A DNA stretch of 63,825 nt, filler included, from Collodictyon triciliatum (Eukaryota), in assembly GCA_043381765.1 (NCBI GenBank). It is 8 parts of 8 records of this genome, joined end to end, with 100 filler letters (N's around TTAATTAATTAA, not from the genome) between each part and the next. Parts side by side here need not be neighbours in the genome. Positions count along the whole stretch, not along the records: positions 25,757 to 34,240 come from JBHJMP010003408.1; 7 more parts are not named here. One strand, written 5' to 3'. Below the pieces are notes generated by a model. It saw only the letters and a program-made list of their open reading frames with translations. It searched no databases and had not been told where the DNA came from. The position numbers and the translations under genes are program-made. How positions within the stretch are numbered: position 1 is the first letter of the stretch; each line of letters opens with the position of its first letter. Below are positions 1-63,825 of this stretch, in pieces.

Positions 1-167
1 GGCAAAAGGGCAAAAGGGCAAAAGGGCAAAAGGGCAAAAGGGCAAAAGAGAAAAGGGCAAAAGGGCAAAAGGGCAAAAGGGCAAAAGGGCAAAAGGGCAA
101 AAGGGCAAAAGGGCAAAAGGGCAAAAGAGAAAAGGGCAAAAGGCAAAAGGCAAAGGCAAGGCAAGGG
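1..167. repeat. (GGGCAAAA)n simple repeat, degenerating to GGCAA
   Basis: Directly visible tandem octamer. Confidence 0.9.
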
Positions 168-276
168 ACATAATGGTGTGACTCAAAGTGAGCATCAACT
201 CCTTTCCCTTCCAAAATAAAATGAAATAAAACGAAAAATTGAACGAAAGGAAATATAGAAGCAGAGTATCTCACGG

Positions 277-1953
277 TTAAGCAGAGTCTGGGTTGCTCGA
301 TTCTTGCGACGTTCCACTTTGATCTGCATTAGGAATCAACCGCAACTCTGTTAAAAAGGCCTCCGAAAACCCTATCGCCCACGCTTCTACTTTATCAGGG
401 GCCACAAGACCCGGGTGGCTTGCGAAGTATTGCAATGCAAAACTGCGGGCTCTTTCAGGGAGGGTAACGTGGTCAATCTGTCGGTCTGAGATCATTTTTT
501 CCTTCATGAATTTGTATGCTATTTCAACCTCTTCAATAGGAACTGATGTACTACACAGGATATCAGGTACGTCTAGTCGGGAGAGAACATCTCCCGTCAA
601 TCTTAAAGATTTTACTTTGGTTGAAAAATTTTCATGATTCTCGGGGGTATATTGTTTCAAGTAATCGAGTAACTCAGATATATTCAAGCCGCTGACATAC
701 TTCTTGGGAATACTTTGTTCTGTGGTGCCAGGTGTGTTAGTTCCGGAGTTCTCCAGGTGTTTCGGCTTAATCTCTTGGTGCGATATTGAGACCAGTCTCT
801 GAGCGTCCTCTTCCGAGATGTGATACGATTTAACTAATTCGCTTAATGTCAATTTCCATTTGATTTCTTTCACTTCGGTCCAGACCTCATTCGCAAATTT
901 TTCAGATAACCGAAAGCACCCGTGGTCATGTAAAAATTCTACTAATTCTCCTTGGTACATATCAAGCAGTGGCGAATAATTTGTGGGGAGCAATCGATTC
1001 ATTTTCACCAAAGATATTTGGTAGTCATTCGCAATCAATTCAGAAAGGTATTGCTTCACAGTATGTAAAGACGGTCGATGCTTATAGTTTTGTTTCCAAC
1101 AAACCTTGATCAGCTGTTGGATTGCAATAGGGACTCCAGGAGGAATAGCAGGCCTCAGTCCCCTAATCACAAAGCTCTGTGGTTGGGATTCACCTAGGAA
1201 GGGTTCAATTCCAGAGAACATGTACCATATCAAAAGGCCTAGTGCGTAAACATTGCTTGACTCCCCTCGATGCCCATAATTTATTCCGTCATCTCCATAC
1301 TTTTCTGGTTCATCAATGTATCTCGGTTTACTGACTATCTCATAGATTTCTGGTGCTTGCCAGTTCCTAGTACCTCCTTGCTTCCAGTCTCCAAATCGTG
1401 TGGGTAGATTTGAACCCACTCTATCTTTTTCGCGTCGACTAACGATTCCAAAATCAACTATTTTAATAACACCCTTATCTGTAACCATGATGTTGTCTCC
1501 CTTTAAGTCCTCGTGATAGATATCTTTAGAATGCATGAAAAGAAGCCCCTCACATATTTGCTTCGAGTAATTGATTACAGACTGGAACTCCAATTTATTC
1601 TCAACCGCCTTGCTTAGGGATTTTCCAGCGTGCTCCATCACCATGTAAAAATCGTTTCCAGAGCAATAGGCTCCGTAGATTTTTACAATATTCTCACAGG
1701 CACGGCAATCGTACAAGAATGTACTCTCGTAAACCAAAGATTCAATTATGTCACCAACAGTGAACGAAGCAGTCTCTTGAATTGTTTGAATCTTGACCAC
1801 GGCTTCTTCACTATCTCCTAGACGCGTCTTGTACACTCTACCAAAAGCACCTTTGGCTAAGTATCCGACTAACTCAACTGGATCGATTTTCATGTACTCC
1901 ACAGCCTTTTCGAGATGCTCCATGTTTTGGGACTTGACAGGAGAAACGATTCT
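277..1953 (-). other. Kinase exon of the Roco gene (TKL-like, non-RD) plus C-terminal SAM-like region
   Basis: Motifs AKGAFGRVYK, AVVK, HEDLKGDN, KIVDFG, GTRNWQAPE and CWKQNYKHRPS. The acceptor tattag|AGA at 1953 is in frame with ORF 277..1923. Confidence 0.9.
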
Positions 1954-4900
1954 CTAATAATAAGTACATAAATAATGAAAAAATTAGAGGTAAAGGGTCT
2001 CCATGAATGTTTTCACCTAAATCAAACATTTTGACAGGATGAATGAACAACAACAAACAAAAACAAACAAACAACAACAAACAACAACAAACAACAACAA
2101 ACAACAACAAACAACAACAAACAACAACAAACAACAACAAACAACAACAAACAAAAACAAACAAAAACAAAGAAAAACAAAGAAAAACAAACAAACAACA
2201 AAAGAAACCTGTCTTCTTCTGTTTTCAGAGAGTCTCCTCGATGAGAAGTCTGAAGAAAAAAATTAGCAAAGATTTAAAATTGATAATAAATCCCCATCAT
2301 ATTGCACAAATTAAAAGGAAGAATAAAAAAAAACATTCATTTCAAAGTACTTAAAATTTTCATTGACTGCACGGAATAGATTGTACTCATAAGTTCTTAA
2401 CTTATTTAATTATTTGTATTTTTTTTTGGAAACGATGATAAACATTAGATACCTGCATCCAATAGGAACGTTTGACCCATTTTCACTTTTTTAATGTCTA
2501 AGGTGTGTCTGTTTTTAAAACATTGAAGTTCTTTACTTCTTAACCTTGGAGATGTCACAATATGCCTGTCATTCTCACTTTGGCACTCATCTTTACACTT
2601 GTAACAAACTAATTGACAACAGCGTATAAAGTTTGATCGAATGACAACGATTCTTTTCCTCAGATATTGAATTACTTTAAATAATTCATAGTCTACCGTC
2701 GATAAATTCTCTCCTGATTTGTTTCTATACTTTCGCACGGTAATTGAAATTTTTTTGTATTTTTTTTCTTTCTTCTTTTCCTCCTCCACTTCCTCATCTT
2801 TTTCTGGAATGATGTGAATGAAAATTCTCAAATCCTCTCCGGGTAATAATTCAATGTCGTCGTCGTAAATGTCTGGAACTGATTCGGGTGACTTTTCCTG
2901 GGTTTTGACGTTGATCAATGCAAAATTCTTGTAAAAATGATTTTCAAAAGAGGCATTCAGAGAAGTGCCTTTGGTCAAGCGTAGTGCGGTGACGATGATG
3001 TTGCTTTTATCAGAGGGCTGTAAATAGCTATGGCAAATCAAATCCACTGAAAGTTCAGACGAGCAATTTGACTCTGGTTTTTTGTTCCATACGCTTTGGA
3101 CATTGAAATTCTCCTCCATAAGTGATGGGAAGGATAAACATTCTTTATTAAAGTGTATACCAAGTCCAAAATGATCAAATATGTAAACTATGACTGAAAA
3201 TACTCGTTCATCAATTTCAATATCAAATTCCTTTTCTATTCTTTGCTTCAGCTGGACGAAAAGGATGACTCCGTTTGAATTTTTCCCGATTCCCTTGAAA
3301 CTGAAAACGCATTTGAAGATATTGATGAGGAATAAGGGATCCAGAAAAATAATACTTTTCATATTTTCATAGGACCAATACCAGATGATTGAGCCTAAAT
3401 CATGCAAAAATTTAAGGGCTGAGATGCATTGCTTTCTCTCAAGTTCGAAAGATTCCTGAGCAAAATTGAAAATATCTTCTACTTTCATGAACCTCTCTTT
3501 CTTGCTTTTTTCCTCGAGGTATTCTTTCAACTGAATGTATGATTTCGGGATGTCCTTATTAACGATATCTAGACTTATTAGCCCAGCATGTATGGCATCT
3601 TTGAGATCATCAATACCCTCACCAGTTTTGCTACTTACTTCAACATCAGTTCTAAAAAACGAAAGGTATTTTTCTTTTCGTGCCTCGTCTTCGTCTTCCA
3701 AGGTATCTCTCGCTCGTTCTCCAGTCTTTCCTTCTTTCTCAGAGGATATCTCAATACCAGAGTCGTGCTGAGGGCCAGAATCTTTATGAATCTCCTTAGG
3801 TTTTTGGTCATAATCTTTCTTTGAATCTTTTTTTCTTTTCTCTTCAATATCCCTCTTCAATTCCTCGATCTCCTTTCTCATTTCATTGGCTGCTTCAGTG
3901 ACTTTTTGGTCTTTCCGAGTTCCTGCAATAATGATTTTTGAACCAGGGGCAAAATCATGAAGCATTTTGATCCAGCGGCTCAGGTTATTTTCCTTCTTTC
4001 CTTTGTCCAGTCTATAGAGGATTAACACGAGGGCCCCAGACGACAAAAAGAATGGATGTGTTACTTGGAATTCATCCTGCCCTCCAAAATCCCAGATTTT
4101 TGCAGATATCTTACTTTTCCATTTACCACCAAGAGATGTTTCATCTATATCTACCGTAGCTATTCCATCTGTTCTATCCCTGTAAGCGTCCACAGTACTT
4201 CTAAAGAAAAAGGATTTTTGCAGTATCGATTTTGTCAGTGTTGTCTTTCCAGTTTCCCCTTCTCCCAGTAAGAGTAATCTCCCTTGTGTCCATTTCTGAA
4301 TTCCTTTGAGCAACCCATCAAGGAAATCCATTACAGACTCGGATCCTCCATTAATTACATTGGACGGTACATTTTCGATCGGATTTCTTTCAACAACTAA
4401 TCCGCTTCTTAGTGTCTTAATTCGAGCAATTATAGAGGGGAGCTCTCTTATCTAAAATATAATCGAAATTAGTAAGATAGAGAAATACTTGCTTCTTCTG
4501 GTTTTGAAAATCAAAATTCAACCTCTCGAAATGATGAGTTTGTATTATTTTGTTTATTTTACTTGGTTGTCGAAGAGATTCAATTTATTGAGTTTTCTCA
4601 GATCGGCAAGAGATTCGGGAATATTGGATATCTAATCAATATTTGATCAGTGTCGTAGTGGTTTATGGGAAGTTGTGTTTCTATTTTTATTCATGAATTT
4701 TTTTACATTAAATGATTTAAATGGAATACATCCTAAAAAATCGTACTCTGTTATATGAAAGATCAAGTTCTTCAAGCAGTGTTAGACCGTAAATACCCAT
4801 GGGTATCTCATTAAGCTATGTAAATTATATTTAGAGATAATTAGTTCACATCAGTGCAAATATATGATGATTCTATTATTCGATTATTGTTCATTTGAAT

Positions 4901-7900
4901 TGAATAAAGGAAAACAAATTACTCGATTGCTGTTCAGCTTGAGTTGCCTTAGGTTCGTAAGCTTTGAAAATGAAACATGCAGTTGCGATATCTAAAAAAT
5001 TATAGAAAAATAAAGATAGAATTTTTTTTTGTTAGTTTCATTCACTGCGTACTAAAATATTTTTTTTTTATTGCTTTCGCATTGAATGATTGATTAAATT
5101 TAAGGACCAAATACTTGGTTTTTGCTGAGGGCTAGTTTTTCAAGATACACCAAAGTACTGATGTTTGCTTCAATACTTGATATCTTGGTAATTAATGTTA
5201 TTTTAACATGAGATTGTACAAATTGTGATATAAATAAATGAAGAAAATCTGGTGCATATGCATATGATTTCGATGACTGGTGAAGCCAACGCAAGCTAAA
5301 ATGAAGCAACCATACCTTGTTATCTGAAGCGTCGATGCTTTCATACTGTTTCCAATCTTCCAACATAGTATGTGTGATACTTTCAATATTGCGGCCTGTA
5401 CTTATCAAACTGAACTGAAGTTTGCCCAGGGCATCAGATATAGACATCTCCATTTCACCGACCTTTTTTTGGTTTCTCCAACAGGGAATTTTTTTAATTC
5501 CCATTGAGCATCGTTTTACATATATTTCACCTTCAATTTCAATCTGAAAATCACTCAAGCGTTCCATTCGGGAAATCCAGACAGGTATGTCTTCTATCTA
5601 TAAGTTATCAATGGTCCAATGAAACCGTCTTATTAGCGATATTATGGTGTTATTTTCTTATTGTACATAAAGTCAGCTCTGGCAAATACAGAAGAATTTT
5701 TTCTTTAAAAAGTAATAAAAAGATACTTGCCTGATTACTTTGTATACATAAAACTGACAAATTAGTCATGGAACTTATACAAACTGGCATCGAGGTGAAC
5801 TATACAATCACTCAATTTAATACGAGATATTATCGGCACACTGTTATGCACAAGATGGTAGACAATATGAATAGCATACCAGATTGTGGTTTATTTTTAG
5901 CATTTCGAGACCGCTAAGTCTGGATAGGGATTCTGGAAGACTCGAAATCTTAATGGAGTTAATGCTAGTGTCAATAAACTGCTTCAAACGATAAATATTG
6001 GCAAAAGAAAAGAGGGAATCTAGTGGCGATACAGTAATAGCATTACATACCTTATTTTCACTGCAAACGAGACCTTTTAAAAGTGTATATGATTCCAAGG
6101 CCCTAGGTATCGTGGATATCTAGCCGATTTCTGTTACAAATTTATCCGAAAAAAATGGCCACATTTTTGTACAGCCAAATATGTAAAGATTAAAAAATGA
6201 TTTCGCAAGATTTAATTAACCTGATTGGATGATAAGTCTATGTATTTAAACGACTTCCATTCTTCGAGCATGTGTGGTGCTATTACAGATATGTTTTCAT
6301 ATTTATGGACAGAAACTAAATCCACGGAACGCAGAAACTCGGAGATGGTCATCTTCATTCCATCGAACTTTGACTCATTGCTCCAACAAGGCATCATTCT
6401 TAATCCCCTGGGACAACGCTTTACGAACGTGCTATCAGTGGTTTCCATCTGAAACTCAGACAGATGAGCCAGTCTCGTAATCCAATAAGGAATCTCTTCG
6501 ATCTGAAGGAAGAGGTTGAATTCGTGAATCGCGCTGTATTAATATATACACTAAAAATTATTTTTGCCTCTTCTTACATCGTTATTTTGTATGTTCAGCG
6601 CTGTTAAGTTCGTAAGGAAGCTCAGAGTTGATGGAACAGATGTAAACTGGATTAGAAGTATATGATAAGAAAATAGTTTCGTATACATAACAACCTCTAT
6701 GATTAACCATAATTATATATTACAGAATTTGCACTAATGTTAAGTCTCCTCAACGAGGTGAGTTCTTTCATGGAATCTGGTATGGATGAGACCTAGGACA
6801 TTCAGATTAGATATGTTGACAACAATTGTAGGTACAATATGTATGTTCGCAAAGCATACCAAGTTTTTCTGAATGCTGAACTCGAGTAAGTTGCTCAATA
6901 GCCTCACTTCATGCGGTATAGACGATATCTGTGTTCCAAAAGGAAAAATTCCATGAAAGAATCCGACGAATGACTTCTTATAAATTTGAAAATGCACTTA
7001 AAGGAAGAAATGAGCCAAACAGTTATTTACCTTGTTCCTGGATACATCCACAATATGGCATCCAATCCAGGAATCAATCTTATCAGTAATATCTTCTAGA
7101 CCTTCATTGATCTCCCGAACATATAGTTCTAAGGACATTAATGCCTTTGAAACACTTATTGTCATATCCCTAATTATGTTATTGTTGCTCCAGCAAGGAA
7201 GGATTTTGATATTTTTAGGGCAGCGTGTGACGGATATAATTCCTTCGCTTTCAACTTGAAGTACTTCAAGCAGTTTCAAGAATTCTATCCAGCTTGGAAC
7301 TTCCTCAATCTATATGCAGGACATGCTTTCTTTTAGACTTACAAATAAGTAACTGAATAAAGAAAAAAAAGGCTTATAAATAAATAAAAAAATCTTTATT
7401 TTGTCACAAATATTTACCAATTTATATATCTATATCCAACCTGATTCTTTTCGATGCATAGTGTGGATATGCTTGTTAATACACTGAGACAAGCCGGTAG
7501 CTCGGTGAACTAAAATCACAAAAGAAAGAACACTTGCTTATTAAGAAATTAACTAAAATAGAATGCATTTAAAATCATTTTTATTGCAAATTAACTGTAT
7601 TCTTCGATATTTTTATACGAGTATTTCCTTTATTGAATTCAAAGTGATTTTGTATGAAAATTAAGCACCTGATTATTTCCCAAGTATAGTTCTACTAAAG
7701 AAGTTAACATCGAAAAAGAATCAGGCAGGGTCGATAGCTATATCAGAATTAAATATGAATCAATATGTATTTACCACGTTATGGATAAGGGCTATGGATG
7801 TTTTGGGAACCTTATTACTGCTGAGATCAAAATTTTGAATTATCTTCAAAAGGGACAATGATTCTGGAAGGAATGAAATCTAATACATAAATAAAAGTAG

Positions 7901-8276
7901 AATATTAAAATAAATAACTTTAAGGGAAATAGTTGAGCTTCCTGGTGGTACGAGATAAGAAAAGCTGACTGATAAAATAAGAAAACGACTTATGTACCTC
8001 GTTATCTGATATATCTACTATTTTGCAATCTATCCATTCATCGACTATGTTCGAAACATCCTTAATATTTTGACTTTTGTAAAATGAAAGCAGATTCAAC
8101 CGGCTCAGAGAGTCTGACACAGATCTGTTCATCCCTGGAAGAATAGCTGTATTTTCCCAACAAGGAAGCTTTTTGATTCCTTTAGGACATGTTTTCAGGA
8201 ATATGTTGCCCCCAAATTCAATTTGAAAGTCACACAAATTCACCAGCCGAGTAATCCACACCGGGATATCATTTAC
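277..8276 (-). CDS. LRRK-like Roco protein, 5'-partial, 20 visible exons, about 1,911 aa: LRR array - ROC GTPase - COR - protein kinase - two putative SAM-like domains
   Basis: Hand-spliced exons in transcription order: 8276-7998, 7879-7811, 7737-7669, 7509-7441, 7309-7031, 6928-6860, 6792-6724, 6646-6578, 6502-6221, 6119-6051, 5948-5880, 5799-5731, 5597-5316, 5183-5115, 4991-4923, 4815-4747, 4631-4563, 4451-2453, 2249-2209, 1953-277. All introns are GT-AG except one GC-AG, and the frame stays open throughout. The join to the kinase is inferred. Confidence 0.85.
2044..2203. repeat. (ACAACAACAA)n intronic simple repeat
   Basis: Directly visible; lies in the intron between the micro-exon and the kinase exon. 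Confidence 0.85.
2453..4451 (-). other. LRR cap + ROC GTPase + COR exon of the Roco gene
   Basis: LRR cap NPIENVPSNVINGGSESVMDFL; P-loop GEGETGKT; RTDGI; WDFGGQDEFQVTHPFFLS; GTRKD; VSSKTGEGI; COR motifs IPKSY, LKFLHDLGSI and FLDPLFL. Confidence 0.92.
4563..8276 (-). other. LRR exon array: thirteen 69-nt one-repeat exons and four 279/282-nt exons, all phase 0
   Basis: Examples: 4563-4631 ISNIPESLADLRKLNKLNLFDNQ; 4747-4815 LNEIPMGIYGLTLLEELDLSYNR; 7669-7737 LSTLPDSFSMLTSLVELYLGNNQ. Each is exactly 69 nt between AG and GT/GC. Confidence 0.92.
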
Positions 8277-8331
8277 CTTATAGATGAAAATTAAGTAAAC
8301 TTAAGCTATTGAAACATTTTTTATATAAAAA

Positions 8332-8377
8332 AGAAAGAGAAAGAGAGAGAGAAAGAGAGAGAAAGAGAGAGAGAAAG

Positions 8378-8408
<31 letters not shown>

Positions 8409-8420
8409 GAAAGAGAGAGA

Positions 8421-8488
<68 letters not shown>

Positions 8489-8588
8489 NNNNNNNNNNNN
8501 NNNNNNNNNNNNNNNNNNNNNNNNNNNNNNNNTTAATTAATTAANNNNNNNNNNNNNNNNNNNNNNNNNNNNNNNNNNNNNNNNNNNN

Positions 8589-8678
<90 letters not shown>
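8332..8678. repeat. (GA)n and (CT)n microsatellites at the two scaffold ends flanking a spacer
   Basis: Directly visible on both sides of the N spacer. Confidence 0.85.
8489..8588. other. Artificial scaffold spacer N44-TTAATTAATTAA-N44
   Basis: The same 100-nt spacer also occurs at 17078-17177, 25657-25756, 34241-34340, 42825-42924, 51403-51502 and 59977-60076. The core has stops in all six frames. Confidence 0.98.
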
Positions 8679-8679
<1 letters not shown>

Positions 8680-8733
8680 GCCCTGATTTTGCCCCTTCTG
8701 AATTGGCGTGATTCCGCACTGCCTTTTCCTCAG

Positions 8734-10154
8734 GTGATGCCTCTGCAAGACCGCCGTGCTGTTTGGGACGAGTGCATTCCCATCGTATCCACTTTGTATA
8801 AGGTATGAATATATATAAACCTCTCAGCTAACAAGATATCATATTATCCTCTCTCAGCACTAGCTCATCCTTGTTTGTGCTCTAACACGGTTCACTTTTT
8901 CATTCAGCACATAGAATTATTCATATAGATGATACCACATTATCTCCCAATATACACATATACAGGACTCTAAAGGTGTTGGATACCAAGTTAAGAATGC
9001 AAAGTTGTTCCTCCGCGATCCAAATCGCGTTGTTGGGACAATTCGTTTAAATATGAGTGATTTTGCTCAAGTTCGTGATTTTATAAACATGAAAGGACAT
9101 ACAAGTGGCTTTCTGGGAGAAACATATTTTCCCCTCCGTCTTCTCATATTGGTATCGCTTAATAATAATCCCAAATGTGCCTCAGACCTCTGGTGTTGAT
9201 ATTCCGCTAGATTTGGAGCTGGAAGAGTATTCAAAGCGACCCAAGCCTCGACCAACTATAAAAGTTTGTGTAATTATAACACGAAAAGGAAATAAACCAT
9301 AATAAAAATACTCCGCCTGGTCAAGATACACCTATCCTTGCCCCGCAATATCAATTATTCAGTGGCACGCTATATCCATGACACCATTTAATTAGGTGAC
9401 CATAACACCGATTTGGCTTAAAGATTACCAACCAGGCGACGCGTACGTGGCTATACTATTTTGAAAATTCATTAGAATATGTTTTGCTAAAAAAAGAAAA
9501 AGAAAAAAGTTAAGATAATCACATCCTATGTTCAATTACAACAGACGACAGAGCGATGTCAGCGACCTCAGTTATATGCAAGACATTGATGAGTCTGGAG
9601 GTGCTAGCAGTGCAGCAGAGCCACAAACATATTCGTACCACAATCAGCTGTATGGTAAAAAACCCGAGGATGAAGAGAATGAAGAGGTACAGCCAATGCA
9701 CAGCGAGAAAGAGAGGCCCCCCTTTGATTTGCTTCACCACCATGTGTAGCAATTAGCCACGTATACTCTTTTTTTTTTTAAAAAAAAAAAATCCTTTACA
9801 GAATGGAGAAAATGAACAAGAACAGGCAGCAGGAGCAGACGTATTAGACCCTGATGCAGTATGGCCTGTATTATTGTTCTTATTTCTTGTCTATTTTAGT
9901 ATCATTTATGAAGTCGCTATGAGGGCTTCTTTTCTTTTTCTTTCTTCTACCATACGGAAGTAATAAGGTCCTATATGTTCTAATCTCACTTGTAAGGCTC
10001 ACATAAAGTGTAAATTTATCTATTTTTTTTTTTTAAAAAAAAAATTCACAACTTTTTTCTTTTCTTTTTCTTCTCTGCGCAGGTCGAGTTTAACTTTGAT
10101 GGGAGTGGTGGCGACGGTGGCGATGGAGGTGATGGCGGCGATGGTGGAGATTAA
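8734..10154 (+). CDS. NT-C2 (EEIG1/EHBP1-type N-terminal C2) domain protein, 5'-partial, multi-exon, acidic tail
   Basis: Spliced peptide VMPLQDRRAVWDECIPIVSTLYK|DSKGVGYQVKNAKLFLRDPNRVVGTIRLNMSDFAQ|TSGVDIPLDLELEEYSKRPKPRPTIK|VTITPIWLKDYQPGDA|RQSDVSDLSYMQDID...VEFNFDGSGGDGGDGGDGGDGGD*. Junctions are GT-AG and in frame. Confidence 0.7.
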
Positions 10155-10939
10155 ATATGTACCATCTGGAATATTTTTCTTTTTGTTCTCAAAAGGAGAG
10201 GAAAGGCTGCGATATGATAAAACATCACCACCACGTGAGTTTGACACTCTCTTACATATGCGATATTAATGGGCGATGTAATTGAGCAATCATTAAACAA
10301 AAAAAAAGCAATAATTAAAAAAAAAAAAAAACAATCACGGTCCTGCACAAAATTGAAAGGAAGAATAAAAAAACAAAAAAACATAAACAAATTCAAAGCA
10401 TAAGATGTTTTGATTATCAATAATGTTTCTTTTCTAATAACCTTTCTTTCAACCGGTGAACAAATCCTGTTCGACCTTAAAATCGGCAGCAAGCAAACTT
10501 AAGTAGAAAAAAAATACTCTGAAGGGCAATGGACAAATCTGACTTTAAGCTCGGCATAGGAAAGCAAGAGGCAACAAAGAAAAAAAAAGAAAGAAAACTA
10601 TCAATTCTGCCATTATTTTCTCCACATCATTTCTATATCTAAAAAAAAAAAACGTGAAAATTCCACCCTCTTTCCTCTGCTTGCTGCTCGCCCTTCTTCG
10701 ATTTCTTCTCTCCATCCCTTTCCCCAGCCACGAAATAATAATAAACACACACAAAAAATCAAATGATATCAATATATACTTTATATTAAGTATGTATTAG
10801 TATCATAAAAAAAAAAGAGGTATAATTCTTTGATTCAGAGTATTCTAAGAATCAGGTCGATTCGCTTGTCCGTTTTCTTAAAATTAAGCGCCTTGTTTGT
10901 TAAATCAGACACCCTCTCTTTCTCTTCTCGACGATCATA

Positions 10940-11192
10940 TTTTCTTTCTTTCTTTTGCTTTTGCTTTTGCTTTTGCTTTTGCTTTTGCTTTTCTTTCTTT
11001 CTTTTTCATTCTTTTCTTTCTCTGTTTTTGCTTTTGCCTTTGCCTTTGCTTTTGCTTTTCTTTCTTTCTTTCTTCCTCTCTTTCTCCTCTTCTCGCCGAT
11101 CATATTTTCTTTCTTTCTTTCTTTCTTTCTTTCCTTCTTTCCTTCTTTCCTTCTTTCCTTCTCTTTCTTTTTTCTTTATCTTTTTCTTTTTT

Positions 11193-11287
<95 letters not shown>

Positions 11288-11316
11288 CTCTATTTTTCTC
11301 TTTCTCTTTCTCTTTT
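10940..11316. repeat. Pyrimidine-rich microsatellite block: (TTTTGC)n and (TTTC)n
   Basis: Directly visible. Confidence 0.85.
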
Positions 11317-11588
11317 GACGATCATCCGACGCCAAAGCCAAGCCACCACAGAATCTCAACACGCCCCCTTGGTCGCCTGACTGGCTTCCCTATATTAACC
11401 CGGCTGGGCGGATCCTTCCTCAGATCACTCCACCCACGCAAGAGATCAGCACAAAGAAGGGACACGATGCACCAACCGTGTGAACTTTTGCTGTCTAAGC
11501 AGCCCCTCCCTCACAAAGAAGGAAAAAAGTAGCGGAACAAATACAGGAAGGAAAAGATATAAACCTCGTTGTCATTCATCATAGGAGG

Positions 11589-12025
11589 ATGTTCTTCACA
11601 ATCAAGAAAAAAACGGACGCCAACGCAGGCGTAAAACCGGCGAACTCCCAAAGCGCTGCTGAGCTTCGTGTTATGACTGGTTCTCATTCCTCCTCTCCTT
11701 TTCCCACCATTTCGCTTCTTTTTCTATCCCCCTCTCTTCCTTATTTTTCTTCTTTTCTTCTTTTCTTCCTTTATTAAATATTTACATAGATTCGTTAGAT
11801 TTTCTGTCTTCACAAACAAAACAATATATATTATGCACAGACATGAAGGAGTTCGCTCTGCCGTCGTCTATCCAAGTAGAGTACCCAAACCCAAGTGACA
11901 TCCTCAATTTCAACGTGTCTATTCGGCCACCCGATGGGCTCTATGCTGGAGCTGCTTTTGCGTTCACTGTTGCCGTTCCTGCGGACTATCCGTACAACCC
12001 TCCGAAAGTCCAATGCAAGAATACG
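11589..12025 (+). CDS. UBC12: NEDD8-conjugating E2 enzyme Ubc12/UBE2M, 3'-partial (runs into gap)
   Basis: Exons 11589-11679 and 11841-12025 give MFFTIKKK...SAAELRVMT|DMKEFALP...PNPSDILNFNVSIRPPDGLYAGAAFAFTVAVPADYPYNPPKVQCKNT. The basic N-terminal extension and SAAxLR motif are typical of NEDD8 E2s. Confidence 0.8.
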
Positions 12026-12605
12026 GTTGAGCTTTTCATTTCTCTTTTATTTTTTTATTTTGTTGATATTTCACCGTGCTTATATATACTGGATTTTATT
12101 TATTTTAATGAATGGGTTTCCTCTCTTANNNNNNNNNNNNNNNNNNNNNNNNNNNNNNNNNNNNNNNNNNNNNNNNNNNNNNNNNNNNNNNNNNNNNNNN
12201 NNNNNNNNNNNNNNNNNNNNNNNNNNNNNNNNNNNNNNNNNNNNNNNNNNNNNNNNNNNNNNNNNNNNNNNNNNNNNNNNNNNNNNNNNNNNNNNNNNNN
12301 NNNNNNNNNNNNNNNNNNNNNNNNNNNNNNNNNNNNNNNNNNNNNNNNNNNNNNNNNNNNNNNNNNNNNNNNNNNNNNNNNNNNNNNNNNNNNNNNNNNN
12401 NNNNNNNNNNNNNNNNNNNNNNNNNNNNNNNNNNNNNNNNNNNNNNNNNNNNNNNNNNNNNNNNNNNNNNNNNNNNNNNNNNNNNNNNNNNNNNNNNNNN
12501 NNNNNNNNNNNNNNNNNCGGGCTAGCCTCAGATAATTAAATATAGAAGGGTATACACGCATACATATGGCGGGGTTAAAGGTATCACATAAATTAGGGTA
12601 CAAAC

Positions 12606-14031
12606 ATGGAGGGATTCTCGTGTGAAGCATACAATCTCATAGTATTTTGAGAGCTCATCGAGAAATTCATCAACATGAGGGCGCTTCATGGTCCTCCATC
12701 CGTGTTTCCACTTATTTATCCGAATTGTGCAATGTTGAGACATGGACTCCGCAATAAGAATAAAAATAAAGAAAAGAAAATAAAGAAAATAAAAGGACTC
12801 ATACATCCCAAACTGAGTGAACTAAAAATCCCTCCAAATCAATAACAAGAGTGTACGGTTGCTGGTATTCGGGCAGTGGGTCGGGAAGTAGTTTATCATC
12901 GATGGGGCGTTGTACGGACTGATCAATTAATTTTAGCGACAGAAAAATCAGCATACCAGTATTTCAATTTCCATGATTCGATTCAAAAGAATAATAACAA
13001 TACAAATTGTATTAGGCATCATTTTATGTTTTCAAAATCACCGATAAGTATTAATTTAGGACAATGGCCAAATTAAGGTGCATAGCCTTGATTGAATGTA
13101 TGATAACTTCATTTTTTTGTTTCTTTTTTTGATTTTTTTGATTTTTTTGATTTTCTTTCGCTTTTTTTTCCTTCATTCGATTCAAAGAGATTTTCTTTCG
13201 CTTTAATCAATAGTCATATCCTCAGTATATACACATGCTTTTGCATTTGCAAAGTATGTCTATATTGTAAATGGTCGATTAAGAACTCACCGCTGTGTAG
13301 TCGTTTATTCTGTCAAAGCTTTGCGACACGATTTTTGGATCCTTATAGATTTCATACCCAAGATCTTGAGTATATCATATTAAATAGCAGAAAGAAAAAA
13401 ATGTCAAGTCAGGGTTTTGATGTCTGGAGGGGGGAAGAAATTCTTTTGACCAACATGCAATGTCCATTTTCAACCTTTAAGTCTGAAATACTGTGGAAGT
13501 TTGTGAGATAGAGCAAAGCGATAGATTGAGATAGATGTGTATAGAATACATTGAATAAAGCGACGTCTAAAAACAGTCATACAAATATTAATGAGGAGAG
13601 TGGCAAACAAAAACAAAAAGGAGCAATTTAGACGAGAAAAAATAATAGCCCCGAACATGCAACTCCTGCGACGAAACCACCAGCGAAAAGATACTTTGAT
13701 ATCAGTCCAAAGAGAGATGTTGGAGGTTTTGGGCCGGGCGAAGATGCTACAGTCTCAGCAGACTGGGCAATATTGGCTTTCGATTGCGAGAGTAGGTCGC
13801 GTGGATTGATTCGAGGTTGACTATTAGCTGCGACGGGTGTTTGCGGTGAGCTCGCTGGTGTTTTTTCTTGGGGAGGCTTTGAAGAAAAAAGTCTGAATCC
13901 GTGGCTTTTAGGCTTAGAAATCCGAAGTGCTTGAAAGCCTGCTCCAAGGGCTGTAGAATGGGCAAAAGACAATAGTTTTTTTTTATTTAAAAAAAAAGGA
14001 AAGAATCACTAACTTTTCTCCACATCCTCAT
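12606..14031 (-). CDS. TIM50: Mitochondrial import inner membrane translocase subunit Tim50, 3'-partial; start codon uncertain
   Basis: Presequence-like [17 protein letters not shown] segment [19 protein letters not shown], then [61 protein letters not shown] (FCP1-like NIF domain). Confidence 0.85.
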
Positions 14032-14490
14032 GCACCTTTACTTTTCATCTTTTTGTACTGATGGAAGAAAACGAAGAGGAAAAGGAAGGAGATACATGTC
14101 GTTTTGTTTTATTATTGTCAATCAAGGGAAACGAAGCATGCGTTGTGAAAATGAGTCAGTCAGTGGAAGAAGAAAAAATGAAGCGAAAATAAAGTCATAT
14201 TGAGAGTTGCTTTAATATATATGAGAGAGAGAAACGTATAGAGCAGTATAAAAAAAAACCTTTCGTGTTGTTCAACATGCGTGACAGAGAAAGCATCTAT
14301 TTGGGTTGAGTAACGATGTTGAGTGAGAGGTCATGTGATCGGAAATGGAAAAAATAAATAGCTTGGTATTTGGCATGCAAAGGGAAAGGTTTTCAAGGAC
14401 AGGTGTATCGGTAGTGTCGTCAAGCGATTCAACTGCCCGTTTGCGAGAAAAAAATGGCACGTGATTTTTGTGTAACGACACAGACAGAAG

Positions 14491-14747
14491 ATTTTTCTTC
14501 ACTTTTTCTCTTTTTCTTTTTCTTTTTCATTTTCATTTTCATTTTCATTTTCTTTTTCTTTTTCTTTTTCTTTTTCTTTTCTTTTTCTTTTTCTTTTCTT
14601 TTTCTTTTTCTTTTTCTTTTTCTTTTTCTTTTTCTTTTCTTTTTCTTTTCCTTTTCCTTTTCCTTTTCCTTTTCCTTTTCCTTTTCCTTTTCCTTTTCCT
14701 TTTCCTTTTCCTTTTCCTTTTCCTTTTCCTTTTCCTTTTCCTTTTTC
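14491..14747. repeat. (TTTTTC)n/(TTTTCC)n microsatellite
   Basis: Directly visible. Confidence 0.85.
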
Positions 14748-15477
14748 CAGGTTCGATCGCAGGATGCTTGTCGGTCGGCAAGGGGACTTTGGGGCTCTGC
14801 TGCAGGATTCTTTCCACAAAGAGCTTGTTGCGCCCTCGCTTGTGGTGTGGTTGATTCGATCTTATTCAGCCGAAGCAAATGTTGCGTCACTTAATATACG
14901 TGGAATTTAATTTTAATGAATTCTATTGAAACAATTAATGGGTACTAATTCCCTAGTGTCTTGCATTAATTGTGATGTAGACATATACATCATATTATAG
15001 TGCTATCAAGGCCGACCAGCTATGTGTTCACGTACATAGCCAGAGAGCCAATGAAGGGAGAGTATCGACATCAATAACCATCCCCAAAACCCACAAGCAG
15101 TGTAGAGACATTCTGGTTCAACAACCAATATATAGTTCTCACCACGGATCCAAGGCGATCTTCGCTTCGTGGAGGGACGCTAGCCGGTTGGAGATTGCAA
15201 GGCCGCACAGCAAACTCCGGCCCAGGGAGGATCAACTCGCTACACACACAATCCTAAGCCAAGAGACCTTTTGGATCCTAACATAGCCCCGTCCCCGTTT
15301 CATCCTTATGTTGCTTGGAGAAGCGAAGTTGCTTGACTCTTTGATCTTACAATCCTCAAGAAACCGAACAAAAGAAAAAGAAATACTAAAACAAAAGACG
15401 CAGTAAACAAAGAAAGGAAAACACTATTAACATAGGCACACCAGAGCGCGACAAACCACCAAGCCCGATCCCGTGAA

Positions 15478-16452
15478 ATGAGCTATCAGCCCGACATGCC
15501 CGACTTGCCCATAGCGCCATCCTTCGGCTTTGGGCGAGAATGTATTGTCCCTCTGACTTACGACGCCATCAAATCTGAATACGAACTATTTCTCGAGGTG
15601 AGTCTACGAAAGCAAATCCTCCCCCAACTGGTGGTGAAGCAGTTCAGTGTGGAGATGCTCTATCACATCGAGGAGGACCTCAACAAAGTCCGCGACGACA
15701 TCCGCAAACTGATGCACCTGAATCCGCACCCAAACCTCGCACCGTACCTGGGGTTCTTCTGCCACCAGAACCAGCTTCACATAGTGCGGGCTTTTGCCGA
15801 GGGTGTTCCACTGCTCGAGGTGTTGGACAAAGGACTCGACATGCAAATTCACCTGCGCATAGCCATGCAGATAGCAAACGCCACACGCTATCTGATGAAG
15901 CAGCTGCCTCGCTTGCTCGATGGTGGTATGGAGTTTTCTGAGGAGCCGCTGTCCTGCCGCAACTTCATCTACGATGCAAACAAGCAGATCGTTGTCCTGG
16001 TAGATTATCAGCTGCAAACTCTACGTGGGTCAGTCCAGATGAAGTGGGATCAGCTGAATCGGGCATCCAGAGGGATGCTGATGTACCCTCCTGAGCTGAT
16101 GCGCACAGCCTTATACGCGGGAGAGCAAAGCGTTGTTTACAACCTTGCCCTTATCTCATATCAGATACTTATGAAAAGAAAGGTTAATGTCCGCCGCTTT
16201 CATATCAAGGAAATACCTGATGAGCGCTTTAGGGATGCCTTGGAAATTAATTTGAACCAGGAGCCCGACAACCGCTGGATGCTGCCTAAATGGATCAGCT
16301 TCTTGAGATGCTATTATGATGTCTGGTTACTCCTAACCACATATACATCTTCTATTTCTTATCTTTTCCTTCATATATACCCACACACAAGGCAGACTGG
16401 GACCGAGGATTTGTCACGAGTGCCTCCTCCCCTCCCCCCTCCCCCAAACTAG
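15478..16452 (+). CDS. TKL-like pseudokinase; termini may be altered by splicing
   Basis: LVVKQF, HPNLAPYLG, LHIVRAFAEG, IAMQIANATRYL, EEPLSCRNF in place of HRDLxxRN, VDYQ in place of DFG, YPPE and SVVYNLALISYQI. Confidence 0.7.
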   Translation: MSYQPDMPDLPIAPSFGFGRECIVPLTYDAIKSEYELFLEVSLRKQILPQLVVKQFSVEMLYHIEEDLNKVRDDIRKLMHLNPHPNLAPYLGFFCHQNQLHIVRAFAEGVPLLEVLDKGLDMQIHLRIAMQIANATRYLMKQLPRLLDGGMEFSEEPLSCRNFIYDANKQIVVLVDYQLQTLRGSVQMKWDQLNRASRGMLMYPPELMRTALYAGEQSVVYNLALISYQILMKRKVNVRRFHIKEIPDERFRDALEINLNQEPDNRWMLPKWISFLRCYYDVWLLLTTYTSSISYLFLHIYPHTRQTGTEDLSRVPPPLPPPPN

Positions 16453-17177
16453 CATTTTACCAAATCATGAGAACGTTTAAAATTCAATTTTGAATCCGTA
16501 TAGGACTTCACATATGGTGAGTGCACTGCGTACGATCTTGAGGGGAATATTCAGGCGTGCATCGAGGGAGAAGCAATTATGAAGCTTGCTCGTGTAATAC
16601 TTTTATTCACTGATATAGCAATACTGCCAGAAAAGGAACAATATAGAACAAGTAACCATGAAAAGATGAGGTTGTAACAGAAGATGTAAATATCGAATAT
16701 TCGACTCAAAAAATTTATTCTAAGAGTACTCGATTCTTGGCATTCTGCAAGTTTTTGTAATGGCGTTATTGTGTGTGTGTGTTTTTTTTTTGTTTTCTTG
16801 TACGAAAACTAGGAACCTCCACTTGAATATCTTGAACATCCCGATTCTGGCGATACAAACCCAGCTGTCCCTAACGCTGGTGGATTGATGAGACCCGGAG
16901 ATCATGGGCCGACAAGATTCACAAAACAACCCACTTCGTTTGCAAGAGATCTTTTGAGGGACCAACTACGTATATTCATCCATACAAATATTGATCACGA
17001 CGAGGACAATTTCAACTAACCCCCCCCCCCCCCAAAAAAAAAAAAAAAAAAAAAAAAAAGGAAATAAAAAAAAAACCNNNNNNNNNNNNNNNNNNNNNNN
17101 NNNNNNNNNNNNNNNNNNNNNTTAATTAATTAANNNNNNNNNNNNNNNNNNNNNNNNNNNNNNNNNNNNNNNNNNNN

Positions 17178-17467
17178 TTGGTCTTGGTCTTGGTCTTGGT
17201 CTTGGTCTTGGTCTTGGTCTTGGTCTTGGTCTTGGTCTTGGTCTTGGTCTTGGTCTTGGTCTTGGTCTTGGTCTTGGTCTTGGTCTTGGTCTTGGTCTTG
17301 GTCTTGGTCTTGGTCTTGGTCTTGGTCTTGGTCTTGGTCTTAGTCTTAGTCTTGGTCTTGGTCTTGGTCTTGGTCTTGGTTTTGGTTTTGGTTTTGGTTT
17401 TGGTTTTGGTTTTGGTTTTGGTTTTGGTTTTGGTTTTGGTTTTGGTTTTGGTTTTGGTTTTGGTTTG
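17178..17467. repeat. (TTGGTC)n grading into (TTGGTT)n microsatellite
   Basis: Directly visible at the scaffold start. Confidence 0.9.
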
Positions 17468-17561
17468 TGTATCAATATTTGCTAGTTGCTTGAATTATCA
17501 TGTAATCTGTTTGTAAGCAAATAAAAGTCACCATATAATTTTAAAAAAAAAATACATGTAG

Positions 17562-20500
17562 GGTACAAACATATCCGAGTGGCTCAAGTTGGATTTTGAG
17601 AGGTGGGGAGACATTCTTTCCAGAAATCCGAGGTAGTGGTGAGTGGGATAGAGTTATGATGGGAATAGCGCAATCTTCTAGACGTTGTGGAAACTATAAG
17701 ACATGCTTGATGGCTTTAGAGGTTCTTTTGTATCCATTTTATCTTTATTTTTGATCAATTAGTTCAAAGCCATGCTATCGATAGGTATATATATATATAT
17801 ATTGGTTCATCTTTAAATTGCAATACGTTGTTATCTATTAGAAAGTCAGTGATCTGCAAATAATGAGTGATTACGAACGTGCTCTCTGTAATATGGATCA
17901 AAGTCCGTTGAAGATTTCTCTACTATTGAATTTTTGTGAATCATACTGGAGGAAAGACGAAACATCTGCAAGATTGGGCGTGAAAGAGAGCATTATCAAC
18001 ACATTCGATGCCAGAAAGAATCAAAAATATCACAGAAAAGACTCACCAGATACAAACTCACTTATTCTCACAGACGCAGTTTTTAGAATATTTGATTGTT
18101 GTCTATCTTTGCAATCTTCAGATAGGATTGCAGCATTTAGAAAATTATCTGATATTATTGGCTACACTGCAACCGATGACATTTATGTATTATTGCTTGA
18201 AATTTTCTCTATTCTCCCTTCTTTTTTTTTATTACAAAGCAATTATTGCTTGAATCTTTTTATTCTAAAAAAAAAAAAAAAACACAGGTGTTTTTAGCTT
18301 GTGGAAGCATTTTAATTACATTATGAATATAGGCTGTTTTCGATGAATTGGCGACCATATCCTTGAGAGTGCCTGACGTCCATCCCGGGCTGTTAAATCG
18401 GATTTCAGACTGGTTTTTCGGCCGTGGGTGTCGAAATGTAGCTCTTTTTACCCAACCCGAGATTAATTATGACCCGTCATCATCAGACCTTAATCAGATA
18501 CGATTGGTTTTAGAAGATTACAATAGCAGAACAGGTTTGTCTCCCAAAATGTCATTTAATTGTATGCATTTTTGGTTTCTCATCATATTGATGCAGAGAA
18601 ATCGCAATACGAGCAAAACAAACTGATTCTTGATTTGGTGAGAATCATTCCTTTGATCACAGAAGATGTTGAGGTAGCAGTATTTTGGTTTTTATCCTAC
18701 GATGTCATCACCTCAGAACTTTTCTTTTATATTCTGGCATATATATTTCTCACTTTAGGCTTTAAAAAAGAAATACCCTCTTTTTAATAATACCCTATTG
18801 TCGTTAAACGTTTCTCGATTTCAAAAATGAAGATTGTGAATAAATCAAAGCTAAGCGCTCTCTTGCAGGCATCCAACAGTGTCATTCTACCTTTGATTAA
18901 CCAATGTGTATCTGATCTGTGTGAGTTGGAGGCTAATGGAGTCTTTGATGCTCTCGTAGAACTTAGAAGAACAACTATGCTCCACTTCAAAGTAAGTCTA
19001 TATCATGTCTCTATTCCCTTTTCTTTTAAAAAAAAAAAAAGCAAGTTCATTTCATTACTGGGTGTATGATAATATTATTCATTTTCATTTGTTTCATGAT
19101 GATGGTATGTTTTAGACCGCTTTGAAGTTTGAATTTGAATCCATGATTGCACCCGATTGGAGAGATATGACTGGTCTTCGTCTGGATAACACACTAACAA
19201 ATTGGTCAAAACCCTGCAAGTTGAAGTCGCCTTTGAGGATTTTGCGGTTTGTTGAATTACGACTTAAAAGGAATACCCCAGTAAAATATCACATCTATAC
19301 TGAATTGCTTTTGGGCAGGATATTGGCTCTGTCGGGTTCATACCTGAATGATGTTTTTGAGTCTTACCTATCAAAGACAACCTCTCGTGATTGGATAAAT
19401 GTTATCCCGCAGGTATGATTGTCGATTTTTTATGTTGGTATTTTTCTTTTTAAAAAAATAAATTACCACTCATTGGAATATATGCACTTGATTTCATAGC
19501 TTTTTTCGTACATCAACAACCCATCCATGTTTATGAGGTCAGTAAGTAGCAGAATTTTGATGATTCTCGCATGTGAAACACCGGAATCAGTGGTGAGCTA
19601 ATCATGGATTGTACTGATGGTTTTCTATCCTTCATATCTAATTTATATATTATAAACTGATTGGATTTTAAACTGAATGCATTTAAATATATTACAAGAT
19701 ATACCAAGTATTTGAGAGGCTTTCCAACGATTCCCAGCAAGGCATTATTTCAGGTCGTTATTTAATTTATTTATTTTTTGCTTCTTTTTTCATTTGAAAG
19801 TGTGAGCTTAGTTATATCATAGTACTAATATCATAAAAGTTTTTTTAAAAAAAAATAAAAAAAAAAGCATTAACTTTCAGAAAAATTCACATAATAGACA
19901 TGTTTTCGCACATGACTCGGAAACTTCCTGACATGATGGCAGCGACGAAGGTTTTTGTCCATGAATGCACTCGAATTTCAATTTTATGGGATGAAATATG
20001 GATTCGAATATCGCCAAAGGTAATTGCGTTATAAATAAATTAAACGTTCTTTCGCAATTCCAAGTATATACGGACTCCCACTTCAATTATACCGTTATGA
20101 GAAATTTCTGTTGTGTCCAGATTACTGCGGAATGTTCCATTATATCGCGAAAGCTTAAAGAGGCAAATAGAGCAAGCAACCCAACAAATAGCAAAGAAGT
20201 TAAGGTATTATAGTGTATAAATTAGTTTTTATTTTCTTCCTTTTAATTTGTGCAAAATGGGGGAGGTTTTGGCTTTGCACAATTTATGACTGAGTATTTT
20301 GTATTTAAAATACAGAATTTCACTGCTTACATCTTTATCCCCCTGTTTATATATGAGAAAAGATATAAAATCACTTTTCTTTATGACCTTATTGGTTGAA
20401 AACAAAATTCCATGATAAAGTAAGCAAATATTTATACAATCCCTAGATATCCATCGCAAGCGAATTATACCCTAGTTTGGTGGCCCCTCTACTGCACACT

Positions 20501-21263
20501 CTAAGCGAGAAGTTGAGAATCTGTAGCTCACCCGCAGAAACACAGATGGAAAAGAGCTTTCAATTCAAATACCTCAAAAGTAAATTGTATACCTTACGTA
20601 TTACTATCATGAATCCATTATATTTTGCAGTGACATTCAAGATTGCATGGGAAATGAAGAAAACATGCTATCCCTTTTAGACACAAAATTTTGTTGGTGA
20701 CTTTGTGCTCATTACGAAAGTGCAAATCAAAGCCACACTATGTCCATGACTTCTGCTTTTAAAGTTGTACATTTTGTAGATTTGACCGAATATATTGAAC
20801 TACTCAAAACACCATCTGATTTGTCGGATGTTGAGGCCTCATGGAAACCACTTCAAGACGTAATGATGATTTTAAAATAGTTTATACTCATGCCTCAAAT
20901 AAATTTTGATTTGTGGAAGCAGACTATGGAGTATGCCTAACGAAATTAATGTGGATACTTATGAATCACTTTAGTTACTCGCTGAGATGGCATCAATTCA
21001 CTCAAAAAAGCATGAATATACTCTTTCGGATATTTCCCCTGTATTGGCCAAGCTTCCAAATAACCTTGTTAGTCGCCCAGGAGCAACAAACGAAGCAGTA
21101 TGTCATTTTAATCAACCATACTTGGAAGAATGGGTCGGATTACAAGCACTGGATATCGTTGATGATGGTTTTTTGTTTTGTTTTTTGTTTTGTTTTTTGT
21201 TTTGTTTTTTGTTTTGTTTTTTGTTTTGTTTTTTGTTTTGTTTTGTTTTTTGTTTTGTTTTTT

Positions 21264-21323
<60 letters not shown>

Positions 21324-24300
21324 TTTGTTTTATTTTGTTTTATTTTGTTTTATTTTGTTTTATTTTGTTTTATTTTGTTTTATTTTGTTTTATTTTGTTT
21401 TTGATAGGGCAATTCGATTTCGGACAATGTTGATAATGTGGAGTCGCATGTTCGTGTACTTCATTCGAAGACAAAGCCAAAGAAGCTAACCGTCAAGAGC
21501 TCTATGGGTTCAAGCTACTCATATTTGCTGAAGGGAAACGAAGATTTGGTAATTGAAAAATATGGTGAATGAGTTTATTTTATTCGAAAAAATAAATAAA
21601 TAAATAAAGTATCCTGCTTACTTTTCTTTTAATGGATTGGTAAGATATTAAATTGTAAATAGCATTTGGACGAAAGAATCATGCAATTGTGTAGGGCAGT
21701 AAATGAATTATGGAAAATTGATACGGAGGTAACCTTGTGCATAATTGATTGTAACAACGGGCATACGTAACTAATTTTTTATTACATTTCGGTATCTTCA
21801 ATATTTTGCCTGTATTTTACCAAATTTACTGAACTTTTGTTTTTTGATTATTATTATTGTGTCTCTTTTGGGGAACCTTTTGATTCATACCAAAGACCTC
21901 TGTTCGGAAAATCAGAGTCAGAAATTATTCCGTCATTCCACTGAATCAAGATACCGGCCTTTTGGAATGGGTCGATGGGTTAGTGCAAGAAAATATTATG
22001 TCATGCTTGAATCTCGATTAAAAGAAATAAAATTGAACACACAGTACCATCCCGCTGATTGATTTGTATCACAACTGGCAAACTGCAGTATCCATGAGAG
22101 AGTCGATTCACAGTAAGCCCGTCCGTTATCGAATACATTAGCAGTCAACATGTACATGCATGTTAGAATTTCTAAACGCTTTAGCTCTAGTTGTTATAAC
22201 CAACCCAAAAAAATTACATAATTATTTTTAATTAGGCTCTCCAACTCCTCCTACCATCCAGAAACCCATAGAAAACTATCGTGCTCGCATGGTTGTTGCT
22301 TTAAACGAACTAAACTTGAATATAAGCGCCAGAAAGAGTTGGCCTCGTAAAGTAATGGAGACTGTTTACAAAGAGATGAAGAATCAATCCCCAAAGTACT
22401 ATTTCTTACCTTGGTTTACTTTTGCATGCATTCGTTTCGTTAATTTAATGACGTTATTGTTTATGTGACGATTTTGAAGTATGTTTTCCTTCATATAAAA
22501 GAGTTAGAAGAGGGGAGTTTTAAACGTGTATGTCCTCTCTGGGGCACCTCTTTTGTGACGTACTTTGTTTGGAAGAATTTATTTATTGACCTATTGTTTA
22601 TCCATAAACGTAGGTATTTACTCAGCGAAGAGCTTTGGATATCAAGTCGAAGTTTAGAAGATTGGACTTCAAAATGCAGAAACTACAGAATATCGTTGGT
22701 CGCAAATTCAATTTTGGGTACCAGTTCGGCAATTTTCAATTTTTGAGAGAGAGAAACAAAAAAAAATGTGTTATAAAATTTGCAAGTAGTCAATATTTAA
22801 GACTCCCATCTTACCGTGTCCATATAGGCTACTTGATTGGACTCGGTGATAGGCACTTGGGAAACATTCTCTTTGACATGACGACAGGAGAGCTTATTCA
22901 TATTGATTACAGTACGCATTTTGAACCCCACGAATTGATGCATATTTGTGCATGTTTTTTTCTTAAAGGAAAAAAATGTAGTCGATGCAATACGCTATTT
23001 GACCATCAAATGATAATGTGCCGATTTGCCTCGTATTTAATTTGTACGTATCAGGTATCTGTTTTGAGAAAGGAACACAACTGAGGATTCCAGAAAATGT
23101 TTGTGTGGTTTTTGTTTGTGGTTTCTTTTGCAACCTAAATTTCTAATCGATAGGAGTAAAGAATAGCATTTTGCTGTAGTGAATGACATTGCATCTTACA
23201 ATCCACATAGGTTCCCTTCCGACTCACTCCAATTCTTATCGATGCTCTTGGTGTCGCGGGAGTGGAAGGCCCATTCCGAATGGGCGCGGAGCACGCTTTG
23301 AAAACACTTCGAAAGTATATCGCCCATCGCATTTTTCAAACATGAAAAAAAGAAAAGAAAAGAAAAGAGCTATGTTTTTTTTTCTTTATTCGATTCAATG
23401 TAGAAATAACATATGTTGATTATTCAATCTGGCATGATTATTACAACGCAATTTGTTATGATCTTATCAGTTTTTCATGAAAGAAACACATATGTCCTAA
23501 AACATGCAAATTCCTTTGTAAAAGTGGTCAAGACATCATCATCAACACCCTATCTGTTTTTATGAACGACCCACTGCTCGACTGGACTATCACGTATGAA
23601 ATATGCGAGCAATATGTCACTTTTACTTGCATTTTTTGTCTTGATCTAATTTTAAAAAAAAAAAGCGCAAAGGTACTCTATGGCACACTTTAAAGTTATT
23701 GATAGCAAAATCTGCTGTTCACGAAAATCTGGTAATTAGGAACGAGACTCCTAAAGAGAATGAGCTTAATCCACAGGAAGACCAAGCAGATGCCGAAAAT
23801 GTTGTAGTCACAGAAGGTAGGCATTTTCAGCAAATAAGTTGCTGCTGTGTACCTGCCGGTCACTTTTTCTTCTTCCCCGAAAGGAGGCAAATATTTGAAT
23901 CGGAGAGGTTCAGCTTGTCGTATATCAACGGAGAGGGGGAGGGAGGAAAAAAACAAAAATGAAGGGGATGAGACAATCACACATGCGCATACTATTTGGT
24001 AAAGGTATTCGAGGAGTCCGCTATGCAGAGCAAGTCCTTTCCCGCATAGAAACGAAGCTGAAAGGCTTCGACTTTGCGCCAGGAGTCCAGCCACTGTCCA
24101 TCTCAGAGCAGGTCACACATTTCATTGCCACCAAACATTACATACATCACATACATTACACACATCACATACATATGCACCGCCGTAATTCGAGAAAAAG
24201 GGCACGAGAATGAACATGCCGAGGTTCCCCGGACTGAGACTCACATTTCACATAAACGCGGACATAAACATACAAACAGGTTGCACGACTCATTCAAGAG

Positions 24301-24357
24301 TCCACCAGCGACGACAACCTCTGCACCATGTATGAAGGATGGACGCCGTGGATATAG
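17562..24357 (+). CDS. SMG1: PIKK-family kinase SMG1 (nonsense-mediated decay), 5'-partial, many exons
   Basis: FAT-type AQSSRRCGNY and WINVIPQ|LF; SKTKPKKL...YSYLLKGNEDL|HLDERIMQ; GLGDRHLGNIL..IHIDY|SICFEKG; VPFRLT; DPLLDWT; FATC KLKGFD...LSISEQ|VARLIQESTSDDNLCTMYEGWTPWI*. KTKPKKL, HLDERIMQ, IDY and YEGWT.W are SMG1-type signatures. Confidence 0.9.
21168..21402. repeat. Intronic T-rich simple repeats and poly-T inside SMG1
   Basis: Directly visible. Confidence 0.85.
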
Positions 24358-24588
24358 CCGGGGAGAAAGCGCACCAGAGTCACCTGATCGGCCGCTTATA
24401 AAAGCAAGACAAACGGCGCCAAAGCCAGAGACTTGCATCATCCCCGCCAACGCAGCAGAGCGAGCGACAACCAAGAGGAGCACCGATTTCTCTACTGTGA
24501 TTAACTTTTTAGTTTGCATCTCACCACCATTGCACGTCAAGCCACGCCTTACTGTGTACACAGCGAGAGTGAGAGCGAGAGTGAGAGC

Positions 24589-24629
<41 letters not shown>

Positions 24630-24649
24630 AAAGCATGAGAGAAGGCGGA

Positions 24650-25484
24650 TCAGAGATTGCAGCGGGCCTCGCGGGGGTTCTCGTTGCGGGGTGTGCAGAT
24701 GTAGTCTGTGGATGCGGGGCAGACGAACTGCTGGCCGGGGACCCAGGCATCGGGCTTGCTTGCGGCGGGCTTGTGCATGTTGTTCCAGAGGGTGACTGCG
24801 ACGCCCTGGTGGGTGACTGCGGCGAAGTGGAAGCAGTCTGGGGCAAAGTACTCGCGGATGGGGCGGCCGGCACTATCGCGGGGGATCTGGGTGTTTTCGT
24901 ACATGGGCTGATAGGCCACTGCAAAGTCGTCGCGGAGATAGCGCGGGTCTGCGGCGAGCTCGCGGAGGAGGACGTTGTAGTCTGCGCATGTGCGGGAGAC
25001 CTGCGCGCGGACGTTTGCGTCGTTGGACGTGCCGCATGCGCAGACGGCCTGGTGCACGGCAGCGCAGCCGAGGAAGCCGGAGCCCTCGACCGCCTTGAGC
25101 TTGGCCACGTCGATGACGCCGACCAGGTTGACCAGCATGCGCGGCACTTGTGTGAGGATGTCGAGCGTCGCGCGCACGCTGCTGGCAAAGACGCTCGGTG
25201 AGTCCTGCGCTGGGTCCTTGCACACGCGGCACAGGTTGTTGCCGCCGATAAAGAGCGTGACAATCTTCCACTCCCCGGAGTAGTCTGCCCGTTCTCGCAG
25301 CAGCCGCACAAGCTCCGTCGCCTGCCCCGCCGTGTCCTGCGCAACCGCCCCGCTCACCGCCACGTTCAGTCCCTTCTGCCCGCTGCCAATCCCCAACGAG
25401 TATCCCGCCACGCGGCTGCTGTACGCCCGCACGATGTTGGGCAGCGTCACTGTGTTCCCCACGTTCCCGTCTCCTCCGATGCTC
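24650..25484 (-). CDS. Phospholipase B1-like SGNH/GDSL lipase, last exon (5'-partial)
   Basis: SIGGD..VTLPNI, LNVAVSGA, WKIVTLFIGGNNLC, YFAPDCFHF (DxxH) and LWNNM; acceptor aaacag at 25484/25485. Confidence 0.9.
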
Positions 25485-25756
25485 CTGTTTGCACATGCAT
25501 ACACAGATAGATAGGCGAAGATAGATGTCTGAGTCAGTATATTTCTCTCTCATGGTGTATCGCTCCATGTATGTTGTTTTTTTTTGGTTTTTTTTGGTTT
25601 TTTTGGTTTTTTTGGTTTTTTTGGTTTTTTTGGTTTTTTTGGTTTTTTTGGTTTTTNNNNNNNNNNNNNNNNNNNNNNNNNNNNNNNNNNNNNNNNNNNN
25701 TTAATTAATTAANNNNNNNNNNNNNNNNNNNNNNNNNNNNNNNNNNNNNNNNNNNN

Positions 25757-28700
25757 TCACAAGTGGAGTTTCTCAACTCAAATCCTATCTTGCATTCGCA
25801 ATCGGTTGAATAAAGAGAGCCATTGTTTTTTGTCGTAAATTTATCGCCACAGGATAAGCAGAAATTCGTGCCGTTTGTTGGTTTGTATGCGCCAAGTCTG
25901 CACGGAACACACTCACTTCCATCCTCAAAGTTTCCTGGAGGACATGTACAAATAGCATCATATGACACATAGGTATATAAGCATTTACAATAATCGATTG
26001 ATATGGAACCTTCTTTTATTGTGGTTGAGCGTGTCGGGCATAGGTTGCATGATGTGGTTCTTTCTGAGCTGTAGCTTCCATTCGGACATGAGATACATGA
26101 AGATTGATTATACGAGCCAGTTTTATTGTTGAATGTTCCCGCTGGACATGATGTGCATGATGCTTGACCATCTCTATCATTCCAAGTACCTTGTGGACAT
26201 TCGATACATGATTTGTTTCCATAGGAGCCGAAGTTTGAGTTGAATGTGCCTTTTGGACAAGCATAGCATGATTGTGAGTCTTTTGTCATACCTTCTTTTT
26301 GATAGAATCCTGGTGAGCATGAGTTGCATGATGCGCTTCTTTCTGAGCTGTAGCTTCCATTTGGACATGAAATGCATGAAGATTCATTAAATGAGCCAGT
26401 TTTGTTGTTGAATGTACCAGCTGGACACGATGTGCATGATGCCTGGCCATTCTTGTCATTCCAGGTACCTTGTGGACATTCGGTACATGATTTGTTTCCA
26501 TATGAGCCAGAGTTCGAGTTGAATGAGCCTTTTGGACAAGCGTAGCATGATTGTGAATCTTTTGTGATTCCTTCTTTTTGATAGAATCCTGATGAGCATA
26601 AGCTACATGATGCGCTTCTCTCTGAGCTGTAGCTTCCATTTGGACATGAAATGCATGATGATTGATTGAATGAGCCAGTAATGTTGTTGAATGTACCAGC
26701 CGGACATGATGTGCATGATGCTTGTCCATCTCTATCATTCCAAGTGCCTTGTGGACACTCAATGCATGATGAGTTTCCATATGAGCCGGATTTTGAGTTG
26801 AATGTGCCTTTTAGACAAGCGTAGCATGATTGTGAGTCTTTTGTGACACCTTCTTTTTGATAGAATCCTGATAAACATAGACTGCATGATGAGCTTCTTT
26901 CTGAGCTGTAGCTTCCATTTGGACATGAAATGCATGATGATTGATTGAATGAGCCAGTTTTGTTGTTGAATGTACCCGCTCGACATGATGTGCATGATGC
27001 TTGACCATCTCTATCATTCCAAGTGCCTTGTGGACATTCAACACATGATTTGTTTCCGTATGAACCGAAGTTTGAGTTGAATGTGCCTTTTGGACAAGCA
27101 TAGCATGATTGTGAGTCTTTTGTGATTTCTTCTTTTTGATAGAATCCTGGTGAGCATAAAATGCATGATGAGCTTCTCTCTGAACTGTAGCTTCCGTTTG
27201 GACATGAAATGCATGATGATTGGTTGAATGAGCCACTTTTATTGTTAAATGTACCAGCTGGACATGATGTGCATGATGCTTGACCATCTCTATCATTCCA
27301 AGTGCCTTGTGGACATTCAATACATGATGAGTTCCCATATGAGCCGGATTTTGTGTTGAATGTGCCTTTTGGACAAGCATAGCATGATTGTGAGTCTTTC
27401 ATTATTCCATCTTTTTGGTAGAATCCTGATAAACACAAACTGCATGATGCGCTTCTCTCTGAGCTGTAGCTTCCATTCGGACATGAAATGCATGATAATG
27501 GATTGAATGAGCCAGTTTGATTGTTGAATGTACCAGCTGGACATGATGTGCATGATGCTTGACCATCTCTATCATTCCAAGTGCCTTGTGGACATTCAAT
27601 GCATGATTTGTTTCCATATGAGCCGGAGTTCGAGTTGAATGTGCCTTTTGGACAAGCATAGCATGATTCAGAGTCTTTTTTTATTCCTTCTTTTTGATAG
27701 AATCCTGATGAGCATAAGCTGCATGAAGAGCTTCCAACTGAGCTGTAGCTTCCATTTGGACATGAAATGCATGATGATTGATTGAATGAACTAGTTTGAT
27801 TGTTGTATGTGCCAGCTGGACATGATGTGCATGATGCTTGACCATCTTTATCATTCCAAGTACCTTGTGGACATTCGATACATGATGTGTTTCCATATGA
27901 GCCGGATTTTGAGTTGAATGTGCCTTTTGGACAAGCATAACACGATTTTGGGTCTTTTTTTATTCCTTCTTTTTGATAGAATCCTGATAAGCATGAATTG
28001 CATGATGCGCTTCTCTCTGAGCTGTAGCTTCCATCTGAACATGAAATACATGATGATTGATTGAATGAGCCTGTTTTGTTGTTAATTGTACCAGCTGGAC
28101 ATGATGCGCATGATGCTTGACTATCTCTATCATTCCAAGTGCCTTGCGGACATTCAGTACATGATTTGTTTCCATATGAGCCGGAGTTTGAGTTGAATGT
28201 GCCTTTTGGACAGGCATAGCATGATTCCGAGTCTTTTAATATTCCGCCTTCTTGATAGAGTCCTGGTGAACATGAGATGCATGATGCGCTTCTTTCTGAG
28301 CTGTAGCTTCCATCTGAACATGAAATACATGATGATTGGTTTAATGAGCCTGTTTTGTTGTTCATTGTACCAGCTGGACATGATGTACATGATGCTTGAC
28401 CATCTTTATCATTCCAAGTGCCTTGTGGACATTCAATACATGATTTGTTTCCATATGAGCCGGAGTTTGAGTTGAATGTGCCTTTTGGACAAGCATAGCA
28501 TGATTCCGAGTATTTTAATATTCCTTCTTCTTGATAGAATCCTGATAAACACAGACTGCATGATGCGCTTCCAACTGAGCTGTAGCTTCCGTTTGGACAT
28601 GAAACACATGATGATTGATTGTATGAACCAGTTTTATTGTTGAATGTACCAGCCGGGCATGATATGCATGATGCTTGACCCTCCTTATTATTCCAAGTAC

Positions 28701-31700
28701 CTTGTGGACATTCGATGCATGATGATTTTCCATATGAGCCGGAGTTTGAGTTGAATGTGCCTTTTGGACAAGCATAGCATGATTCCGAGTCTTTTGTGAT
28801 TCCTTCTTTTTGATAGAATCCTGGTGAACACAAGCCGCACGACGAGCTTCTCTCTGAGCTGTAGCTTCCGTCTGAACATGAAATGCATGATGATTGGTTG
28901 AATGAACCAGTTTTGTCGTTATATGTACCCGCTTGACACGATGTGCATGATGCTTGACCATCCTTATCATTCCATGTACCTTGTGTGCATTCAATGCATG
29001 ATTTGTTTCCATATGAGCCGGATTTTGAGTTGAATGTGCCTTTTGGACATGTGAAGCATGATTTAGAGTCTTTTATGATTCCTTCTATTTGGTAGAATCC
29101 TGATGAGCATAAGCTGCATGATGAACTCCTTTCTGAGCTGTAGCTTCCATTTGGACATGAAATGCATGATGATTGGTTGAATGAACCAGTTTTGTCGTTA
29201 TATGTACCCGCTGGACATGATGTACATGATGCTTGACCATCTCTATCATTCCAAGTACCTTGTGGACATTCAGTACATGATATATTTCGATAAAAACCGG
29301 AGTATGAGTTGCATGTGCCTTTTGGACAAGCATAGCATGATTCCGAGTCTTTTAAGATTCCGTCTTCTTGATAGAATCCTGGTGAACATAAGCTGCATGA
29401 TGAACTTCTTTCTGAGCTGTAGCTTCCATTCGGACATGAGATGCATGATGATTGATTGAATGAACCAGTTTTGTTGTTGAATGTACCTGCTGGACATGAT
29501 GTGCATGATGCCTGACCATCTCTATCATTCCAAGTACCTTGTGGGCATTCGACACATGATTTGTTTCCATATGAGCCGGATTTTGAGTTGAATGTGCCTT
29601 TTGGACAAGCAAAGCATGATTTTGAGTCTTTTGTGATGTCTTCTTTTTGATAGTATCCTGATGAGCATAAACTGCATGATGCACTTCTTTCTGAGCTGTA
29701 GCTTCCATTTGGACATGAAATGCATGATGATTGGTTGAATGAACCAGTTTTGTCGTTATATGTACCCGCTGGACATGATGTGCATGATACTTGACCATCC
29801 TTGTTATTCCAAGTACCTTGTGGACATTCGACACATGATTTGTTTCCATATGAGCCGGGGTTTGAATTGAATGTGCCTTTTGGACAAGCGTGGCATGATT
29901 TTGAGTCTTTTATAATTTTATCTTTTTGATAAAATCCTGATGAGCACAAGCTGCATGATGAGCTTCCAGCTGAGCTGTAGCTTCCGTTCGGACACGAAAT
30001 ACATGATATTTCATTATATGAACCAGTCTTATTATTAAATGCACCAGCTGCACATGATGCGCATGATGCTTGACCATCTTTATCATTCCAAGTACCTTGT
30101 GGACATTCGGTGCATGATTTGTTTCCATATGAACCGGATTTAGAGTTGAATGTGCCTTTTGGACAAGCGTGGCATGATTTTGAGTCTTTCGTTATGTCTT
30201 CTTTTTGATAGAATCCTGGTGAACATGAGATGCACGATGAGCTTCTTTCTGAGCTATAGCTTCCGTCTGGACACGAAATGCACGATGATTGATTGAATGA
30301 GCCAGTTTTATTGTTAAATGTCCCAGCTGGACACACTATACAATCCTTTCTATGAATATTTCCATAAGTCCCCTGAGGGCATCGAATACAAAATATCTTA
30401 TCGTAAGCACCAAAACTTGGGTTATAAGTTCCATCAGGGCAATTGTAGCATGATACTTGACCAGTCGTATTTCCATAAGTTCCTGAATCACACAATGAGC
30501 ACATAATGGATGCTGATGATGACGAAAAGCTTCCTTTTTCACATGGGATGCAATCCATCTCACTTTGGGATACAGTTTCACTATTATAAGTTCCAGCCGG
30601 ACATTCATTACAATCGATTGCTCTAGTCGAATTTGAATATGTTCCAGGTTGACAGGGAGAACAAAAAGTCTTTCCAGGTTCTTTATTATAGAATCCATGA
30701 GGACAATCAAAGCATGTTGTTTGTCCTCTTATGTTATTGTACGTTCCTGGTTTACATTCATCACAGGAAGTCTGACCAGTTTTGTTGTTAAAGGTTCCTT
30801 CCAAACAATAAAGACACGAAACTTGGCCTGAATATGGTGTATATGTCCCAATATCACATTCAAGGCATGATTTTTGTCCATTATTTGAATTGTATGTACC
30901 ACTTTCACAAAAAGTGCACATTGATTGGCCTGCTAGAGGGCTATATGTTCCAGGGGCACATAGAAGGCATGAACCAATATTTTTGGATCCTGACGATGGG
31001 TTGTATGTACCAATGGGGCATAATGCACACGATGGACTACCACCAAGATTATAACTACCAGGAGGACATATTGCACAATTTTTTAATGATGAGTCGTAGT
31101 AGTATCCCGCTTGACAAAACCCCCAAATTTTGATTGTTTTATCACCACTTCCAGATATAATTTTTGAATCGCCTAGAGGTATAGCCAAACTATAAATATT
31201 ACTGCTATGCCCAGTGAGCACCCGAATTAAATTTCCATTTGAAGCATCCCAAATTCTTATTGTCCTGTCAATACCTCCAGAAATTATAACAGAGCTGTCT
31301 AGAGAAAAAGATACATCAATAATGGGTAAAGAATGTCCAAAAATTGTGCGAATCAAAGCTCCATCAGAAAGATTCCAAATTTTGATAGTTTTATCGTCAC
31401 TTCCGGAAACAATTTTTGAACCATCAGGATCAACAGCAACACTATAAATGTAACTTGTATGGCCAGTCAATGTGCGAATCAAAGCTCCATCTGAAAGATT
31501 CCAAACTTTGATTGTTGTATCATTACTTACAGAGACAATTTTTGAATCATCAGGAGTAATAGCAACATGACTCACCCCAAGGGCATGACCAGTAAGTGTA
31601 CGAATCACAGCTCCATCAGAAAAATTCCAGATTCTGATCGATTTATCATAGCTTCCAGAGACAATTTTTGAACCATCAAGGGTAACTGCAACACTGGTAA

Positions 31701-34240
31701 CACCAGAAGTATGTCCATTCAATGTGCGAATCAAAGCTCCATCTGAAAGATTCCAAACTTTGATTGTTGTATCATTACTTACGGAGACAATTTTTGAACC
31801 ATCATGAGTTACAGCAACATGGTTCACCCCAAGGGCATGACCAGTAAGTGTAAGAATCACAGTTCCATCAGAAATGTTCCAGATTCTGATTGTTCGGTCA
31901 TAACTTCCAGAGACCATCATTGAGCCATCAGGAGTAACTGCAACAGTACGAACTTCACTGGTATGACCGATTAATGTGTGAATCAAAATTTCTTCAGAAA
32001 TCTTCCATATTTTTATGGTTCTATCACCGCTTCCAGAAACAATTTTAGAATTATCAGGAGATATAAAAACGCTGAAAATATAGCTTTCGTGATGAACTAA
32101 TGTACCAATCAAAGCTCCATCAGAAAGACTCCATATTTTGATTGTGTTGTCTGCGCTACCCGAAACAATTTTCGAACTATCAACCGTCACAGAAACACTG
32201 TAGACATACCCAACATGACCTATCAATGTGCGAACCAAAGTTCCATCAGAAAGATTCCATATTTTGACTGTTTTGTCAGCACTCCCAGAAATTACTGTAA
32301 AACCATGTGATGTAATGGTAACACTATAAACATAACTCATATGACCATTCAATGTGCGAATCAAATCTCCATTAGAAAGATTCCAAATTTTTATTGTTGT
32401 ATCACCACTTCCAGAAACAATTTTTAAGCCATCAGGAGAAATTGTGGTACTGAGTACCCGACTAGAGTGACCAGTCAATGTGCGAATCAAAGTTCCTTCT
32501 GAAATATTCCAAATTTTTATTGTTGTATCACCACTTCCAGAAACAATTTTTGAGCCATCAGGAGAAATTATAACACTGTAAACATAACTACTATGACCAT
32601 TCAATGTGTAAATCAAAGTTCCATCAGAGAATTTCCAGATTTTTATTGTTTTGTCCCAACTTCCAGAAACTATTTTTGAACCATCAGGGCTTGAAATGGC
32701 ACAACTAACCCAACTAGTATGACCCGTCAATGTGCGTATCAAAGCTCCATCTGAAAGATTCCAAACTTTTATTGTGCTATCATCATATCCAGAAATTATT
32801 TTCAATCCATCAAAAGATATTGTGGTATGCAATGCGATTTGCTTACTTACTGATACAATTCGACTGAATGAAAAATCTGGTATGAACCACACTTTAATTG
32901 TTCTATCATCACCACCAGAGACGATTTTTGAGCTATCAGAAGTGATACGGACACTACGGACATAATTTAAATGATTTATGAGAGAACTGACCAAATTTCC
33001 ATCAAAAAGATTCCAAATTTTTATAGTTTCATCAACACTTCCGGAAACAATTTTTGAGCCATCAGGAGAAACAGCAACACTATAAACATATCCATTATGG
33101 CCAATTAATGTGCGAATCAAAGCCCCATCAGAAGGATTCCAAATTTTGATTGTGGTATCAGCACCCCCAGAAACAATTTTTGAACCATCAGGAGAAACAG
33201 CAACACTGTAAACATATCCATTATGGCCAATTAATGTGCGAATCAGAGCTCCATCAGAAAGATTCCAAATTTTGATTGCACTGTCGCCGCTTCCTGATGC
33301 AATTATTGATCCATCAATGGAAACAGCAATATTGTAAACATAACTGTTATGTCCATTTAATGTGCGAATCAAAGCTCCGTCAGAGAGATTCCATATTCTG
33401 ATAGTATTATCGCCACTTCCAGAAACAATTTTTGAGCCATCCGGAGTGATAGCAACACTGTAAACATAGCTTTTGTGTCCATTTAATGTGCCAATTAAAG
33501 TTCCATCAGAGAGATTCCAAATTTTTATATTACTATCTGCGCTTCCTGAAACAATTTTTGAGCCATCAGGAGTAACAGCAACACTGTAAACATATCCATA
33601 ATGACCGATTAATGTGTGAATCAAAGCTCCATCAGAAGGATTCCAAATTTTGATTGTATTATCATCACTCCCTGAAATAATTTTTGAATTATCTGGGGTA
33701 ACATAGACACTACGGACACTATTAGTATGACCAGTCAATGTGAGAATCAAAGCTCCATTGGAAAGATCCCGAATTTTAGTAATTTTATCATCCCCTCCAA
33801 ATACGATTTTTGAACCATCAGGAGTAATAGCCACACTATTAATGTACCTTGTTTGGCCATTCAATGTTCGAATCAAATCTCCATTGTCTAAATTCCATAT
33901 TCTAATTGCGCTATCGGCACCCCCTGAAACAACCTTTGAACCATCAGGAGTAACAGCAACACTGTGAACATATCCATAATGACCGATTAGTGTGTGAATC
34001 AAAGCTCCATCAGAAAGATTCCAAATTTTGATCGTTTTGTCCCAGCTTCCAGAAACAATCTTTGATCCATCAGGAGTAATAGCAAGACTCTTGACAAAGC
34101 CTGTGTGAAAACCTCTAGTGTGAATCAAAGTTCCATCAGATATTTTCCAAACTTTAATTGTATTGTCCCAACTTCCAGAAACAATTTTGGTACCATCAGG
34201 AGTAATAGAAACAGTTTGAACATATCCTGTGTGTCCTGTT
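25757..34240 (-). CDS. Giant WD40-repeat (at least 25) + Cys-rich (GCC2/GCC3 or ephrin-receptor-like) repeat protein, open at both ends, intronless over the whole scaffold
   Basis: One frame is open for all 8,484 nt. 42-aa repeats GH..V.SVA.SPDGSKIVSGS.D.TIKIW span 31123-34240 and are followed by CxxCxxGTY/F repeats. Confidence 0.92.
26020..30380 (-). repeat. 279-bp (93-aa) coding tandem repeat, about 15-16 copies
   Basis: The C(P/T)QGTWN motif recurs 15 times at 279-nt spacing between about 26190 and 30100. Confidence 0.92.
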
Positions 34241-34437
34241 NNNNNNNNNNNNNNNNNNNNNNNNNNNNNNNNNNNNNNNNNNNNTTAATTAATTAANNNN
34301 NNNNNNNNNNNNNNNNNNNNNNNNNNNNNNNNNNNNNNNNAAAACATCCTTCATGTATCATCACCCTAAAAAAAAAAAAAACTAGTTGAGTTACTCACGC
34401 GTTACAAGATAGGAAGCGTAGCACAGCAGCGAAGGCC

Positions 34438-36138
34438 ATGGACTTTGATACTTCTGAGCAGCACCCTCGCAGCTCTCTCTTTTTAAGCACCCCTTCGCAG
34501 CCTCCTCCAAAGTGCGAGCATCCCAGTGCCGGAGCGCATCACAACCTCCCACATACCCCAGAAGCAACATCTGCCGATGCACGCAATAATGATAGTCTCG
34601 GTGCTCCAGGGGATTGTGGGATTGACTACCCCCAAGACTTTCGCATGCGCACAGGCGATCTCCACTCTAAGGGCGATGCGGAGACAGAGAAACAATCCCA
34701 ATACAGACAGGAGCATGAACGCAGTGGGTATTTTTTTGGAGAAGTAGGAGACACACAAAAGCTAGAGGAACGAAGGGAGCTGACTTTCAAGCACTGCACC
34801 AAGGTGGCGAGCGCGATGTGGATTAGAGCTGTGAGAAGCGTTTGTGGTGTTTTGGTAGCAAATATGGCCTTTTTATGGATTTACTATATCCCAGCTATAG
34901 TTATCGCACATAATGCACTTCTTTTTCTGAGATATATATTGTACAGGGTTATTTTGGCTGAATTAACTAACTCATTATTCTGGATTTCTATTTCGATAGC
35001 CGCTTCAAATATATTTACGATTCGTTACACATGGAGGGCAATACTTTTCTCGTTTCTTCCAGGATATATCTCAGATAGCATTTTTTATCCTACCCCACAA
35101 TTTAGAAATGTTGAATTATATAGAAATGTATCCAGTATTGTTAGTGTCATGTGTTTGGCTCTTGGAGCTTATATAATATATAGGTATAGCCCTACAGACG
35201 AAAACAAAGAACATGCCGATGAATACCATCGCCTTACAAAAGACGGGTCTGTTTCTGCATTGTTCAAAGGAATTCTTGGGTTCTCTGTTTTCATCTATTT
35301 TATTTTTTTGAACATACTCTCCTACTTGGAATCAGGTTTTTGGCTAAAGATAGTTTTCAGATTTATTGTTATTCCATTGTGCTTTAGGATTTCCAAATGG
35401 TACCAAATGAGGGTTATTTTTAAACTTTCAAAAAGACAAACTGATAGAAGGCTTATTGTGTACAAAATGTGTAATCATTATATTCAGCTAATTAGCCGCA
35501 TCTTGATATCAAACTTCACGACAAAAAGCGCCCTTTCATATCAATTTGTGCTCATTAACTTTAGTGGCTCGCTTGAGGAAGTCCTGTATACAGTATCTTT
35601 CGAGTACAAAGAGAGATCACTTTATAATATTTCAAGCAAATGTGCCGATTTTTATCAAATGTGCGCATCATATGTGATCGGAAATTGCATGAATACTGTC
35701 GTGCCCGTCTCAGAATTCGATAACCCTGATAATATCATCCAGTCAGACGCAATAGCCTCTGATGCAAAGAAAAAATCAAAAGAAGACACCCACGTGAAAG
35801 AGGCTGTTTCTTTTCGTGCGAGGTATATCTACGACGACATTATTTCAGAAATTTACTCAATATTTCTGGCACCTCTCATCATTTATTTCACTCAACATGT
35901 TGCATCCGAAGATTTGGCATTTAACTTCATGTCGACTTATCAAGAGTGCTTCTATCAAATTATTATTCAGCTCCTCTTCGAACTCATCGGGGATTCATTT
36001 TCACTTACTTACCATCTTTACAGAGGACACATGAATGTAACAAATTATGTTGATTGGAGGCCAATGGGGCAGCAATTGCTTTTCGTTTGGTCGCTGTACT
36101 GTACCCTCTCGATTCAAAGGATACTTTTACTGTCTTAA
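34438..36138 (+). CDS. Uncharacterised multi-pass membrane protein (566 aa), paralog A
   Basis: Intronless ORF with many hydrophobic segments; colinear similarity to 36900..38483. Confidence 0.8.
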   Translation: MDFDTSEQHPRSSLFLSTPSQPPPKCEHPSAGAHHNLPHTPEATSADARNNDSLGAPGDCGIDYPQDFRMRTGDLHSKGDAETEKQSQYRQEHERSGYFFGEVGDTQKLEERRELTFKHCTKVASAMWIRAVRSVCGVLVANMAFLWIYYIPAIVIAHNALLFLRYILYRVILAELTNSLFWISISIAASNIFTIRYTWRAILFSFLPGYISDSIFYPTPQFRNVELYRNVSSIVSVMCLALGAYIIYRYSPTDENKEHADEYHRLTKDGSVSALFKGILGFSVFIYFIFLNILSYLESGFWLKIVFRFIVIPLCFRISKWYQMRVIFKLSKRQTDRRLIVYKMCNHYIQLISRILISNFTTKSALSYQFVLINFSGSLEEVLYTVSFEYKERSLYNISSKCADFYQMCASYVIGNCMNTVVPVSEFDNPDNIIQSDAIASDAKKKSKEDTHVKEAVSFRARYIYDDIISEIYSIFLAPLIIYFTQHVASEDLAFNFMSTYQECFYQIIIQLLFELIGDSFSLTYHLYRGHMNVTNYVDWRPMGQQLLFVWSLYCTLSIQRILLLS

Positions 36139-36460
36139 GTATGTTTGGAAATGAAGAATTATGACTTTGTGTGAATATTATTTGGCACGTATTTTATTTT
36201 CAGATACCGCGGCAACCAGAATTCATTATGAACCCCACAGTTTCAAATGACCAGAACATGGCTATTTTATTTAGAGTTGTGCTGATATTCCGAGCCCTGA
36301 AACCAATAAAGAAAAGAAAAGAAAAATATACAATAATCATGATATCATCTTTTAGGACAGTGAATTTTTTTAAAACTCGATTTTGTACATTTTATACTTG
36401 GCGGTGACGTAGGTTTTTGTACTTCAATAAAAAGATTATTATTGTGTTTTTCAAATCCAT

Positions 36461-36600
36461 GTTTTTCTTTTTCTTTTTTCTTTTTCTTTTCTTTTTCTTT
36501 TTCTTTTTCTTTTTCTTTTTCTTTTTTCTTTTTCTTTTTCTTTTTCTTTTTCTTTTTCTTTTTCTTTTTCTTTTTCTTTTTCTTTTTCTTTTTCTTTTTC
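36461..36600. repeat. (TTTTTC)n microsatellite between the convergent paralogs
   Basis: Directly visible. Confidence 0.85.
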
Positions 36601-36899
36601 CATAAAATCATCCCCTTTTTGAAGCACTTCTAACAGAGCCCATCTGTATCCCCACACAAGCTACGATTTAACAAGTTTTGTAATGCGTAAGCGCAAAAAA
36701 AAAAAAAATGCTCCACAAGCAAACATCACAAAGTACTCTCAAGGAAAGGTGACCAATCACTAGCTAGAACGACATTGTGTGTAAAATGGAAATAATACAG
36801 CAGCGGACAGCCAATCCCGATTATTATATGAAAGCTTATATCTGCTTTATAATGATTACTTTTGGATTGGTTGCGTGGAAAGGGGAAAAAAAGCTCTCT

Positions 36900-38483
36900 T
36901 CATTCCCGTAAAGTTATATTACGGTGGATGGACAAGAAACAAAAACACGACCAGACAAACAAAAGCTGGCGATTCATCAGCTTCCATTTAACATCTTGAT
37001 GCATGCTAATATTCCCCTTCCAAATATCATACGAAAGAGAGAATAGGTCTCCAAAGAAATTGAAGATCAACTGAACCAGCACTTGGTATACACACTCTTG
37101 GATAGAAGGTATCCTGTTAATCTTTGCATTTTCTGATAAAACAAACCCAAGCAAATATACCAAAAACGGTGCGAGAAAAATAGAGTAAATCTCGGATGAC
37201 ATATCGTCACATATGTATCTAGCCCGAAAAACAACCGCTTCCTTGATGTAGAGGTCTTCTTCGGATATCACTTCCGTATGAATGAAGTCCGAGGGGACTA
37301 TGCTGTCCAAACGTCGCATATCAGTCACAGGTGATAAGGATACCAAACGATTTCTTTTTCTATATGACCATATTCTATGATAAATTTTTGACACAGAAGT
37401 GATTATTTTGAAGGTCATTCTTGTTTGTTCTTCAAAGAAGACGGAGTGAAATGAATCGGTGATTACACAAGCGAGATTAATTAAAATGAATTCCCAAGAA
37501 AGAGCTCCTTTTGCCGAAAGGTTTGAAATGAATATTCGGCCTATGAATTGGATAAAATGATTGCACATTTTGTTAACCACTAGGCGTTTGTCCATGTCTT
37601 CTCTAGACAGGCTAAATATGACTCTTTTTTGATACCACTTCGAGACACTAAAAAAAATTGGGAAAATAAGCAGTCGAAAGAAAATCTTGACCTCAATATC
37701 TGCCTCCAAATATAATGATAGCATGTTGAAGAATCCAAATATAACAAAAACAAAGAAACCGATGACTCCCTTAAACAAGGCATTCGTAGAGCCATCCTTT
37801 GTGAGACGATAAAATTTCTCCTCCTCCTCAAGCATCCCATTTGGCTTTCGAGACTTACGAATCAAAAGTAATCCAAAACCGAAGAACAAAAGTAGCAGAG
37901 CGTTTCTTAAGTTAATCATGAAAAAGTTGGAGTACAACTGTTCTATGAAATAAAAGGTATTGTCGGTGACATAGGCGGGAACTAGCGCACAGATGATTGC
38001 TCTTCTTGTAAACTGGAAACTAAATATGTTGATTGCAGCAAGGGTTATGGAGGTCCAAAGACACATCAACATCAAGGCCTTGAGCACTGTGTCATACACA
38101 AACTCCTTGATTAGTTCAAGAAACTTTGGCGCAGCAATAACAGCCGGAAGATAGAAGAAGGCCATGAAAAATATGTTAGCTGCGAGTATCGATATAATTC
38201 TTTTGATAATAGCAAACCACATCCCTTTTGCATATTTGAATGACTCAACCGCGCCTTTCTTCTTGGGCGCGTCAACTTCGATACTGCATGGGTTGGAGCC
38301 TCGTTCAAGGTCTTTTTGATTCTCACAGTGCTGTTCCTGGAGCTGCAACGCTCGGCCACATTCACTGACTGTCTTCATGTCTGAATATATATTCACGAGT
38401 GCAACAGACTTTTCATCAGGCGTGTTTGAAGCGTTCGAGATCGGGGCTTCTGCTTCGTCGTGGGTCTCCCTGGCTTGGGTCAT
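36900..38483 (-). CDS. Uncharacterised multi-pass membrane protein (527 aa), paralog B
   Basis: Shares RLTKDGS..ALFKG, SKWYQ.RVIF.LS, KMCNH.IQ and KEAV.FRARYI.DD..SEIYSIFLAP with paralog A. Confidence 0.8.
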   Translation of the reverse strand: MTQARETHDEAEAPISNASNTPDEKSVALVNIYSDMKTVSECGRALQLQEQHCENQKDLERGSNPCSIEVDAPKKKGAVESFKYAKGMWFAIIKRIISILAANIFFMAFFYLPAVIAAPKFLELIKEFVYDTVLKALMLMCLWTSITLAAINIFSFQFTRRAIICALVPAYVTDNTFYFIEQLYSNFFMINLRNALLLLFFGFGLLLIRKSRKPNGMLEEEEKFYRLTKDGSTNALFKGVIGFFVFVIFGFFNMLSLYLEADIEVKIFFRLLIFPIFFSVSKWYQKRVIFSLSREDMDKRLVVNKMCNHFIQFIGRIFISNLSAKGALSWEFILINLACVITDSFHSVFFEEQTRMTFKIITSVSKIYHRIWSYRKRNRLVSLSPVTDMRRLDSIVPSDFIHTEVISEEDLYIKEAVVFRARYICDDMSSEIYSIFLAPFLVYLLGFVLSENAKINRIPSIQECVYQVLVQLIFNFFGDLFSLSYDIWKGNISMHQDVKWKLMNRQLLFVWSCFCFLSIHRNITLRE

Positions 38484-39671
38484 TGCGGTGTCCGTTTCGA
38501 CTGTTGTATCACAATTACAGGATTAAGAGTATGTGCAGTCTATTATACAGATACATGGAATCAAGGATGCAGCATCTTGATGGTTTGCTTCTGGGGCCAT
38601 CTCTGCAAAGGCGTGTTCGGTACATCTTTGTTGTGTCTTGACTCAGTGCTTGGCAAAGCGAAACTATGCTACACGAAAAAGAATATACTTTGATGCAAGT
38701 GAAGATGACAATAAGGGATACTGACGCACCGAATTCAGACCCAAAAGTGTACATGCAACTATTATACTATTAGTTGGAATTATGCTATGTTTTTATTTAA
38801 TAAGATTCATATTATCCTAAATTGGTTTAATAAAACTAATTTAATCATAAATTCCACAATAATACACAAGTCCCTTGTTTCGGGCTCTGTTCTTTTCTCT
38901 CAACCTTGCCAGCACGGCGCATATGCAGCTAGAAGTCAGCAGCCAGATCTTGTTGCAGGGGTGAAGTGCATCTCTAAGAAAGCACAGAATCCACAGCCAT
39001 CGAGCCTCCTCTTCTGCGCTCGCGTCATGGTCAACGAACAGCACCTTTTCATCGCATGGCCGTAGACGAATCATGCGCAGGCAAGCCGGCTTCTCGTCCC
39101 TGGCTGTGTATATTTCGCCCTGCATTGCACCAGGGAACATAAATCAAGATGCAAGAAGAAAGGAAGGAGGAAGGAGGAAGAAAAAAAGAAAAAGGACAGG
39201 GAAATGCAGTTGGAAGTTTATTCCCTCATTCAGCCCATTTCAAAGGAAAAACTTTGCGGGCAAATGCCGTCTGTTTTGATAGTCCCTTGATTTTGATGGA
39301 GTGATTTTAGTTTTTTTTTTTTTAGTGTGTATTTTTTTATTATTCTTTGCACCCTGCTCTGCGAACGCGTCCGGGGTCATGGCAACGACGTTTGTTGAAA
39401 GGGAAGGTGTCCTGCAAGAGCTCTGACGAGTCTTAAAATCAAAGTAGGTTGAGGCGAATAAATCGTAGTGGGGCTCAGAGTTTGATCGTTCCGCTGATTT
39501 CCCTCAGCAGTCTTCGTCTGCTTTGTAGCAAGCAGGTTGTTTGGCTCTCTGCTCCAGTGCGAATAAGAAGATATCAATAGAGGCAGTTTTGGAGATAGCT
39601 AGACCCAAACGGAGTCGAAGAGAAACAAATAGGAAATACCAAAAAAAAAAAAATAATAAGAAAAAAACAGT

Positions 39672-42622
39672 ATGGGCGGTACAGATGGTGATGATCGACG
39701 CCAGAAGCTCAACACGATAGGGTCCTACGTCCTCGGAAAGACTATAGGAGAAGGGAGTTTTGCTAAAGTGAAAGCTGCTTTTGATGAAAGGACCGGTCAG
39801 AAGGTAGTTGTTAAACAAGTTTTTATATTTGTTTTTTTTTATTTCCGCTTACTTTTCTTGTCTCCTTGCATGTATTAATCCACTGGGCTGTAGGTGGCGA
39901 TCAAAATTATCGAAAAAGCACGCATAAGTAAGTTGTCACAGGGTTTCAGGTTCCTAACATACCTGTATTATTCGTATCAGTGCTATTATTCATTATCATT
40001 TTATTGTCATTTTATTGTCATTTTATTGTCATTTTATTGTCATTTTATTGTCATTTTATTGTCATTTTATTGTCATTTTATTGTCATTTTATTGTAATGT
40101 TATTGTAATGTTATTGTAATGTTATTGTAATGTTATTGTAATGTTATTGTCATTTGATTATTTTCATTATTATTGTTGTTTTATGACGATTATTTTATGA
40201 CGATTATTGCCATCTTATGCATATCTAACTGGTTAGCGGATTCCAAGACCATGGATCGAACTCTTCGAGAAATCGGGGTCTTGAAAGTGGTGAAGCATCC
40301 AAACATCATACAATTTGTAGAGGTATATCAGAATTGAATTTTCTCTTTTAGAAATATAAGTATGTCCAAAGCCATGTGCATCCTCGCATCATATAACTCA
40401 TTCGATTCACATGACATTCTTAGGTAATTGATACTCCAGAGCGCATACATGTGGTTGTGGAATATGTGGATGGGGGAGAACTTTTTGATTATATTGTCGC
40501 ACACCAAAGGGTGAAGGAAAATAGAGCAAAGAGAATATTTAGGGGTATCGTCGAGGCTGTTGAGTACTGTCACAGTCTGAACATCATCCATAGGTACCAC
40601 ACCTCAAAGCGAGATATTAGTAATCCCAATTACCTGTCCCTTGTACTAATCAAGAATTAACTATCGACAGGGATTTGAAGCCTGAAAATATTCTGATGGA
40701 CAAGCAAAAAAACATCAAGATTATCGATTTTGGCCTATGCAACACGCTTCGTAGAGATTATGGCCTTCGCTCTCGGTAATTGACGATTCGTATCAAAAAT
40801 TGGACCGATATCCATGTAACTTTAAAGCAAACAATATCTCAAGTGATACTCTCAACATGGATGTTATTCGAATTCAGTTGCGGCTCGCCGTACTACGTTG
40901 CTCCTGAAATGGTTTCTGGGAAGGGATATGGAACATCTGTGGACCTATGGTCGCTAGGCGTCATTTTATACTCTCTTCTAACCGGAGATGTTCCTTTCTC
41001 TGACAACAATCTGACTGCTCTACTTGAAAAGATTGTTGAAGGAAAATATCACATTCCTCGATACCTGAGTGAAGGTATTTCTTGCTAAGAGAAAAAAAAC
41101 ACATAGTTTTTTTCATCTTTTAGACGAAAGAAAAAGCCATTTTTTGAAACTGAAAAAAAATATGGGTTTGTTTGTCTTTTTTCATCCAGATGCAAAAGAC
41201 CTAATCCGCAACCTTCTCGTCACGGAACCCTCGAGACGCTTTACCGTAAACGATATTCGTCGACATCCTTGGATGGGCTCCATGAGCTCTCCACCCGAAA
41301 TCCCAGACATCAACTCCAACATTTCCCTTCCCCTTGATGACTCTGTCCTCCGCCAAATGGAGGAAGTCGGGTTTGAATCAAAGCTAGTTTACGACTACAT
41401 CCGTGGCCGCGTGAAAAACGGCGTGACAAACATGTATCGTTTACTCTTATCGCGGAAACGAGGTGCTGAGTCCAAGGCACCTTTTGACAGGTTGTTTGGA
41501 GAAAAGGATAAAGAAAAAGAAAAAGAAGCTGCCAGTCGATCCTTGTCCATCATGAATCTTCGTGAAATCTCTGCATCAGCAAACAAACTGGTGGTGGACC
41601 CCATCCTTCTTCCACCTGTCCTTGGGAATGCAGTCATCCGCCCCAATCCTAACCTCGGTTCAAGTATCCCTTCAAATCCTGGTATTTCGGCAGCATCTTC
41701 TTCAGTCAACGCTGGAGTCAATGGAGGCGGTGGTGTAATCACCATCAATCCTAATGCCTCCATAAACACGTCTTCCATCACTGGCTCTGCTCCAAATACC
41801 GGCCCGTTTACCAACGCACCCTTCAACCCTGCCCCAAGTTCATCAACGGCATTTGCGTTCCATTCTGCTGCACAATCGAATCCGCCACCGTCCACCCAAG
41901 GAACAAATCAAGTCTCGTCAGATGCACGCTATTTGGCATACCTGATGAATACACGCTCTGATGAGCCGGCGCAGCAAGCTGTCAATCAGGTGCAGTCGCA
42001 GTTACAAGCTCCAGCCCGTTCAAGCACCCAGACGCGCCCCCAATCGACCCATCATGTCAGACCCGAACCGATTTACTCGCAGATCTTCATGGAGCCAGTC
42101 CCCGAGCGCCGATCCATTTCGATCTCTTCATCTGGAAATCCGGATTTGAGAGCAAGTTTATTCCGCCCAAGTGGCCTGAATGTTTTGGGCTCCACCACAG
42201 CCTCCGCATCGCCCAATGCGCCTCCCTTTTCCACTCTCTTCAGCACTGTCAACCCGCCCCCTCCCTCCGCAGCCCCTTCCAATCCTTCGTCGCTTCCTTC
42301 CCATTCCACTGTATCGATATCATCTTCGGGCCTCTTCGGCTCAATGATGCCTCCGTTGACTGCACCAAATCCTATTCCATCACCCGTAACAGTGACTCTC
42401 CCAACTGCTGGTGCTGGTCTGATTGGCAATCCTGGAGCTCTGCAGCCACAGATTCAAAACACATTTATTTTGTCGTCGCAACCTGGTGGCGTAGGGACAA
42501 GTTTGCTGGGTGCTGCTCCAAACCCGTCCAGTGTATCCTCCAATTCTGCTGCTGAATCATCATCACATTCGCAAGCATCACGGAAGTCCTTGGAGGCACA
42601 CGTCTCGTCGATGGTGTTATGA
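39672..42622 (+). CDS. CAMKL (AMPK/MARK/SIK-related) Ser/Thr kinase with UBA domain and Pro/Ser/Asn-rich tail; 3' end may splice further
   Basis: [87 protein letters not shown]-like [10 protein letters not shown]...YRLLL. Confidence 0.9.
39995..40152. repeat. 11-bp intronic minisatellite (TTTTATTGTCA)n / (TGTTATTGTAA)n
   Basis: Directly visible. Confidence 0.85.
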
Positions 42623-42979
42623 TGTCTATGGGAAGGTCAGTTTTTTCCTTTTTCACTCTTTCCTTTTCGCATCTCTATATTTAAGCTGAGATATGTCCGC
42701 TTATTGTATGATAATCTGAGTGGATTTTTCGACAACGTTCACATCATGGTATAGCCGCTTCCTTGAATTATAGTGTTTTTATTTATTTACTTCTTTCCTT
42801 CTTTTTTTTTTTTTTTTTGCAATCNNNNNNNNNNNNNNNNNNNNNNNNNNNNNNNNNNNNNNNNNNNNTTAATTAATTAANNNNNNNNNNNNNNNNNNNN
42901 NNNNNNNNNNNNNNNNNNNNNNNNTTTAATTCAGACACCGCTTGCATGTTCGAGGCTGCTCTTGCTTTGTGCTGCTTCC

Positions 42980-44870
42980 ATGGACGTGCCGAAGGTTCCG
43001 CCGAGCAGCGGGCTGTTTCTGTACTACTTTCGCTCGGTCCTGATCCGCGCCAGTGATGTGTTTAGAGCCTTGTGCTTTGTGCTTCTCGTAGTGTTCTTGG
43101 GTGTTCTGTTGAAGGTTTTTACCGTGATTTCTTCTTCGACTCCGATTATTTTTCTTATTCAAGCAAGAACAAGTCTTCTGTTTAATTCACCCTTTTTTTT
43201 TCTCTGCATTATTTTTCTATTTCAGACTCTCATTTCTCGTTTCCTGTTTATTTTCCGACTTATGAGATTGTGTTCCCCGTCATCTTAAACCCTTATTCCA
43301 GTCGATATTCTCTCCGGGATACGTCTATTGCGACGCTGCTGTTTGTCCTGGCCAGGACGAATTGGATGCTTTTGGTACTGACCTTCCCATTCTGATTGTC
43401 AGTGAGTTTTGTCATCAATCAACATCCTCTCAAGACGGGTTCAAAGTCTAATTCTGTACTGCAGATATTGCTTTATGTTATTTCATTAAAAAATCAAGAT
43501 CTTTTAAAAGAAATAATAGCAAGAAAAAAACAAATACGTGTGTATATCTATGTATTTATTTATTTACCAAAGAATGTCATTTAATTATTTTTGGATTTCT
43601 CACTAAAATCCAATAGTTACTGTGAAAAGTTAACCATCAAACCATTTAGGCTCATGTGTTCATTCTAGTGTACTGCTGTTTTCTTTGGCAATTATTTTCT
43701 GCCCCTCTGTTATGATGAGAGATAAGCTCGATCTTAAGTGGAAATCTGCTCTGCTCATACTAACAGCTTTGATATCTCAAATGTTGGCAACAATCCCAAC
43801 CACTCAGAGGTATACAGTATGATCAAATTTGTAGTTGCTTGTGGTAACGTCATGAATTTGAAATAATCATGGATGCGCTGTGCTTCTCTTATGACGTACC
43901 CACATAACTTAGTGTTTGCTTCTTTTTTTTTAAAAAAAAAACTATAAAACTCATCATCCTAGAAAATACGTTGTCCCTTATTATGCACTACAAAAATACG
44001 TATTCTCGATTCATTCGACTGGGGCTGACACATTTTTCATCGCAAATAACATATGGACGCCAATTTACGGAAACAGGTGTTCATTTTTTCTTTCTTTTTC
44101 CTTTTGATACTGTAATGCCGTGTCCTCCTTTGGGTTTCTGAATATTTAATAATTCACAATACAACTAAGTTTTCTTAACTTTCTTGTAACTTGAACGTGA
44201 AAATTCCCAAAAACAGCAGACTCCCTCATACTCATTGGATATTGCCTAGGAGTACCTTAATACGAATCAACGAGGCAACTGGTAAGGAAGACACTATCCG
44301 CGATCTATCTCCAATAGCGCATGAAGTCTACATCGACCCTGAGTGGGACTCTAGTAATGAATAATCACCTGCCATAAATTGTATAATCGTATCTCACTTT
44401 TTGACCTCAGCAAACACTTGGGTACATGAAATTATACGAAAAATATATAGTCACACTACTGTTTTTCAAAGGCCCCCCTCTCTCGCCAACCTTCAGCATG
44501 AATCGAACAGTCCGAGGATTGAAAAGTGGGACGTTCTATTTCTTCCAGCTTCTTCCAAAAGGAAAAAAGGTGTGATATTGTACTCCTCAAGGCAGAATGG
44601 CCCCATATCTCAGGCATAGAGCCCCGTGAATAAATCCATACGATATGAATATATTCCGATGTTTCACAAAGCTCTTGTATACCATCGTTTTAATCGTTTA
44701 GGTTGCTAATGGACCTGTAATACCTTCGGATGATTATTACGTCCACGTCGATAATCTCTTGCCGATGACTGATTTACCTGGTTTGGTGGATATTCGCTGC
44801 TTCATGATGTGTCGCTTTATAGAAGGAAAAGGATGCGACTCGAATGCGCGGAGCATAAACAACCTATGAA
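42980..44870 (+). CDS. Probable multi-exon hypothetical membrane protein; exon structure unresolved
   Basis: MDVPKVPPSSGLFLYYFRSVLIRASDVFRALCFVLLVVFLGVLLK|SIFSPGYVYCDAAVCPGQDELDAFGTDLPILI| followed by further AG/GT-bounded hydrophobic segments. No family recognised. Confidence 0.35.
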
Positions 44871-45124
44871 GACGCACCCGATTAAAATGCCAATTACAAG
44901 CAATAAATAATTACCAACACAGTGTAGCGATGTGAAGCAAATTATTTGTATGATTTTATGAAGTATTCGAGAAAGTAAGTATACAACAGGTATTATGCTA
45001 TCCTATGTCCATTCCCTCTTTTACATGGTCTTCTTTGGTTAGTATCGCATATGCTTCTGCTATTTTGATGATGATGCAATCATCACCTCAGTCCGAGTCA
45101 TAAAGGCGCATGGCGTGCTGCAGC

Positions 45125-45341
45125 AAGCTTCTTTGTCACAAGAGCCAGCTCCCTACAAAGTTTACGGTCATGGGTAAAAAGTGTTCAGAACACATCCTCA
45201 AAGAGCGTCCGCCAGCCGCGAACAACGAACGACAAGTAAAAGCCCCGCAAAAGAATACACCTGCCAAGCAGACAAGCAGCAACGGGGTCAGGGAAGCCAA
45301 GGCCAGGCAACAACAGAGTCCGCAAGACTCACAGCAGATAC
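45125..45341 (+). mobile_element. Dispersed repeat copy 1, putative non-LTR retrotransposon ORF1 fragment, running into a 950-N gap
   Basis: 45125-45289 closely matches 51239-51402. Confidence 0.55.
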
Positions 45342-46739
45342 NNNNNNNNNNNNNNNNNNNNNNNNNNNNNNNNNNNNNNNNNNNNNNNNNNNNNNNNNNN
45401 NNNNNNNNNNNNNNNNNNNNNNNNNNNNNNNNNNNNNNNNNNNNNNNNNNNNNNNNNNNNNNNNNNNNNNNNNNNNNNNNNNNNNNNNNNNNNNNNNNNN
45501 NNNNNNNNNNNNNNNNNNNNNNNNNNNNNNNNNNNNNNNNNNNNNNNNNNNNNNNNNNNNNNNNNNNNNNNNNNNNNNNNNNNNNNNNNNNNNNNNNNNN
45601 NNNNNNNNNNNNNNNNNNNNNNNNNNNNNNNNNNNNNNNNNNNNNNNNNNNNNNNNNNNNNNNNNNNNNNNNNNNNNNNNNNNNNNNNNNNNNNNNNNNN
45701 NNNNNNNNNNNNNNNNNNNNNNNNNNNNNNNNNNNNNNNNNNNNNNNNNNNNNNNNNNNNNNNNNNNNNNNNNNNNNNNNNNNNNNNNNNNNNNNNNNNN
45801 NNNNNNNNNNNNNNNNNNNNNNNNNNNNNNNNNNNNNNNNNNNNNNNNNNNNNNNNNNNNNNNNNNNNNNNNNNNNNNNNNNNNNNNNNNNNNNNNNNNN
45901 NNNNNNNNNNNNNNNNNNNNNNNNNNNNNNNNNNNNNNNNNNNNNNNNNNNNNNNNNNNNNNNNNNNNNNNNNNNNNNNNNNNNNNNNNNNNNNNNNNNN
46001 NNNNNNNNNNNNNNNNNNNNNNNNNNNNNNNNNNNNNNNNNNNNNNNNNNNNNNNNNNNNNNNNNNNNNNNNNNNNNNNNNNNNNNNNNNNNNNNNNNNN
46101 NNNNNNNNNNNNNNNNNNNNNNNNNNNNNNNNNNNNNNNNNNNNNNNNNNNNNNNNNNNNNNNNNNNNNNNNNNNNNNNNNNNNNNNNNNNNNNNNNNNN
46201 NNNNNNNNNNNNNNNNNNNNNNNNNNNNNNNNNNNNNNNNNNNNNNNNNNNNNNNNNNNNNNNNNNNNNNNNNNNNNNNNNNNNNNNNNNNCTATAAAAT
46301 CCAATTTAAGATTATCCATACTCGGCCGTAAAACCGACATCAGAGATTTCCAGATGCACGCCCATAATGAGATGACACTTTTTTTTCGCCAGTAATCGAA
46401 CCCAATAGCAGACGCATCCGAATCGAGAGAGATTGAAATCGTGGAGGAGTGTAACTGTCTCCGCTTGTCACTGCAATGGAAAAAAAAAAAAAACTGGCCC
46501 GCTTCTTCAGAAATGAAAAGCCAAATGAAAATTTAACAGAAAGGACTTCGGCTTGACCAGGCTCGTGAGGTGACCCAAGTTACTCGTCGATACAACCCAG
46601 CCAAATCAAAATGTTGGCAGTATAGTAGAATGATGGTGAATCTCTCGTCTACCACAGGTTGAAAGGGACAACTAGCGACACGAACACTTTGTATCGAATA
46701 AAGGAAAAAAAAAACTGGCGACACGAACAAACTATTGAC

Positions 46740-46947
46740 GAAACGAGCAAAGAAACGAGCAAAGAAACGAGCAAAGAAACGAGCAAAGAAACGAGCAAAG
46801 AAACTAGTTAAGAAACAAACAAAAAACAAAAAACAAAAAACAAACAAAAAACAAATAAGAAACATACAAAAAAAAACAAACAAAAAACAAACAAAAAACA
46901 AACAAAAAACAAACAAAAAAGAAACAAACAACAAACAAAAAACAAAT
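46740..46947. repeat. (AAACGAGCAAAG)5 followed by A-rich simple repeats
   Basis: Directly visible. Confidence 0.8.
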
Positions 46948-48822
46948 CCAAAGAAATGCAGAAGTATTCTAATCTATACGCCACACACAAACTTACGGTT
47001 AAAGACAAACTTATTTTTAAGCGCACGCATACACGCATAGAGCCATTTATTTCTCAATAATAATCATCCTAAAAGAACGGACTGGAACCTCAAGACGTTT
47101 CGCTTCGACACTCCGAGCACAATAGCAGCTAAACACTCAGAACCTTGTCTTTGGCCAATTATCCCACATCTTTTAGCTTCCAGCCTCGTCGATTTGTTTG
47201 TAGTGCACTTGTTCAAGGTGTCGCAGAATACAGGCCCCTTGCCCACTGAGGCCAGTCAAGCATGGAGGCACATATTACGCGCAAGCCTTGAAAGAGCCAC
47301 ATATCCGCTAGCTTCGGAAGCTTCTCCAAAGGGTCAAAGCAGCACCGGGCTCAAAAGCCCTTGGCTCCATTAGGTACGTAAGCGGCAGATAGAAACAGAG
47401 CCTTGTTGTGCCGTGCCTCTTGGCTCTGTTTAACGTGTGGGCCTTGCGAAGAATCGGTCGGTCTTGGCCTGATTGACGCAGCCATGCTGGAAGGTGGGCG
47501 CTGCGGCGGGTTGGGCGGACAAGAAACTCTGAAGCCCACGACTCGGCTTGAGCCTTACCATCGCTGCGGGCTTCGTTACGATAGCAGCAACGCTAACGCA
47601 GTCTTCGAGCGGAATGGCGGTTCTTTTATACTCGCCCGGTGCGCTTGCTCGCCATTGCGTTGCCGCCTACAGAAATTTCGGTGCTTTTGTTGCGAAATGG
47701 GTTTCATCCCATCAGTTAGATTCCGACGCATTTGAAAAAAGAAGAAAAAACGAGGACTATTGTTTTTCTTTTCGCGCCCAAAATACCTTTATTTCCAAAC
47801 CAAAAAACCTATCGACACGGTTATTGAGAGTAACGGACAAACGTTTCTCTTGTGTCTTTTTTTTTAAATTCTTATTTTCCCGCCAAACCATCGACTTATT
47901 TTTCTTTCCGTTACTGAAAATCTAATGACACGTTTATTGAGAGTAACGGACTTGCATTTCTCCTTGGATGGCCCAACATATGTATTTATTGAAATTCAAA
48001 TTACCACTAAATCCATTCAATTCGATTCAATTCAGCTGAGGCGAACACATCACGAGTCGAGGCGTGCGCTTCGAGCATCGGACACACAGACACACTCGGC
48101 CGCGCATTTGTCCCGCCCGGTTTGCCGACGGAAGTTGGGTGGTATCAGGCGAAGGTGCCTGCTTGTTCGTTGAAGGGCGCCTATTTGCCTTCCAACAGAC
48201 GAATCCTCGCTGCCAAGCCAAATCACGCGCTGCCCGTCGGCCTACTTGGTGGGGTCGGCTTTGAATCTAATGGAAAAAACAAACAAACAGATATGCTTTC
48301 TTTTTCTACTTCGTTCATAATACTCATTCAGACAGCCAAGCTATTCTTGACTTTGCTCTGTCTGAGTTGAGTGTGCTTGGCTGGCCAAGCTTTGAGAAGC
48401 TGCTCTGGGACATGCGTGCCAAATGATCATGGCACAAATGTCGGTGTCTCTTTCTTCTATTTTATGTTTTCCTTTCTGATGCGATTGAGGCGGAGAACCT
48501 CTATCTTAAATCCGTGACTTCTTTCTCAAAGGAACGAAAGCAATAGCAGTAAGTGCAGAGAAAGAGCAATATTACTGCCACATATTTTTTTTTTACGTCC
48601 TTTGCTTTCTTTACAAAGATACTACACACGTGTATTCTTCAAAAAAAAGTGAGGAAAAAAAAATCTCTTTTTAACCCGATCATACAAAAACGTAGGTTTG
48701 GGTGGAGTCAGCCCAGCCAACCTCATAGTTCGTAACACAGTAATTTTGCCAAATTTAATCTATATGCTGCCTCTAGACCCAGTGATTATTGACGGCTAAC
48801 AGCTGCCAGGAACCTCAAGCAG

Positions 48823-48872
<50 letters not shown>

Positions 48873-49448
48873 ATCGACACAATGTCCACTACTTGCTCAA
48901 ATATCTCAACACCATATATGAATTCCATGGACTGCTTCCGAGCGGATTCCTAATGGTACAATATCCTCTAGTTATTACTAAGGATTTTGTTGGGAGTGCC
49001 ACATGTGTAACTCAGCCTCATTTTTTTTTATCATGGTTCAATACAAGCTGGACCGTACAAAGATATTTAGTGTGTTAAAACATCAATTGTCTCAGTATCC
49101 CTTCCGTAGCATATAATCATATTCATATCCAATATGGAATCATTACAAAATGAATAGAAACTATGGATCAACCCCGCCCTTACATGAGCATATAAGACAT
49201 TAGCCCACTAAACATTTCCTTTTCTGAGAGCCTTTTTCTCACTTTTTTTTTTTTTGAAAAAACTGATACACTGGGTACATAATGTACGTTGATCGAAACA
49301 TGGAACTGATTCAATGATTCGACAAGTGTGGTGTCGTCAAGAGTTTAGGAGAGGCCTCAGAATAGCAATTAATATTTTATGTGAATGAAGCATGGTATGT
49401 AGTTTAACCTTAATTTCTTCTCCAGACGTTACACTACCAACAGCATCT

Positions 49449-50694
49449 ATGACGACTGCATATTCAACGGTGGCTGTCTTTTTAATGGGTATGCACATAT
49501 TATTTTCAAGTTATTGATATTCTTGAAATTGTTAACCCATGGTTATTTCACGTTGGACTACTTTTTTCTCTGTCACTTACGCATAGTAAACTCTTTATCT
49601 ACTTCATAGCATTGCTATTTCAAAGCCAACTCTGCCACGTCGAGGGAGAGGACAAGGACCTGATACGATCAATTCCTAATGCTGGAGCCACTTATACAGT
49701 TGCCTTAACCCCTGACGGAACAAAAATAGTTTCTGGGAACAGAGACGCCAAAGTCCTGATTTGGAGCGTTTCTGATGGAAGTTTGATTCGCACATTGACA
49801 GGCCACACTGATTATGTTTACAGCGCTATTGTTACTCCCGATGGTACGAAAATCGTGTCCGGAAGTGGTGACAATACAGTCAAGATATGGAACCTTGCGG
49901 ATGGCGCCTTGATTGACACCTTGACTGGACATACAAACGTAATCGATAGCGTTGTGGTGACTCCTGACGGAACCAAGATTATCTCTGGAAGTGCTGACTA
50001 TACAATCAAGATTTGGAACTTCGAAGATGGCTCCTTGAATAACACATTGAATGGCCATACACGTGGGGTCATATGTGTCACTGTTACTCCTGATGGCTCT
50101 AAAATTGTCTCTGGTAGTTACGACAGAGCAATTAAGATTTGGAATCTTTCAGATGGCTCGTTGATTCGCACATTGACCGGTCACACTGGATATGTTGAGA
50201 GTGTTGTAGTAACACCCGATGGCACAAAAATTGTCTCTGGAAGCGGAGATAATTCAATTATCATCTGGAGCCTCTCCAGCGGTGCGCTGATTCGCACGCT
50301 GAAAGGTCATACTGGTTATGTTCGCAGCGTTGCAGTTACTCCTGATGGCTCGAAGATTGTCTCCGGAAGCCTGGATTTGAAGCTAAAAACATGGAATCTT
50401 GCGGACGGCTCCCTTATTCGCACACTGAGCGGACATACTAGCGTCGCTTGGAGTGTTGCTGTTGAGCCGAAGGGCTCGAATATTGTTTCCGGAAGCTTTG
50501 ATGGAACCATCAAGGTCTGGAAGATTTCTGATATACCTGACCCAGCCCCACCAAAGCCCACCCCCTCCGAGCCATCAGCAGCGACTTCCCTTTCATCGTC
50601 CCTCTTGACCATAGCGATTGGTGTCTCGGTCTGTATCTCTTTCATCTCGTCAAGTGGCTCCAAGGCGCATGAGCGAGAGCAGGCGTTGGAGTAA
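49449..50694 (+). CDS. Predicted secreted or membrane-anchored single WD40 propeller: signal peptide, 7 WD repeats, Pro-rich linker, hydrophobic C-terminal segment
   Basis: Exon 1 49449-49488 (G|gtatgc) plus exon 2 49610-50694 (catag|CA) give MTTAYSTVAVFLMALLFQSQLCHVEG-EDKD...; the end reads PDPAPPKPTPSEPSAATSLSSSLLTIAIGVSVCISFISSS. Confidence 0.85.
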
Positions 50695-50999
50695 TTCTGC
50701 TGGATAGTTCTTGTTTGTTTCGACCAAAACCGAAGCGAGAGAAATAATATATGCTTGTCTGTGCGTGTATAATTTCTGGCCTTTCGACTGATATCTCTAT
50801 GAAGCATTCTCTTCCCGCTCTTCGTCCACAAATGTGTTCCTTTCTATCTTTCGTGGGTGGCCACTCTCCAAGACGGCTCGAAATAAACATACACAAATCA
50901 TATCGCCTTTGGGTCATGTGCCAACATCACTCTAACTGCACAGCAGGCCAGAAAGGCAAAAGGAAAAAAAGTAGCGTCCTTTACCTATTGAATACATTC

Positions 51000-51402
51000 T
51001 TCAGCAAATACCCCGTCGAATACTTCATAAGTTGTAGCCACTTCTGCTGGAGCAGGTAAGTTTGATCGATATTACGATCAGCTTCGCTAGAAGTAGACCA
51101 ACAGATACCTCGGTGATGCTCTGTCAACTACCACTGGACGTGTGGCCGCAACTCCTTCGTGAGGAGCTGAAGGCGTTCAGACCGTCCCACGTGGACATCA
51201 AAAAGGATAAAGGCTTCTTTACAGATACGGCCGTGGTGAAGCTTCTTTGTCATAAGAACCAGCTCCCTGCAAAGTTTACGGTCAAAGTAAAAAGTGTCCA
51301 AAGCGCATCCTCAAAGAGCGTCCGCCAGCCGCGAACAACGAACGACAAGTAAAAGCCCCGCAAAAGAATACACCTGCCAAGCAGACAAGCAGCAACGAGG
51401 TC
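51000..51402 (+). mobile_element. Dispersed repeat copy 2, degenerate L1/Tx1-type ORF1 (RRM-like) fragment at the scaffold end
   Basis: TSVMLCQLPLDVWPQLLREELKAF...GFFTDTAVVKLL...LPAKFTV resembles the ORF1 RRM pattern; there is a 1-nt frameshift relative to copy 1. Confidence 0.5.
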
Positions 51403-51502
51403 NNNNNNNNNNNNNNNNNNNNNNNNNNNNNNNNNNNNNNNNNNNNTTAATTAATTAANNNNNNNNNNNNNNNNNNNNNNNNNNNNNNNNNNNNNNNNNN
51501 NN

Positions 51503-51622
51503 CAATACAATACAATACAATACAATACAATACAATACAATACAATACAATACAATACAATACAATACAATACAATACAATACAATACAATACAATACAA
51601 TACAAAACAAAACAAAACAAAA
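51503..51622. repeat. (CAATA)n microsatellite
   Basis: Directly visible. Confidence 0.9.
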
Positions 51623-51657
51623 AATGAAAAAAATAACAAATACACCGAAAATCAAAG

Positions 51658-54574
51658 GCTATGATGGACGATACGGACATCCAAACGGAAGAAGATGTCG
51701 CTGCGATAGCCAAAGCACGTTCAGTAAAAAATAAATTCAGTTTCAACGAGCGAGCCACTCAAACATACAGCCAACCTCCAAAGGTACTTTATCGCATGAA
51801 TCAATCCATATATTTATTTTCGAACTAATTATGAGGCCAGCATATGCCGAATTGAAAAATCTTACCGATTTGCATATCTGGTTATTTTTTTTTTTGATTT
51901 CTTATATTATTTGTTGAGATATTTTTTATTTTGGGATTGTTATTCATAAAATGATTTAAAACGTCAACATACCTTAAGCACCGAACCACTGCGACTGACC
52001 CACCACCACGCGAGCATTTCCTCGGGAATGTGACACAATGGGAAATCTATGATGCTTACATGGATTTTGAAGAGAATAAACGCATCCAGAGAGAAAGGAG
52101 TAAAATTGCTGCCCGTCAGGCAAACAAGGACGAGGATGGAGAGGTCTGTATTATGTCAAATTATAACCCATACACAATTGCAGTGAGATTAAACCTCCCC
52201 TTTTCAGAAAAAAGAAACCAAGGAATTGATGCAGCTGATTCCAGACAAGGCACCCGAGCCTCAAAATCAGAAAGTTAGACTTTTGAATGGTGATGAGATG
52301 CTGGGTACAGAAGCCTTTCATAAATCTCTCGTTATCATGGAGAGAATGATGAATCAAAATTACTATCGCGAAATAATGCACGATTTCAAATACTGGGATG
52401 ACCCCTCCGACCAATATCGCGAAGAAGGTGCTCAGTAATACACAAAATATAACAGCAAATATTTATACATTAAGTCCTTTTACATATCTGTGTTAAAAAT
52501 TTTCATGACAAGTTGTAAGTTGTGCGCAATGGAGTACATAGCTGACCTGTATTATGACACAGGGAGCCTTCTACCGCTTTGGAAATTCAAGTTCGATAAA
52601 GCCAAGAGAAAAGCAGTAACTGCTATCGTATGGAATCCTGAGTTCTTTGACTTCTTTGCTGTTGGTTATGGAAGCTACGACTATTTGCGACCGAGTTCTG
52701 GGCTCATAGCCTGCTTCTCTTTGAAAAACCCATCATATCCAGAATTCTACTTCAAGGTTGACTCTGGAGTAATGGCAATCGACTTTCACCCACAGGTACG
52801 TGTCGTGTATTACTCAGCCATAATTATTGATCCATTTATTTATGAAATTTCTTACCGGTTAAAATGGATACATAGTATTCCTCTCTTCTTGCTGTGGGAC
52901 TACATGATGGACGCGTGATGGTATTCGATGTCCAATCAAAAGGAACTGAGCCAATTTTCCAATCCAGTGCTAATGCTGGAAAGCATACAGACCCCGTGTG
53001 GCAGGTCTGCATAAACTCGAATGTTATTTACCAACTAAAATAAACAGCAACTAAAAACATGCGAACTTTTATGAGTTAGGTAAAATGGGAGCCGGAGGGA
53101 TTTGCCCGTGATTTAAAGTTCATGTCCATATCATCCGATGGCCGTGTTACTCTATGGACATTATTAAAAAATGAACTGCATCATAATGTACGCTTTTATA
53201 TTCGTGTAATCATCCGTCGTCATTATGATTATGATTGTGATTAATTTTTTTCTTGTTAAGTTATTGTAAAACAATGGCACGAATGAATATATCTTTCAAG
53301 CACAATTTCCCTGGGTCTATCAGAATGTAATGCTTTGATCCAAATGTAATCTATATTCATCTACCAGGATTTGATGGAGCTGAAATACCAACCATCCCTG
53401 ACAAAAGAGGTCTCTGAGGGAGAAGAAGGAGGCGCACTGTTTGAGCTGTCCGGAGGATGTTCGTTTGACTTTAACAAGTTTAATGAACATCTCTTCCTCG
53501 TGGGTACAGAGGAAGGGCAGATTCACAAATGCTCAAAGACATACAACAGCCACTACTTGGAGACATATGAGGTCCACCCTCGTGCAAACCAAAAATATTC
53601 GATTCATTCCAAAATAGATTAGCTAACCATATCTGAACATTCATGTATTCCTCTGCGCCGTTTTATGCCCCTGGCCTTTTGGTTGAAATGCCCTTTTTTA
53701 TTTGTAAGTGAACGAACTTTTCTTAATCTACACAGGGACATGACATGGCGGTTTATAATCTTCGGTGGAATCCGTTCCACTCGCGCGTGTTCTTGTCCTG
53801 TAGTGCGGATTGGACGGTTAAAATGTGGGAGCACAATCACAGCAGCCCTTTGATGATGTTTGATTTGGGTAATTCTGTTGGAAGCATCGCGTGGGCTCCG
53901 TTTTCTTCAACTACATTTGCGGCGGTCACTTCAGATGGAAAAGTACCTGGGCCTTTATTACTATTATGAATAATGACAACGTATTGTGCCATCAATTTTT
54001 TTTTTTATTAAAAAAAAAAAAAAAAGAGAATGAAATAAGCTTTCGCGTTCAATCACCTTGCCATCGAATAGAATAATTAAAATAACCCTCCTCGTAATAA
54101 AGATCCACATTTTCGATTTGAGTCGCAACAAAAATGACTCTATCTGCGAACAGCAGATCGTGAACAAGGCGAGCTTGACTCACGTTGCATTCAATCACAA
54201 GGTTTTTTTTTCTTTTCCAGCAAAGAACTATCAACAAAGAAATAAAATGTTTAATCATTTATATCGTGTGCCAGATGAATAAATGAGACTGCGTGTGAGT
54301 GAGAGGAATTGTATCTGTGGGTGTTGTAAATCAACATCCACACAATCACCGCCATCATCACCACCATGTTGAAGGCTCCCATATCATTTCTTTTCCTTAT
54401 TCGTGTCAACACCACTGCTACCAGGAGCCCATCATCATCGTTGGTGACGACAGGGGGGTTATCTCCTGCCTGAAGATGTCCCCGAACATCCGCAAACACG
54501 GAACGATGGAAGAGGAAATGGCCAAGATGGAGAAGATTGTATCTGCGTCGTTGAAAGGGGAGGGCCATATCTAG
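51658..54574 (+). CDS. DNAI1: Axonemal outer-arm dynein intermediate chain 1 (IC78/DNAI1), 5'-partial
   Basis: [92 protein letters not shown] and [13 protein letters not shown]. Confidence 0.93.
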
Positions 54575-55202
54575 TCCCCGTGCAAAGTGCCTAAACAAAG
54601 CACACCTTCTAACCTGTCCGGGTATGAGACTCGAAGAACGGGAATAAAATCAAGAAACAAAGAAATAATAATGTGTTGGTCCCAAATTATATATATACAC
54701 CTAGATATTTTGGGACCAACATAATGAACCACGACGATGGCTGAGTGAAAGTTATACACAGAAAGGAAGGGATTGAACAGAGACAAACAGCGACCCATAT
54801 ATATATATATATATATGTTTTTGTTTGTGAATAAATGAGTACAGTAGTAACCAGAATAAAAAATGGCAATGATAGATGAAATAATAGTAATAATTGTGAT
54901 GATGCATATCATTCTCTATTGGAGAGATATTTCCGTGCTGATTGTATTCTTTATTTGCTTTACTATTGTGTTTTGGACTGAGTTCTGTCAAGTTTATGTG
55001 TACTGAAGGGTGCAGCACGTGTTCTTTCATTCTATATATAAAAATAGATAAAATTTGTTGTTCGGGAGTAGTAATACGAGCATCACAAATGTCCCTTTTC
55101 TTTTTTCTCTTGAAAGGACGATGAATAAATCAAAGAAAGTGCATAAATTTCATTAATTAGCCAACGACAAACTATCAAATCGTGAGACTTTGGGACAAAC
55201 CT

Positions 55203-57788
55203 TCAGGCAATGCGGAGGCCTGCAAAGGTTTCTTCGATAGACTTGACCGTCCACACAACAAGGTTGCCATCAACGCCAGAGGTCGTGAATGCTTCAGAAA
55301 CACCATTCGCATTCTTCCAGACTTGAATCCCGCTTTATATAGCGTTTATAAGTGAGTTTAAACAAAACGGTAAAATAAATTAGAGAAATATATAAAAATT
55401 TGTGTGCGACTCAGAGGACAGCAAAATGTCTGTGCAGTATTTATATAAAGGCAAACTATTACAACAGTACCATTGATTACCTGATTGCATTTTGGTGCTT
55501 TGTGTCGAGAGAGAAATCAACAGAGTCTGCAGTCCCCTTTGAGGCCGTCGACTGAAAGGCTTGGAAGGCTGATTGGGTAGCTGTGCGAGCTGCACTTGAT
55601 GCCTTTTGCTTCGTGTCGATCTTTCCTTTGAGAGACCTGAAATATGGATGCACACATAGCAAAGGTAAATTTATGGATTTTATTTATTTATTTTTCAAAG
55701 TAAAAAGTAAAAGAAAAAAAGCACCTAGTCTGACGGGAGATGCAAATATTGAGATCAAAGAGAATAATTGTCAGTTTAATGGAAACTATTACATGAATTA
55801 GATACACAATCATATAATAAAATCGTAAGGAGCGTACCATGAACCGCCAGCAAAGGCATAGAGTGTGGGATTGCAATCGTGCCCGGCAGCGACGATCGTG
55901 TCATCAGATAGGAAGGTGACAACACGATAGGGGAGATCGCCGATGAGAACTTTTTGCACTCCAGAATCCCCTCCAGTTACATTGTCGACAAAGTTGATGG
56001 ATGAGTTATGTCCTATTTGTAATGAAGAGTCCAGTTTTTTTACATCGAAACGGACCGATGATTACGCCAATATCTTAAAGTACAAATGAACATGTATAGA
56101 GAAGAAATATTAATATAAAATCAAAGGCATTTTGGTGATTAGATCAGGATAGGAAAGAAAGAAAAACAGAGAGAAACAAGACAAGACGAAATAATTCTAA
56201 GAGCAGATTGGCCACAAACCGACATAGACCAGGCGGTCACCAGAGGGCGACCAGGCAACAGAATGAACCCAGCTAGTGCCAGCTGTAAACTCTGCCAAAA
56301 TGGATCCAAAACCAAACTTTTCTCCAAATGGCGTCATCGCACTATACAAGGATGTGTTATAGTCCATATGATTGCATTTTACGACAGTTTCCGTCGTGGT
56401 TGAGGATAGCGTGGATGGCGATAATATCTGCGATACACCAATCTTAAAGATATAACCGATTTCTTTATTTTTTTTTGAAAAAAATTGTGAAGATAAATTC
56501 TGAAAAAGGGAGCTTCCAATCATATCTCAATCATCAACGAATATGTTAATATGAAATCAAGAAATCTACCGCTGATCGACTCCCTTCACACCGGCATAGA
56601 CAATGCGGCATTTGAAGTCAGTGGAGCCTGTGGCGATGAGAAGATTCGACGGGTGCCAGGCAACAGAGAGGATTGTGGACGTGTGCTTCTTGATGTGCTT
56701 GCTGACCCACCAATCCTGTTCCTTCTCAAAGTAGCAGATAGACACAAGCTTGGAGCCGCTGGCCACAGCAAACTTCTCGCCTGAACAGATACTACAGTAA
56801 GAAAAAGAAGAGAGAAAAAGAGAGAGAAAAAGAGAGAGAAAAAGAGAGAGAAAAAGAGAGAGAAAAAGAGAGAGAAAAAGAGAGAGAAAAAGAGAGAGAA
56901 AAAGAGAAAAAAAGAGAAAAAAAAGAGAAAAAAAAGAGAAAAAGAGAAAAAGAGAGAGAAAAGAAGAGAGAAAAGAAAGAGAGAAAAAAAGAGAGAAAAA
57001 AGAGAAAAAAAGAGAAAAAAAGAGAAAAAAAGACAAAAAGAAAAAAAAGAAGAGAAAACAGACCATTCGGGCTCCACTTGACGTGTGTTGCGGCGCGGTT
57101 AATACGAAGAATCACAAGTGTGGGCTTCCACTCCTTGTCAACCAGAGTCCAGACGTAAGCATTACGGTCCTGGGAGCACGTAACGATGCGGTTGCCCACC
57201 GGGCTCCAGTCCACGCTGGTGATCACTTGATCGTGCTGCATTATGGGTGTGAGCAGAAGACGCATGTGTGTTCTAGGGGAGAAATAAGGGAAAAGAAAGA
57301 AAAGAAAAAAGAAGAAAATAGCAGAGAAGACGGAATGAGTAGAAGGGAGTTCCGTACGGAAGTCAGAGTGTGGGTCAGCACGTAGCCTTCATCGCCCTTG
57401 GCAGAGTAGATTTGAAGCTGGTTGTTATTTGGGCAGATGGCAACCTCTGTTGGTGGACGAGTGGTGAGCAGGTGAGTACACGGTTATGATTTCGTGCAAA
57501 AGGTTTCGCTCTCTTCTTAGTATTTAATTTTTAAAGGAAAAAGGAAAAAGGAAAAAGGAAAAAGGAAAAAGGAAAAAGGAAAAAGGAAAAAGGAAAAAGG
57601 AAAAAGTAATCGGTGGTTGGCAGGGGGTTTGTTGAAATGTTTGTAGGAAAAGACGTCGACACAGCAAACTTCATCAAGAACAATTACAGAAAAGAGGCCA
57701 AAGGAAAACAAAGGCTACCAGATCTGTCGGCGTTCCAGGCGTGGCAGGTGATGCAAGGAGCCAAGTGTTGAAGGAAGGGTGCGGCCAT
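55203..57788 (-). CDS. ARPC1: Arp2/3 complex subunit 1 (p41-Arc), complete, multi-exon
   Basis: [23 protein letters not shown]|..[83 protein letters not shown]...*. Confidence 0.95.
56800..57058. repeat. Intronic purine-rich repeat (AGAGAGAGAAAA)n in ARPC1
   Basis: Directly visible. Confidence 0.85.
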
Positions 57789-58208
57789 CTAAAGACTTTA
57801 GACGAGAGTTAAACCTAGAACACTTGGAAGCACCCATGAAGCTGCCTCAGTTTTGAAAAATAAAAAAAGGAAGAAGGGAAGGAAGGAAGGCGCTCATGTC
57901 CTTCTCGTCTCCAGATCAACCCGTTCGGCCTGGACTTCTCTTCTTTCTGTGAGCCAGTGCAACTTTCGCTCGGCCCAGTCGAGCTTCTTCTGTCTAAACG
58001 TGCGAGCGACTCGCTCAGATTCATCACAAGATGGAGGAGAAATGATAATCGACTAAATATTTTTTGTGTTCTCCTTGGTAAATAGGAATGTGACAGACTG
58101 GGCATAAAACGCCATTCCATTCCTCAACAAAACTGGAATATATTTTCTCTCACAAAACGCCGGCCAACCCCTTGTCTGTCTTGTGTGTGCTGGGCGCCGA
58201 AGTGGAAT

Positions 58209-59976
<1,768 letters not shown>

Positions 59977-60077
59977 NNNNNNNNNNNNNNNNNNNNNNNN
60001 NNNNNNNNNNNNNNNNNNNNTTAATTAATTAANNNNNNNNNNNNNNNNNNNNNNNNNNNNNNNNNNNNNNNNNNNNC

Positions 60078-60391
60078 GATGAGGCTTATCGCCTCATCGA
60101 AAGTCGCTCTGTTATGACGAATCCTGAAGCATCGAAGCGTGCATCGGTCTCTGTTTCGTCTAGATTGTCTGTAAAAGCGTCAGAGTCCACTCCGCTTCAT
60201 GTTCAAATTCAATTGATGCGTGATACTCTAAAAAAGGTCTGATCCCTCCCTCCCTTTCTTTCCTTTTCCTTTTCCTTTTCCTTTTCCTTTTCCTTTTCCT
60301 TTTCCTTTTCCTTTTCCTTTTCCTTTTCCTTTTCCTTTTCCTTTTCCTTTTCCTTTTCCTTTTCATTAAACTCTTCAGCATTTCATATTTT

Positions 60392-60425
<34 letters not shown>

Positions 60426-60676
60426 CAAAAGGTATTGCCATGTTCTTATCACCCAATCTATATATCATGGAAAAGAAAAAGATAAAGACCCCATGAAACC
60501 TTCACTGTAATATATAGGTTGAAGAGCCTGTAAAAAAAGAGGCATCCAAGCGAAAGAGTGCGTATCTGAACATCGCAGCCATGGGAACATTTGCGGCAGC
60601 TCTTGCGCGCAGGCGAGCCCGAACGAAGGAGTACAGCAGTGAAGAAGAATCCAGTGATAATGATGATGATTGGTGA
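60078..60676 (+). CDS. C-terminal WH2-central-acidic (VCA) module of an Arp2/3 nucleation-promoting factor, 5'-partial
   Basis: Exons 60078-60236 and 60518-60676 join in frame: ...PLHVQIQLMRDTLKK|VEEP...MGTFAAALARRRARTKEYSSEEESSDNDDDW*. Confidence 0.8.
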
Positions 60677-62625
60677 CCAGGCGTATTTCGTCCCACCCTG
60701 TGCAAAGCTCACGAAGCACAGCCTTTCATAACCCTTTCTTTCTTTAAACCTTAATCTCCAATTAAGAATCGCTCCACAATAAAGAGGTGAAAGTCGTAAA
60801 ATGTCTCCAAAAGTTTCCCAAAATATAAACTGGACAGCTTCTCGTAAGCAAAGTCTCTCTGGAGTTACCTTGAATACTCTGGCGAGTGTTTGCCAACAGC
60901 AAAACATCCATCCACGTTGCCTTTTTTTCCTTCTAAAAAACGAAAAGAAAATAAGTATTAATGCGTCCTTCACAAGAGTTTCTGAATTGGCAAAACCTCG
61001 GATTCATAAGATATTTTAAAAAGTAGCAATTGTCAGCTGCTGCAGTGTTGTGCGGGTTATGGGTTTATCAGACACATATTTGAAACAATTGGCGAAAAGA
61101 CATCAACTCAAGGATACTATACATTCTATTTCAATAGAAAGACATGAGAAGCAAATCAAATACGTTCTCGCAGGAATGGTTCCTTTTAACGAGATAATTA
61201 CGACATAATGACCCAATGCCACACCGACTGCGTGGCTATCATCAATTCAATGTTATCCAGAAGACATTAATTTTTTTCTACAAGGAGCTAATATTGCACT
61301 TGTACATTAGCCCAAATTATGGTATCAAGCACCATAATCAAAGTTTCATTACCTCTCCCATTAAAATAATTGAATCAGAGCAGCAATTCTACTCATCAAG
61401 CCAAACTGATGCGAATATACAGCTGTCCTCTGTCGTCCTGTAAGACTTTTGCGTGAATCAAAAGTTGATTAGATATATCTGTTATCTTTCAATTTTGGCA
61501 GTAATTTGTTTAACTTGCCATGCAAACTAGAGTCCGCCATTTTAAGAGTATTTCTAAAATCATTTGAGTTTAGTGCAAGTATCCAAACGCCAAACGAAAT
61601 GAAAAATTCATTCTATCTATTATTCTCAAAGTCTAGTCCAAATAACATGAATTTGGAGCGTTGTGTGCTCGCTTGCATATCTTTCAACTACATGAATCAA
61701 CTCTGGAACATACAAGGGTGCAGTTGTTAAGCTATGGCAAAGAACATGTTGTTTGTAAAGGTTGTTTGGTATCAACTTATGTAAGTTTGTTGACAAGAAA
61801 TTGGACATTAAAGCCAATGGAGAAATCTCTATTTCTTCTATGCCACACATACCATTTCCCAGGTATAAATCAATAAGCAAACCACACGCAAAACTCCATA
61901 ACAGAGTGTAATCAAATCAATTGCACAGTGAACCGCACATTCAGCCGAGAATGATACACACGACCGAATAGAGAAATGAATGCAATATTTCTAGCGGTCT
62001 TTGGCCAATAATTCTTGGAGAAATTGTTTGTTTGTCTGGTGACATGGTTATTGCTTCAGTGATTTTCATCTGTCTTGGGAATAAAAAGAGAAACTTGATA
62101 TTAATGAGAGAAATGCAACAGCGTCCCACTCTCGACCGAGGATTCCATAGGAAACAGTTTCAGTAAGTATGAAGGATAGGGGATAACAGATACACACTAG
62201 ATATCAAAGTGCTCAATCCATACAAGCACCGAGGGATTAAATCGAGCTCCTACGCTTTGGGTAGTCACGTGCTATTTAGGGTAACGGTGGTGGTTTGGCT
62301 GAATGACGGGTAGTTTAAAGAAGAAAACGCTGGCATGACATACACTATAATCAAAGTCATAACAATATGTCTGAGTTGTATAGAAAAAAAGTGACGAACT
62401 AGACGCAAATCGACTTTAAATTTAAATTCCAATTAAGAAAAACATATCTGGAATTACTTTATCTCTGAACGAAAAAAAATATTCGGATTTGCCTGTTGCG
62501 ATTAATTTTTTTTTTTTGGATTTGTCACCGACGTTGTTTGTTCGCTTCGCAAAAGACTGCCTCAAAGGCCTTTTCGAGGTTCCCGCGGTTGTCGTGTATG
62601 GCCAAGTCCTCTTTCTGCCACTGTT

Positions 62626-62850
62626 CTCTTTTTTTCCTTTTCTTTTTCTTTTTCTTTTTCTTCTTCTCACTTTTTCTTCTTCTCACTTTTCTTTTTCTTA
62701 CTTTTTCTTTTTCTTTTTCTTTTTCTTTTTCTTCTCACTTTTTCTTTTTCTTCTCACTTTTTCTTTTCTTTTTCTTCTCACTTTTTTCTTTTTCTTTTTC
62801 TTTTTCTTTTTCTTTTTCTTTTTCTTTTTCTTTTTCTTCTTCTCACTTTA
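62626..62850. repeat. Pyrimidine-rich simple repeat, probably intronic
   Basis: Directly visible. Confidence 0.8.
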
Positions 62851-63423
62851 ACTTTTGCTTGTTCTTGCTATCTCTTTCGCTGCGCAGTGGATGGCTTTTG
62901 TGGTATAGAAGAAAAATCGGATGGAAGAGACAAACAGTTGGCTTGTGTTTTGGAGAAGCGGTGGGGGTCATGTTTGCCTTTGTGCCTCCTCTTTTCTTGA
63001 ATAAGACGGGCTTTGGAGCAACTGGGGATCTCGTGCACTTTGAAGTTCTGTGTTCAAGTCTTTTCTTTTTTTTCTTTTCCTTTTCTTTCTTTCCTTCCTT
63101 TGCCTCTTTATATGAACACTTTTAGTCTGTAAATGCCTGCGTATGTTTTGATCGTTGATGTTTCCTTGCTTTGAAAGTGGTAGAGTCCCTGGGTAAAAAG
63201 AAAAAAAAAAGGAAGATCAATAATAACTTACCCCTTTCCTGCAACTTTCATCATGTTCTACTATATATATATATATTAAAGTGTCTTCCTTTCTTCTGTG
63301 TATGCGTTTGATAGAGTTTATATGTTCCATGAACATGATTCCTTCCCCTCTGCTTCTTGTTTCCATACCGTACTTTTTTCTTCTCCCCTCCCTTTTCCTG
63401 TTGCTCTGGTATGGGCCTAAATT

Positions 63424-63640
63424 ATGCTTGAAGAAGGCTTACATGCCTTGCAATTTGATACGATCCAGTTCATGGACAACGGCCCGGATAATTGTCTGCC
63501 CGATCCACAGGCTGCAGAGCTGAGTCAGGAGGTCAATCAAAGCGAAGCAGATCGAGAAGTCGAGGCAGAGCCTGAGTCTGAATCTCTGCCGATGACCGGA
63601 AACAACAGCTCTGCACCTGCGACTGAAGAGATAAACTTGT
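63424..63640 (+). CDS. Possible exon of an unknown gene (acidic, low complexity), continuing beyond the window
   Basis: MLEEGLHALQFDTIQFMDNGPDNCLPDPQAAELSQEVNQSEADREVEAEPESES... ends at a GTGAGT donor followed by a pyrimidine repeat. Confidence 0.3.
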
Positions 63641-63825
63641 GTGAGTGGCAGTTTCTGCAACATTCCTCTCTCTCTTTCTTTCCTCTTTTTTCTCTCTCTT
63701 TCTTTCCTCTTTTTTCTCTCTTTTTCCTCTCTTTTTTCTCTCTTTTTTCTCTCTTTTTTCTCTCTTTTTTCTCTCTTTTTTCTCTCTTTTTTCTCTCTTT
63801 TTTCTCTCTTTTTTCTCTCTTTTTT

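Follow-up and report, generated by a model that had tools for sequence, protein, structure and literature searches.

How the LRR domains of ROCO kinases, human LRRK2 among them, carry out sensing is poorly understood. The window analysed here, a stretch of 63,825 nucleotides from Collodictyon triciliatum, contains a ROCO gene lying wholly on the minus strand, with an LRR region split into small exons that follow a higher-order pattern. This raises the question of whether the array is a working device for diversifying a recognition surface, as the initial annotation proposed, or an inherited protein design. We conclude that the locus is probably a constitutively spliced LRRK-like ROCO gene with an ancient, lineage-specific LRR super-repeat, and not an active diversifier operating by shuffling or splicing. 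This conclusion is drawn from a single gene; the genome of this organism may hold recent paralogues or shuffled copies at other sites. A deep-branching, barely studied eukaryotic lineage thus has an LRRK-like protein, and the conserved higher-order repeat of its sensor is encoded in the exon structure.

Exon array and transcript support

The LRR region comprises 17 exons, 13 of 69 nt and four of 279/282 nt, in the order big-3-big-3-big-3-big-4 (Table 1). This arrangement had been read from the sequence in the initial annotation and was borne out by a splice-site scan, which also placed every LRR exon boundary in phase 0, as expected of frame-neutral cassettes. A script searching for open frames bounded by AG and GT found 16 of the 17 exons, the remaining one (5799-5731) having a GC donor; overall, acceptors are AG in 17/17 cases and donors are GT in 16 and GC in one. 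The introns separating the LRR exons (n = 16) are 67-159 nt long, and a 111-nt intron separates the last LRR exon from the ROC-COR exon, whose first base is 4451. Each of the 13 small exons encodes 23 aa that conform to the LxxLxLxxN consensus, position 22 being invariably N. Exon 1 opens at an acceptor, lacks a start codon and has an N gap just upstream, indicating that the gene is 5′-incomplete; further modules may lie upstream of exon 1.

Table 1 Features of the ROCO gene and its upstream flank, with positions along the window
Feature	Module	Position	Strand	Basis
Big exon 1, 279 nt/93 aa, irregular four-rung LRR unit (modelled), PCW motif	1	7998..8276	-	splice signals, coding; no RNA cover
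Small LRR exon 2, 69 nt	1	7811..7879	-	splice signals, coding
Small LRR exon 3, 69 nt	1	7669..7737	-	splice signals, coding
Small LRR exon 4, 69 nt, FT type	1	7441..7509	-	splice signals, coding
Big exon 5, 279 nt	2	7031..7309	-	splice signals, coding
Small LRR exon 6, 69 nt	2	6860..6928	-	splice signals, coding
Small LRR exon 7, 69 nt	2	6724..6792	-	12 nt of 3′ end joined to exon 8, X1 contig
Small LRR exon 8, 69 nt, FT type	2	6578..6646	-	joint 6502/6578 in X1
Big exon 9, 282 nt	3	6221..6502	-	both joints in X1
Small LRR exon 10, 69 nt	3	6051..6119	-	X1 joints
Small LRR exon 11, 69 nt	3	5880..5948	-	X1 joints
Small LRR exon 12, 69 nt, FT type, GC-AG intron	3	5731..5799	-	joint 5597/5731, ends CT..GC, X1
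Big exon 13, 282 nt	4	5316..5597	-	cDNA joints
Small LRR exon 14, 69 nt	4	5115..5183	-	joints in X1 and X2
Small LRR exon 15, 69 nt	4	4923..4991	-	cDNA joints
Small LRR exon 16, 69 nt	4	4747..4815	-	cDNA joints
Small LRR exon 17, 69 nt	4	4563..4631	-	cDNA joints
ROC-COR exon, 1999 nt: last LRR and cap, ROC GTPase, COR		2453..4451	-	Pfam; joints 4451/4563, 2249/2453
Micro-exon, 40 nt, COR-to-kinase link		about 2210..2249	-	cDNA, AG/GT flanks; lower boundary inferred
Kinase exon: protein kinase and C-terminal tail of ~250 aa; stop codon 277-279		277..1954	-	Pkinase; frame check
(TC)n/(GA)n microsatellite around N gap, TTAATTAATTAA linker; 5′ end of gene lost here		8320..8690		

RNA evidence came from contigs of four runs (X1-X4), with spliced contigs in X1 and X2; the loose contig ends share one non-genomic, adapter-like sequence, and the contigs were therefore taken as cDNA. 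The initial annotation had named RNA junctions as a check on the gene model, and ten LRR-region junctions, including that of a GC-AG intron, matched the spliced contigs exactly. Five of these joints are present in both X1 and X2 (4451/4563, 4631/4747, 4815/4923, 4991/5115 and 5183/5316) and five in X1 only (5597/5731, with the GC donor, 5799/5880, 5948/6051, 6119/6221 and 6502/6578). Downstream, a single X1 contig spans the ROC-COR exon, a 40-nt exon and the kinase exon. The two large exons had been annotated correctly as such, but the micro-exon between them had been missed: it corresponds to 40 letters separating the 2453-3331 and 722-1954 pieces in X1 record 1, and it is required because the reading frame stays open only with these 40 nt. 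With the micro-exon included, the spliced ORF is open throughout its 1911 codons. Runs X3 and X4 contributed a few pieces of 151-227 nt, from the ROC-COR and kinase exons only; short pieces with 0-1 differences each occur in lake/freshwater metatranscriptome contigs, and the X3/X4 pieces give a hint of a freshwater habitat.

None of the four runs covers exons 1-6 or the remainder of exon 7 (6736-8310), a gap that is uninformative on expression; for want of RNA cover, exons 1-6 are defined by splice signals and LRR coding alone. Because the X1 contig enters exon 7 for just 12 nt (6724-6735) before turning into adapter-like sequence, and no run reaches further upstream, one might suppose that the true start lies near exon 8, with exons 1-7 being either remnants in decay or part of a different transcript. 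We regard such a gene-model artefact as highly improbable. The sequence following the stop is the same non-genomic one found at other contig ends, which points to an incomplete cDNA of a ~6 kb mRNA and not to a transcription start; the splice into exon 7 shows that the transcript extends upstream; and across exons 1-7 the frames are uninterrupted, AG/GT sites and LRR consensus are preserved and the modules keep their order.

Predicted protein and its long LRR unit

The encoded protein is predicted to combine LRR, ROC GTPase, COR, protein kinase and C-terminal tail over at least 1911 aa. ROC was matched by Pfam PF08477 (E = 6.6e-19; 68.7 bits against a cut-off of 27), directly followed by COR-A (PF16095; E = 7e-13; 49.1 bits against 35.3; exon residues 302-410), with no separate Pfam match listed for COR-B. 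The kinase (Pfam Pkinase, E = 1.2e-34) is C-terminal to COR and on the same transcript, as seen in the X1 contig. The translation contains what we take to be the ROC motifs (P-loop GEGETGKT, DFGGQ and TRKD) and, presumably, those of the kinase (VVK with the Lys, HED..N, DFG and APE). The Lys, DFG and APE are present and the catalytic loop reads HED, not HRD; given this loop, the activity and regulation of the predicted kinase may differ from those of LRRK2. The C-terminal tail of the kinase exon is homologous to Diphylleia rotans P0024, and a TyrRS of the window is 82% identical to D. rotans P0076, the next best match being at 55%. The host would be a freshwater relative of Diphylleia (Diphyllatea, CRuMs). 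A brown alga or another stramenopile as host was rejected, both on the TyrRS similarity and on the exon format.

The big exons encode a unit of ~93 aa with the pattern IPxWI...L..L.I(E), a ...PxGI..LPCW loop, L.L and W..C..(I/V)D.S.N., in which P5, W7, P38, C39, W40, N42, W81, D88, S90 and N92 are invariant among the four copies in the window. We refer to LRR proteins with this unit as the diphylleid PCW long-unit family, a definition made in this analysis. The initial annotation recognised the two-tier module from no described family, and database comparisons agree: three of the four big exons had no Pfam match and the fourth matched LRR_8 only (E = 0.072), while literature searches yielded nothing on the diphylleid lineage and nothing on one-repeat-per-exon phase-0 LRR genes. 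A profile of the four big exons, compared with 1,835,955,588 representative sequences, gave 42 matches at E ≤ 1e-3, including 23 at E ≤ 1e-10, the best D. rotans match having an E value of 1.7e-38. Among the 28 matches looked up, 24 are from D. rotans, three from short environmental contigs and one, a partial match, from a plant LRR protein; judged from these matches, the long unit appears to be nearly absent outside D. rotans. Other searches were negative: the big-exon profile and the ROC-COR exon produced 213 and 568 pattern matches in metagenome contigs, none of which was confirmed, and thus yielded no independent genomic copy; the ESM Atlas gave no usable match to big exon 13; and tBLASTn with the 17 exon peptides detected no second big unit in the rest of the window, just weak LRR-like or chance matches (best E = 0.009).

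The long unit occurs in at least 21 Trinity genes of D. rotans, followed by 2-5 ordinary LRRs. We collected 32 near-full units among 43 proteins; the spacers between successive units (n = 19) measure 47-50 aa in nine cases, 69-70 aa in two and 93-95 aa in two, compared with 69 aa in the window gene. In D. rotans, long-unit LRRs are fused to ROC-COR with DUF4062 and a P-loop/NACHT-like part, to a kinase with tail, or to a cysteine-rich TRIM-like region. The two-tier arrangement therefore belongs to a conserved protein design that the gene has in common with its D. rotans homologues, and is not specific to this locus.

Structurally, the AlphaFold2 model of D. rotans P0062 (mean pLDDT 77.8, from a shallow alignment of 19 rows) shows the long unit as four strands with irregular spacing within a continuous solenoid, at a local pLDDT of about 90 with one dip to 67. 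The best Foldseek match of the model was SHOC2 (E = 8.4e-22). The 93-position profile matches SHOC2 weakly (E = 0.27) but collinearly over 90 residues, corresponding to four ordinary repeats. In this model, the long unit contributes four irregular LRR rungs to a SHOC2-like solenoid, which argues against the alternative of a separate, non-LRR island domain. A big exon of the window folded alone (16-row alignment) gave an unusable model (mean pLDDT 51.7), and a PDB search with the big-unit profile returned nothing significant (best E = 0.053). The solenoid of the window protein would accordingly alternate an irregular ~93-aa LPCW-loop unit of four unequal rungs with a few canonical 23-residue LRRs of the SHOC2/LRRK type. 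Such a protein offers a clean natural test case for whether irregular rungs, recurring periodically, determine the curvature or the binding sites of long LRR arcs.

Module duplication and the diversification hypothesis

The third small exon of modules 1-3 starts with FT, as had been noticed in the initial annotation and attributed to duplication of whole modules. These FT exons share 43-52% aa identity with one another and 17-39% with the other small exons. More generally, small exons at the same position within a module are more similar than those at different positions (aa identity 0.396 versus 0.312; permutation p = 0.018), mostly owing to the third small exon, and the four big units of the window form one clade with an SH-like support of 0.85, which is moderate and based on 93 columns. 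Intragenic duplication of whole modules is thus supported by sequence comparison. The big units are 37-41% identical at the amino acid level, and no similarity was found between the introns of the modules. A protein identity of ~40% together with dissimilar introns implies that the duplications are ancient, and all four modules would derive from them.

If the phase-0 cassettes were actively used, through skipping, mutually exclusive splicing or shuffling of exons and modules, the gene would offer a combinatorial recognition surface akin to that of an immune-receptor-like diversifier. The format lends itself to this: with 17/17 exons symmetric, losing or doubling any one of them would leave the frame intact; in the D. 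rotans relatives, successive long units are separated by anything from 2 to 5 ordinary repeats; the several effector sets attached to long-unit LRRs, in at least 21 Trinity genes, resemble an expanded receptor repertoire; and brown-algal ROCO LRR exons have splice variants (PMC11378527). Yet the brown-algal exons have another format, and no skipping joint of the kind that the initial annotation proposed to look for was seen at the ten junctions in the two cDNA assemblies, bearing in mind that contigs drop rare isoforms. In seven D. rotans clusters, what distinguishes the Trinity isoforms is intron retention or truncation, with no clean 23-aa cassette differences. The small LRR exons are just 28-59% identical at the nucleotide level, and their dissimilar introns of 67-159 nt hold no spare LRR exons that we could see. 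Nor did the expected excess of LRR variation materialize: X1 and the window differ at 3/771 nt in the LRR pieces listed, against 6/1150, 9/879 and 9/1233 nt in ROC-COR and kinase pieces, and LRR exons hold one of the 25 listed differences. LRR exons are not more divergent between the window and X1 than ROC-COR or kinase exons. We consider active diversification distinctly unlikely. What stands of the original proposal are the frame-neutral cassettes and the duplicated modules; what does not is their active use, given old duplications, a two-tier plan shared with D. rotans and the lack of skipping joints.

The intron positions point in the same direction. Seven of the nine database fragments that reach the end of the long unit continue with V right after N-x, and D. 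rotans isoform pairs show in-frame V...Q insertions or GNF/VS... read-through. We read these insertions and read-throughs as retained phase-0 GT...AG introns; the phase-0 intron position would then be shared with relatives, and the cassette-like appearance would reflect an old inherited exon plan. One D. rotans isoform also suggests a phase-0 intron within a long unit. In the window gene, phase-0 introns follow the N-x of each canonical repeat as well as each long unit. Under the preferred reading of a constitutively spliced gene, this plan would over long times permit gain or loss of whole repeats, consistent with relatives having 2-5 ordinary repeats from one long unit to the next. The exon pattern has the appearance of an ancient protein design that has been conserved, rather than of exon shuffling at work.

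A more speculative and, in our view, doubtful proposal is that Diphyllatea (CRuMs) possess a private receptor toolkit, in which a PCW-unit LRR arc with phase-0 introns at every repeat boundary is combined with four or more kinds of effector (ROCO-kinase; ROCO carrying DUF4062 and a P-loop/NACHT-like part; kinase with tail; TRIM-like). It would form an innate-immunity-like or prey-sensing repertoire, in which exon gain and loss, perhaps together with some low-level skipping, adjust the number of repeats between long units. If so, LRR-based sensing would prove to have expanded in CRuMs as it has in other lineages. Otherwise, what remains is a well-supported gene model from an unannotated lineage, and a reminder that frame-neutral exons alone are no proof of active diversification.

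Comparison with known systems

LRRK2/LRRK1 and Dictyostelium Roco4 have the same order of LRR, ROC, COR and kinase, and LRRK1-like proteins match the window gene weakly (E = 3e-12 to 1e-10). In proteins of the LRRK2/Roco4 type, the LRR arc gates the ROC-COR switch and the kinase provides the output. By analogy, the LRR arc of the window protein may bind a protein partner or ligand and gate a ROC-COR GTPase switch controlling the kinase. Unlike the LRRK type, the window gene has no detected ankyrin, armadillo or WD40 parts, whereas it has lineage-specific long units, the HED loop and a tail common to D. rotans proteins only.

Higher-order repetition itself has precedents: small leucine-rich proteoglycans and TLR7/8/9 have LRR super-motifs, in which repeat classes that differ in length follow one another in a set order. 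Those proteins are extracellular and built of short/typical triads, whereas the window protein would be a cytosolic SHOC2-type one in which a block of four irregular rungs, coinciding with an exon, is followed by 2-5 canonical repeats. SHOC2 lacks a PCW-type long unit, and its global TM-score to the P0062 model is only 0.25-0.35 with an rmsd of about 15 Å, indicating a different curvature.

As regards exon format, LRR exons of gonadotropin receptors, as cited in PMC11378527, likewise carry one LRR per similar-sized exon with introns all in one phase, but that phase is 2, the proteins are extracellular and there is no two-tier module. A further parallel, drawn for Ectocarpus already in the initial annotation, is with the LRR-ROC-COR genes of the brown algae Ectocarpus and Saccharina, candidate receptors in which single 23-residue LRRs also occupy separate frame-neutral exons (PMC11378527, PMC3341825). 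The analogy is loose: in both cases a ROCO gene carries each of its LRRs on a separate exon, but the likeness does not extend to the format, the brown-algal exons being 72 bp long and in phase 2 (PMC11378527) as opposed to 69 nt and phase 0 here. The brown-algal exons are described as intensely shuffled and subject to variant splicing, and the proteins lack a kinase, whereas the window gene has a kinase attached, its exons are anciently diverged, each module includes a long four-rung exon, and splice variants were not seen. Given this difference in exon format, the window gene adds an apparently independent second example of a ROCO gene with a single LRR on each exon.

Exon structure and transcripts of the ROCO gene

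A mechanical search for open frames bounded by AG and GT, with the exon sizes given in the initial annotation, recovered 16 of the 17 listed LRR exons of the minus-strand ROCO gene, and the one that was missed (5799-5731) carries a GC donor. Every LRR exon boundary is in phase 0, and the 16 introns separating these exons measure 67-159 nt; the annotated exons and their order are thus borne out, the 3′ half being backed by cDNA. An intron of 111 nt separates the last LRR exon from a 1999-nt exon (start 4451) with Pfam matches to Roc (E 6.6e-19) and COR-A (E 7e-13), and a protein kinase domain (E 1.2e-34) is encoded on the next long open frame. Pfam agrees with the domains originally assigned to these two exons. 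A 40-nt micro-exon had been overlooked (see table); with it included, 20 exons form a single open frame that runs for 1911 codons to a stop at 277-279. Exon 1 opens at an acceptor and has no start codon, and a (TC)n/(GA)n tract that encloses an N gap and the TTAATTAATTAA linker adjoins it directly upstream. The gene is 5′-incomplete, and its four modules, each comprising one long exon and three or four 69-nt exons, are a minimum count.

In a search of sequencing runs, X1 contained 43% and X2 29% of the sampled words, and two lake/freshwater metatranscriptomes about 5%. Contigs from runs X1 and X2, taken as cDNA, were aligned to 270-8310. Joints 4451/4563, 4631/4747, 4815/4923, 4991/5115 and 5183/5316 fall exactly at the predicted sites in both runs, as do 5597/5731 (a GC-AG intron), 5799/5880, 5948/6051, 6119/6221 and 6502/6578 in X1. 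Past the last of these, the X1 contig matches the 3′-most 12 letters of exon 7 (6724-6735) and then switches to non-genomic sequence that is also found at other contig ends and that we read as cDNA adapter. Contigs do not cover 6736-8310, and the model of exons 1-6 therefore derives from sequence signals only.

Some contigs depart from this model. Within the intron that leads from the ROC-COR exon to the micro-exon, X1 and X2 contigs match about 40 nt of the plus strand (2294-2333), followed by a poly(A)-like tail and preceded by 188-255 letters that have no match on the window; they may be chimeras, derive from a repeat, or mark the 3′ terminus of some other transcript. In the COR region (3182-3296 and 3248-3826), X1 displays odd joints, one omitting 113 nt with GT..CT ends and one with a T-rich 33-mer as replacement, as well as loose contig ends at 3139 and 3323; all of these are probably due to paralogous transcripts or assembly chimeras.

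Features located in the window
Feature	Position	Strand	Remarks
LRR exons 1-17, ROCO gene	8276-4563	minus	279, 69, 69, 69 / 279, 69, 69, 69 / 282, 69, 69, 69 / 282, 69, 69, 69, 69 nt
Micro-exon, ROCO gene	~2210-2249	minus	40 nt; joint 2249/2453 plus 40 extra letters ahead of kinase exon in X1/X2 contigs
Apparent exons across the gap from the 5′ end of the ROCO gene	8725-8793, 8933-9199	plus	one with ATG, AG/GT flanks; further start near 9535
Weakly kinase-like open frame	15436-16452	plus	
GDSL-lipase open frame	24650-25549	minus	PF00657, E 3.3e-15; adjoins N gap
Giant open frame, unbroken	25705-34284	minus	2859 aa; N gap at each end
Two convergent long open frames	34390-36138, 36900-38522	plus, minus	540-582 aa; resemble multi-pass membrane proteins
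WD40 protein	49486-50694	plus	seven or more blades; repeats like those of the giant frame
WD-repeat gene	56566-57390	minus	broken by (GAA)n-type repeats
Tyrosyl-tRNA synthetase	58212-59279	minus	with C-terminal tRNA-binding domain

Surroundings of the gene

The GC content of the host window is 28-51% per 2-kb bin, mostly 30-43%, introns are short, and microsatellites and N gaps are numerous. The gap at ~8490-8590, in which N runs flank the linker, lies within a microsatellite, and further N runs are found at ~12100-12520, ~17130, ~25700, ~34290, ~42880 and ~45330-46290 (X runs in the translations), several of them beside microsatellites; adjacency across N gaps is not established by sequence alone. 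The plus-strand exons beyond the first gap look like part of another gene, and a Pfam search of an 88-aa frame there returned no family. The GC-richest block (24000-26000, 51%), which includes the GDSL-lipase frame, may be an outlier in composition or the product of a misjoin. In the product of the giant open frame, 23 or more WD40 repeats precede 40 cysteine-rich Ephrin_rec_like (PF07699) repeats, and its DNA yields periodic weak matches at a spacing of 279 nt. The two convergent frames are clearly paralogous, with YRLTKDGS..ALFKG and FRARYI.DD stretches in common, and Pfam assigned neither to a family. The tyrosyl-tRNA synthetase exon has its best match in a Diphylleia rotans protein from EukProt (82% identity), the next best match being at 55%. 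From this match and from the relatives of the ROCO gene, we conclude that the source of the window is a freshwater diphylleid or collodictyonid (CRuMs) other than D. rotans itself.

The long unit and its relatives in Diphylleia rotans

Identity among the four long exons is 37-41% across an alignment of 93-94 residues, in which P5, W7, C30, P38-C39-W40, N42, W81, D88, S90 and N92 are invariant. Pfam returned nothing significant for them (three without a match, one with LRR_8 at E 0.072). A profile built from the four, searched against 1.84 billion representative proteins, gave only 42 matches at E<=1e-3, 23 of them at E<=1e-10. The 28 that were looked up comprise 24 D. rotans transcripts (at least 21 Trinity genes), three short environmental contigs and one plant LRR protein, the last aligned only over the generic second half. 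A local search found 32 near-full long units in 43 proteins.

An AlphaFold2 model of one D. rotans protein, P0062 (665 aa, 19-row alignment, mean pLDDT 77.8), places the long unit within a single continuous solenoid. The first rung is normal and the second short (I.I.RAP), with the GI..LP segment as its helix; a loop of lower confidence follows PC(W/Y), and two further rungs close with the usual (I/V)D.S.N. The best PDB matches of the model are to SHOC2 (E 8.4e-22), with low global TM-scores of 0.25-0.35, so that the shape of the arc differs from that of SHOC2. A PDB profile search with the long unit gave no significant match; its 93 positions nevertheless align collinearly with ~90 residues in SHOC2 and in a Leptospira LRR protein. 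Together with the predicted rungs, this collinearity suggests that a long exon (279 or 282 nt, compared with 276 nt for 4 x 69) amounts to about four LRRs of irregular rungs. The window's own long unit folded in isolation reached a pLDDT of 51.7, too low for interpretation.

All top-ranking relatives of the ROCO gene are D. rotans transcripts. In these proteins, ordinary 23-residue repeats separate one long unit from the next: among 19 spacers, nine measure 47-50 aa (two repeats), two 69-70 aa (three repeats, the number in the window), two 93-95 aa, and six have other lengths. An 'FT...LP' repeat frequently precedes or opens the following long unit. Long-unit LRRs are joined to ROC-COR with DUF4062 and P-loop regions (P0001-3, P0017, P0042), to a kinase with a tail (P0024, P0025) or to a cysteine-rich TRIM-like protein (P0028), and the kinase and tail of the window gene are homologous to P0024 (28% identity over 508 aa, E 1e-46). 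The two-tier module plan is old and common to the window gene and D. rotans proteins.

Nine short database fragments extend as far as the last residues of the long unit. Seven of them read V right after 'N-x' and then lose all LRR character, and one sister isoform goes on into a regular repeat. Two D. rotans clusters contain isoform pairs that are distinguished by a 49-residue V...Q insertion or a 'GNF/VS...' read-through. We read these continuations and insertions in the transcripts as phase-0 GT...AG introns that were retained, at the repeat boundary where the window gene has its introns too. Between P0058 and P0017 (alignment columns 600-649), a 49-residue in-frame V...Q insertion falls within a long unit of a ROCO isoform, which suggests that some D. 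rotans long units, unlike the four in the window, hold an internal phase-0 intron.

Origin of the modules and comparison with known systems

Modules 1-3 contain nine small exons, and pairs of these that occupy the same position are more similar than pairs from different positions (0.396 vs 0.312 amino acid identity; 20,000 label permutations give p=0.018; for nucleotides, p=0.042). Most of the effect is due to the third ('FT') position (43-52%), and first-position exons exhibit no such excess (26-30%). In a tree of 36 long units, the four from the window form one clade (SH-like support 0.85). Consequently, the whole-module duplication initially proposed is supported within the lineage of the window gene, as judged from sequence comparison. 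The duplication is old: nucleotide identity among small exons is 28-59%, and a repeat search over 4400-8320 detected seven short families (20-33 nt, 67-85%) and no repeat spanning introns.

The gene had also been proposed to be a combinatorial cassette, and this proposal finds no more than partial support. It remains true that its exon architecture allows in-frame gain, loss or skipping, and spacer lengths indicate that the number of ordinary repeats between long units has varied over family history. However, the exons are old, no spare LRR exons were seen in the 67-159-nt introns or on the opposite strand, and none of the joints reported for X1 or X2 skips an exon, a weak negative since contigs retain dominant forms only. 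In seven D. rotans clusters, each of 3-6 isoforms, truncations and retained introns occur, and no isoform cleanly lacks a 23-residue unit. Nor is an excess of LRR variation apparent between X1 and the window: 3 of 771 nt differ in the listed LRR pieces, compared with 6 of 1150, 9 of 879 and 9 of 1233 nt in the ROC-COR and kinase pieces. Of 25 differences listed by position, 15 are synonymous and 10 non-synonymous, and the only one in an LRR exon is K to E in long exon 13. Collectively, we found no evidence among the data examined that the gene is a present-day diversifier.

The ROC motifs look intact, and the kinase retains Lys, DFG and APE, with HED in its catalytic loop. LRRK2 and Roco4 suggest by analogy that the LRR arc would act as a partner-binding element and would control both the GTPase cycle of ROC-COR and the output of the kinase. 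The periodic long units probably determine the shape of the arc or display the conserved PCW loops with regular spacing.

Proteoglycans and TLRs are known to have higher-order LRR 'super-motifs'. Literature searches on ROCO in CRuMs and on Diphyll* leucine-rich repeats retrieved nothing relevant, and a search on one-repeat-per-exon phase-0 LRR genes yielded no paper. LRR exons of brown-algal ROCO genes are 72 bp long and in phase 2 (PMC11378527), and intense shuffling, alternative splicing and four positively selected concave-face sites are described for these genes (PMC11378527; PMC3341825). The window gene differs from them in exon size and phase, in having a kinase, and in that neither shuffling nor variants were observed; it is like them in principle and lies outside that group. 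It is an LRRK-like ROCO kinase from a lineage that has received little study, and its LRR super-repeat is encoded by exons and specific to that lineage.

Follow-up and report, generated by a model that had tools for sequence, protein, structure and literature searches.

An open reading frame in Collodictyon triciliatum joins a tandem WD40 array to a long Ephrin_rec_like stalk and may encode a surface receptor or adhesin

The window analyzed here is a stretch of 63,825 nucleotides, filler included, in which unrelated contigs of ≈8.48 kb are chained via N-linkers, and the flanks of the contig at positions 25757-34240 therefore do not represent its genomic neighborhood. An artificial spacer, N44-TTAATTAATTAA-N44 (no strand), separates it from the next contig at 34241-34340, and an identical copy lies at 25657-25756. 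The contig itself, 8,484 nt in length, is occupied on the minus strand by one frame that is open at both ends (P0001). Translation of 25758-34239 on the minus strand yields 2,827 residues with zero stops; the GC content of the contig is 39%. The initial annotation of this DNA had described an intronless open frame of at least 2,828 codons. The open, intronless frame stands, but that count is 8484/3, and the complete codons in frame number 2,827. The assembly is fragmented, with contigs that end in microsatellites or repeats, and this one breaks within repeats at either end, so that the contig break noted initially is genuine on both sides. No NACHT domain, signal peptide, anchor, start codon, or stop codon was found on the contig in a scan of the 2,827-codon frame, and we therefore infer the topology of the product entirely by indirect means.

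Translation and Pfam profiles bear out the original observation of WD40 repeats and a Cys-rich stalk in a single frame. The WD40 profile (PF00400) matches 24 stretches of the 2,827-aa frame with an E value of 4.6e-222, and a repeat-by-repeat count gives 25 repeats, the number reported initially: 24 complete repeats of exactly 42 aa and a first of 31 aa. All lie on the minus strand. Repeats 1-4 (residues 1-157; 33769-34239) would, judging from the register, supply 3.7 blades at the C-terminal side of a propeller that begins beyond the contig; repeat 4 alone ends in KIR rather than KIW. Repeats 5-11 (residues 158-451; 32887-33768) probably form a 7-bladed propeller, as the 294-residue register suggests. 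Two further propellers are assigned to repeats 12-18 (residues 452-745; 32005-32886) and to repeats 19-25 (residues 746-1039; 31123-32004), the latter closed and 7-bladed in a predicted model. Repeat 12 (residues 452-493; 32761-32886) is degenerate, begins with FIPDF, and has no GH. This is the site at which the initial annotation had placed a linker, with 14 repeats on the side of the junction and 11 upstream, and both numbers are recovered if the degenerate repeat is counted among the former and the partial one among the latter.

In an AlphaFold model of residues 452-1160, the pLDDT exceeds 90 over most of the WD part and dips where two seven-repeat sets meet. The best PDB match to the model found by Foldseek is the 14-repeat double propeller 2ymu (44% identity), which aligns over model residues 19-589. 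Single 7-bladed propellers (those of WDR5, RACK1, and G-beta as well as designed ones) align over 286-295 residues within model residues 298-592, at Z values of 45-50 and rmsd values of 0.8-1.5 Å. According to this model, the WD40 units close into 7-bladed propellers, and the earlier equation of 14 repeats with 2 × 7 blades is upheld by the prediction. Extended over the whole array, of which 25 repeats are seen, the same register would give a total of at least 28 repeats, i.e., at least four propellers.

Pairwise identity among the WD repeats averages 57% at the amino acid level and 68% at the nucleotide level, with a range of 21-90% for amino acids. Repeats of the HET-E/HNWD proteins are more than 80% identical to one another as a result of concerted evolution, a homogeneity that this array lacks; the initial description of its repeats as "highly self-similar" does not hold by the standard of HET-E. 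Differences concentrate in six hypervariable repeat columns (12, 15, 17, 19, 35, and 37), which are non-synonymous in 82% of pairs. Such positions lie on the top (binding) face in WD40 propellers, and these columns presumably do so here. Where columns are conserved, 29% of the pairs of repeats show synonymous differences only (the Ser of column 32, for instance, is encoded by 5 codons), and the WD repeats are under purifying selection.

The stalk comprises 1,786 aa with 197 Cys residues and has 94 CxxC modules at spacings of 16, 17, or 20 residues. It contains 73 CxxCxxG[TSA][FYW] motifs, in agreement with the ≈1,790 aa of CxxCxxG(T/S)(Y/F/W) repeats described initially, and the Pfam profile Ephrin_rec_like / GCC2_GCC3 (PF07699) matches 40 stretches (E 2.5e-272). 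Three parts can be distinguished, again on the minus strand. Part 1 (residues 1042-1301; 30337-31116) consists of diverged CxxCxxG(T/S)(Y/F) modules. Part 2 (residues 1302-2734; 26038-30336) is a super-repeat of 93 aa (279 nt), present in 15.4 copies at 87% nucleotide identity, each copy with five 2-Cys modules and four conserved N-x-S/T sequons. Part 3 (residues 2735-2827; 25759-26037) carries non-repeated Cys-rich modules with CxC patterns, and here the frame leaves the contig. The predicted model of the stalk is poor (pLDDT 64).

N-glycosylation sequons recur in both parts of the protein, as the initial annotation had stated. The stalk contains 59, versus 35.1 ± 4.9 in shuffled sequences. 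Thirteen of the 24 complete WD repeats open with N-x-S, and in 10 of them the triplet is NLS. The WD part holds 15 sequons versus 11.0 ± 2.8 in shuffles, a number that is not above the expectation from its own composition (z = 1.4) and that comes from copies that are not independent. Its sequon density of 1.44 per 100 aa is nevertheless the highest when set against 157 homologous WD regions (median 0.2, maximum 1.28).

The WD40 array and the stalk meet at residues 1041/1042, about DNA position 31116, close to the ≈31100 given at first. A Gly-Phe link of two residues (31117-31122, minus strand) alone joins the last WD repeat to the first Cys module, in frame and on the same strand. One reading of this arrangement is an assembly chimera, in which the short-read assembler linked two distinct genes at about 31116, one with WD40 repeats and one with Cys-rich repeats. 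The fragmentation of the assembly and the breaks within repeats at both contig ends would fit such an error, as would the low correlation of relative synonymous codon usage (RSCU) between the two halves (r = 0.30), a value that repeat amplification makes hard to read. A second example of the WD40 + Ephrin_rec_like fusion was likewise not found among the matches listed, either in proteins (0/429, from sets of 279 and 150) or in loci (0/90; 80 metagenomic and 10 prokaryotic or viral). Several features of the join speak against a chimera. A random join preserves strand and frame in 1/6 of cases only, and here the result is also stop-free. None of the k-mers of at least 20 bases around the junction recurs elsewhere in the contig, which leaves no such repeat able to mislead an assembler. 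Both halves also have in common an unusually low GC3 (0.23 and 0.295, versus 0.38-0.60 in the other ORFs of the window) and a preference for AAA over AAG (49:5 and 93:9). We consider a chimera quite improbable, and the fusion is probably real. The 2,827 aa contain no hydrophobic membrane-type segment (maximum 19-residue Kyte-Doolittle score 1.27), and since the frame is continuous, no membrane can separate the WD40 head from the stalk.

Which side this is can be approached through relatives of each part. The closest solved relatives of the stalk, the mastigoneme protein MST1 (E 4.8e-31, query residues 30-265) and ELAPOR1, are extracellular or ectodomain modules. Among 39 Cys-rich database relatives, 23 have a signal-peptide-like start, and the last quarter contains TM-like segments in 32, with at least three of them in 27. 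These data sustain the initial view of the stalk as a surface-type module. The evidence from the WD part is divided. Only one Cys is found in its 1,041 aa, a scarcity equaled in 27 of 157 WD-rich database relatives, and the blades are without disulfide adaptation, which counts against an extracellular location. Signal-peptide-like starts are seen in 29 of the 157 relatives, including "WD40/subtilase" proteins of 53-56% identity; exported WD40 domains are therefore not unheard of, and the premise that WD40 proteins are intracellular, from which the initial annotation set out, was too strong.

A closer relative lies in the same genome, on a separate, unlinked contig of the window (49449-50694, plus strand). 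This paralog, 57-62% identical to the WD40 array and closer to it than any database match, has an inferred exon 1 (49449-49488), a GT-AG intron (49489-49609), and exon 2 (49610-50694). The product opens with a hydrophobic, signal-peptide-like stretch, followed by one 7-repeat WD40 propeller and a Pro/Thr-rich linker; a hydrophobic helix comes next, and the last 14 residues form a tail. With the putative first exon included, the predicted product resembles a type I membrane protein. The cleavage region fits the −3/−1 rule poorly, and with the helix 14 residues from the end, the paralog could alternatively be a tail-anchored cytosolic protein.

Against this background, the frame might instead encode an intracellular scaffold or STAND-type sensor, with an N terminus that carries an NTPase of the NACHT/NB-ARC-like type or some other cytosolic module, the WD40 array as the usual cytosolic sensor, and the Cys repeats as a structural or metal-binding extension. 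The top WD matches indeed include many NACHT/STAND-WD proteins from fungi, cyanobacteria, and Reticulomyxa (P0022, P0041, P0163, and others), and the hypervariable columns seem similar to the variable positions of NLR-type WD sensors such as HET-E. Disulfide-free blades and the lack of a visible signal peptide on the contig would also suit a cytosolic protein. We nonetheless regard such a sensor as rather unlikely. Stalk relatives of known location are extracellular or ectodomain, most Cys-rich relatives have the membrane-type and signal-peptide-like segments counted above, the 197 Cys fall in regular CxxC pairs accompanied by conserved sequons, and the paralog begins with a hydrophobic segment and carries a membrane helix. 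To our knowledge, no cytosolic Ephrin_rec_like array has been described. An extracellular location is favored because the paralog combines a putative signal-peptide-like start with a membrane helix and because 29 of the 157 WD relatives start in this manner. The initial annotation had proposed an NLR-style WD sensor redeployed to the cell surface; its surface component is favored by the stalk relatives, the paralog, and the absence of a TM segment, whereas redeployment from an NLR is not needed to account for the data.

A secreted protein need not be a receptor. The product could be a structural fiber or a matrix or coat component (a mastigoneme-like hair, cyst, test, or scale), with propellers that serve in the assembly of a polymerizing or cross-linking rod. 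The nearest solved stalk relative, MST1, is a filament protein; 7 of the 39 Cys-rich relatives have a final quarter free of TM-like segments; and the 15.4 copies of the 93-aa unit make an extreme repeat array. The Ig domains and polyproline helix with which MST1 builds filaments are another matter, as no Ig family appears among the Pfam matches listed (25 of 48 families) and no Pro-rich tract occurs in the 2,827 aa, although the ends of the protein beyond the contig may carry such features. Most stalk relatives, moreover, end in membrane segments, and the paralog is putatively membrane-anchored. A purely structural role thus appears to us an unlikely one.

Overall, the product is most likely a tall surface or secreted binding protein. 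The specific model toward which we lean, with somewhat more confidence than doubt, is that the contig covers an inner part of a single genuine gene for a giant secretory-pathway protein, a surface receptor or adhesin with a WD40 head on a glycosylated rod. In this model, at least four canonical 7-bladed propellers, with six hypervariable repeat positions, would form the distal head, fused directly to a rigid, N-glycosylated rod in which at least 94 two-Cys Ephrin_rec_like modules would form a disulfide ladder. Given MST1-like geometry, the rod might measure anywhere between a few tens of nm and roughly 100 nm. A signal peptide would be expected at the N terminus beyond one end of the contig, and a membrane anchor at the C terminus beyond the other, either as one helix or as a multi-pass block such as that of most stalk relatives. 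The propellers may bind a ligand on the surface of prey, substrate, self, or microbe, with the rod keeping them away from the membrane. We offer more tentatively, as a possibility we would not bet on, that the protein represents an undescribed class of protist surface receptors, in which tandem canonical WD40 heads, hypervariable at binding-face positions, on a ≈100-nm disulfide-laddered rod would be the extracellular counterpart of NLR/HET-E sensors, in a small family that includes the single-propeller, putatively membrane-anchored paralog at 49449-50694.

Eukaryotic WD40 propellers classically serve as cytosolic and nuclear interaction platforms, and extracellular propellers are mostly members of different families, for example YWTD, Kelch, FG-GAP, Sema, and RCC1-like. 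If the proposed model is correct, several canonical WD40 propellers with a few diversified positions at the tip of a long, glycosylated rod would mean that the fold is used for cell-surface recognition as well. The protein would then be a tractable candidate for prey, self, or substrate recognition in an amoeboid or other protist and another clear case of a propeller head on a Cys-rich stalk. The finding would be ordinary if the join were an assembly error or the protein cytosolic.

Comparison with known systems places each half of the protein in familiar company. The array belongs to the same WD40 subfamily as HET-E/HNWD and other NACHT-WD40 (STAND) sensors (39-48% identity), with which it has tandem propellers and a few hypervariable positions in common; those sensors are cytosolic and carry an N-terminal NTPase, whereas the array here is fused to an ectodomain-type rod. 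The cyanobacterial protein of PDB entry 2ymu likewise has 42-residue repeats, fourteen in all, which make up two 7-bladed propellers, but its 577 residues are a WD array on its own and include no Cys-rich part. Top WD identity among long matches (53-56%) is found in proteins named "WD40 repeat protein/subtilase family serine protease" (P0031, P0032, P0039, and P0088), which have a signal-peptide-like start directly before the WD repeats and extracellular-type domains in addition. These proteins, bacterial by their source-given names, are encoded on metagenome contigs, and where the present frame has Ephrin_rec_like repeats they have protease and CARDB-type domains.

For the stalk, the best solved relative is Chlamydomonas MST1 (PDB 8tx1), whose Cys-rich tandem is described as an extracellular, glycosylated disulfide ladder with a spacing of ≈11 Å (PMC10602792). 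MST1 forms filaments and has nine Ig-like domains, a polyproline-II helix, and no WD40 repeats, and it differs in these respects from the 2,827 aa considered here.

Fusions of propellers to Cys-rich domains also have precedent. Giant proteins from public (meta)genomes (P0130, P0131, P0146, and P0155) join several propellers to the same Cys-rich family as the stalk, and two of them, P0130 and P0146, have signal-peptide-like starts. Their propellers are of the RCC1 family rather than WD40, the Cys repeats come first in P0130, and none of these proteins is characterized. The plant receptor kinase CRINKLY4 (CR4/ACR4) has an ectodomain in which a 7-bladed propeller, for which its authors use the term "WD40," precedes a Cys-rich TNFR-like domain and is the functional binding part (bioRxiv 10.1101/2020.08.10.245050). 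The order of propeller and Cys-rich domain on one chain is the same as in the frame described here, a likeness of described architecture. By the same account, CRINKLY4 has a disulfide in every blade, a feature absent from the nearly Cys-free WD part here, and it combines one propeller and one Cys-rich domain of ≈90 aa with a TM helix and a kinase, in contrast to at least four PF00400 propellers and a 1,786-aa rod. Analogous architectures therefore exist already, both in RCC1 propellers with Ephrin_rec_like repeats and in plant CRINKLY4.

The minus strand of the contig carries, at 25758-34239, a single stop-free frame of 2,827 codons that is open at both ends. In DNA of 39% GC, an uninterrupted frame of 8.4 kb excludes chance as its origin, and the length of at least 2,828 codons given in the initial annotation differs from ours only trivially, in the counting of complete codons. 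Residues 1-1039 consist of 25 WD40 repeats (Pfam WD40, E 4.6e-222, 24 stretches), the first unit having 31 residues and the other 24 exactly 42. Two residues, Gly-Phe, separate the last repeat from a stalk of 1,786 residues with 197 cysteines (Ephrin_rec_like, E 2.5e-272, 40 stretches), close to the 25 repeats and roughly 1,790-residue CxxC stalk described at first reading. The stalk contains 94 CxxC motifs spaced 16, 17, or 20 residues apart and 73 motifs of the form CxxCxxG[TSA][FYW], and its residues 1302-2734 form super-repeats of 93 residues (279 nt) with five two-cysteine modules each, in 15.4 copies at 87% nucleotide identity. The WD units, with 69% matches by TRF and mean pairwise identities of 57% for amino acids and 68% for nucleotides, are older than the stalk super-repeats. 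The WD repeats also bear marks of selection. Synonymous differences alone separate 29% of repeat pairs at the best-conserved columns, with five codons in use at Ser column 32, and at columns 12, 15, 17, 19, 35, and 37 (in the N-L-S-D-G register) 82% of pairs have a non-synonymous difference.

An architecture of this kind could arise if the WD40 and Cys-rich parts had been falsely joined during assembly near DNA position 31116. We consider such a chimera improbable, given that both strand and frame are maintained across the join at residues 1041/1042 and that, within the contig, no k-mer of at least 20 bases around the join recurs elsewhere. The two halves also have in common a low GC3 (0.23 and 0.295, with 0.38-0.60 in six other ORFs of the window and a WD40 paralogue on another contig) and a strong preference for AAA (49:5 and 93:9). 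What speaks for a chimera is an RSCU correlation between the halves of just 0.30, a value to be read in the light of repeats that are not independent, which weakens codon usage as a chimera test.

To characterize the propellers, we modeled residues 452-1160 from an alignment of 21 sequences. The 14 WD units in the model have pLDDT mostly above 90, dropping at model residues 250-300, where the first set of seven units meets the second; the 104 stalk residues included, whose Cys-rich relatives were absent from the alignment, fall below 50. Three stalk super-repeats, modeled separately, gave a poor prediction (pLDDT 64), which was left out of the fold search. The top Foldseek match to the WD model is 2ymu, a 'highly repetitive propeller structure' of 14 repeats (44% identity over 586 columns; sequence match, E 6e-150), whose alignment spans model residues 19-589 (VIA). 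Model residues 298-592 match single 7-bladed propellers at Z of 45-50 and rmsd of 0.8-1.5 Å over 286-295 residues (VIA), and the propellers that fit include designed WRAP-T proteins, the T. curvata WD40 domain, WDR5, RACK1, and G-beta. These matches argue that the last 14 WD units are two closed 7-bladed propellers in the predicted structure, as had been proposed from the position of a degenerate unit, which we place at residues 452-493 (DNA 32761-32886), with 14 units from there to the junction and 11 upstream. If the 294-residue register is extended upstream, additional propeller borders would fall at 157/158 and 451/452. Only one unit, whose last residue is 157, ends in KIR and the others in KIW, and a first residue other than Asn is found at all three internal borders versus 4 of 21 other units. 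The first 157 residues would then represent 3.7 blades of a fourth propeller, giving at least 28 WD units overall. A search of the ESM Atlas with residues 760-1400 returned WD40 clusters only, with scores of 0.84-0.86, under the level that counts.

Across all 2,827 residues there is no hydrophobic segment (maximum 19-residue Kyte-Doolittle score of 1.27), so the WD head and the stalk must occupy one compartment. Solved structures exist for just two relatives of the stalk, MST1 (E 4.8e-31), a mastigoneme protein of Chlamydomonas, and ELAPOR1. The Cys-rich tandem of MST1 that matches the stalk is an extracellular disulfide ladder with disulfides ~11 Å apart (PMC10602792), and Ephrin_rec_like is described as a module in adhesion and complement proteins (PMC6993872). 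Among 39 database proteins with at least eight Cys motifs, 23 have a signal-peptide-like start. TM-like segments in the last quarter of these stalk relatives number three or more in 27, one or two in 5, and none in 7; a secreted fiber or coat component, for which the seven would speak, is to us an unlikely identity for the protein, most of the relatives pointing to an anchor.

The stalk carries 59 N-x-S/T sequons versus 35.1 ± 4.9 in shuffles, with four conserved sequons per super-repeat. In the WD part there are 15 versus 11.0 ± 2.8 expected from its own composition, which is no excess, and its density is 1.44 per 100 residues, compared with at most 1.28 (median 0.2) in 157 homologous WD regions. 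Because the repeat copies are not independent, the sequons are weak evidence. The scarcity of cysteine in the WD part was considered as a sign of export and set aside as not discriminating, since 27 of the 157 relatives are equally poor in Cys.

The relatives of the WD array point in two directions. Among the matches listed, the closest long ones (53-56% identity) carry the source name 'WD40 repeat protein/subtilase family serine protease' and have extracellular-type domains, and 29 of 157 WD-rich matches begin with Met and a signal-peptide-like stretch, several going straight into WD units. Fungi, cyanobacteria, and Reticulomyxa supply other near relatives, NACHT/STAND proteins at ~40-48% identity, with a Reticulomyxa NACHT-WD protein only about 40% identical. 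With relatives of both types, the WD array alone cannot separate the cytosol from the outside. A cytosolic STAND-type protein, which the NACHT/STAND kin would favor and the stalk kin would not, seems to us unlikely, and NLR ancestry, while possible, is not needed to explain the array. The surface interpretation in the initial annotation is supported in part: stalk kin, sequons, and the paralogue speak for it, whereas its premise that WD40 is intracellular, and hence 'redeployed' here, is too strong for a subfamily in which 29 of 157 relatives have a signal-peptide-like start. Overall, the indirect evidence points to a head and stalk that face the outside of the cell.

The most telling item of this outward-facing evidence is the paralogue, a single-propeller WD40 gene at 49449-50694 (+) on a separate contig (42925-51402). 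Its ORF at 49486-50694 (+) encodes seven WD units, which share 57-62% identity with the units in the giant frame; this exceeds every long database match listed, and only three listed junction-region alignments (58% over ~55 residues) are not below it. Beyond the WD units come a linker rich in Pro and Thr, then a hydrophobic helix whose 19-residue score reaches 2.09, and finally a charged tail of 14 residues. There is no in-frame ATG upstream of the WD part within this ORF, and the only consistent gene model has a putative 40-nt first exon starting at ATG 49449 and a GT-AG intron of 121 nt (49489-49609), with the acceptor leading into 49610. The predicted N-terminus is hydrophobic and signal-peptide-like (11-residue score up to 2.75), with a cleavage region that fits the -3/-1 rule poorly. 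If this model is right, the paralogue would be a type I membrane protein with one WD40 propeller, from the same subfamily, as its ectodomain, making it a candidate for an extracellular WD40 protein that is anchored in the membrane. With the helix only 14 residues from the C-terminus, a tail-anchored cytosolic protein would fit as well.

We favor, with moderate confidence, a giant secretory-pathway protein composed of a signal peptide, a WD40 head, a rod spacer, and a membrane anchor. The signal peptide would lie upstream of the contig. At least four WD40 propellers would make up a multivalent binding head at the far end, with a few diversified contact positions, held out by a stiff, glycosylated, disulfide-laddered rod whose length could be of the order of 100 nm, if the 11 Å per disulfide of MST1 holds for ~98 disulfides. 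The membrane anchor would lie downstream of the contig, by likeness to most stalk relatives. The combination of WD40 propellers with a Cys-rich stalk is unusual and testable, and is seen here as an incomplete gene.

The window, 63,825 bases long, is a chain of ~8.48-kb contigs (1-8488, 8589-17077, 17178-25656, 25757-34240, 34341-42824, 42925-51402, 51503-59976, and 60077-63825) separated by spacers of N44 + TTAATTAATTAA + N44 (8489-8588, 17078-17177, 25657-25756, 34241-34340, 42825-42924, 51403-51502, and 59977-60076), with two more N gaps within pieces (12129-12517 and 45342-46291). As the spacers are artificial, the frame occupies exactly one whole contig, features adjoining across a spacer are not genomic neighbors, and the flanks are uninformative on its context. 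Many contig ends consist of microsatellites such as (GGCAAAAG)n, (GA)n, (CT)n, (TTGGTC)n, (GGTTTTTTT)n, and (CAATA)n, as at 1-40, 8449-8488, 8589-8628, 17178-17217, 25600-25656, and 51503-51542. Simple repeats seem to be where the assembly breaks, the pattern of a fragmented short-read assembly.

Elsewhere in the window, 277-1923 (-) and 2445-4331 (-) hold two ORFs of one strand, one for a Roc-COR GTPase (Roc, E 5.7e-19; COR-A, E 6.1e-13) and, downstream of it, one for a protein kinase (E 1.2e-34), probably a single ROCO/LRRK-type kinase gene and, as such, a marker of a eukaryotic genome rich in signaling. At 58209-59279 (-), an ORF fuses a class I Tyr/Trp-tRNA synthetase domain, represented by its C-terminal half, to a tRNA_bind (EMAP-like) domain, and the N-terminal half must lie in upstream exons. 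Three ORFs of 517-566 residues on one contig, 34438-36138 (+), 36900-38483 (-), and 41069-42622 (+), are all without a Pfam match at E ≤ 0.001. Local GC reaches 51% at 24000-25600, where ORFs of 230-375 residues overlap on both strands; the one tested, 24074-25201, had no Pfam match.

To determine whether the fusion occurs elsewhere, we ran word-indexed searches with residues 880-1280 and 985-1100 against proteins of up to 4,948 residues. WD and Cys motifs occurred together in none of the 279 distinct proteins listed (best 120 of 1,419, 49 of 49, and best 120 of 327 matches). When the last 108 residues, which are not repeated, were used in a full HMMER scan, the best 150 of 750 matches were generic Cys-rich proteins throughout, with no WD motif (0 of 150) and no consistent downstream architecture. 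The fusion was likewise absent from the best 80 of 98 confirmed metagenome loci, from nine prokaryote genome loci, and from one viral contig locus. We found nothing relevant in the literature on WD40 with Ephrin_rec_like or GCC2_GCC3, and nothing on a WD40 and Cys-rich stalk architecture in that on WD40 in the Reticulomyxa filosa genome. The architecture may still occur beyond these best-scoring matches.

Other pairings came to light in these searches. Six metagenome proteins (P0033, P0091, P0118, P0122, P0125, and P0194) have ~1,000 residues of WD40 propellers followed by four to seven TM-like segments, with Ion_trans (PF00520) in at least P0033, P0091, P0122, and P0194 and PKD_channel in at least P0091 among the Pfam matches listed; they represent another unusual pairing of a WD40 array with a membrane protein. 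The metagenome locus L072 encodes, at 1-2403 (+), Cys-rich CxxC repeats with one chance WD-like motif that run on into a different beta-propeller-like repeat, a further case of a propeller with a Cys-rich stalk.

Two known arrangements are analogous. Like the giant frame, database proteins of the P0130 type combine propellers with Ephrin_rec_like stretches, of which they have at least 15; they have a signal-peptide-like start, and their propellers are built from many RCC1 repeats instead of WD40. In the plant receptor kinases of the CRINKLY4 type, the ectodomain is described as a 7-bladed propeller and, after it, a Cys-rich domain of TNFR-like character, with a disulfide in each blade (bioRxiv 10.1101/2020.08.10.245050), whereas our frame has a single Cys in 1,041 WD residues. 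By analogy, the protein would resemble CRINKLY4 in its working and is not a member of that family.

What the first reader, a model, noticed from the sequence alone, without database searches (positions are those of the whole stretch)
49449..50694. Hidden first exon gives a small WD40 protein a signal peptide: a second, unlinked surface-WD40 gene
Seen: the listed ORF starts at TTG with no upstream in-frame ATG, but a 40-nt exon (49449-49488) splices in frame to give MTTAYSTVAVFLMALLFQSQLCHVEG-EDKD. Seven WD repeats of the same type as the giant ORF follow (TPDGTKIVSGSGDNTVKIWNLADGALI), then a Pro-rich linker and a hydrophobic segment resembling a TM or GPI signal. Inference: this supplies the topology evidence that the truncated giant gene lacks. 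Two such genes in eight unrelated scaffolds suggests a large family of extracellular WD40 proteins in short and tall forms. This is the strongest candidate for an undescribed system here.
Basis: partly seen in the sequence, partly recalled or inferred. Interest (0 to 1): 0.78.

Follow-up and report, generated by a model that had tools for sequence, protein, structure and literature searches.

The report
Possible membrane-anchored WD40 propeller gene
This is a real-looking gene for a seven-bladed WD40 propeller whose sequence suggests, without proving, that it sits on the outer face of a membrane, which is unusual for this normally intracellular fold in eukaryotes.

Summary
The 402-codon open frame 49486-50694 has no in-frame ATG. 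A 40-nt ATG segment (49449-49488) joins in frame across a 121-nt GT..AG gap to 49610. Seven 42-residue WD repeats fold as a confident closed propeller. A Pro/Ser/Thr-rich linker, a 15-residue hydrophobic core and a 15-residue charged tail follow.

The intron resembles three homology-verified introns in the window, and the repeats show purifying selection. But the first exon is not unique: 251 naive in-frame joins exist, an upstream in-frame ATG lies at 49392, and alternative donors and acceptors are available. Its hydrophobicity has roughly a 1-in-8 chance of arising among the nearby candidates. No signal-peptide, TM or GPI predictor and no RNA data were available.

The best topology evidence comes from the paralogous giant ORF. 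Its WD40 array runs, with no hydrophobic break, into an 11%-cysteine Ephrin-receptor-like array. Homologues of that array mostly carry TM segments.

A GPI anchor is unlikely. A tail-anchored cytosolic propeller of the Sec12 type remains a live rival. Family size could not be tested. Predicted periplasmic WD40 arrays in bacteria and plant CRINKLY4 are precedents.

The parts
49449..49488 (+). Candidate first coding exon: 40 nt, starting with ATG and ending in phase 1. It encodes the n-region and most of the hydrophobic core of the putative leader.
   Evidence: Read and spliced computationally. GC is 0.425. It is the only one of 12 nearby phase-compatible ATG..GT candidates to reach 9-residue hydropathy of 3.12 or more within the first 30 aa. 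It is not verified by RNA.
49392..49394 (+). Alternative in-frame upstream ATG.
   Evidence: ORF 49392-49517 is listed, the sequence context is visible, and the join is enumerated.
49489..49609 (+). Candidate intron: 121 nt, GTATGC...CATAG. An alternative in-frame donor lies at 49510. Alternative acceptors would start exon 2 at 49511 or 49587.
   Evidence: GC is 0.31, against 0.479 for exon 2. Length, GC and splice-site dinucleotides are comparable to the three homology-verified introns at 59788-59613, 59482-59401 and 59326-59221 on the minus strand.
49610..50694 (+). Main coding exon: the end of the leader, the propeller, the linker, the hydrophobic helix, the tail and the stop codon (50692-50694).
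   Evidence: ORF, Pfam. Across the 21 repeat pairs dN is 0.16-0.80. Synonymous change is saturated: NG86 gave a dS for 11 pairs (1.15-2.49; their median dN/dS 0.21) and none for the other 10. Mean identity between repeats is 0.40 at third codon positions against 0.66-0.73 at positions 1 and 2.
49610..49647 (+). Exon-2 part of the putative leader: the end of the hydrophobic core plus a polar c-region ending V-E-G. These residues lie outside the propeller fold.
   Evidence: In the AlphaFold2 model, ORF residues 1-9 have pLDDT below 50 and the first strand starts at ORF residue 17. The -3/-1 rule was applied by eye, from recalled knowledge.
49660..50523 (+). Seven-bladed WD40 beta-propeller, ORF residues 17-304, made of seven 42-residue repeats.
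   Evidence: Foldseek top matches are 7big_A and 5yzv (PkwA WD40), with target TM-scores of 0.97-0.98, and 2ymu_A. phmmer against PDB gives 2ymu_A at E=8.6e-135.
50533..50601 (+). Pro/Ser/Thr-rich linker of 23 residues, a stalk-like segment.
   Evidence: Translation. pLDDT falls to 78, then 60, then 49 across this region.
50602..50646 (+). Hydrophobic core of 15 residues flanked by Ser triplets: the putative single transmembrane helix.
   Evidence: Kyte-Doolittle mean is 2.56 over 15 residues and 2.09 over 19. AlphaFold2 does not model it as a helix (pLDDT 30-39).
50647..50691 (+). C-terminal tail of 15 residues, polar and charged (K, H, R and three E).
   Evidence: Translation. Its presence argues against a GPI signal (a rule recalled from knowledge; no predictor was run).
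25757..34240 (-). Paralogous giant ORF, open at both ends of its piece. About 23-24 WD40 repeats (roughly 31120-34233) are followed directly by 40 Ephrin_rec_like cysteine-rich repeats.
   Evidence: Pfam: 23 WD40 stretches and 40 PF07699 stretches. Translation, tblastn. No TM-like window anywhere (maximum 19-residue hydropathy 1.27). Cysteine is 0.1% in the WD part and 11% in the Cys-rich part.

Best explanation
The locus is a genuine gene of at least two exons in an unidentified eukaryote. It encodes one closed seven-bladed WD40 propeller of the highly regular 'bacterial/fungal tandem' type.

The propeller is preceded by a short hydrophobic leader that exists only after splicing an upstream ATG exon onto the main exon. 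It is followed by a Pro/Ser/Thr-rich stalk, one hydrophobic helix and a 15-residue charged tail. The simplest reading is a type I membrane protein: the leader takes the chain into the ER, the propeller ends up on the luminal or extracellular face on a short stalk, and the tail stays in the cytosol. With no enzymatic or signalling domain, it would act as a membrane-tethered protein-binding platform (recognition, adhesion or co-receptor). It would be a 'short' relative of the giant protein in which several such propellers sit at one end of a long cysteine-rich rod.

Shown:
- the coding frame and its lack of any ATG;
- the in-frame GT..AG join;
- the seven-blade fold (predicted);
- purifying selection on the repeats;
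- paralogy with the giant ORF;
- contiguity of WD40 and Cys-rich repeats in the giant ORF.

Inferred:
- use of this particular exon and start codon;
- signal-peptide function and cleavage;
- membrane orientation;
- final cellular location;
- ligand-binding role.
For: - The open frame has 0 ATG in 402 codons, so an upstream start is required.
- The join 49488/49610 is in frame and stop-free and gives 374 aa.
- Intron length, GC content and splice-site dinucleotides match three introns verified by homology in the same window.
- Exon 2 opens with about 12 residues that are not part of the propeller: the first strand is at ORF residue 17, and residues 1-9 have pLDDT below 50. These residues read as the end of a hydrophobic core plus a polar c-region.
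- The hydrophobic N-terminus is fairly robust to the model. The listed joins onto acceptors at or before 49610 from the alternative donor at 49510, acceptor 49587, acceptor 49511 and several far-upstream exons score 2.2-3.6.
- Only 1.9% of 2264 pseudo-exons from the window match the exon's hydropathy.
- The C-terminal core has hydropathy 2.56 over 15 residues, preceded by a Pro/Ser/Thr-rich linker.
- In all 21 pairwise repeat comparisons dN (0.16-0.80) lies below a synonymous change that is saturated: dS is above 1 in the 11 pairs where NG86 could estimate it and not estimable in the other 10. Third-position identity is 0.40 against 0.66-0.73 at positions 1 and 2, so the sequence has been kept as protein.
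- The paralogue (57-62% identity) is a single ORF in which the WD array passes directly into 40 Ephrin_rec_like repeats, with no hydrophobic window above 1.27.
- 53 of the 120 hits listed are of this Cys-rich type. Of those 53, 39 have a strong TM-like segment and 20 have an N-terminal hydrophobic leader. This fits the Cys-rich array being an ectodomain.
- 41 of the 120 closest WD40 hits, mostly bacterial, have a hydrophobic segment N-terminal to the WD array.
- The literature predicts periplasmic WD40 arrays in bacterial kinases (PMC11032199, passages) and orthocaspases (PMC7475262, one passage).
Against: - There is no transcript evidence.
- 251 naive in-frame, stop-free ATG..GT/AG joins exist within 2 kb.
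- With seven ATGs within 300 nt upstream, the chance of one equally hydrophobic exon is about 13% (my arithmetic).
- Some joins onto acceptors at or before 49610 leave no hydrophobic leader: short first exons such as 49485-49488 or 49385-49394 spliced to 49610 score only 1.14-1.19, about the exon-2-only baseline of 1.19.
- The in-frame ATG at 49392 has the better Kozak-type context. It would place the hydrophobic core at residues 27-36, where the score within the first 30 residues is only 2.04.
- The leader has no positive charge in its n-region and a longish c-region.
- No SignalP, TMHMM or GPI predictor could be run.
- The hydrophobic core is only 15 residues, and AlphaFold2 gives it no helix (pLDDT 30-39).
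- The propeller shows no hallmark of adaptation to the secretory pathway. It has 1 Cys and 2 N-x-S/T sequons, 0.65 per 100 aa, against 0.51 per 100 aa in the 120 mostly bacterial hits.
- Canonical WD40 proteins of eukaryotes are overwhelmingly cytosolic or nuclear (established knowledge).
- The same WD type occurs in fungal NACHT-WD proteins (names).
- No protein with leader, propeller and C-terminal helix was seen among the hits: 0 of 120 have a hydrophobic segment after the WD array.
- A pyrimidine-rich stretch ending in AG at 49424-49425 could mean further upstream exons, so the true N-terminus may be longer.
Confidence: 0.5

Rival explanations
1. A tail-anchored or type II (Sec12-like) topology. 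The real start gives no functional signal peptide, the propeller stays in the cytosol, and the C-terminal hydrophobic segment inserts post-translationally. The result would be a membrane-tethered cytosolic WD40 scaffold.
For: - The single hydrophobic segment ends 15 residues from the C-terminus, which is the geometry of tail-anchored proteins (recalled knowledge).
- Its 15-residue core is short, as in ER and Golgi anchors (recalled knowledge).
- Some nearby 5' models give no hydrophobic leader. Examples are a start at the ATG at 49485, or acceptors at 49626-49651.
- The propeller has almost no Cys and few sequons.
- Cytosolic location is the default for eukaryotic WD40 (established knowledge).
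Against: - The exon-2 frame carries about 12 non-propeller residues of leader-like character ahead of the first strand.
- Several of the listed joins onto acceptors at or before 49610 give hydrophobic N-termini.
- The 57-62% identical paralogue has its WD40 array fused, without a membrane-spanning segment, to ectodomain-type cysteine-rich repeats.
- Nothing points to Sec12 orthology. The best relatives are bacterial-type tandem arrays, and none of the 25 Pfam families displayed out of 56 is Sec12-specific.
Confidence: 0.2
2. A dead or orphaned gene fragment: a propeller-plus-anchor piece copied from a larger family member that has lost its start. The 'hidden exon' would then be a chance in-frame join.
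For: - There is no ATG in the frame.
- 251 chance joins are available.
- No recognisable coding feature lies in the surrounding 5 kb: 0 Pfam hits for 9 flanking ORFs.
- The locus lies between two copies of a 165-nt repeat at 93% identity, at 45125-45289 and 51239-51402, beside microsatellites and assembly gaps.
- No orthologue with this architecture was found.
Against: - 402 codons are open in sequence of about 44% GC.
- All seven repeats are intact and are modelled with pLDDT of 97-99.
- The repeats are saturated at synonymous sites but conserved at the protein level. This requires long purifying selection, although it does not prove that selection acts today.
- The propeller is complete, and the stalk, helix and tail form a coherent module rather than a truncated piece.
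Confidence: 0.12
3. A longer protein: further coding exons lie upstream, beyond the AG at 49424-49425 or in the GC-rich islands at 47100-47700 and 48000-48300. The hydrophobic stretch would then be an internal membrane helix or signal anchor rather than a cleaved leader.
For: - A pyrimidine-rich stretch followed by AG lies 24 nt upstream of the ATG at 49449.
- GC-rich islands lie upstream.
- The frame through 49392-49488 is open.
- Far-upstream joins with hydrophobic N-termini exist.
Against: - The upstream ORFs have no Pfam match.
- The 10-residue hydrophobic core is too short for a stable membrane span (recalled rule).
- The three verified acceptors have no strong pyrimidine tract, so the AG at 49425 carries little weight.
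Confidence: 0.1
4. Bacterial contamination: a bacterial WD40 gene with a legitimate TTG start, sitting in a bacterial contig.
For: - The start codon is TTG.
- The closest database and structural relatives are bacterial.
Against: - Best identity to any listed hit is only 54%, against 57-62% to the giant ORF in the same window. That ORF carries eukaryote-type Ephrin_rec_like repeats.
- The flanks are gene-poor, AT-rich and full of microsatellites.
- No Shine-Dalgarno-like sequence precedes the TTG.
- Other pieces of the window carry spliced eukaryotic genes.
Confidence: 0.03

Closest known systems
Bacterial and cyanobacterial tandem WD40 arrays, such as the Nostoc 'highly repetitive propeller' 2YMU, the Thermomonospora PkwA WD40 domain 5YZV, and Ser/Thr-kinase-, orthocaspase-, trypsin- or SLH-linked WD40 proteins
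   Same: - These are the closest relatives by sequence, at 49-54% identity. 2ymu_A scores E=8.6e-135.
- They are also the closest by predicted fold, with target TM-scores of 0.97-0.98 to 5yzv.
- Many are predicted to place the WD array outside the cytoplasm behind a single membrane helix: 41 of 120 hits have an upstream hydrophobic segment. PMC11032199 (passages) and PMC7475262 (one passage) say the same.
   Different: - Those proteins carry a cytoplasmic kinase, caspase or protease module, and their membrane helix is N-terminal to the array.
- Here there is no such module. The helix is C-terminal (0 of 120 hits have that), the gene is spliced, and it sits in eukaryotic DNA.
Plant CRINKLY4 receptor kinases (ACR4, PpCR4)
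   Same: - The architecture is signal peptide, seven-bladed propeller that the authors call a WD40 domain, cysteine-rich TNFR-like domain, then TM helix (bioRxiv 10.1101/2020.08.10.245050, abstract and passages).
- This is the nearest eukaryotic precedent for an extracellular propeller next to a cysteine-rich module, as in the giant ORF.
   Different: - Each CRINKLY4 blade is locked by a disulfide and the N-terminal strand is buried in the centre. Here the propeller has a single Cys.
- CRINKLY4 has a cytoplasmic kinase. Here there is only a 15-residue tail.
- No sequence relationship was tested or is claimed.
Sec12/PREB
   Same: A WD40-type propeller attached to a single membrane helix near the C-terminus (PMC5572378, one passage).
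   Different: - Sec12 is type II, with the propeller in the cytosol and no signal peptide.
- This protein's repeats are near-identical tandem units of the bacterial/fungal type and are paralogous to the head of a Cys-rich giant protein.
- Orthology was not directly tested.
Fungal NACHT-WD40 (NWD/HET-E-like) and cyanobacterial STAND-WD40 proteins
   Same: They share the same class of highly regular 42-residue WD repeats. Fungal NACHT/WD40 proteins appear among the hits to the giant ORF's WD part.
   Different: Those are cytosolic NTPase-linked sensors. No NACHT or NB-ARC domain is present in this ORF or in 9 flanking ORFs.
Giant Ephrin_rec_like / IPT-TIG / NCD3G cysteine-rich membrane proteins of protists and invertebrates
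   Same: - The Cys-rich half of the giant ORF matches them at E values down to 0.
- 39 of the 53 Cys-rich-type hits have TM-like segments.
   Different: By a motif count, 0 of the 120 listed hits combine WD repeats with the Cys-rich repeats. The small gene has no Cys-rich repeats at all.

Membership tests
WD40 repeat beta-propeller (Pfam PF00400; WDR5-like seven-blade propellers) | Tandem repeats of about 42 residues that match the WD40 profile | tested here: met
   PF00400 matches at E=1.4e-66 with 6 stretches, and Beta-prop_WDR5 at 2.9e-82 (276.7 bits, cut-off 250). Seven repeats in register are printed.
WD40 repeat beta-propeller (Pfam PF00400; WDR5-like seven-blade propellers) | Closed propeller of four-stranded blades | tested here: met
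   AlphaFold2 with a 36-sequence alignment gives mean pLDDT 87.8, pTM 0.81 and 28 strands over residues 17-304. Foldseek gives target TM-scores of 0.97-0.98 to solved seven-blade WD40 propellers. This is a prediction, not an experimental structure.
Eukaryotic type I (signal peptide plus single-pass) membrane proteins | Cleavable N-terminal signal peptide with n-, h- and c-regions and small residues at -3 and -1 | tested here: inconclusive
   Only hydropathy and by-eye rules were applied. The h-region is about 10 residues with hydropathy 3.12, and V-x-G lies before the acidic start of the mature chain. There is no positive n-region charge. The result depends on an unverified splice. No SignalP was available.
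Eukaryotic type I (signal peptide plus single-pass) membrane proteins | One hydrophobic membrane span C-terminal to the ectodomain, followed by a cytosolic tail | tested here: inconclusive
   The hydropathy windows are strong (2.56 over 15 residues, 2.09 over 19) and a charged 15-residue tail follows. But the core is only 15 residues, AlphaFold2 gives it no helix, and no TM predictor was available.
Eukaryotic type I (signal peptide plus single-pass) membrane proteins | Marks of passage through the secretory pathway (disulfides, N-glycan sequons) in the ectodomain | tested here: inconclusive
   The small propeller has 1 Cys and 2 sequons (0.65 per 100 aa), close to the mostly bacterial hits (0.51 per 100 aa). 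The giant paralogue has W-N-x-S/T in 13 of 22 repeats, against 69 of 716 in those hits, but repeat homogenisation could explain that.
GPI-anchored proteins | The hydrophobic signal lies at the extreme C-terminus after a short polar spacer | tested here: not met
   Fifteen polar or charged residues (K, H, R and three E) follow the hydrophobic stretch. The rule is recalled, and no GPI predictor was run.
Tail-anchored / Sec12-like type II WD40 membrane proteins | A single span close to the C-terminus and no N-terminal signal sequence | tested here: inconclusive
   The span position fits, ending 15 residues from the C-terminus. Whether an N-terminal signal is absent depends on the unverified 5' exon.
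Tail-anchored / Sec12-like type II WD40 membrane proteins | Orthology to Sec12/PREB | not tested
   No Sec12 sequence was compared. Indirectly, the best relatives are bacterial-type tandem arrays.
CRINKLY4-type ectodomain | One conserved disulfide per blade, a buried N-terminal strand, and a cytoplasmic kinase | tested here: not met
   The propeller has one Cys and there is no kinase domain. The defining features are taken from bioRxiv 10.1101/2020.08.10.245050 (passages).
Bacterial kinase/caspase-TM-WD40 sensors | A cytoplasmic catalytic domain, then a membrane helix, then a C-terminal WD array | tested here: not met
   There is no catalytic domain in the ORF or in the flanking ORFs. The hydrophobic helix follows the array rather than preceding it.
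NACHT/NB-ARC-WD40 STAND proteins | A STAND NTPase domain N-terminal to the WD array | tested here: not met
   No such Pfam match was found in the ORF or in the 9 flanking ORFs scanned. More distant upstream exons cannot be excluded.

The most novel reading that the evidence does not exclude
A eukaryotic lineage has moved canonical, bacterial-type tandem WD40 propellers to the outside of the cell and built a receptor family from them. The short forms carry one propeller on a mucin-like stalk with a minimal cytosolic tail. The tall forms carry three or more propellers at the tip of a rod of more than 40 Ephrin-receptor-like cysteine-rich repeats. Such a family could serve prey, partner or non-self recognition. 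It would be an extracellular counterpart of the cytosolic WD40 sensors of fungi and cyanobacteria.
Probability: 0.3. Interest if true: 0.7.

Novelty: new variant of a known kind. Interest (0 to 1): 0.45.

Why it matters
WD40 propellers are among the commonest eukaryotic folds. By established knowledge they work almost exclusively inside the cell.

A spliced eukaryotic gene that puts a canonical WD40 propeller behind a signal peptide and in front of a membrane anchor would show that this fold has also been used as an ectodomain in eukaryotes. The giant paralogue, where the same propellers are fused to ectodomain-type cysteine-rich repeats, points the same way. It would parallel the periplasmic WD40 arrays predicted for bacterial kinases and the propeller ectodomain of plant CRINKLY4.

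The finding also yields a compact 374-residue construct on which topology can be tested directly. The truncated giant gene does not allow that.

If the rival tail-anchored reading is right, the gene is an ordinary membrane-tethered scaffold and the interest is low.

Tried and rejected
1. Orthologues with the same architecture. The search for homologous proteins on the small ORF (lengths 198-630 only, 8000 candidates scored) gave no hit above 54% identity. None of the 120 listed hits has a hydrophobic segment after the WD array. I did not search shorter or longer lengths for this protein.

2. WD40 plus Cys-rich fusions elsewhere. A search with the junction of the giant ORF (lengths 1543-4913) gave 0 of 120 listed hits with both motif types, using crude regular expressions.

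3. Identifying the organism.
- The tyrosyl-tRNA synthetase search was run with lengths 'longer' by my own slip, so enzymes of normal length were not examined. Identities of about 50% to animals, Capsaspora and chytrids place the organism only as a eukaryote not close to any of them.
- Exact look-up of 5 window ORFs found none in the collection.
- Rfam found 0 matches at gathering thresholds.

4. ESM Atlas returned only generic WD40 clusters with scores of 0.87-0.88, below the level the tool treats as evidence.

5. A Pfam scan of 9 ORFs around the gene gave 0 matches, so no upstream domain or transposon was identified.

6. GPI anchoring was considered and rejected on the C-terminal tail.

7. 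Bacterial contamination was considered and rejected (see the rival explanations).

8. Literature.
- The phrases 'secreted WD40', 'WD40 ectodomain', 'periplasmic WD40', 'extracellular WD-repeat', 'surface WD40' and 'extracytoplasmic WD40' returned 0 papers.
- 'extracellular WD40' returned 2 papers.
- 'WD40' with 'Ephrin_rec_like' returned one unrelated thyroid-cancer paper (listing only).
- 'WD40' with 'GCC2_GCC3' returned one general paper on domain combinations (listing only).
- The library omits most subscription journals, so these blanks are weak evidence.

9. Not run or not possible:
- Not run: the search of protein representatives, because long WD arrays would fill its top 150; the genome-contig scan, which covers prokaryotes only; and complex prediction.
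- Closed or unavailable: the metagenome and viral contig collections, so no eukaryotic DNA relatives could be fetched; and any signal-peptide, TM or GPI predictor or RNA-seq data.
Full report
**What the window is.**
The 63,825-base window consists of eight pieces of about 8.5 kb joined by N spacers. The finding lies in piece 42925-51402, which also has a 950-N gap.

The DNA is eukaryotic. The tyrosyl-tRNA synthetase gene on the minus strand of piece 51503-59976 can be rebuilt by homology into an in-frame coding sequence. This requires removing three GT..AG introns of 176, 82 and 106 nt, with GC 0.33, 0.30 and 0.43.

The organism was not identified. That enzyme is about 50% identical to animal, Capsaspora and chytrid enzymes (run on the 'longer' length class only, by my slip). 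Five window ORFs are absent from the protein collection.

**The observation.**
ORF 49612-50694 starts at TTG. The full stop-to-stop frame 49486-50694 has 402 codons and no ATG at all. So a functional gene must take its start codon from an upstream exon.

The AG at 49608-49609 precedes 49610. The join is in frame and gives a 374-residue protein. The 121-nt gap has GC 0.31, against 0.479 for the main exon. It falls within the range of the three verified introns.

The protein contains seven 42-residue WD repeats (Pfam). With a 36-sequence alignment, AlphaFold2 gives a seven-bladed propeller: 28 strands over ORF residues 17-304, with block-mean pLDDT of 97-99. It superposes on solved bacterial and designer WD40 propellers with target TM-scores of 0.97-0.98. 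The best PDB sequence match is the Nostoc repetitive propeller 2YMU.

After the last blade come three elements:
- a 23-residue Pro/Ser/Thr-rich linker;
- a 15-residue hydrophobic core (hydropathy 2.56);
- a 15-residue charged tail.

**Is the gene real?**
In all 21 pairwise comparisons of the seven repeats dN (0.16-0.80) stays below a synonymous change that is saturated. NG86 gave a dS above 1 for 11 pairs (median dN/dS 0.21) and no estimate for the other 10. Third-position identity is 0.40, against 0.66-0.73 at positions 1 and 2. That pattern, together with an intact 402-codon frame, indicates long purifying selection on the protein. A recent pseudogene is unlikely, though present-day expression is not shown.

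**How good is the hidden exon?**
It is the best short-range model, but it is not unique.
- A naive enumeration finds 251 in-frame, stop-free ATG..GT/AG joins within 2 kb.
- The two joins that give more hydrophobic N-termini need introns of 1145-1198 nt. That is about seven times or more the 82-176 nt of the verified introns.
- An in-frame ATG at 49392, with A at -3 and G at +4, would add 19 residues.
- An in-frame alternative donor lies at 49510. Alternative acceptors start exon 2 at 49587 and 49511.
- A pyrimidine-rich stretch ending in AG at 49424-49425 could mark a further upstream intron.

As a null model, I joined 2264 phase-compatible ATG..GT pseudo-exons from the whole window to the same acceptor. 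Only 1.9% reach the observed hydropathy. Seven ATGs lie within 300 nt, which gives about a 13% chance of one such exon (my arithmetic).

Two things strengthen the case. First, exon 2 itself begins with about 12 residues that lie outside the fold. They read as the end of a hydrophobic core plus a polar c-region ending V-x-G, immediately before an acidic stretch and the first strand. Second, several listed models with an acceptor at or before 49610 keep a hydrophobic N-terminus, although short first exons spliced to 49610 do not (they score 1.14-1.19).

No signal-peptide, TM or GPI predictor and no RNA data were available. The leader therefore remains a reasoned inference.

**Topology.**
A GPI signal is unlikely because 15 polar or charged residues follow the hydrophobic stretch (rule recalled). 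A single membrane span is likely. Its orientation depends entirely on the N-terminus:
- with a leader, the protein is type I and the propeller faces out;
- without one, it has the geometry of a tail-anchored or Sec12-like type II protein with a cytosolic propeller. Sec12 is described as a type II protein with a WD40 motif in PMC5572378 (one passage).

The small propeller shows no secretory hallmark: 1 Cys, and 0.65 sequons per 100 aa against 0.51 in the mostly bacterial hits.

**The giant paralogue carries the stronger argument.**
The ORF that fills piece 25757-34240 on the minus strand is open at both ends. It contains 23 Pfam WD40 stretches that run directly into 40 Ephrin_rec_like repeats. 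Its WD units are 57-62% identical to the small gene. That is more than any of the 120 listed database hits, which reach at most 54%.

No 19-residue window in its 2791 residues exceeds hydropathy 1.27. The Cys content jumps from 0.1% in the WD part to 11% in the Cys-rich part. The two parts must therefore lie on the same side of any membrane.

Of the 120 listed hits to its junction region, 53 are Cys-rich-type proteins. Of those 53, 39 carry a strong TM-like segment and 20 carry an N-terminal hydrophobic leader. This is as expected for ectodomains.

By a motif count, none of the 120 hits combines both repeat types. The giant's WD repeats carry W-N-x-S/T in 13 of 22 units, against 69 of 716 in the mostly bacterial hits and 1 of 7 in the small gene. 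That hints at glycan sites, but repeat homogenisation could also explain it.

**Comparison with what is known.**
The WD unit belongs to the very regular tandem class found in cyanobacterial and other bacterial multidomain proteins and in fungal NACHT-WD proteins (names).

Among the 120 closest hits, 41 have a hydrophobic segment upstream of the array. Published analyses predict periplasmic WD40 arrays in Planctomycetota kinases (PMC11032199, abstract and passages). They also predict extracellular WD40 in cyanobacterial orthocaspases (PMC7475262, one passage).

In eukaryotes, the nearest precedent is plant CRINKLY4. Its solved ectodomain is a seven-bladed propeller, which the authors call WD40, followed by a cysteine-rich domain (bioRxiv 10.1101/2020.08.10.245050, abstract and passages). 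That propeller is disulfide-locked and is linked to a kinase, unlike this one.

The present gene is a member of the WD40 propeller family. It is not a member of the kinase/caspase-WD sensors, the NACHT-WD proteins, the CRINKLY4 family or the GPI-anchored class. It may work like the first and third of these, as a tethered extracytoplasmic binding platform.

**Verdict.**
- The sequence-level observation is confirmed.
- The reading 'signal peptide plus anchor equals surface WD40' is plausible (about 0.5) but unproven.
- The 'large family' claim is untestable here, since only two loci in eight pieces can be seen.
- 'Undescribed system' is too strong, given the bacterial and plant precedents.

If confirmed, this would be a new variant of a known kind: a canonical WD40 propeller used as a eukaryotic ectodomain. 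The small gene is the practical handle for testing that.

Noticed in passing
window 25757-34240 (-): In the giant ORF, 13 of 22 WD repeats carry an N-x-S/T sequon right after the signature Trp (mostly N-L-S). The rate is 69 of 716 in the 120 mostly bacterial hits. This could mark one N-glycan per blade, or it could simply reflect repeat homogenisation.
   Followed up: partly
window 45125-45289 and 51239-51402 (+): A direct repeat of at least 165 nt at 93% identity flanks the WD40 gene, with a spacing of 6113-6114 nt. One copy runs into the 950-N gap and the other into the end of the piece. It is not found in other pieces. It could be the edge of a tandem duplication or a dispersed element.
   Followed up: partly
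window 277-4331 (-): Two long ORFs appear to form a ROCO-type gene. One carries Roc GTPase plus COR-A (2445-4331) and the other a protein kinase (277-1923).
   Followed up: no
window 58209-59976 (-): A tyrosyl-tRNA synthetase gene with a C-terminal tRNA-binding (EMAP II-type) domain. Its 5' end is cut by the piece boundary, and it has three short introns of 176, 82 and 106 nt. I used it as the splice-site reference for this organism.
   Followed up: yes
window 47100-47700 and 48000-48300: Two GC-rich islands (0.52-0.59) lie in the otherwise roughly 35% GC region upstream of the gene. They carry overlapping ORFs of about 100 aa on both strands, none with a Pfam match. Their nature is unknown.
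   Followed up: partly
window 46706-46978: A-rich tandem repeats with periods of 11-12 nt, in 9 and 14 copies. Other simple repeats show up in ORF translations near 48800-48870 and 51503-51700.
   Followed up: no
window 34438-36138 (+), 36900-38483 (-), 41069-42622 (+): Three long ORFs (566, 527 and 517 aa) in a single piece, none with a Pfam match at E of 0.001 or below.
   Followed up: no
window 49410-49425 (+): A pyrimidine-rich stretch ending in AG lies 24 nt upstream of the proposed start codon. If it is a real acceptor, the ATGs at 49385 and 49392 would be intronic and 49449 would be the first ATG of that exon. This is untestable without RNA.
   Followed up: no
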